Virus record (IMG/VR): IMGVR_UViG_3300021255_003103
Location: 108,954 to 128,716 of that record
Source: a virus
Taxonomy: Duplodnaviria > Heunggongvirae > Uroviricota > Caudoviricetes
Direction: 5' to 3' (one strand)
DNA: 19,763 nt
Below are positions 1 to 19,763 of this stretch, piece by piece. The position numbers were made by a program, and so were the translations under genes. The stretch's first letter is position 1. Each line of letters starts with the position of its first letter. The notes beneath the pieces were generated by a model. The model was not told the DNA's origin, searched no databases, and worked only from the letters and a program-made list of their open reading frames with translations.

Positions 1-138
1 CAATACAATTTTAAATGCATCACTATATAATGTATCTGATATGTATTCATAATCTTTTATATAGTCATATATAGATTTGATTGTCTTATATATTCTTCCT
101 ATTAAAGTTTTATAAAACAAATTTTTAAAAAATTTCAT
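1..138 (-). CDS. Hypothetical protein, 5' portion only (runs off left edge), divergent from the sigma factor
   Basis: CAT at 136-138; 46 codons open to position 1: MKFFKNLFYKTLIGRIYKTIKSIYDYIKDYEYISDTLYSDAFKIVL. Not in the ORF track because it is truncated. Confidence 0.65.
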   Translation of the reverse strand, partial: MKFFKNLFYKTLIGRIYKTIKSIYDYIKDYEYISDTLYSDAFKIVL

Positions 139-199
139 TAAATGATATTGTTAATTTTATTAAAAAATAGTAAATATAAAATAATTAATTAAATAAAAA

Positions 200-236
200 T
201 TGAATTTTTTATAAAATATTCTATATATTATTATAA
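200..236 (+). promoter_or_regulatory. Candidate phage promoter element TTGAATTTTTTATAAAATATTCTATAT
   Basis: Intergenic; matches 13703-13729 at 22 of 27 positions; also reads as TTGAAT-N18-TATATT. AT-richness lowers certainty. Confidence 0.45.
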
Positions 237-405
237 GTTAAAATCAAACAAACAGCTATTATGAATAAATTTAAATATATAAATTATTCCAGATTATCTT
301 TATAAAAATTATTTTTAATAGTAAATATCTAATTTAGGAATATTATGAGAATTTAACAAGTATTTTATAATATTTATAGTAAATAAAGTTAAATAATATA
401 TTAAA

Positions 406-1569
406 ATGAAAAAGATAACTGAAGCAAAAGCAAAAGTAAAATTTCAAATTCCTGAAAATTCAGTAAATTATATTAGTGCAGCTGAATTGAAGAAATATCT
501 TGAAGTTACAGATAGATTCATATCTGCAGAAACAAAAGAACTTATTAATTGGCTTATTGTTAATAATGATTCATATATTTCAGATCTTTCTAATGATGAA
601 GATGAAAATGCATTAGCTGGTTTCTATAAAGCTGGTGTACCTGAAAAGGATAATCTTAAGGAACTTTATAAATTACTAGGCACAATTATTAAAGCCGGAA
701 AAACAATGGAAATTCCAGTGTTTCAAACAAAAAGTGATTTTGAAGGAATAATTAATAAGAAAATTGCACCTGATGAAGTAATACTTGATTTGTCTACTGA
801 AGCAGGTCGTAATGCTACTGCTAAGAAATACGAAGCTCTTGTTCATATGATGGCAAGACAATGGAATGGTAAACTTAATCTTTCATATAATGATCTTCTT
901 AGTGTTTGTTACGAAGGACTTGCATATGCAATGAATACTTATGGAAAGAAAAATAAGAAATCAAAAGCTACTGATGAAGCAGTAAAAGGATATACATTTG
1001 GTCAATATGCTGCTTATTGTATTCGTAATCATATAACTGGCTGGGGTGTTGCTGACTCACATCTAGTGCATATTCCTAATTCACAGCAAAAGAAAGAACG
1101 TGAAGAAAAGGGACATAATACTCGTAACTTGTCAATATCTGGTGACAAGTCAGTAGGACATAGTGATGATGAGGGAAGTAAGACAATGTTTGATTTCATG
1201 GGTTCATCAACTGACGTAGAAGATGGAGTAAACGCCGAAGATCGTAAGAAACTTTGGGGTGATGTATGGAAAATTCTTTCAAAAGAATTTGACGAAAAGA
1301 CATTAGATATTTGGTGTAGTTATTGGGGTGCATATGATCATAAGAAACTTCAAAATAAAGAAATTGCAAAGAAATATAATGTTGCAAATTCAAATGTAAC
1401 ATATTATTGTCAGAAGGTCAATCAATTTATTAAGAAAAATAAAAAGATTCATGATATGTTTGTAGAATTATATGAATTACTTAAAGAGTCTATTAACGAC
1501 AAGGATCGTGAATCTTCATCAATGGGTAGAATGGTGACAAGTACTGAAAATATATATAATGAAGAATAA
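406..1569 (+). CDS. Phage RNA polymerase sigma70-family factor with extra N-terminal domain
   Basis: Region 2-like DLLSVCYEGLAYAMNTY...FGQYAAYCIRNHI..ADSHLVHIP; region 3-like SISGDKSVGHSDDEGSKTMFDF; region 4 HTH LQNKEIAKKYNVANSNVTYY; correct order and spacing versus RpoD/RpoS-type consensus. N-terminus MKKITE|A. Confidence 0.85.
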   Translation: MKKITEAKAKVKFQIPENSVNYISAAELKKYLEVTDRFISAETKELINWLIVNNDSYISDLSNDEDENALAGFYKAGVPEKDNLKELYKLLGTIIKAGKTMEIPVFQTKSDFEGIINKKIAPDEVILDLSTEAGRNATAKKYEALVHMMARQWNGKLNLSYNDLLSVCYEGLAYAMNTYGKKNKKSKATDEAVKGYTFGQYAAYCIRNHITGWGVADSHLVHIPNSQQKKEREEKGHNTRNLSISGDKSVGHSDDEGSKTMFDFMGSSTDVEDGVNAEDRKKLWGDVWKILSKEFDEKTLDIWCSYWGAYDHKKLQNKEIAKKYNVANSNVTYYCQKVNQFIKKNKKIHDMFVELYELLKESINDKDRESSSMGRMVTSTENIYNEE

Positions 1570-1856
1570 TGAAAGATATTAAAGAATTTATAAATGAAAG
1601 TTCTAATGCTTGGAAATATTTTTCAAGCGTTAGTAATTCAAGTAATTCCAGTATTAAATTATCTGGTCTTGAAAATAAAGATGCAAAATGGTTATATATT
1701 GATATAAATAACCAAATGATTACACCTTATACTGAAAATGATGTTAAACAAGCAACTAAAGATTTAGAAGATAATTATCTTGAAGAGGAATTACGTAAAT
1801 TAAAAATTGGTGATTCTTATAATGATGAAGGCAATATATATTTAAGAATAAAATAA
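1569..1856 (+). CDS. Leader-tagged hypothetical protein (putative internal head protein), 95 aa
   Basis: N-terminus MKDIKEFINE|SS; TAATG coupling to the sigma gene. Confidence 0.8.
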   Translation: MKDIKEFINESSNAWKYFSSVSNSSNSSIKLSGLENKDAKWLYIDINNQMITPYTENDVKQATKDLEDNYLEEELRKLKIGDSYNDEGNIYLRIK

Positions 1857-1868
1857 ATTTAGTAAAAT

Positions 1869-2249
1869 ATGAAAAATATTACAACATATATTAATGAATC
1901 TAATATAAATCATACAATATTCAATGCTTGTATGGAATTAGATAATAATGAGAATATATATAAAACTATATATTGGCCATTAGCACAGAATCTTATTAAG
2001 ATACATAAGTCTGGTGATTTTAATATTGAAACACTTGAAAAATCAGCGTTAGTATCAAAATTAGCATCTGCAACATTGAAAGCTGCAAAAGCAGGAACAT
2101 TATCTTCTGAAGATAGAAAACGTCTTTATAAGTTTATTGTTGGTAATCTTCTTAAAACAATAAGTAATGAAGGTGAAGAATTAACAAAAGAAGAAGAGGA
2201 TTATATGATTGAATGGGATTATAATAATTCAGATAAGTGTGGATGGTAA
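1869..2249 (+). CDS. Leader-tagged hypothetical protein, 126 aa
   Basis: N-terminus MKNITTYINE|SN; helical-looking body, no recognised family. Confidence 0.8.
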   Translation: MKNITTYINESNINHTIFNACMELDNNENIYKTIYWPLAQNLIKIHKSGDFNIETLEKSALVSKLASATLKAAKAGTLSSEDRKRLYKFIVGNLLKTISNEGEELTKEEEDYMIEWDYNNSDKCGW

Positions 2250-2260
2250 ATATATTATAA

Positions 2261-2476
2261 ATGCAAGATATTATTGAATCTATAAAGAAAACTAATTATT
2301 CTGAAATTCATGATGTTAAATGTACTTCAGAATATAAAATTGAACGCAAAGAATGCAGAATTACCTTTAAAAAAGGTGAACATTATACAGCTTCAAAAAT
2401 AAATAATAATTGGTGGCTTATTGAACAATTTGGTGTTCCAGCAAAAGACTTTAAAAAATATTTTAAAGATATATAA
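2261..2476 (+). CDS. Hypothetical protein, 71 aa, possible short leader
   Basis: N-terminus MQDIIE|S (6-residue variant); fills the gap between tagged genes. Confidence 0.7.
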   Translation: MQDIIESIKKTNYSEIHDVKCTSEYKIERKECRITFKKGEHYTASKINNNWWLIEQFGVPAKDFKKYFKDI

Positions 2477-2763
2477 TGAAACGTTTATACAAATAATTAC
2501 TGAAAATACACTGGTGAACATAAAGACAATTCATTCAAAGAAAAGATACAATATTCTAAGAAAGACTTTGACAAATTGGTAGAACTTTGGAGATATGATA
2601 AACTTCCTAAAGAAGTCATGATTCAAGTCCTTATGGCAAAGATACTAAATTTGTACTTATATATTTGATAAATCACTCACGAAAACAAATACAACATATT
2701 ACTTCATATGATATCAAGAATTAGATATTAATGACAGATGATATAAAATTATTTGAAAATTAA
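2476..2763 (+). pseudogene. Decayed paralog of 9288..9584
   Basis: Aligns along its length to 9288..9584 (e.g. shared AATATTCTAAGAAAGACTTTGACAAAT); two -1 and one +2 frameshifts, GAG>TAG and an earlier terminal TAA. Confidence 0.9.
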
Positions 2764-2765
2764 AA

Positions 2766-3104
2766 ATGAAATCTATAGTTAATTTTATAAATGAACAGCA
2801 AGATTGGTGGAGTGGAAAAGATGCTCAATTAATTGATGAAAAAACATTACTTCAGTTTGCTAATAAAGCTTTAAAAAATACTAAACTTTATGCATCAGAT
2901 TTGCAAGATGAGCTTTCACAATATGAAGATATAGATGAATTAGATAATGCATGGGAAAACAACGAATTAAAATATTGTAAGTTTGAAGATGAACTTTCTA
3001 ATTTATTAAGTAATGATACAAAATATAGTGGAAAAGAAGGAGACATTTGTGATCGTGTTTGGATTCATGCTTGGGATTTACTAGATGACCTTATTGAATT
3101 ATAA
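2766..3104 (+). CDS. Leader-tagged acidic hypothetical protein, 112 aa
   Basis: N-terminus MKSIVNFINE|QQ; 26 D/E versus 11 K/R. Confidence 0.8.
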   Translation: MKSIVNFINEQQDWWSGKDAQLIDEKTLLQFANKALKNTKLYASDLQDELSQYEDIDELDNAWENNELKYCKFEDELSNLLSNDTKYSGKEGDICDRVWIHAWDLLDDLIEL

Positions 3105-3123
3105 AAATAATGTATTTATATAA

Positions 3124-3645
3124 ATGAAATCATTTACACAATATATTAAAGAATCAGTAGAAGGCTATCGTTTAAATGATGTAGAAGCAACATATATCGT
3201 TCAGCCAGAAGAATTAGTATTACAAGCTCCAGAAACATTTCAAGAATCTGATATTCAGCAATATATGGATGATATGTGGCTTAACAAATTGCCTTCATCA
3301 CAAGATTACTCAGATAAATTTTTTGGAAAAAATAATGACAGTATATCTGATGCTCATTTTGAATATGATACATTTGAACATATTGATATTGAACCAAAAG
3401 AATATATAGAATGGGATTCAAAATATGATGTTAAGAAAACTAATGATGATATAACATTAGAATACTTCAAGATTAAAAATCTTAAATATATTATATCTTT
3501 TGATAGATTTGATATGGTTGATGTGACTGATGATACTGTTAAACAAAAACTTATTGATGTGTTTAAAGCAGCTGAATCTTCAAAAGAAAATGAATATCCA
3601 ATTGAAATAATGTTTGATGAAGATTCATTAGAATATAGAAAATAA
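3124..3645 (+). CDS. Leader-tagged acidic hypothetical protein, 173 aa
   Basis: N-terminus MKSFTQYIKE|SV, the closest match here to T4 MKTYQEFIAE. Confidence 0.8.
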   Translation: MKSFTQYIKESVEGYRLNDVEATYIVQPEELVLQAPETFQESDIQQYMDDMWLNKLPSSQDYSDKFFGKNNDSISDAHFEYDTFEHIDIEPKEYIEWDSKYDVKKTNDDITLEYFKIKNLKYIISFDRFDMVDVTDDTVKQKLIDVFKAAESSKENEYPIEIMFDEDSLEYRK

Positions 3646-3664
3646 AAAAATTTAAATATTATAT

Positions 3665-4183
3665 ATGAAAAATCTTAAAGATATATTAAGTAATAATATT
3701 ATTGAATCATTTAATAATACTGAAGAAGATTTTGATAGAATGGCACAAGGATTATTAAGATCAGCGAAAGCTTCAAAAATTAATCCTTTAGATTCTAAAG
3801 TATTAGCAAAATGCGCAGGATATATTATTGAAGCGTGGATTAAATTCGTTATTCAAATGCATGCGTGGAGACCAGGAGAACGCACATATAATGATGATGA
3901 CGATAATGAAAACTATGAACCACCAAAAATTTATGAGAATGGTGATACATGGTATGATTTTTCAATTCGTGGAGATAAATTTGAAATAAAATCATTTCAA
4001 AAAGGTAAGAAATATTCAAATACAAAATTAACTAAAGCACAAGTTGAACATAAAGATGAATTAATTTTTGTATTATGTGAATATGAAATTGAATCATCTG
4101 GTCCAAAATTAAATTTGGTTAATGTTGAATTTGTTCCTGGAAATGAAATGAAAATTTCTGGAAATAGAATGGTTAAAAAATAA
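3665..4183 (+). CDS. Leader-tagged PD-(D/E)xK (restriction endonuclease-like) nuclease, putative
   Basis: Extended leader MKNLKDILSNNIIE|S; GYIIEAWI helix Glu, WYDF...FEIKS core and LTKAQ downstream motif. Confidence 0.65.
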   Translation: MKNLKDILSNNIIESFNNTEEDFDRMAQGLLRSAKASKINPLDSKVLAKCAGYIIEAWIKFVIQMHAWRPGERTYNDDDDNENYEPPKIYENGDTWYDFSIRGDKFEIKSFQKGKKYSNTKLTKAQVEHKDELIFVLCEYEIESSGPKLNLVNVEFVPGNEMKISGNRMVKK

Positions 4184-4209
4184 AATTCAAATATTATATA
4201 AATTTAACT

Positions 4210-4239
4210 AAAGAGATTTAATTGATCAAATCTCTTTTT
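4210..4239 (+). terminator. Intrinsic terminator hairpin
   Basis: Perfect 10-bp stem AAAGAGATTT (4210-4219)/AAATCTCTTT (4228-4237), 8-nt loop, T run to 4239; 27 nt after the stop of 3665..4183. Confidence 0.7.
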
Positions 4240-4255
4240 CTATATTATATATAAT
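4238..4255 (+). promoter_or_regulatory. Candidate promoter core TTCTATATTATATATA
   Basis: Same CTATAT(A/T)-rich core as 219-236 and 13724-13736, directly after a terminator and upstream of 4292. Confidence 0.35.
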
Positions 4256-4291
4256 TAAATAAATTTATTTTTAATAAAACATTTATTGTTT

Positions 4292-4804
4292 ATGAAAGAC
4301 ATTAAAAATTTTATTAATGAATCATTACATAACAGTGATTGGCTATCTAATGCAAAGAATAATGAAGAGCCTTTTGTTAAAGCTGCTTTAGAAGAAGAAG
4401 GATGGAAAGTAACACCTGGCTCACAAAATGAAGATTTTCAAGGAATTGATTTAAAGGTTGAAAAACAAGAAACTGATGACCAATATGGTGGTAAGTTTAA
4501 TATTGATGTAAAGGGAAGTTCATCAAAAAACAAGCAATCAAAAAGTTTCTTATTTACATGTAAGAGTGCATCAGGAAAAGAATATCCATATTCTGATAAT
4601 CACTTTATTGCATTCATTAACTATGTTGACAAAACTATTTATTTAGCTGCTGATAAGGATGTTAAAGAATTAGCAAGTAAATATAAGGAATATGATAGTA
4701 AGTTTGGAGATGAATCTAAATATGTATTACTCCCAAAGAAAGAAGTACAAAAACTTGGTAGAACAATCAATCCATCTGATAAAATCAAAAATTTATTGAA
4801 ATAA
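4292..4804 (+). CDS. Leader-tagged PD-(D/E)xK-family nuclease, putative
   Basis: Start moved from TTG 4286 to ATG 4292 giving MKDIKNFINE|SL; NEEPFVKAALEEEGWKV...EDFQGIDLKV...NIDVKG fits E...(P)D...DxK. Confidence 0.7.
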   Translation: MKDIKNFINESLHNSDWLSNAKNNEEPFVKAALEEEGWKVTPGSQNEDFQGIDLKVEKQETDDQYGGKFNIDVKGSSSKNKQSKSFLFTCKSASGKEYPYSDNHFIAFINYVDKTIYLAADKDVKELASKYKEYDSKFGDESKYVLLPKKEVQKLGRTINPSDKIKNLLK

Positions 4805-4807
4805 TTT

Positions 4808-5062
4808 ATGAAAGAATTACAAAAATTTATTAGTGAATCAAGTAATACATGGGCACTAGATAAAGAGGATGAAAAAATTATATTTGGTGCTTTAGAAATT
4901 ATTGCTAAATTAGTTAAAGAGGATGAATTTTGTAAAGCATTAAATGTTGAACGATATAAATTTGATGAACTTTGGGAAGATTTTGGTGATCAATTAAATA
5001 AAAATGAAAATAAAGGAGTATCTACAATATCAAAAGCATTAAATAAAATTATAGATCAATAA
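4808..5062 (+). CDS. Leader-tagged hypothetical protein, 84 aa
   Basis: N-terminus MKELQKFISE|SS. Confidence 0.8.
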   Translation: MKELQKFISESSNTWALDKEDEKIIFGALEIIAKLVKEDEFCKALNVERYKFDELWEDFGDQLNKNENKGVSTISKALNKIIDQ

Positions 5063-5292
5063 TGAAATCATTAAGTGAAATTATAAATGAAGGTAAATCA
5101 AGTATACTTTATGTATATTTTGAATTTGGTACAAGCGGATGGGGAGCTAAGCCTATCATAAGAATCAGTGAAGATCTTAAGGAATTATTAGATAGAGGAG
5201 GAAATTCTTGGGGATTTCATATTGCTGATGGAAGATTTCATGATGATTATATAAAGAGGCTTAAGAAAAAAATTAAAGAGCTTAAAAAATGA
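5062..5292 (+). CDS. Leader-tagged hypothetical protein, 76 aa
   Basis: N-terminus MKSLSEIINE|GK; TAATG coupling. Confidence 0.8.
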   Translation: MKSLSEIINEGKSSILYVYFEFGTSGWGAKPIIRISEDLKELLDRGGNSWGFHIADGRFHDDYIKRLKKKIKELKK

Positions 5293-5642
5293 AAGACATA
5301 AAGAACTACATTTTAGAAGCAAAAAGTATTCATTCTCAATGGAAGAAACTTATTAAGAAACTTTCAAATGAAGAAATAGAATGGATTAAGAAATATGCAA
5401 TTGATGAAAAGCACAATCGAATCTACACTATGGAGGAATTAGAGCAACGTATGTGGAAAGGAGATTTGAAAGATCAATGGGATAAAATGAACAATTATAT
5501 TGTTGACAATATTCTTACAAAAGAGAATGGCATAACACAACGTGATGTTATTCATGAATATAGTCTTGCAACAACAGGAAAACAATCTATGATTGAAGTA
5601 ATTGCACAAACTATTTATATGATAAATATGGAATTAGATTAG
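5289..5642 (+). CDS. Leader-tagged hypothetical protein, 117 aa
   Basis: N-terminus MKDIKNYILE|AK; ATGA coupling. Confidence 0.8.
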   Translation: MKDIKNYILEAKSIHSQWKKLIKKLSNEEIEWIKKYAIDEKHNRIYTMEELEQRMWKGDLKDQWDKMNNYIVDNILTKENGITQRDVIHEYSLATTGKQSMIEVIAQTIYMINMELD

Positions 5643-5646
5643 TAAT

Positions 5647-6324
5647 ATGAAAGATATAATATCTTATATCAGAGAATCTGTAGAGATTGAAAAGTCTAAT
5701 AAGTTTGGTGAAAACAGTGATTATGTTACTGTTACATTAGTTCGTCGTGAAAATTTAGATTTGTCTTCAATTTCTAAAGAAGACTTTATTAAGTTTATTT
5801 TAGAGGATTATAATAAAGCAGTAAAAGAATACGATAATATTATTAAGCCATTAAATGATAAAAGACGCAAGCGATTAATTGAACAAGATGTTAACATTGC
5901 AATTAAGTTTGCGGAAAAGAAATGGAAGACTGAAAAGAAACGTGCTGAATATGTTGAAAACATTCGAAAGAATGCTGAAGCTAAAGAATGGTATATGGAT
6001 AAGGCAGATAGAATATTTTTTGACTGCCAACCAGATAAAGGAAATATGGGTATTGATCAAAATTGTATATTTGATAAAAACACAAATGAAAAACAATTAG
6101 ATCGTGCATATGATATATTAATGGAATCAAAATATTTTAAGAAGGGCACTGGTTGGGCATTTAAGTATGATGCAAGTTCAAAAGATAATTTATATTACTC
6201 TTTTAGACCTTATGTAGATATTTTACTTAATGAATCTGATAGAGCTGAACAAAGGCGTGATGAAGAAACATTAAATAAGTCAATAGAAAACTTTTATAAG
6301 AATACAAATTATTGGGGTGATTGA
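5647..6324 (+). CDS. Leader-tagged hypothetical protein, 225 aa
   Basis: N-terminus MKDIISYIRE|SV; basic central helix (KRRKRL...KKWKTEKKR); ends FYKNTNYWGD. Confidence 0.8.
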   Translation: MKDIISYIRESVEIEKSNKFGENSDYVTVTLVRRENLDLSSISKEDFIKFILEDYNKAVKEYDNIIKPLNDKRRKRLIEQDVNIAIKFAEKKWKTEKKRAEYVENIRKNAEAKEWYMDKADRIFFDCQPDKGNMGIDQNCIFDKNTNEKQLDRAYDILMESKYFKKGTGWAFKYDASSKDNLYYSFRPYVDILLNESDRAEQRRDEETLNKSIENFYKNTNYWGD

Positions 6325-6348
6325 TTTATAAATATGCAATTAGATTAA

Positions 6349-6555
6349 ATGGAAGACATAAATTATATTTTAGAATCAACACTAGATACAATGTATATTA
6401 TTGGATTTGATTATAATGAAGAAAATTCAATAGCTTCTGGATTATCTTTTGCTGAAGACTATATAGATGGCAAATATAAAGTAAATCTTTATATTGATAC
6501 AGAGAATAGTGATTATATAATATTTAAAAAATATAATGTATTTTTACAATTATGA
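6349..6555 (+). CDS. Internally deleted paralog of 6552..6851 (possibly non-functional)
   Basis: MEDI-NYILE|ST, then aligns to the C-terminal half of the next gene (GFDY.EENS..SGLSF..DY...KY.VNLYID.EN.DYI..K.YNVFLQ); lacks 31 residues. Confidence 0.8.
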   Translation: MEDINYILESTLDTMYIIGFDYNEENSIASGLSFAEDYIDGKYKVNLYIDTENSDYIIFKKYNVFLQL

Positions 6556-6851
6556 AAGACATAAAAAATTATATTTTAGAATCAACCCAAGATGAAGATC
6601 TCCAAGAAGAAGTTGGATTAGCTCTTAAGAAATTTGGTAATGTAAAACATGGATTCAAAGCTGCTAAAAAACAAGACATTATAGATGCAATGTACAAGCT
6701 TGGATTTGACTATGATGAAGAAAACTCAACCGTATCAGGATTGTCATTCACCGGAGATTATATGAATGATAAATATGAAGTAAATCTTTATATTGATAAG
6801 GAGAATGGTGATTATATAACACTTAAAAATTATAATGTATTTTTACAATAA
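6552..6851 (+). CDS. Leader-tagged hypothetical protein, 99 aa
   Basis: N-terminus MKDIKNYILE|ST. Confidence 0.85.
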   Translation: MKDIKNYILESTQDEDLQEEVGLALKKFGNVKHGFKAAKKQDIIDAMYKLGFDYDEENSTVSGLSFTGDYMNDKYEVNLYIDKENGDYITLKNYNVFLQ

Positions 6852-7096
6852 TGAAAGGTATAAATGAATATTTGATAAAAGAATCTGCTGATGAAGTAGA
6901 ACTTGTTGTACTTTCACCAGAAGAACTTCAAAAGGTTTTAGAATTTGTTAAAGGTAATGAAGACAAAGGTCTTTGCATAAGAGATACTCGTAACACTGAT
7001 GATGAATGGTATCAAATAGATGCTTGTTATTATGATGAGAGAAATGACAAAGGTCCTCGTAATTGGCCTTGGAAAAAAATAATAAGAAAAGACTAA
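6851..7096 (+). CDS. Leader-tagged hypothetical protein, 81 aa
   Basis: N-terminus MKGINEYLIKE|SA (11-residue variant shared with 8932). Confidence 0.8.
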   Translation: MKGINEYLIKESADEVELVVLSPEELQKVLEFVKGNEDKGLCIRDTRNTDDEWYQIDACYYDERNDKGPRNWPWKKIIRKD

Positions 7097-7097
7097 A

Positions 7098-7346
7098 ATG
7101 AAAAATATAAAAGATGTTATATTGAATGAAGCTGGCAAAGACTACTCAGATTATAAAGAGGAAGTAGCTGACCAATTATATGATATTTATTACAATCAAG
7201 GATTAAAAAGGTTTGTAAATGCAATGATTCATTTTATTGAAGATGGTCATTATACAAAGACTGGATGGGAATCTGATGAATTGAAAAAACTTCTTCCAAA
7301 ACTTAAGTCATTAAGGCAAGAACCAAAAGGCTTTAAATCAAAATAA
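7098..7346 (+). CDS. Leader-tagged hypothetical protein, 82 aa, paralog A
   Basis: N-terminus MKNIKDVILNE|AG; 77/82 aa identical to 8671..8919. Confidence 0.9.
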   Translation: MKNIKDVILNEAGKDYSDYKEEVADQLYDIYYNQGLKRFVNAMIHFIEDGHYTKTGWESDELKKLLPKLKSLRQEPKGFKSK

Positions 7347-7357
7347 ATGATAATATA

Positions 7358-7601
7358 ATAAAAGACTTAATTAGAACTATAACAGAATCAAAATTTAGTC
7401 CTTATTGTGGCATAAAAGATAAAGAGATTAATTCAATTAATGGTAAATTGCTGCTTAATTGTAGTGGTGATGACGATTTTAGTATTAATATATAATGATT
7501 ACGGTGATACGTATGCCAAATATCACTTATTAATAAGTACTGGACATAAAGGTGGAATATGTAGACCTAAATATTGTCCTGAATGCTGTAAAAAAATATA
7601 G
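7358..7601 (+). pseudogene. Disrupted leader-tagged Cys-rich (Zn-ribbon-like) gene
   Basis: ATA in the expected start position gives IKDLIRTITE|SKFSPYCG...; a frameshift in a TA run near 7488-7495 joins it to YNDYGDTYAKYHLLISTGHKGGICRPKYCPECCKKI-TAG. Confidence 0.7.
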
Positions 7602-7611
7602 TAAATAATTT

Positions 7612-8058
7612 ATGAAAGACATTAAAGAATATATAACAGAAGCTGTTAAATTTAATTATTGGGAAGATGTAATTCAATTTCCAGGTTATGAATTAAAAGT
7701 TCCAAAAAAATATATTAAACCAGTTCAAACAAAATATTATCGTGAAGATTTTTTAACTGATTATTTTGGATGGCTTAATCAATGGCTTGATAAGAATATT
7801 AAAAAGATAGTTCAAATAGTAATTAAAGAAAATAAAGATTTTCCAGATAAAATTTCAATTAAATTACCAAGTGAATTAGGTGGTAGTTTAAAATTTGATT
7901 GGGATTGTGGGTGGACAGATGGTGTACCTCGTGGATCTCTTCGTGATGTTGAATTAAAAGTAAATAATGTTTCTCCATCATCAATGAGTCATAGTGCATT
8001 TTATCAAGCTCAAGAAGATTTAGAACAATTTAAATTAAATAATCCAATTAAATTTTAA
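7612..8058 (+). CDS. Leader-tagged hypothetical protein, 148 aa
   Basis: N-terminus MKDIKEYITE|AV. Confidence 0.85.
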   Translation: MKDIKEYITEAVKFNYWEDVIQFPGYELKVPKKYIKPVQTKYYREDFLTDYFGWLNQWLDKNIKKIVQIVIKENKDFPDKISIKLPSELGGSLKFDWDCGWTDGVPRGSLRDVELKVNNVSPSSMSHSAFYQAQEDLEQFKLNNPIKF

Positions 8059-8061
8059 AAT

Positions 8062-8448
8062 ATGAAAGACATCAAATAATATATAATAGAAGCAGCTGGT
8101 AGTGAAATCGAGTTTCAAGGTCAGAAATTACAATTAAATCACATTATTAAAGCTAATGTACATAATGACATATATCAAGCAACTCGTGTAAAAGAGTTTA
8201 CTGATAATATGTGGAAAGATCTTAAGAAACAAGGTTGCACACACTTTATTTGTTTCCCACCTCATTATACAAACCAGGAAACGAAAAAGTTGATGAATTT
8301 CAGATAAAATGTTTATTAAAGGAAAGAAGATACTAGATACATACAAGGTGGTGAACATTATGCTATGTATGATACAAAGACCCATGAATGCGTAAATAGA
8401 GATATTATGGAAAAAAATAAAGCCTATAAAATTATAAGATTTGAATGA
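8062..8448 (+). pseudogene. Disrupted leader-tagged gene
   Basis: ATG AAA GAC ATC AAA TAA TAT ATA ATA GAA GCA = MKDIK*YIIE|A; frame then open to about 8307; further frame breaks; last segment ...YIQGGEHYAMYDTKTHECVNRDIMEKNKAYKIIRFE-TGA ends at 8448. Confidence 0.8.
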
Positions 8449-8449
8449 T

Positions 8450-8671
8450 ATGAAAGATATAAACAGATTTATTAATGAAAACGAAATACAGTTTCCACAT
8501 TGGAAAGATGAATATTGGTCTGAAAATTTAATCCATCATTTAGATTCTCTTAATAGAGAAAAGAATGAATTAGCAGAAATAATTAGTTGGTTTATTGTTA
8601 AAGCTCTTGGAGAAACTCCAAAATCTTCTTATAAAGATTTACGTAAACAAATAGATACTGCATTAGTATAA
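8450..8671 (+). CDS. Leader-tagged hypothetical protein, 73 aa
   Basis: Start moved from TTG 8441 to ATG 8450 giving MKDINRFINE|NE. Confidence 0.8.
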   Translation: MKDINRFINENEIQFPHWKDEYWSENLIHHLDSLNREKNELAEIISWFIVKALGETPKSSYKDLRKQIDTALV

Positions 8672-8919
8672 TGAAAAACATAAAAGATGTTATATTGAAT
8701 GAAGCAGGTAAAGACTATTCCGACTATAAATCTGAAGTAGTTGACCAATTATATGATATTTATTATAATCAAGGATTGAAAAGATTTGTAAATGCAATGA
8801 TTCATTTTATTGAGGACGGTCATTATGAAAAGACCGATTGGGAGTCAATTGAATTGAAGAAACTTCTTCCAAAACTTAAGTCATTAAGACAAGAACCAAA
8901 AGGCTTTAAATCAAAATAA
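8671..8919 (+). CDS. Leader-tagged hypothetical protein, 82 aa, paralog B
   Basis: MKNIKDVILNE|AG; near-identical to 7098..7346. Confidence 0.9.
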   Translation: MKNIKDVILNEAGKDYSDYKSEVVDQLYDIYYNQGLKRFVNAMIHFIEDGHYEKTDWESIELKKLLPKLKSLRQEPKGFKSK

Positions 8920-8931
8920 ATTGATAATATA

Positions 8932-9288
8932 ATGGAAAATCTTAAGGAATATTTAATTAAAGAATCTGAAGAAGAAGTATTAGTTGTTACACATGATGAA
9001 GACGATGATCTAATATGTGTAAGTGCATTTTGGTATTGGCTTCGTGAAGCAGGATTCAAACCAAGTGGAAGACGACATAATTGGTCAAAACTTGATAAGA
9101 AATATGGTAATAAATGTAGTATCATAGATGATAAAGTTGATGAAGCTATTGAATTTATTAACAAAGGTACTTCAGGATTCAAGACTAAGAATATGACAAT
9201 TAAAGTAAAATCTGAAAATGGATCTTGTAAAGTTTCATCAGATGGTGGTGATATAGCTCATATAAAATACACTAAAGACAAAGCATAA
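8932..9288 (+). CDS. Leader-tagged hypothetical protein, 118 aa
   Basis: N-terminus MENLKEYLIKE|SE. Confidence 0.8.
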   Translation: MENLKEYLIKESEEEVLVVTHDEDDDLICVSAFWYWLREAGFKPSGRRHNWSKLDKKYGNKCSIIDDKVDEAIEFINKGTSGFKTKNMTIKVKSENGSCKVSSDGGDIAHIKYTKDKA

Positions 9289-9584
9289 TGAAGAATATAA
9301 ATAATTTTATTACTGAAAAATATGCAGGCGAACGAGAAGGAAGTTCATTCAAAGATAAAGTAAAATATTCTAAGAAAGACTTTGACAAATGGGTAGAACT
9401 TTGGAGAGATGACAAACTTTCTAAAGAAGTCATGATAAGCCCTTATGGTAAAGATACTGAACTCGTATTAATATATTGGGTAAACCACTCACAAAAACAA
9501 GTACAACATATCGCATCATATAATGTAAAAGATGAGATATTGATGACAGATGATATAAAGTTATTTGGAAATGAAAAACATTAA
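9288..9584 (+). CDS. Leader-tagged hypothetical protein, 98 aa (intact copy of the 2476 pseudogene)
   Basis: N-terminus MKNINNFITE|KY. Confidence 0.85.
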   Translation: MKNINNFITEKYAGEREGSSFKDKVKYSKKDFDKWVELWRDDKLSKEVMISPYGKDTELVLIYWVNHSQKQVQHIASYNVKDEILMTDDIKLFGNEKH

Positions 9585-10458
9585 TTCATATATATTTGAA
9601 TCTCGTGAAATAGAGACTAATTCAAATAAACAACGTCGTAAGGAACTTGAAAAATGGTTGAAACATAAAAACTATGATGATTATGTTGATACATTAAATA
9701 AGATGCTTGAAGATCCAAAAGCAAAGACTTTACTTGAAGATGGATTTGGGGGAGAGCTTGGCGATACTAAACTTACATTTTCTGTTAAAGAAATTCCTGT
9801 ATCTCAATTGATGCCAACACAATCTGAGATAGATTTAGATAAGTCGCTTAAGCATGCATTAACTAAGAAAGAATCATTTGAAAAGACATTTACAAATCCT
9901 ATTGAAATAAATAAACCAATTGTTACATTCAGACAAAATTATGTAATTGATGGGCATCATACTTGGTTACAGGCAATAGCTCTTAATCCAAAAGGAAAAA
10001 TATTGGCATTCAATTATGATGGTGATATTTCTCCTATTCAGATGCTTAAAGCTGTACAAGGAACCATAGCTTCAGTTAAGGCAGACAATAATAACAATAG
10101 TGGAAAACTTCCATCAAATTCTGTAGATGGTCCTAATTTTTTTGATAAATCATTTGATGAAAAGAAAATTAGAAAATATATTAAAGATACGTTAAATGAA
10201 AATCTTATTGATTTATATATTGATAAGATTAAAGAATGCATGAATTATGATACGACAGTAGATTGGCTTACTGAACGTCTTTTAGATATTAAGTCAAATA
10301 ATTATCCATTTGATTCTGCTCCTGGTCGTGAAAACATGCCACAATTATTTAAAGGTGGCACTGATGAAGCTGATAAGAAAACATCATTACCAAATAAAGA
10401 AGGATCTGCAATGAACAAACTTAAAGATAATAAATTTATGAAGTCAGCAGTAAAATAA
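9571..10458 (+). CDS. Leader-tagged ParB/sulfiredoxin-like domain protein
   Basis: Start moved from TTG 9565 to ATG 9571 giving MKNINSYIFE|SR; IPVSQLMPTQSEID...KPIVT...YVIDGHHTWLQA fits the ParB/Srx core, with T in place of the usual R of DGHHR. Confidence 0.75.
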   Translation: MKNINSYIFESREIETNSNKQRRKELEKWLKHKNYDDYVDTLNKMLEDPKAKTLLEDGFGGELGDTKLTFSVKEIPVSQLMPTQSEIDLDKSLKHALTKKESFEKTFTNPIEINKPIVTFRQNYVIDGHHTWLQAIALNPKGKILAFNYDGDISPIQMLKAVQGTIASVKADNNNNSGKLPSNSVDGPNFFDKSFDEKKIRKYIKDTLNENLIDLYIDKIKECMNYDTTVDWLTERLLDIKSNNYPFDSAPGRENMPQLFKGGTDEADKKTSLPNKEGSAMNKLKDNKFMKSAVK

Positions 10459-10488
10459 ATTATTGTTAAATATATATATTTATGTTAA

Positions 10489-13062
10489 ATGGAATCTTTA
10501 GAAATACAACAAAATCCAGCTTTAATTGAAAATTTAAAACCTTATGATTTTTATAAATTCTATAATTATTTAAAAAATAATGAAACAGAATTTTTAAGTT
10601 TACGATTAAAAGGATGGATTCAAGTAACCAATGCATATGCAAGTGTTATGAATTATTTCAATGATAATGAAAAATTTCCAGAACTTGATGTAACATGCAC
10701 TGGTGAATATTATATTGAATTTGAAGATCCTATTACTAAAGAATGTGCTGCAAATGTATTTGGAGATAGAGTAGGCTTAACTCAGACCAGAGCAAAAATA
10801 TTCAATGGTTCAGAAATAACTAGTTCAAAAATGTCTCCTTATAATCAAATGGAATTATTTAATGAATTTGGATATTTTATTAATTTGACTCAAATACCAT
10901 ATCAATCTTTTTATAATTTTAAAAAATTAAAAAGCATACAATTACCTGAAAGTTTAACTACATTAAAAGAACAGGCATTTTATAATTGTGAATCACTTGA
11001 AAATTTTGGTCATTTAGAAAATCTTAGAACAATTGAACATCATGCATTAAGGCATACAAAATTACATGATATTCATTGTGAAAATATTTCTGTTCTTCAA
11101 AATAATACCTTAAGTGATAATACTGAATTAGAATTTGCTCATTTAGATGGAACATTTACACAATTAACACATGAAACATTCCGTGACGATAAAAATTTAA
11201 AATCAGTTACTGGTTTAAGTAATGTTACACAAATTAATTTTAAATGTTTCTTTGGATGTAATTCATTGACACATATAGATAATATTGATAAAATAACAAG
11301 AATAAATCAAGACGCCTTTAGCTATTGTTATGCATTACCGCGTCTTAATACAGATTCATTAACATATATTGACTCTTGGGGATTCTTCAATTGTACATCT
11401 TTAGAATATGTAAATACAGCAAACGTTACACATCTTGGAAAAGAGTGTTTTATGAAGTGTGCGGCATTAGAAGATTTAGATTTGTCAAATGTATTGACTA
11501 TTGATACTGGTGTTTTTTCATATTCAGGAATAAAGAATATCAATTTACCGAAGTTGACTACACCTATAAGTAATATAGGAAGTATGATTAGAGATTCACA
11601 AGTAGAAACAGTAACATTTAATGAAGAATCTTCTGGATGGCAGACACCTTATGTAATACCTAATAATTTTGCAAATAATGCAATTAAATTAAGACAAATA
11701 AACTTAGGTAATTGTTATCAGATTAATTCAGATGCATTTGCAGGATGTAGTTCATTAATATCTATTGGAGAACAACCTGAAACACCTATATTAACAAAAT
11801 TAAATGGTACATCAATATTTAATGGCTGTACAAATTTAGATCATATTGATATATCATTAGTTGCTGAAATACCAGGTTCAACTTTTTATAGATGTAAACA
11901 TTTAAAAAGTCTTGGTAATAATAATGTATTGTCTAATGTTGAATATATAAGACATGATGCATTTCACGAATTTGGTACTTCAGGGGAAGAAGGATTAGGT
12001 GAAATTTCATTTCCAAATTGTAGATTAATCGAAAATGCAGTATTTAAGGATAGCTACGGTATAACAAAAATAAACTTTGGAAATCTTCAAGAAATCAAAT
12101 ATGAAGCATTTTGTCGTTGCAATGATCTTGAATATATTACTGGACTAGATAATGTTACAATATGTAGACATGATGTATTTTTGCAATGTACAAAACTTAA
12201 AGAAGTTGAAATGCTTAATGTTGAACAATTTATACATGATGGAAGGGGTGGTAGTAATCAATTTTATGGATGCACAGGATTGGAAAATGTTAATTTACCT
12301 AAACTTAAAACAGTTAGTGGTGATCGAACATTTAGCAATTGTAACATAACTGGATTATTAAATTTGCCATTACTTGAAGATACGGGTGGTCAGTACGCAT
12401 TTCAGTCAGCAAAAATAAAGAAAATCAATTTACATAATTGTAAGAAATTATATCAAAATCAATTTAATAATAATACTTTACTTGAAGAAATTGATTTATC
12501 ATCATGTGAACAATTTACAGGTGGTTCAGTATTTTATAATTGTACTGCATTACAAAGTATTGAATTACCTGCATTAACTGGAGATATTCCTCTTAATTGT
12601 TTCAGATATTGTAATTCGCTTACAAGTATTACATTTGGTACTGGTAAGATTAGATTAGTAGATGAATCTATTAGCGATAACCCAGAGTTAAAAACAATTA
12701 ATTTAAATAATTGTACTTATATTGGTGTACATGCAATGATGAACTGTACTAAGCTTGAAACAATTGGAGAATTCAGCGATGAATTAACATATATAGGAAT
12801 GGGAGCGTTTGAAAACTGTTCTAAATTAACAGGTAATATTACAATTCCTGCAAGTGTTACAACTATAGGATATAAAGCATTCTATAATTGTGGATCTATT
12901 ACATCAATTACAATGTTAGCGACAACTCCGCCACAAATGGATAATGAATCATTTAATGGAGCATTAACATATCCTATTTATGTACCTGCAGGTTCTGTTG
13001 ATGCATATAAAACAGCAAATAATTGGAAGAATATTGCTAGTAGAATATTTGCAGCATCATAA
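10489..13062 (+). CDS. BspA-type (TpLRR/LRR_5) leucine-rich repeat protein, 857 aa
   Basis: Roughly 30 repeats of about 23 aa (LxxIxxxAFxxCxxL); N-cap IEFEDPITKECAANVFGD...FNEFGYF and C-cap TPP...IYVPAGSVDAYKTANNW resemble Bacteroidales BspA proteins; no signal peptide or leader seen. Confidence 0.92.
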   Translation: MESLEIQQNPALIENLKPYDFYKFYNYLKNNETEFLSLRLKGWIQVTNAYASVMNYFNDNEKFPELDVTCTGEYYIEFEDPITKECAANVFGDRVGLTQTRAKIFNGSEITSSKMSPYNQMELFNEFGYFINLTQIPYQSFYNFKKLKSIQLPESLTTLKEQAFYNCESLENFGHLENLRTIEHHALRHTKLHDIHCENISVLQNNTLSDNTELEFAHLDGTFTQLTHETFRDDKNLKSVTGLSNVTQINFKCFFGCNSLTHIDNIDKITRINQDAFSYCYALPRLNTDSLTYIDSWGFFNCTSLEYVNTANVTHLGKECFMKCAALEDLDLSNVLTIDTGVFSYSGIKNINLPKLTTPISNIGSMIRDSQVETVTFNEESSGWQTPYVIPNNFANNAIKLRQINLGNCYQINSDAFAGCSSLISIGEQPETPILTKLNGTSIFNGCTNLDHIDISLVAEIPGSTFYRCKHLKSLGNNNVLSNVEYIRHDAFHEFGTSGEEGLGEISFPNCRLIENAVFKDSYGITKINFGNLQEIKYEAFCRCNDLEYITGLDNVTICRHDVFLQCTKLKEVEMLNVEQFIHDGRGGSNQFYGCTGLENVNLPKLKTVSGDRTFSNCNITGLLNLPLLEDTGGQYAFQSAKIKKINLHNCKKLYQNQFNNNTLLEEIDLSSCEQFTGGSVFYNCTALQSIELPALTGDIPLNCFRYCNSLTSITFGTGKIRLVDESISDNPELKTINLNNCTYIGVHAMMNCTKLETIGEFSDELTYIGMGAFENCSKLTGNITIPASVTTIGYKAFYNCGSITSITMLATTPPQMDNESFNGALTYPIYVPAGSVDAYKTANNWKNIASRIFAAS

Positions 13063-13078
13063 ATATATTTTATTTAAC

Positions 13079-13390
13079 ATGATAAATATAGTTGAATATT
13101 TAAAGACAAATGATAAAGAATTCAATATTGATGGATTTAAGATAATTGACATGGGAGATGACTCAGTTGTTTCTAATTGGGGTGAAGGTGATTTATTAAA
13201 AGCTATCAATGAATTAAAGAAACTTAAAGAAGAAGCAAATAATAAAGAATATTGGTTAATTGCAACAACTAATAATGGATTCTATGATTTAGATGATCCT
13301 GGTAATTATTTAGTATTGAAATCTTATGAATATAATGAAAAGGATGATTATTATGGAATCAATCCAAAATATAATGAATATTTAAAATAA
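13079..13390 (+). CDS. Hypothetical protein, 103 aa, degenerate leader
   Basis: Start moved from 12980 (82-nt overlap with the LRR gene) to ATG 13079: MINIVEYLKTND, leader-like but without the cleavage Glu. Confidence 0.75.
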   Translation: MINIVEYLKTNDKEFNIDGFKIIDMGDDSVVSNWGEGDLLKAINELKKLKEEANNKEYWLIATTNNGFYDLDDPGNYLVLKSYEYNEKDDYYGINPKYNEYLK

Positions 13391-13393
13391 ATT

Positions 13394-13687
13394 ATGAAAG
13401 ATATTAAAAATTTTATTTTAGAATCATCTCAAGATGACCTTGAAGATATGACAAATGATTTATCAGAATGGTGGGATGAACATTGTGTTGAAGATGGATA
13501 TAATAGCCGTCATGAATTTATAGATAATATGAAAGCAATGGCAGATAAAGAAAATGATCCATTGGTTGATGACGCTTTTGATTATCTTGAAAATGAATGC
13601 GAATGGGATCATAAAGATATTGAACGCTGGAAAGATGATCTTATAGAAGTATTATCACAATGGGCAAAAGATCAATTAAGTTATTAA
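13394..13687 (+). CDS. Leader-tagged highly acidic protein, 97 aa; last member of the array
   Basis: MKDIKNFILE|SS; 30 D/E, 9 K/R, 5 Trp. Confidence 0.85.
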   Translation: MKDIKNFILESSQDDLEDMTNDLSEWWDEHCVEDGYNSRHEFIDNMKAMADKENDPLVDDAFDYLENECEWDHKDIERWKDDLIEVLSQWAKDQLSY

Positions 13688-13702
13688 TTTTTTCTAATAT
13701 TA

Positions 13703-13736
13703 TTTAATTTTTTATAAAGATTACTATATTATTTAT
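13703..13736 (+). promoter_or_regulatory. Second copy of the candidate promoter element
   Basis: TTTAATTTTTTATAAAGATTACTATAT, 22/27 identical to 200-226. Confidence 0.45.
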
Positions 13737-13763
13737 GTATGGATGGTAACATAAAACATTCAT

Positions 13764-13771
13764 TATATTTG
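13764..13771 (+). promoter_or_regulatory. Bacteroidota sigma-A -7 element (TAnnTTTG)
   Basis: TATATTTG ends 24 nt upstream of ATG 13795, followed by an A/T-rich leader; no clear -33 TTTG. Confidence 0.5.
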
Positions 13772-13794
13772 TAATCAATAAAAAATTATTTAAT

Positions 13795-14232
13795 ATGATG
13801 AATATGTATACAACAGAGAGTTTTTGTGCCGGGTTAATTCAGTCAATTATCAATTATATGACTGAGAATAAAGTCGATGTATTTCCTCTTGAGTTTCTTG
13901 CAAATTGAAATGATTATAGTTCATGTGAGGCTGCTCGAAATTTTTACAATCATTGCATCAAGTATTTCACTGTTGTAAACGGAGAACTTCATGTTCATCT
14001 TCATTATAATTCAACGAATAAAGACTATGAAAATATTGTTTCAGAAAAACCTTGGTCTTGGCCCGACACTGAACATTATTCATTTCATTCTGCTGATTTA
14101 GTTGCTCTTATTCAGATAGCTTACGATACAATTGGTTCATCTCATTTTAAGGGTCGCGGAGTTGATAGCTGGGATTCTTCTGAAATTGATGAGCTTGAGG
14201 CAGAATATGAAGCTCGTCGAAACGAAGTTTAA
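13795..14232 (+). pseudogene. 145-codon gene with one in-frame TGA (13906-13908)
   Basis: MMNMYTTESFCAGLIQSIINYMTENKVDVFPLEFLAN*NDYSSCEAARNFYNH...DELEAEYEARRNEV-TAA; single frame; missed by the ORF track. Confidence 0.8.
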
Positions 14233-14255
14233 TAATTTAATACTATAAGAAATAC

Positions 14256-14300
14256 ATAGACAATATTTAGAATTTTATCTAAGTATTGTCTATATTTTTT
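14256..14300 (+). terminator. Intrinsic terminator hairpin
   Basis: 16-bp stem ATAGACAATATTTAGA (14256-14271)/TCTAAGTATTGTCTAT (14278-14293) with one G-U pair, 6-nt loop, then ATTTTTT. Confidence 0.8.
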
Positions 14301-14322
14301 ATATAAAAGATAGACTTGAAAT

Positions 14323-14766
14323 ATGGATAATAATCAATGGCATCAAACAAAAGTACCTTTCTTTTTGGAAGTTGAATATTATGATGAATATAATCCTGAT
14401 ACTGAAAGTAAAATAATGAAATCTTTATTAAGAAATGAAGATATTCTCCCAGGATTAAGAGTTAATCAAATGTTTGCAAATTGTGTTGATAAGAATGTTT
14501 TAATAGCAAGTGAAATTCAAAATGACTTAAAACATTTACAAGAAGAATTTGAAAAGTTTAAGAATAAGTATATTAATTTTGCTGATGATAGATCTAAAGA
14601 TATTTGCATGAATAAATTAGGTATGGAACCTAATGATTTTTCAGATATGGAAAAACATCATGCAGCATACATTAAAGAAGTAACAAAAGACAATAAGACA
14701 CCATTTATTGATAGCAATACTGGAAGATATAAAGCATACGATGATCCAACTAATTTTCCACAATAA
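14323..14766 (+). CDS. Hypothetical protein, 147 aa
   Basis: Clean ORF after a terminator; no leader; no recognised motif. Confidence 0.8.
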   Translation: MDNNQWHQTKVPFFLEVEYYDEYNPDTESKIMKSLLRNEDILPGLRVNQMFANCVDKNVLIASEIQNDLKHLQEEFEKFKNKYINFADDRSKDICMNKLGMEPNDFSDMEKHHAAYIKEVTKDNKTPFIDSNTGRYKAYDDPTNFPQ

Positions 14767-15023
14767 TGATACCAGGTTTTGTAACAATTTATACAGATAA
14801 AGATAAATATAAGCATCTATATTTTTATCCAGGATTATCAGATGAAAATGAACCAATTTATAGAAATATTGAATTACCAGATTGTCAATTAAAATATGAT
14901 AAGATTATAAATAAAGATTTTTCAATTGACTATAAATTTTATGAACGAAAAATTATAAAGATTATTTGTCATCTTGTTAAAATTAATGGAGATACAGATA
15001 TTAATATTTTAAGTTTTAAGTAA
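14766..15023 (+). CDS. Hypothetical protein, 85 aa
   Basis: TAATG-coupled on both sides. Confidence 0.75.
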   Translation: MIPGFVTIYTDKDKYKHLYFYPGLSDENEPIYRNIELPDCQLKYDKIINKDFSIDYKFYERKIIKIICHLVKINGDTDINILSFK

Positions 15024-15271
15024 TGGGTAATTGTGTAGATAAGTTTATTGAAAACAGATTAAATAAAAGATTAAATGAATTATTAAATGTACGCTTGAAA
15101 ATTCGACATCGTGGAATAGAACGTGAAAAAACAAATGATTATTTTGGCACGGGATGCTATGAAAAGGATTTTGCAGACATTATTGAATTAAGAAATATTG
15201 CAAGGGAACTTGAATTAAATTGTAATAAGTTTTTAGAACGTATATCGGAACAGTATAGTAAATTAAATTGA
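15023..15271 (+). CDS. Hypothetical protein, 82 aa
   Basis: Tightly packed ORF. Confidence 0.75.
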   Translation: MGNCVDKFIENRLNKRLNELLNVRLKIRHRGIEREKTNDYFGTGCYEKDFADIIELRNIARELELNCNKFLERISEQYSKLN

Positions 15272-15272
15272 T

Positions 15273-15902
15273 ATGACAAACAATATTGATATAATGAAAT
15301 GGTATATGAAAAATTTAGGTATACCAGTTGAACAAAGATATAGAAATGATTTATATTTTGATGTTCAATTAATTCGTAGAGGTAAAGACAATCCAGATAT
15401 ACCAGCAGCGAATTATATTTTTAAGACTTATTATATTGATTCAATTGAATTATTTGATAAGTATATAGATGAAATCAAAATTTGTTGTGATTTATTTCGT
15501 TTGCGTGCTTACATAAGTGTTAATGTTAAATCAAAATTTGAATTATTAAAAAAGACACTTGTTAAATACGCTGAAATGGTTGCTATTGGTGAATTTAAAA
15601 AACCATGGAGATTTTGCGATTATGTTAATGTTTCATTATCAGGTAAAGAAAAACGTTGGGTTATAGATTGTGATGAATGCGATAATTTTGATGATTATAT
15701 TTATAATGTTAAATCTATAATTCAAAAATGTACATGTAAATATGATAATCCAATAGTTATTGAAATTCCAACAAAGACAGGTTATCATTTGATTACTCAT
15801 CCATTTAACACATATGAATTTAATAAACATTTTGAAAAATTAAGTATTGATAAACCAGAAATTAAAAAAAATCACATAACATTATTGTATGAAAACTTAT
15901 AA
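15273..15902 (+). CDS. Conserved-looking phage protein with AEP (primase-polymerase)-like motifs
   Basis: WVIDCD (hhhDxD) and PTKTGYHLI (TxxGxH) in AEP order; N-terminal QLIRRGKDNP...RAYISVN. Confidence 0.5.
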   Translation: MTNNIDIMKWYMKNLGIPVEQRYRNDLYFDVQLIRRGKDNPDIPAANYIFKTYYIDSIELFDKYIDEIKICCDLFRLRAYISVNVKSKFELLKKTLVKYAEMVAIGEFKKPWRFCDYVNVSLSGKEKRWVIDCDECDNFDDYIYNVKSIIQKCTCKYDNPIVIEIPTKTGYHLITHPFNTYEFNKHFEKLSIDKPEIKKNHITLLYENL

Positions 15903-15923
15903 TTATGATTAAATAAAATTAAT

Positions 15924-16235
15924 ATGAAAAAACCTATAAGATACATAATAAGTAAATTTACATATCATGGAGCAAATCATCTAAATAATGATACTGGTTT
16001 ATATGAGATGAAAATTGAAGATAGATATCATATTTATCGTAGAGGAAATATTTTTAAGAAAAGACTTCATGTTGTTGGAGATTGGCTTTGCGATAGTCAA
16101 GGCGGTACTTGGTGTTTTCAAAATAATTTTAAATCTATTGAACAAGCGATATCTTATATAAAAGGCTGGCATATTGAAACTTATGGAATGAATAGAAATT
16201 ATATTGTTGAAAATTATGAACAACCGCAAGAATAG
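15924..16235 (+). CDS. Hypothetical protein, 103 aa
   Basis: Clean ORF. Confidence 0.75.
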   Translation: MKKPIRYIISKFTYHGANHLNNDTGLYEMKIEDRYHIYRRGNIFKKRLHVVGDWLCDSQGGTWCFQNNFKSIEQAISYIKGWHIETYGMNRNYIVENYEQPQE

Positions 16236-16638
16236 ACAAGAACAAATAAGAGCTGCTGCAAAATATACATCAGCAAAAAATGTTGAATCATTTGAAGGTG
16301 GAGCAAAATGGGCTGACTATAATCCTAATTGGCAAGAAGGATATCCTCAAAGAGAAGAAAATAAATATGGTCTTCCAAGATTATATCTATGTCAGATATT
16401 AATACTTGATATGACATTTGGATATCGTTATTCATATAGAGTTGGATTTATAAATGAACAAGGAAAATGGAATATTGAAAAAGAAGGATTTATAAAAGTT
16501 GTAAGATATCTTAATATATATTGTGATGAATCAGAATCTCAATTAATACAAAAGGACATACAAGATTTTAATAATAGTCAAAATAAGGAGCAAGAAGAAA
16601 ATGAAGATAATGGAGAAAATTACAAAGCTGCTGCATAA
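16216..16638 (+). CDS. Hypothetical phage protein with FEGGAKWADYNPNW motif
   Basis: ATG 16216 preferred to TTG 16204; from memory FxxGAxWAxxxP-type motifs occur in small phage proteins (not verified). Confidence 0.7.
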   Translation: MNNRKNRQEQIRAAAKYTSAKNVESFEGGAKWADYNPNWQEGYPQREENKYGLPRLYLCQILILDMTFGYRYSYRVGFINEQGKWNIEKEGFIKVVRYLNIYCDESESQLIQKDIQDFNNSQNKEQEENEDNGENYKAAA

Positions 16639-17074
16639 TAATGTATCAAAAAAATGGAACACTCTAAAGAAAGGTGATAAAATTTACTTATTGATTCCTA
16701 TTGAATATGAAGATACTTATAAATATACATATCAAGAATCTGAGATAATAAATATTAAAGAATATAATTTAATATGTAATGTTAGATTTAAGTATAATGA
16801 AAATTCTGGCAAACGTAAACGTGTTAATTTAGCAGTAAATAAATTAAAATATGATTTACCATATATTGCATTAAAACGTAATACAGAATTTGCAAAAGAA
16901 TATATGCCTGTATTTGGAGATATTATTGTAACATTTAATAATGATAAAGAGTACATTAATAACATATATGCTGAATTGATCACAAATAAAATTAAGGAAC
17001 AAGAAGAAATTGTTGCTAAAGAAAAGGATACATTAAGTAAGCTTTATTCATTACAATATAATAAAATAGTATGA
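16601..17074 (+). CDS. Hypothetical protein (KKGDKIY beta-rich N-terminus plus C-terminal coiled coil)
   Basis: Clean ORF; start uncertain (16601 or 16610), overlaps the upstream gene. Confidence 0.75.
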   Translation: MKIMEKITKLLHNNVSKKWNTLKKGDKIYLLIPIEYEDTYKYTYQESEIINIKEYNLICNVRFKYNENSGKRKRVNLAVNKLKYDLPYIALKRNTEFAKEYMPVFGDIIVTFNNDKEYINNIYAELITNKIKEQEEIVAKEKDTLSKLYSLQYNKIV

Positions 17075-17535
17075 GTAAATTTGCAAAAGATATCAAAATA
17101 AACGATATATTATGGGCAATTAGTGAAGGTGATAAACCACAATTACTTCCATTAATTATTACTAATATTAATATAAAGAAAATATTATGGACATGCTATT
17201 ATAATCTTACTGTTAGGCTTCCTGATGGTTCAGATAGATTTATATCATTGTTTGATACTGGAGAAAGACGAGATTATAATATTCCTTTATTAACAGATTT
17301 ATTAAGCACATTAGATTATAGTAATTATGAAGAATTGAAAAAATCAGAGATAAATATAATGGCGTGTTTTGATAAAGATGCTCTTTGGAAACATTATGTT
17401 AATGGATTAGAAAGCAGTATGAAATCAATTGAAGAAGTAATTGAAAGAGGAAAACAGAATTTAAATGAATTGAGTAATAAATTAAAATATATTAAGAAAC
17501 AACATGATAATATTCAAGAAGGGCAATTTATTTGA
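17071..17535 (+). CDS. Hypothetical protein (KINDILW N-terminus plus C-terminal coiled coil)
   Basis: ATGA-coupled; architecture like 16601. Confidence 0.8.
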   Translation: MSKFAKDIKINDILWAISEGDKPQLLPLIITNINIKKILWTCYYNLTVRLPDGSDRFISLFDTGERRDYNIPLLTDLLSTLDYSNYEELKKSEINIMACFDKDALWKHYVNGLESSMKSIEEVIERGKQNLNELSNKLKYIKKQHDNIQEGQFI

Positions 17536-17666
17536 ATCTGAATGCCAGTTACTAGTCAATATTATACATATAGCATTAATGTCTAATAAAGATTAATATA
17601 ATTGAAGATGATATACTTCCTCCTCAAGTAATGATATATAGTATGAATAAATTTAAATAAGTTAAT

Positions 17667-18080
17667 ATGACAAATAAATATTATGCATGGCATTGGTTAA
17701 ATGTTGAACCTGGAGATGATGTATATTATTATTCACATGGTAAAATATATAAACAAAAAATGTTGCATGCAAAAATGTATTATGAAACAATAGAATATTG
17801 TACTGGTCGTAAGGAAACTTATATGAAATATGTTGTATTTGAAGCTGTAGGAAAGTCAAATAGAAAAACAAAATTTAGATATGATATAAGTACAAGTGAA
17901 TTGGAAAATGGTTATGGTAGAGATCATAATGGTAATTTAAGATTTAGTTGTTTGGAAGCTGTTAAAGAATATTTTGAAGAAAAAAAGAAATATACAAAAT
18001 CATTAGTTTTGTATTATAATTATTTAGCAGAAAAGAATAATAAAATAATTGAAAAAATAAATAATTTATTAAATATATGA
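17667..18080 (+). CDS. Hypothetical protein (EPGDDVY N-terminus plus C-terminal coiled coil)
   Basis: Clean ORF; architecture like 16601 and 17071. Confidence 0.8.
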   Translation: MTNKYYAWHWLNVEPGDDVYYYSHGKIYKQKMLHAKMYYETIEYCTGRKETYMKYVVFEAVGKSNRKTKFRYDISTSELENGYGRDHNGNLRFSCLEAVKEYFEEKKKYTKSLVLYYNYLAEKNNKIIEKINNLLNI

Positions 18081-18424
18081 TAGATAATCACACAATAGTA
18101 ATTTATGGATGGAAAATTGAAGGCAGTGATGAAGTTCGTAAAATTGGTAAAAAACTAGAAAAAGTTGATGAAGAGTATTGGGATAAATTTCAAAATATAA
18201 TAATTGATGATACAATGTGTGGCAATTATTTATATTTTGGAGCAATATTAGTTAATTATGATGCAGGTGAAGATCCGGATCCAGTTATTATAAATTCAGA
18301 ATTAATTACTAAAGCAACATCTGAATATAACAAAACAATTGAAGAAAATCCAGAACTTAAAAAAGTTCTTAATAAATATACAAAAACACCAGCACAATTG
18401 TTTGTGTTTCAACATATTTGGTAA
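18077..18424 (+). CDS. Hypothetical protein, 115 aa
   Basis: ATGA-coupled. Confidence 0.8.
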   Translation: MIDNHTIVIYGWKIEGSDEVRKIGKKLEKVDEEYWDKFQNIIIDDTMCGNYLYFGAILVNYDAGEDPDPVIINSELITKATSEYNKTIEENPELKKVLNKYTKTPAQLFVFQHIW

Positions 18425-18425
18425 T

Positions 18426-18686
18426 ATGAATAAATTAGCACCTACAATACAAGTACAAAATTTAAAAAAATATATTAGTGGCATTAGAAACATTTGTAAA
18501 GGGATAATAAAGTCTGATGATTTAAATGAAGAACAATTATATTATCTTCAAGAAGGCTTTAGAAGAGGATTATGTGCTGCTGCAATGTATTTAGCTGATG
18601 AACTTGATGCTGAAATTGGAGAAGGACATCATTTAGAAAAAGAAGAAATTTGGTGGCAATATTATAAAGAAGATTTTAATGATTAA
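18426..18686 (+). CDS. Hypothetical protein, 86 aa
   Basis: Start moved from 18339 (overlaps the upstream gene) to ATG 18426, 2 nt after the upstream stop: MNKLAPTIQ. Confidence 0.75.
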   Translation: MNKLAPTIQVQNLKKYISGIRNICKGIIKSDDLNEEQLYYLQEGFRRGLCAAAMYLADELDAEIGEGHHLEKEEIWWQYYKEDFND

Positions 18687-18693
18687 ATATCTT

Positions 18694-18715
18694 AATAATA
18701 TAATACATATAATAT
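18694..18715 (+). repeat. 22-bp direct repeat, copy 1 (AATAATATAATACATATAATAT)
   Basis: Identical to 19654-19675; intergenic, ends 14 nt upstream of ATG 18729. Confidence 0.85.
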
Positions 18716-18728
18716 AAATGTAAATGAT

Positions 18729-19613
18729 ATGTATGATATAATTACAAAAGAACAAGTTGAAAGAGCTTGGAAAGAATATTATGATTTTATACACAATGAG
18801 TTTGGTGGGCCAGGAAATGGATGCGATGATTATCGAGATTGTTCTCCTGAAGTTTCATCAAAAATAATGAAATTATATAAATTTGCTCAAAATTTACAAA
18901 AGAAATATGATGAATTAATAAAATATAATAATTATAATATGAATAAAGAAGAAAAAAGAGATTTGATAATTGATAAAGGCGTTAAAATTAAAGAATGGAT
19001 TAATTATAATATTAAAAAGCATGGCGCAAAGAATTTTTTTGATTGCGTTAATAATGCATGGCCTGACATATCTGAATCTATTAAGCAATCTATTCTTAAT
19101 GAAATATCTGAAAATATAAAACCAAAGCAAATTAATAATATTGAAGATTTAGCAAAGCTTCTTGATGGTAATGAATATGGAGATGAATTAGATAATGAAT
19201 ATAATATAGATGTCGAAGCTATTTGTCGTAAAAACAAATGGGTTATTGTATTTGGATATTCGGATGATTTAATTGAATTTAGAGGATTCATTGATGGTGA
19301 GGACGGCGCCTGGGACGGTGCATTGATGAAATTAGTAAAACCTGGAGATTTTTATATGGAAGATGAAGATGAAGAAACATATAAAAAATCAAAAGAATAT
19401 ACATTTGTGTCAATTAATGAATCTGAACTTAAAGAAATTCAAAATAATGGGTATCAAAATATATGTGTTGTAGAAATGCTATGGAGCCCAAATGATTCTA
19501 ATGCATCATGGCAAGTAAATTCAAAAGGTGCTCCATTTGTAAGATTTAATATAATGGAAGACGAAGAACTTTATTGTGAAGCAGCAATAATTGATTTAAG
19601 TAAATTAATATGA
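18729..19613 (+). CDS. Hypothetical phage protein, 294 aa; C-terminal domain with LDGNEY...VFGYSDDLIEFRG...IMEDEELYC
   Basis: Clean ORF; the C-terminal motif set is recalled as a widespread phage family of unknown function (not verified). Confidence 0.75.
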   Translation: MYDIITKEQVERAWKEYYDFIHNEFGGPGNGCDDYRDCSPEVSSKIMKLYKFAQNLQKKYDELIKYNNYNMNKEEKRDLIIDKGVKIKEWINYNIKKHGAKNFFDCVNNAWPDISESIKQSILNEISENIKPKQINNIEDLAKLLDGNEYGDELDNEYNIDVEAICRKNKWVIVFGYSDDLIEFRGFIDGEDGAWDGALMKLVKPGDFYMEDEDEETYKKSKEYTFVSINESELKEIQNNGYQNICVVEMLWSPNDSNASWQVNSKGAPFVRFNIMEDEELYCEAAIIDLSKLI

Positions 19614-19656
19614 GAGGGAAATTAAAATTATATTTAGGTAAATGCCATTATGCAAT

Positions 19657-19763
19657 AATATAATACATATAATATTTTTTATTCAAGAATTTCATAAAAA
19701 TATAATACATATAATATTTTTTATTCAAGAATTTCATAAAAATATAATACATATAATATTTTT
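19657..19763 (+). repeat. 42-bp perfect tandem repeat, 2 full copies plus a partial third cut by the window edge
   Basis: AATATAATACATATAATATTTTTTATTCAAGAATTTCATAAA at 19657-19698 and 19699-19740, first 23 nt again at 19741-19763. Confidence 0.95.

Follow-up and report, generated by a model that had tools for sequence, protein, structure and literature searches.

In bacteriophage T4, the capsid-targeting sequence MKTYQEFIAE suffices for packaging and undergoes a single cut (PMC8442874, PMC3012670), and T4 also packages foreign proteins, e.g., GFP fused to this sequence (PMC3012670). The internal proteins of T4 have been described as highly basic (PMC8442874), and Ip1, Ip2 and Ip3 are anti-restriction factors, each of which blocks a different GmrSD enzyme (PMC12373910). 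In phiKZ, 201phi2-1 and SPN3US, S80-type proteases cut after Glu in the motif [small]-x-E, and many ejection proteins are packaged (PMC5694885). Here, we describe a 12-kb locus in which ~22 unrelated small genes share an 11-residue N-terminal leader, or tag. The locus lies at positions 1569-13687 of a 19,763-nucleotide stretch, the window, of the genome of an uncultured jumbo phage, represented by a 245-kb sheep-rumen scaffold. We consider it probable that the tag marks a T4-type system of capsid targeting and cleavage, here expanded, by which a plastic set of effectors is loaded.

The tag and MKTYQEFIAE share M1, K2, an aromatic residue at position 7, I8 and E10, followed by a small residue. 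As in Ip1, Ip2, Ip3 and Alt of the T-even phages, a leader of ~10 residues ending in [IL]-x-E and a small residue stands on otherwise unrelated proteins, and the loci, like those of these phages, are polymorphic among close relatives (PMC8442874, PMC3012670, PMC12373910). The S77 (gp21-type) protease, the scaffold and the gp23-type capsid gene known from T4 are all in the genome. The systems differ in five respects. First, ~22 tagged genes here and 36 in the relative G001 compare with three Ip proteins in T4 and with at least 10 internal proteins reported across related T-even phages. Second, the cargos are mostly acidic or neutral, whereas those of T4 are described as highly basic. Third, the tagged proteins of G001 include enzymes. 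Fourth, the protease is fused to the scaffold. Fifth, these are not T-even phages but jumbo phages of rumen and gut, ~245-376 kb in size and akin to the jumbo phages of Bacteroidota.

The phiKZ-type phages are likewise jumbo phages in which the protease site of head proteins ends in Glu; however, their propeptides, mostly of 80-270 residues, fall into paralogous families, in contrast to leaders of 10-15 residues on unrelated cargos, and their protease is of the S80 type, whereas the protease here matches the S77 profile better (45.6 versus 24.9 bits). The array would, by these sequence features, not be a phiKZ-like ejection or inner-body system. Encapsulin cargo-loading peptides are short and send unrelated enzymes, including ferritin-like proteins, into an HK97-fold shell; they are C-terminal and uncleaved and have no delivery function. 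The tag, a short peptide on unrelated cargos that include a ferritin-like protein in G001, resembles them by analogy only. The cultured Tenacibaculum phage pT24 (234 kb), known from a genome announcement, has a related capsid protein (34% identity) with ITES and ILES sites in its propeptide, a gene annotated "prohead core scaffold" with a protease-type N-terminus, and ~12 genes with a tag-like start, e.g., MRDIRDYIKES, MKDISVYINEK and MKSILEYVTES. Its tagged genes are fewer and scattered instead of forming long arrays, and their consensus is looser.

The features of the array are given below, with L003 denoting a relative with a corresponding array; tagged ORFs with no other evidence named were identified by regular expression and N-terminal listing.

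1569-1856, + strand: tagged ORF, 95 aa, MKDIKEFINES; homologue at another array position in L003
1869-2249, + strand: tagged ORF, 126 aa, MKNITTYINES; L003 orthologue 88% identical
2261-2476, + strand: ORF, 71 aa, degenerate MQDIIESIKKT; L003 orthologue begins MKDIVESIKKT
2504-2760, + strand: pseudogene, derived as a copy from the 9288 gene, with frameshift, stop and ruined tag (tblastn matches in two frames, 70-73% identity)
2766-3104, + strand: tagged ORF, 112 aa, acidic (net -15), MKSIVNFINEQ
3124-3645, + strand: tagged ORF, 173 aa, very acidic (net -22), MKSFTQYIKES; alpha/beta fold model
3665-4183, + strand: ORF, 172 aa, long tag variant MKNLKDILSNNIIES (N-terminal listing)
4265-4273, + strand: promoter-like motif TTATTTTTA, 27 nt ahead of the ATG at 4292
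4292-4804, + strand: tagged ORF, 170 aa, MKDIKNFINES
4808-5062, + strand: tagged ORF, 84 aa, MKELQKFISES
5062-5292, + strand: tagged ORF, 76 aa, MKSLSEIINEG
5289-5642, + strand: tagged ORF, 117 aa, MKDIKNYILEA
5647-6324, + strand: tagged ORF, 225 aa, MKDIISYIRES
6349-6555, + strand: tagged ORF, 68 aa, short tag MEDINYILES, paralogue of the 6552 gene (listing, BLAST)
6552-6851, + strand: tagged ORF, 99 aa, MKDIKNYILES, paralogue of the 6349 gene (regular expression, listing, BLAST)
6851-7096, + strand: tagged ORF, 81 aa, MKGINEYLIKES
7098-7346, + strand: tagged ORF, 82 aa, MKNIKDVILNEA, paralogue of the 8671 gene, 93% (regular expression, listing, BLAST)
7612-8058, + strand: tagged ORF, 148 aa, MKDIKEYITEA
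8062-8445, + strand: pseudogene with three in-frame stops, one within the tag, MKDIK*YIIEA (tblastn to the L003 orthologue)
8450-8671, + strand: tagged ORF, 73 aa, MKDINRFINEN
8671-8919, + strand: tagged ORF, 82 aa, MKNIKDVILNEA, paralogue of the 7098 gene (regular expression, listing, BLAST)
8932-9288, + strand: tagged ORF, 118 aa, MENLKEYLIKES
9288-9584, + strand: tagged ORF, 98 aa, MKNINNFITEK
9571-10458, + strand: tagged ORF, 295 aa, MKNINSYIFES, predicted ParB/Srx fold, invariant DGHHRW (regular expression, homologues, model)
10489-13062, + strand: untagged BspA-type LRR protein, 857 aa, inside the array (Pfam LRR_5, E 6e-90)
13079-13390, + strand: ORF, 103 aa, tag-like start without Glu, MINIVEYLKTN; kept in L003
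13394-13687, + strand: last tagged ORF, 97 aa, very acidic (net -21), MKDIKNFILES

A six-frame regular-expression scan together with N-terminal listings found 21 intact + strand ORFs beginning with M-K-x-[ILF]-x-x-[FY]-I-x-E-[SA] or a one-residue length variant of it, the number that an earlier note on this DNA had given, and its figure of about two dozen tagged genes at one locus is also right here. Fifteen tags are canonical 11-mers (starts at 1569, 1869, 2766, 3124, 4292, 4808, 5062, 5289, 5647, 6552, 7612, 8450, 9288, 9571 and 13394), four have one additional residue ahead of the Glu (6851, 8932, 7098 and 8671), one is shorter by one residue (6349) and one is the long variant (3665), so that leader length across the array is 10-15 residues; two further tags (2261 and 13079) are degenerate. 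Three tagged pseudogenes had also been claimed. Homology bears out those at 2504-2760 and 8062-8445, the latter having an intact, tagged orthologue of 128 aa in L003, but gave no confirmation for 7347-7611. A recoded genetic code, reportedly used by related Lak phages, was considered as the cause of the broken genes and rejected because TAA, TGA and TAG all end normal ORFs and because the broken genes have TAA stops and a frameshift.

The tag is restricted to the array. Beyond the ORF starts, the regular expression has a single internal match on the + strand and a single match on the - strand. As had been claimed, the leader is missing from 14323 onward (13 of 13 ORFs there), and neither the LRR gene at 10489 nor the sigma-like gene at 406 has it; by N-terminal listing, 19 upstream genes lack it too. 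Altogether, 22 of 23 array genes and 0 of 32 flanking genes are tagged (Fisher p = 1.8e-14). The structural, replication and transposase genes identified by Pfam in the flanks all lack the tag, which answers the question of whether the motif is equally common among replication genes. After removal of the tag, BLAST among the cargos recovered just two paralogue pairs, 6349/6552 and 7098/8671, and the description of the cargos as otherwise mostly unrelated therefore holds at the BLAST level.

The genome encodes candidate machinery for a T4-type use of the tag. About 17 kb upstream of the array lie head genes, among them a prohead protease gene of the Peptidase_S77 family (PF03420, T4 gp21-type, E 7e-12), whose His75 and Ser129 align with two positions of the T4 gp21 structure 5JBL, apparently its mutated catalytic residues, and a Gp23-type capsid protein gene (PF07068, E 1.7e-27). 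The protease is fused to a scaffold-like tail with 11 [FYW]-[ILV]-x-E motifs, repeated W-I-x-E among them, versus 1.2 expected, and a KINES site. Across six related phages, the Glu of an [I/Y]-x-E context in the capsid propeptide is invariant. The end of the tag, [FY]-I-x-E followed by S or A, resembles both the motifs repeated in the scaffold tail and the conserved I-x-E of the capsid propeptide. The earlier note had interpreted the leader as a T4-like capsid-targeting sequence and had named a T4-type protease and capsid among the things to look for; as far as sequence can tell, each of its refutation tests that was run favoured that interpretation.

We suggest that the leader would act as a short amphipathic helix with a flexible linker that brings each tagged protein into the scaffold core during prohead assembly. 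The core would consist of the fused S77 protease-scaffold protein, and the protease would cleave behind the Glu of [FY]-I-x-E. Mature cargo would remain in the head and reach the host together with the DNA. In two AlphaFold models, the tag is predicted to form a separate helix at the N-terminus (residues 4-10 or 4-12), and a low-confidence stretch comes after it. At the sequence level, the leader ends in the protease-site pattern [I/L]-x-E before a small residue, with I8 and E10 almost invariant and S or A at position 11. A scan of the tagged cargos found no strong internal tag-like site, and a single cut is therefore predicted, as in T4 internal proteins.

The leader might instead be a sorting or regulatory peptide for a non-capsid target, for example a degron for timed destruction, or an address that sends proteins to a membrane or to a phage compartment inside the cell. 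Other receptors could be served by a short amphipathic helix at the N-terminus, and localisation is read here from sequence and models. However, the invariant positions end in the [ILV]-x-E plus small residue pattern at which S77 and S80 proteases cut (PMC5694885), the same type of motif recurs in the protease's own scaffold tail and is conserved in the capsid propeptide, the tag lacks the hydrophobic core of a signal peptide, and the cargos are all hydrophilic. We regard a non-capsid target as unlikely.

Comparison with relatives supports the idea that the array is an accessory locus. G001 (376 kb, 98% complete) was used for whole-genome comparison, and its capsid protein is 93% identical to that of the window genome. 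The genome-wide leader scan proposed in the earlier note was run on G001 with a leader PSSM: 36 of about 600 genes (6%) carry the tag, grouped in arrays, and the tag occurs at 36/600 N-termini versus 2/1774 internal Met 11-mers (p = 6e-20). A strict DNA pattern for the tag has 27 matches, versus 0 for the reversed control. Nine of the 23 window cargos have a homologue in G001, and 14 are absent from its entire genome. The L003 array has a different gene set and order, and homology blocks stop at the tags. By these sequence comparisons the array is plastic and polymorphic between close relatives, like T-even internal-protein loci. It would thus be a cargo array with quick turnover, with cassettes swapped between related phages and breakpoints at the tag-coding stretch. 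Megablast of the window against 50,697 phage records found no match for the whole window. Tag enrichment is absent from the phages whose capsid proteins are closest (LR756500.1, Tenacibaculum phage PTm1, Lak-C1 and PAU), and the expansion is therefore specific to this lineage.

The cargos themselves are diverse. Sixteen of 23 have a pI below 7, three have net charges of -15 to -22, and most are acidic or neutral. For almost all of them, neither Pfam nor PHROGs had a match that passed the threshold; matches below the cut-off (the DNA mimic Arn at E 0.047, SH3, SBDS and others) were left out of the evidence. The product of 9571-10458 was assigned to the ParB/Srx superfamily by predicted fold and a DGHHR-type motif: DGHHRW is invariant in 68 homologues, the model has a pLDDT of 93.9, and the best fold matches in PDB and Swiss-Prot are ParB or Noc N-domains (probability up to 0.98-0.99 with low TM-scores), with a Pfam ParBc_2 match under threshold. 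Its large homologues (929-1956 aa) contain no informative Pfam domain. For the acidic 3124 cargo, the alpha/beta model (pLDDT 77) has no convincing match in PDB or BFVD, a result that speaks neither for nor against a DNA-mimic role. One cargo has 787 homologue matches in a 90%-identity-clustered database, the best 120 of the 787 being at least 82% identical, and by this number of matches the phage lineage is abundant.

These properties bear on whether the leader makes prohead residents and S77 substrates of accessory scaffold-core or filler proteins rather than of effectors that reach the host. In favour of such a role, the tag is similar to the repeat unit of the scaffold, most cargos are small and of unknown function, and many are acidic, as scaffold proteins are. 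Against this, cargos with no strong internal tag-like site would persist whole, the tagged genes of G001 include an AAA_33 kinase, a HAD hydrolase, a Pol-beta nucleotidyltransferase and a ferritin-like protein, one window cargo is a predicted ParB/Srx-fold protein, and gene turnover is far too quick for structural parts. We consider a filler role quite unlikely. Under the capsid-targeting and delivery model, most cargos would probably be early-acting, in host takeover or counter-defence.

Selection acts on the tag as a peptide rather than on its DNA. Among 120 homologues of the 3124 cargo, which are 73-86% identical, M1, K2, I8 and E10 have an entropy of 0-0.07, tag positions 4, 7 and 11 one of ~1, and the hypervariable positions 3, 5, 6 and 9 one of 2.3-2.6, compared with a mean of 0.49 outside the tag. 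Across the array, conserved residues are encoded by synonymous codons (ATT/ATA/ATC, GAT/GAC, TCA/TCT/AGT and TTT/TAT/TAC), and the DNA upstream of tagged ORFs is not conserved. That the shared start is a nucleic-acid feature with no peptide role, either an A-rich initiation region in a host lacking Shine-Dalgarno sequences or a recombination joint only, is very improbable: homology blocks between relatives do break at the tag, and the tag codons are A/T-rich with no Shine-Dalgarno motifs seen, but conservation is residue-specific, with Ser encoded by AGT and TCN alike, some positions are hypervariable and others fixed, and the feature is missing from 32 neighbouring genes of the genome. Recombination and targeting are compatible roles.

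A broader proposal, which we advance tentatively and rate as somewhat short of likely, is that the lineage loads at least three dozen proteins per genome (~6% of genes, mostly unknowns, plus enzymes) via one modular 11-residue tag that doubles as an in-frame joint for swapping cassettes between phages. Such an integron-like arrangement for virion-delivered counter-defence and takeover proteins would be far larger than any described internal-protein set. The sequences suggest a very large, fast-changing set of proteins delivered with phage DNA. If the tag works as in T4, it would be a simple sequence marker, readable from metagenomes alone, of proteins delivered ready-made to the host. The arrays of this abundant lineage, which differ between close relatives, would then jointly provide an extensive, pre-sorted list of proteins that may act as early effectors in Bacteroidota-type hosts. 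A further use of the tag could be as a packaging handle when such phages are engineered. With about a dozen tag-like genes in the cultured relative pT24, the idea is directly testable.

Expression signals were also considered. Scans for generic sigma-70 promoters, for terminators and for a TTTGAA-N17-TATATT motif remained at chance level. In G001, the motif TTATTTTTA(TATATAA) stands 17-50 nt upstream of the protease-scaffold gene, of two adjoining giant genes and of several tagged genes or heads of arrays; upstream of the capsid and sheath genes it stands at 70 and 92 nt. Its total count in G001 equals chance expectation. Because this putative promoter motif precedes protease-scaffold, capsid, sheath and tagged genes alike, it hints that head genes and tagged genes may be expressed together.

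Nearly all ORFs between positions 1569 and 13687 of the window, which has a GC content of ~26% and is densely filled by + strand ORFs, share one short N-terminal peptide, the tag. The earlier note had described such a leader on 21 intact ORFs, and the count holds: 15 ORFs carry the canonical form M-K-x-[ILF]-x-x-[FYI]-I-x-E-[SAGQNK], four a form with one additional residue ahead of the Glu, one a form shorter by one residue, and one a longer form with an IIES end. Two array ORFs start with a degenerate version. In a six-frame regex scan, the motif sits at ORF starts except for one weak internal and one opposite-strand match. Altogether, 22 of 23 array genes are tagged versus none of 32 flanking genes (p = 1.8e-14). 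The tag is absent from the sigma-like gene at 406, from 19 genes upstream in the same phage genome and, as had been noted, from the ORFs from 14323 onward (13 of 13 untagged). Once the tag is stripped, just two paralogue pairs are left among the cargos, in agreement with the description of these proteins as otherwise mostly unrelated. Thus, the tag observation is confirmed. Two of three proposed tagged pseudogenes were verified by homology; the third was not. These and an untagged gene embedded in the array are:

2504-2760, tagged pseudogene, confirmed by homology
8062-8445, tagged pseudogene, confirmed by homology
10489-13062, BspA-type LRR gene, 857 aa, untagged, N-terminus MESLEIQQNPALIEN

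In L003, a relative's locus with a counterpart array, the LRR gene counterpart (L003:17199-19880) starts MLRFFNES, the end of which resembles the tag.

The proposed genome-wide scan was run on G001, an IMG/VR contig of a relative (376,291 bp, 98% complete by CheckV) whose capsid protein is 93% identical to that of the window's genome. Using a leader PSSM built from the window tags and a threshold score of ≥12, we found tags concentrated at N-termini, with 36 of ~600 predicted N-termini versus 2 of 1774 internal Met 11-mers (p = 6e-20); a strict DNA tag pattern gave 27 matches versus 0 in a reversed control. Tagged genes cluster at ~44, 57, 120-135, 184-191, 229-235, 255, 272 and 366 kb, the cluster at 229-235 kb being the counterpart of the window array. 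Pfam matches identify an AAA_33 kinase, a HAD hydrolase, a Pol-beta nucleotidyltransferase and a ferritin-like protein (120811-121317, L024:811-1317, - strand; Ferritin, E 5e-16), the last of which parallels the ferritin-like cargo of encapsulin shells; no other tagged gene of G001 has a Pfam match. In the flanks of the window's own genome, genes for the protease, capsid, sheath, helicase, MazG, TnpB and topoisomerase all score -9 or lower, which rules out that replication genes carry the motif just as often. A solitary tagged gene (L007:18368-18925, MKDLKDIIYES, 185 aa) lies amid gyrase/topoisomerase-type genes on the scaffold ~8 kb past the window end. A 462-aa ORF of G001 (188014-189402) has a complete tag (MKTINEYINEE) in its interior, at residue 357; this is either an in-frame fusion of two genes or an in-frame junction tag.

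Synonymous codons differ at the fixed tag residues (AGT as well as TCN for Ser), and no conservation is seen in the 60 nt ahead of tagged ORFs. For the cargo at 3124 (173 aa), 120 homologues from metagenomes with an overall identity of 73-86% show a per-position entropy of ≤0.07 at tag positions 1 (M), 2 (K), 8 (I) and 10 (E), two or three residues alternate at positions 4, 7 and 11, and positions 3, 5, 6 and 9 reach 2.3-2.6 bits versus 0.49 in the protein body. A short linear motif for recognition and cleavage that occupies one helix face behaves in this manner, and what is conserved is the peptide and not the DNA. The two AlphaFold models both predict the tag as a detached N-terminal helix followed by a low-confidence stretch.

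The T4-type prohead protease and capsid that the earlier note had suggested looking for are encoded in the same genome. The window belongs to a 245-kb sheep-rumen scaffold, of which a 128.6-kb contig is a second assembly. Approximately 17 kb upstream, a 578-aa protein contains a Peptidase_S77 domain (E 7e-12), and its His75 and Ser129 align to two Ala-bearing positions of T4 gp21 crystal chain 5JBL, which appear to be those of the catalytic residues His85 and Ser140 in mutated form. The C-terminal half of the 578-aa protein, a helical tail of acidic character with a 12-residue repeat, contains a KINES site and 11 [FYW]-[ILV]-x-E motifs (WITEE, WIVEE and others) versus 1.2 expected from the proteome rate. 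The next gene encodes a Gp23-family major capsid protein (E 1.7e-27) with AAIHEIHES in its propeptide; aligned with five related phages, the first I-x-E of this propeptide has an invariant Glu. Cleavage by this family of prohead proteases falls after the Glu of I-x-E-type motifs (PMC5694885). The region from the structural genes to the array also contains two IS605-type TnpB genes (L004:10998-12743 and 16170-17387), one of which forms a pair with a Y1 transposase gene.

The T4 capsid targeting sequence MKTYQEFIAE, which is cut once and is enough to bring foreign proteins into the head (PMC8442874; PMC3012670), shares with the tag M1, K2, an aromatic residue at 7, I8, E10 and a small residue next. 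In T-even phages, the leader is the sole shared part of the internal proteins and their loci are polymorphic; each of the three T4 Ips blocks a different GmrSD type IV restriction enzyme, and across related phages the number of reported Ips is at least 10 (PMC12373910). All tests open to sequence data support the reading of the tag as a T4-type capsid-targeting leader, by which the cargos would be packaged, cleaved and injected, and the system in the window appears to be a new, greatly expanded variant of the T4-type system. A literature search on huge or uncultured phages found no description of such tagged arrays.

All cargos are hydrophilic and 16 of 23 are acidic, three with a net charge of -15 to -22, whereas T4 internal proteins are basic. 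Almost all lack an above-threshold Pfam or PHROGs match. The cargo at 9571 (295 aa) is a member of a large family (778 representatives in a library clustered at 50% identity) in which DGHHRW is invariant; its confident model (pLDDT 93.9) has the N-domains of ParB and Noc as best fold matches, suggesting a similar fold. Its nearest diverged homologues keep tag-like N-termini, and distant ones form a domain within untagged proteins of 600-1956 aa. The acidic 173-aa cargo has a predicted alpha/beta domain, and a fold search with its model gave no convincing match.

L003 contains 13 tagged genes inside the same flanking genes as the window, but their order and their cargos differ. Its sigma-like protein is 94% identical to that of the window. 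Only 9 of 23 window cargos have a homologue anywhere in G001. Because DNA homology blocks between the window and L003 begin and end at tags, crossovers that exchange cassettes may also take place at the tag-coding stretch.

The capsid protein places the phage in a group with an uncultured phage of 462 kb, Tenacibaculum phages pT24, PTm1 and PTm5, Sphingomonas phage PAU and Prevotella Lak phages. PTm1, Lak-C1 and PAU lack the exact tag pattern, which occurs once in pT24 and has just two matches in LR756500.1, both with stop codons. N-termini are enriched in a generic [FYWILVM]-[ILV]-x-E motif in G001 (8.7% versus 2.9% internally) and pT24 (6.8% versus 3.1%; ~12 good examples), and show no such enrichment in LR756500.1 or PTm1. 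The large expansion is thus specific to the window's lineage. This lineage is common in metagenomes, since one cargo has 787 homologue matches in a database clustered at 90% identity, the best 120 of which are at least 82% identical.

In G001, the motif TTATTTTTA, mostly with TATATAA after it, precedes 26 genes by 17-50 nt, including the protease-scaffold gene, two adjoining giant genes, other large structural genes and several tagged genes or array heads; it precedes the capsid and sheath genes by 70 and 92 nt. Some sites directly follow a hairpin. Examples are:

G001 212552, 214263, 216270 and 229255, TTATTTTTA(TATATAA)
Window 309, TTATTTTTA upstream of the sigma-like gene
Window 4265, TTATTTTTA 27 nt before a tagged gene

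The motif is a candidate promoter of the phage lineage, possibly of late type. Its total count in G001 is at chance level, and co-expression of tagged genes with head genes is therefore only a lead.

A perfect 42-bp tandem repeat at 19657-19763 continues to L007:10929-11123 (4.6 copies in the longer scaffold), between a 294-aa gene and a second sigma-like gene. Every unit contains a promoter-like TTGAAT-N18-TATATT pair on the - strand, and the repeat may serve as an iterated promoter or as an iteron array. At 13795-14230, an untagged ORF is broken by one in-frame stop and is followed by a terminator-like hairpin with a 16-bp stem (14256-14293). In the corresponding gap of a JGI contig of the same phage, a 145-aa gene is called (L008:5067-5504), and the stop may be a strain-level nonsense variant.

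Follow-up and report, generated by a model that had tools for sequence, protein, structure and literature searches.

A divergent phage sigma factor whose family carries a leader resembling the T4 capsid-targeting sequence is a plausible virion-packaged protein

Introduction

Could a phage carry a sigma factor in its capsid and eject it into the host together with its DNA? The question is raised by a gene near the start of the stretch of DNA analysed here, which comes from an uncultured tailed phage (the window; 19,763 nt, G+C content 26%). This open reading frame (406–1569, + strand) encodes 387 amino acids. A sequence-only reading had described its product as a sigma70-family factor that begins with a cleavable leader like that of the T4 protein Alt, and had proposed that the protein may be packaged in the virion and injected.

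The premise about T4 is sound. In the T4 record, Alt is annotated as a component of the capsid that enters the host with the DNA, and the protein starts with MELITE; T4 gp24 starts with MAKINELLRE|S. Alt is processed by the gp21 protease, and the T4 capsid-targeting sequence (CTS) is enough to load foreign proteins (PMC5694885; PMC3012670). We examined the sigma protein, its homologs, its gene neighbourhood, its upstream motifs and the head-assembly genes of its relatives.

Results

Identity and domain layout of the sigma factor

The gene product matches PHROG 351 ('RNA polymerase sigma factor') over residues 131–332 (E = 1.5e-15). Pfam returned no sigma match for the protein itself; its Sigma70_r2 family was reached by 14 of 40 homologs, and the profile of the protein family matches region 2 of PDB chains of SigA, RpoS and RpoD (best E = 1.7e-5). 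The top Foldseek and VIA matches of the AF2 model (mean pLDDT 77) are sigma factors throughout. In the VIA alignments of this model, residues 119–357 align with residues 112–613 of RpoD, and residues 119–357/361 also align with sigmaS (73–329) and with sigma28. The sigma2 domain (residues 120–221) superposes on known sigma2 domains with Z ~10, an rmsd of 2–3 Å and 19–27% identity. Region 4 is seen in the predicted structure only, where the VIA alignments reach residues 350–361 (RpoD to 613, sigmaS to 329), and there is a weak helix-turn-helix match at residues 315–338 (GerE, E = 0.034). Region 3 is spanned by the full-length alignments.

Because profile matches and structural alignments to sigma factors agree, regions 1.2, 2 and 4 are confirmed, whereas region 3 is only plausible since the model has pLDDT <50 at residues 243–273. 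Regions 2 and 4 of the earlier assignment therefore stand, and its region 3 is held with less assurance. It is near certain that the protein is a divergent sigma70-family factor, and it is predicted to bind the host core RNA polymerase and to direct promoter-specific initiation. We found 138 homologs, almost all 380–400 aa long, whose contigs reach 442 kb. Among GenBank phages, neither the window nor the sigma protein had a match in DNA or protein searches.

The translated protein starts with MKKITEAKAK, as had been read. Its first six residues (MKKITE; 406–423, +) form a leader with a candidate prohead-protease cut after E6 and before A7, assigned from family conservation and the family tree; residues 1–9 are disordered in the AF2 model (pLDDT <50). 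A Lys-rich linker follows (residues 7–17; 424–456, +), whose alignment columns are variable and gapped. The sequence-only reading had left some 130 N-terminal residues unrecognised and had suggested structure prediction as a check. The prediction yields an all-helical, family-specific domain (residues 18–118; 457–759, +; pLDDT ~90) with no convincing fold match in three libraries (best E 0.9 against the PDB with Foldseek, best Z 3.6 VIA-wide, TM ≤0.40 in the Atlas). Sequence searches with this domain alone returned only fragments of the same sigma family, to which it is confined; a language-model lead to sigma region 1.1 is weak (score 0.85, below the reliable range). Sigma regions 1.2 to 4.2 occupy residues 119–361 (760–1488, +), as placed by the VIA alignment and the region 2 profile. 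At the end of region 4 lies ELLKE|S (residues 357–362; 1474–1491, +), a candidate second cut site located by the homolog alignment and VIA. The protein closes with a poorly conserved, acidic tail of 26 aa (residues 362–387; 1489–1566, +), of which residues 370–387 have pLDDT <50.

A tagged gene array follows the sigma gene

The stop codon of the sigma gene overlaps the start codon of the next gene in a TAATG (1565–1571, +), so the coupling that had been described between the sigma gene and the first tagged gene (1569–1856; N-terminus MKDIKEFINES) is present. It is not universal: in one near-complete relative (G001, 376 kb), the two genes are separated by a 108-nt gap with a promoter-like motif. 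The array extends over 1569–13687 (+) and comprises about 20 genes whose products start with a 10–11-aa tag, MK-x-I-x-x-(F/Y)-I-x-E|(S/A). No gene of the window from 14323 onward carries the tag. A gene for a 71-aa protein (2261–2476, +) has the shorter leader MQDIIE|S, as noticed before, and its orthologs start with MKDIIES and MKNIIES.

One tagged gene is distinguished by its conservation. It encodes a 173-aa protein (3124–3645, +) with 35–82% identity among relatives, and its tag residues M1, K2, I8 and E10 are invariant. In the relatives, the same two minus-strand genes always precede the sigma gene and at least one tagged gene comes after it; the gene for the 173-aa protein is the one tagged gene that still adjoins the sigma gene in distant relatives, including those without an array. 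The protein has no Pfam family and no informative Atlas match. Its position suggests that it may be a functional partner of the sigma factor.

Several other features of the array deserve record. An untagged 857-aa BspA-type leucine-rich-repeat protein is encoded inside it (10489–13062, +; Pfam LRR_5, E = 6e-90, 6 copies), and a relative (L004) has two such genes at the same place, encoding 857 and 694 aa. Two near-identical 82-aa tagged genes (7098–7346 and 8671–8919, +) differ by about 6 residues, and a second tagged paralog pair (6349–6555 and 6552–6851) has the C-terminal halves in common; both pairs are recent duplications within the array. A tagged 295-aa protein (9571–10458, +) has a weak match to ParB-like nucleases (ParBc_2, E = 0.009; PHROG 2859, E = 6e-9) and same-length orthologs in G001, L004 and others, which makes it a candidate packaged nuclease or DNA-binding protein.

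Conservation of the leader across the sigma family

We defined the leader pattern as M, 1–10 residues, hydrophobic-x-E and then A, S or G within the first 11 residues, and applied it to 116 full-length homologs. The pattern is present in 85 homologs, compared to 3.7% of control windows, with leaders of 6 aa (n = 23), 9 aa (n = 48) or 10 aa (n = 14). Another 13 homologs have hydrophobic-x-E followed by a different P1' residue, and 18 have no motif. Judged from these alignments, the family-wide pattern is not due to chance. The six residues of the window's protein, taken alone, are weak evidence because 3.7% of control windows contain the pattern.

We also scored the leaders with a fixed-length matrix built from the tags of the window's array. 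Scores above 5 bits were obtained for 10 of 116 sigma leaders versus 3 of 1919 internal control windows. Most sigma leaders are one residue shorter than the tag and misalign on this matrix, which is why the pattern anchored on the cut site was added. Compared to the array tags, the sigma leaders have kept I/L/F/V at P3 and A/S/G at P1', while P4 is usually polar instead of F or Y. The window's MKKITE has a negative matrix score; it agrees with the tag in the first half alone (MK-x-I-x-E) and is without the aromatic-hydrophobic pair (F/Y-I), the most conserved part of the array tag. At the other end of the range, the sigma leader of a relative (L007), MKKLSEFVAE|A, is a near-copy of the T4 CTS, MKTYQEFIAE (bioRxiv 10.1101/2021.01.19.427310).

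A family tree, built without the leader columns, orders these forms. The long (9–10-aa) leader is present in every deep branch, while the 6-aa leader is restricted to one clade of 46 rows that includes the window's protein; consequently, the long leader is ancestral and the window's leader is derived. This tree gives good support to a T4-CTS-like leader as the ancestral state of the sigma family. Within the window's clade, E6 has changed to D at least five times independently, and in one relative (L049) the sigma leader has D while all array tags keep E. Cleavage after Glu is therefore not under strict selection in this clade. The proposed check, conservation of (I/L)xE at the leader's end among homologs, is mostly favourable (85 of 116 with A/S/G and 13 more with hydrophobic-x-E), but for these changes in the window's own clade.

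The coreless leader of the window, the recurrent E-to-D changes and the homologs that lack the motif would all be expected if the protein were an ordinary intracellular sigma factor. Its gene would be transcribed early by the host holoenzyme, from an early-class promoter upstream, and the product would then move the host polymerase on to its own promoter and to other middle or late (structural-class) ones, with no meaningful loading into capsids. MKKITE would then be a tag remnant that has decayed or never functioned, perhaps gained by in-frame recombination with the neighbouring tagged cassettes. We regard this account as possible, though short of probable. It does not readily explain why 73% of homologs, some as distant as 42% identity, retain the leader motif next to a linker that is free to vary. 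Nor does it fit with a long, tag-like leader that is ancestral rather than a product of recent recombination, or with a shortening to six residues that still yielded hydrophobic-x-E before a small residue. Moreover, a functional T4 CTS loads any protein fused to it (PMC5694885), so a working leader would mean packaging whatever the leader's origin.

A second candidate cut site at the end of the sigma core

Hydrophobic-x-E-[ASG] occurs just twice in the protein, with Glu at residues 6 and 361. The second is the ELLKE|S to which the sequence-only reading had pointed in the C-terminal tail, with its last Glu at residue 361. This Glu is kept in 39 of 40 aligned homologs, with C, S or A at P1' in 38 and M, V or L at P3 in 36. 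In the structural alignment, the last residue of RpoD falls at about residues 357–361, and the two candidate cuts thus exactly flank the sigma core together with the N-terminal domain. Cleavage at both sites would strip the leader and the tail and leave the N-terminal domain joined to the sigma core. The alignment is suggestive only in this respect, because the conservation of E361 could have other causes.

One such cause would be that the leader, and perhaps the tail, serve a different purpose. By analogy with pro-sigmaE and pro-sigmaK, or with FlgM and sigma28, the protein could be a pro-sigma switched by proteolysis coupled to head assembly; alternatively, the leader could be a shared non-capsid signal for localisation, stability or translation. 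The flanking arrangement of the only two sites, the near-invariance of E361 and the retention of an acidic residue 6 (E or D) even where strict Glu is lost are in line with such roles. We nevertheless judge them improbable. Prohead proteases of the T4 type work within the assembled prohead (PMC5694885), and a substrate would therefore already be encapsidated when cut. In addition, the tag matches the T4 CTS, the cut rule matches capsid and scaffold sites, and the tagged genes follow the promoter class of the head genes, which makes loading a better fit than a signal of general use in the cytoplasm.

Two classes of promoter-like motif upstream of the sigma gene

An early-class promoter-like element lies at 200–236 (+) and consists of TTGAAT, a spacer and TCTATATATTAT. 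It is a variant of the motif of G001 (TTTGAATTTTT, spacer, CTATATTATATTTG), which has about 48 non-coding copies located 20–30 nt before small genes. By strand, the non-coding copies in this 376-kb genome number 48 on the + strand and 1 on the − strand (for example, L027:4089–4118); one copy is 206 nt before the sigma ortholog and another precedes a second sigma gene. A generic sigma70 promoter scan lists 200–229 at 9 of 12 matches, which is no evidence because the scan gives fewer matches than shuffles do. The motif holds a TTGAAT/TATATT-type pair and a TTTG...TAnnTTTG pair, the latter reminiscent of Bacteroidota promoters. A variant with TTTAAT in place of TTGAAT occurs at 13703–13736 (+); after it come about 490 nt of relatively G+C-rich DNA with no open reading frame of ≥40 aa (the whole spanning 13703–14232), which may be a decayed gene.

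The second class is found closer to the sigma gene. A block at 309–337 (+), TTATTTTTAATAG...ATCTAATTTAGG, is invariant in 5 relatives amid otherwise diverged intergenic DNA and is also present in L049. It is a promoter-like motif of the structural-gene class, located 88–120 nt upstream of the sigma gene and conserved in 6 relatives. The G001 form of the motif, TTATTTTTA(T/A)(A/T)TAAA, precedes the genes for the protease, the capsid protein, the sheath and giant structural proteins on both strands, and it also precedes the heads of tagged arrays. The 9-mer TTATTTTTA alone is no more frequent than base composition predicts, and we gave weight only to the motif's orientation bias (22:6 in G001), its extended form and its association with a gene class.

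The class association can be counted. The nearest upstream motif in G001 is of the structural class for 29 tagged genes and of the early class for 11, versus 71 and 250 untagged genes, respectively (odds ratio 9.3, P = 4e-10, a value that overstates the support because genes within one array are not independent). Most of the 11 early-class tagged genes are chance matches to the loose tag pattern. At the level of arrays, about 5 have the structural class and 0 the early class.

By association with the conserved structural-class motif upstream, the sigma factor may be expressed late, together with the head genes. The same motif also fits positive autoregulation of an intracellular late sigma factor, and the early-class element some 170–206 nt upstream of the sigma start, in both the window and the relatives, likewise favours a sigma factor that is made and used during infection.

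Head-assembly machinery and polymerase genes in relatives

Evidence on the protease and the capsid is drawn from the genomes of relatives rather than from the window's own genome, and mainly from the near-complete G001 and G002 (410 kb). Both encode a protein that matches the Pfam family of T4-type prohead proteases (Peptidase_S77) above the curated cut-off, and both encode a gp23-type capsid protein. On a contig with a 94%-identical sigma factor, the protease-scaffold, capsid and sheath genes are about 15 kb away. The G001 protease is fused to a scaffold-like C-terminal half of about 340 aa (G001 212552–214165, equal to L032:12552–14165), and L052:3001–4686 is a further fusion of this type. 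In addition to its Peptidase_S77 match, the fusion has a weak Peptidase_S80 match.

The cut rule recurs in these proteins. The G001 protease-scaffold protein contains 18 hydrophobic-x-E-[ASG] sites versus 2.1 expected (P = 1e-11), making it the most site-rich protein of the G001 proteome. The gp23-type capsid proteins of three genomes share a conserved IHE|S at residue 41.

We detected no multisubunit phage RNA polymerase in G001 or G002. Each relative genome has a second sigma factor without a leader, and this absence argues against reading the first factor's leader as incidental to an intracellular sigma. In G001, the second sigma gene (243584–244447; L034:3584–4447; Sigma70_r2, E = 3e-7) is located some 15 kb downstream from its tagged counterpart, L049:18277–19497 is another untagged second sigma gene, and by synteny the window's own copy should lie just past its 3' end. 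BLAST did not detect the two sigma factors of one genome as paralogs, and a single-sequence search, a weak test, found no T4 gp55 homolog in G001 or G002.

With a gp23-type capsid, no polymerase and phage-encoded sigma factors in its relatives, the phage is of the functional type called group 2. Group 2 jumbo phages have gp23-type capsids, no phage RNA polymerase and RpoD-like sigma factors through which the host core enzyme is recruited (Iyer et al. 2021, PMC7824862). No packaging of those sigma factors is reported (PMC7824862), which speaks for an ordinary intracellular role here as well.

Discussion

These observations are consistent with a mechanism whereby the sigma factor is packaged and ejected with the phage DNA, a plausible proposal and the likeliest of the readings weighed here, with chances that we put as even. 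The sigma factor would be made late in infection, from promoters of the head-gene class, and it would work with the host core RNA polymerase. Much as the T4 CTS directs Alt and the internal proteins, its short N-terminal leader would bring it into the scaffold core while the prohead assembles. Trimming by the T4-type (S77) prohead protease would follow after Glu6, and possibly again after Glu361. Ejected with the DNA, the mature sigma factor would turn the host polymerase to phage promoters ahead of all phage gene expression. We infer each of these steps, from loading and cleavage to ejection and the promoters that the sigma factor reads.

The mechanism can be extended to a closed circuit carried by the virion. 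The injected sigma factor, trimmed after both E6 and E361, would read the ~45 very uniform early-class promoters; these would yield the untagged second sigma factor, which would read the structural-class promoters, from which the tagged sigma factor and the cargo array would be remade for the progeny. Since the injected sigma factor itself would read the early promoters, the first round of transcription would be independent of host sigma. We consider the complete circuit unlikely.

The packaging proposal of the sequence-only reading thus emerges with evidence on both sides. Conservation of the leader, its ancestral T4-CTS-like form, the head-assembly machinery of the relatives and the head-gene promoter motif favour it, whereas the shortened, coreless leader of the window, the changes from E to D and the early-class promoter upstream count against it.

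Comparison with T4 is the closest. Like the T4 internal proteins IPI–III and Alt, the proteins studied here have a short N-terminal leader that starts with MK or ME and ends in (I/L)-x-E before a small residue. Also shared are an S77-type protease (gp21 in T4) and, cut at a propeptide site, a gp23-type capsid protein, both seen here in the relatives, as well as tagged genes in hypervariable arrays, as with the T4 internal proteins. Alt is itself a packaged and injected modifier of the host RNA polymerase with a 6-residue leader, and MKKITE is of the same type as its MELITE. Unlike T4, the candidate cargo is a sigma factor, the genome is ~0.4 Mb, the relatives' protease is fused to a scaffold-like half and the window's leader is without the tag core. 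A sigma factor as a candidate packaged protein would plausibly be new relative to T4-type cargo, as the literature searched yielded no report of a phage sigma factor that is packaged in, or associated with, the virion.

Sigma factors with a cleavable N-terminus have a cellular precedent. In Bacillus, the N-terminal pro-peptides of pro-sigmaE and pro-sigmaK are removed by two membrane proteases, SpoIIGA and SpoIVFB, which activates the sigma factor in the cell. The phage protein resembles them in combining a sigma factor and an N-terminal pro-peptide with a dedicated, here candidate, protease; it differs in that this protease acts inside the prohead and in that the leader resembles a loading tag.

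Head-carried transcription machinery also has precedents. The virion RNA polymerase of N4 and the five-subunit virion RNA polymerases of phiKZ and SPN3US travel in the head and are ejected from it, which lets early genes start at once. If the sigma factor is packaged, it would share this delivery of transcription machinery from the head. The difference is that those phages eject a complete polymerase and need no host enzyme, while the present phage would supply the specificity subunit alone and rely on the host core. The head proteins of SPN3US and phiKZ are processed after Glu by a gp21-like protease (PMC5694885).

The group 2 jumbo phages share the gp23-type capsid, the lack of a detected polymerase and phage sigma70-like factors. 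Unlike their sigma factors, the present family adds a leader of the cleavable type, an N-terminal domain of its own of 100 aa and a C-terminal tail, and the window's sigma gene heads an array of tagged genes.

Two ways are known for phages to seize transcription at time zero: packaged RNA polymerases, as in N4 and phiKZ, and packaged polymerase modifiers, as with T4 Alt. If the proposed mechanism is true, a packaged sigma factor would be a third, in which the promoter-specificity subunit alone is delivered and the host core enzyme is reprogrammed at once. It would help to explain how infection starts in very large phages without a polymerase of their own. It would also mean that a T4-style loading tag can be read from sequence, making the ejected proteome of uncultured phages predictable.
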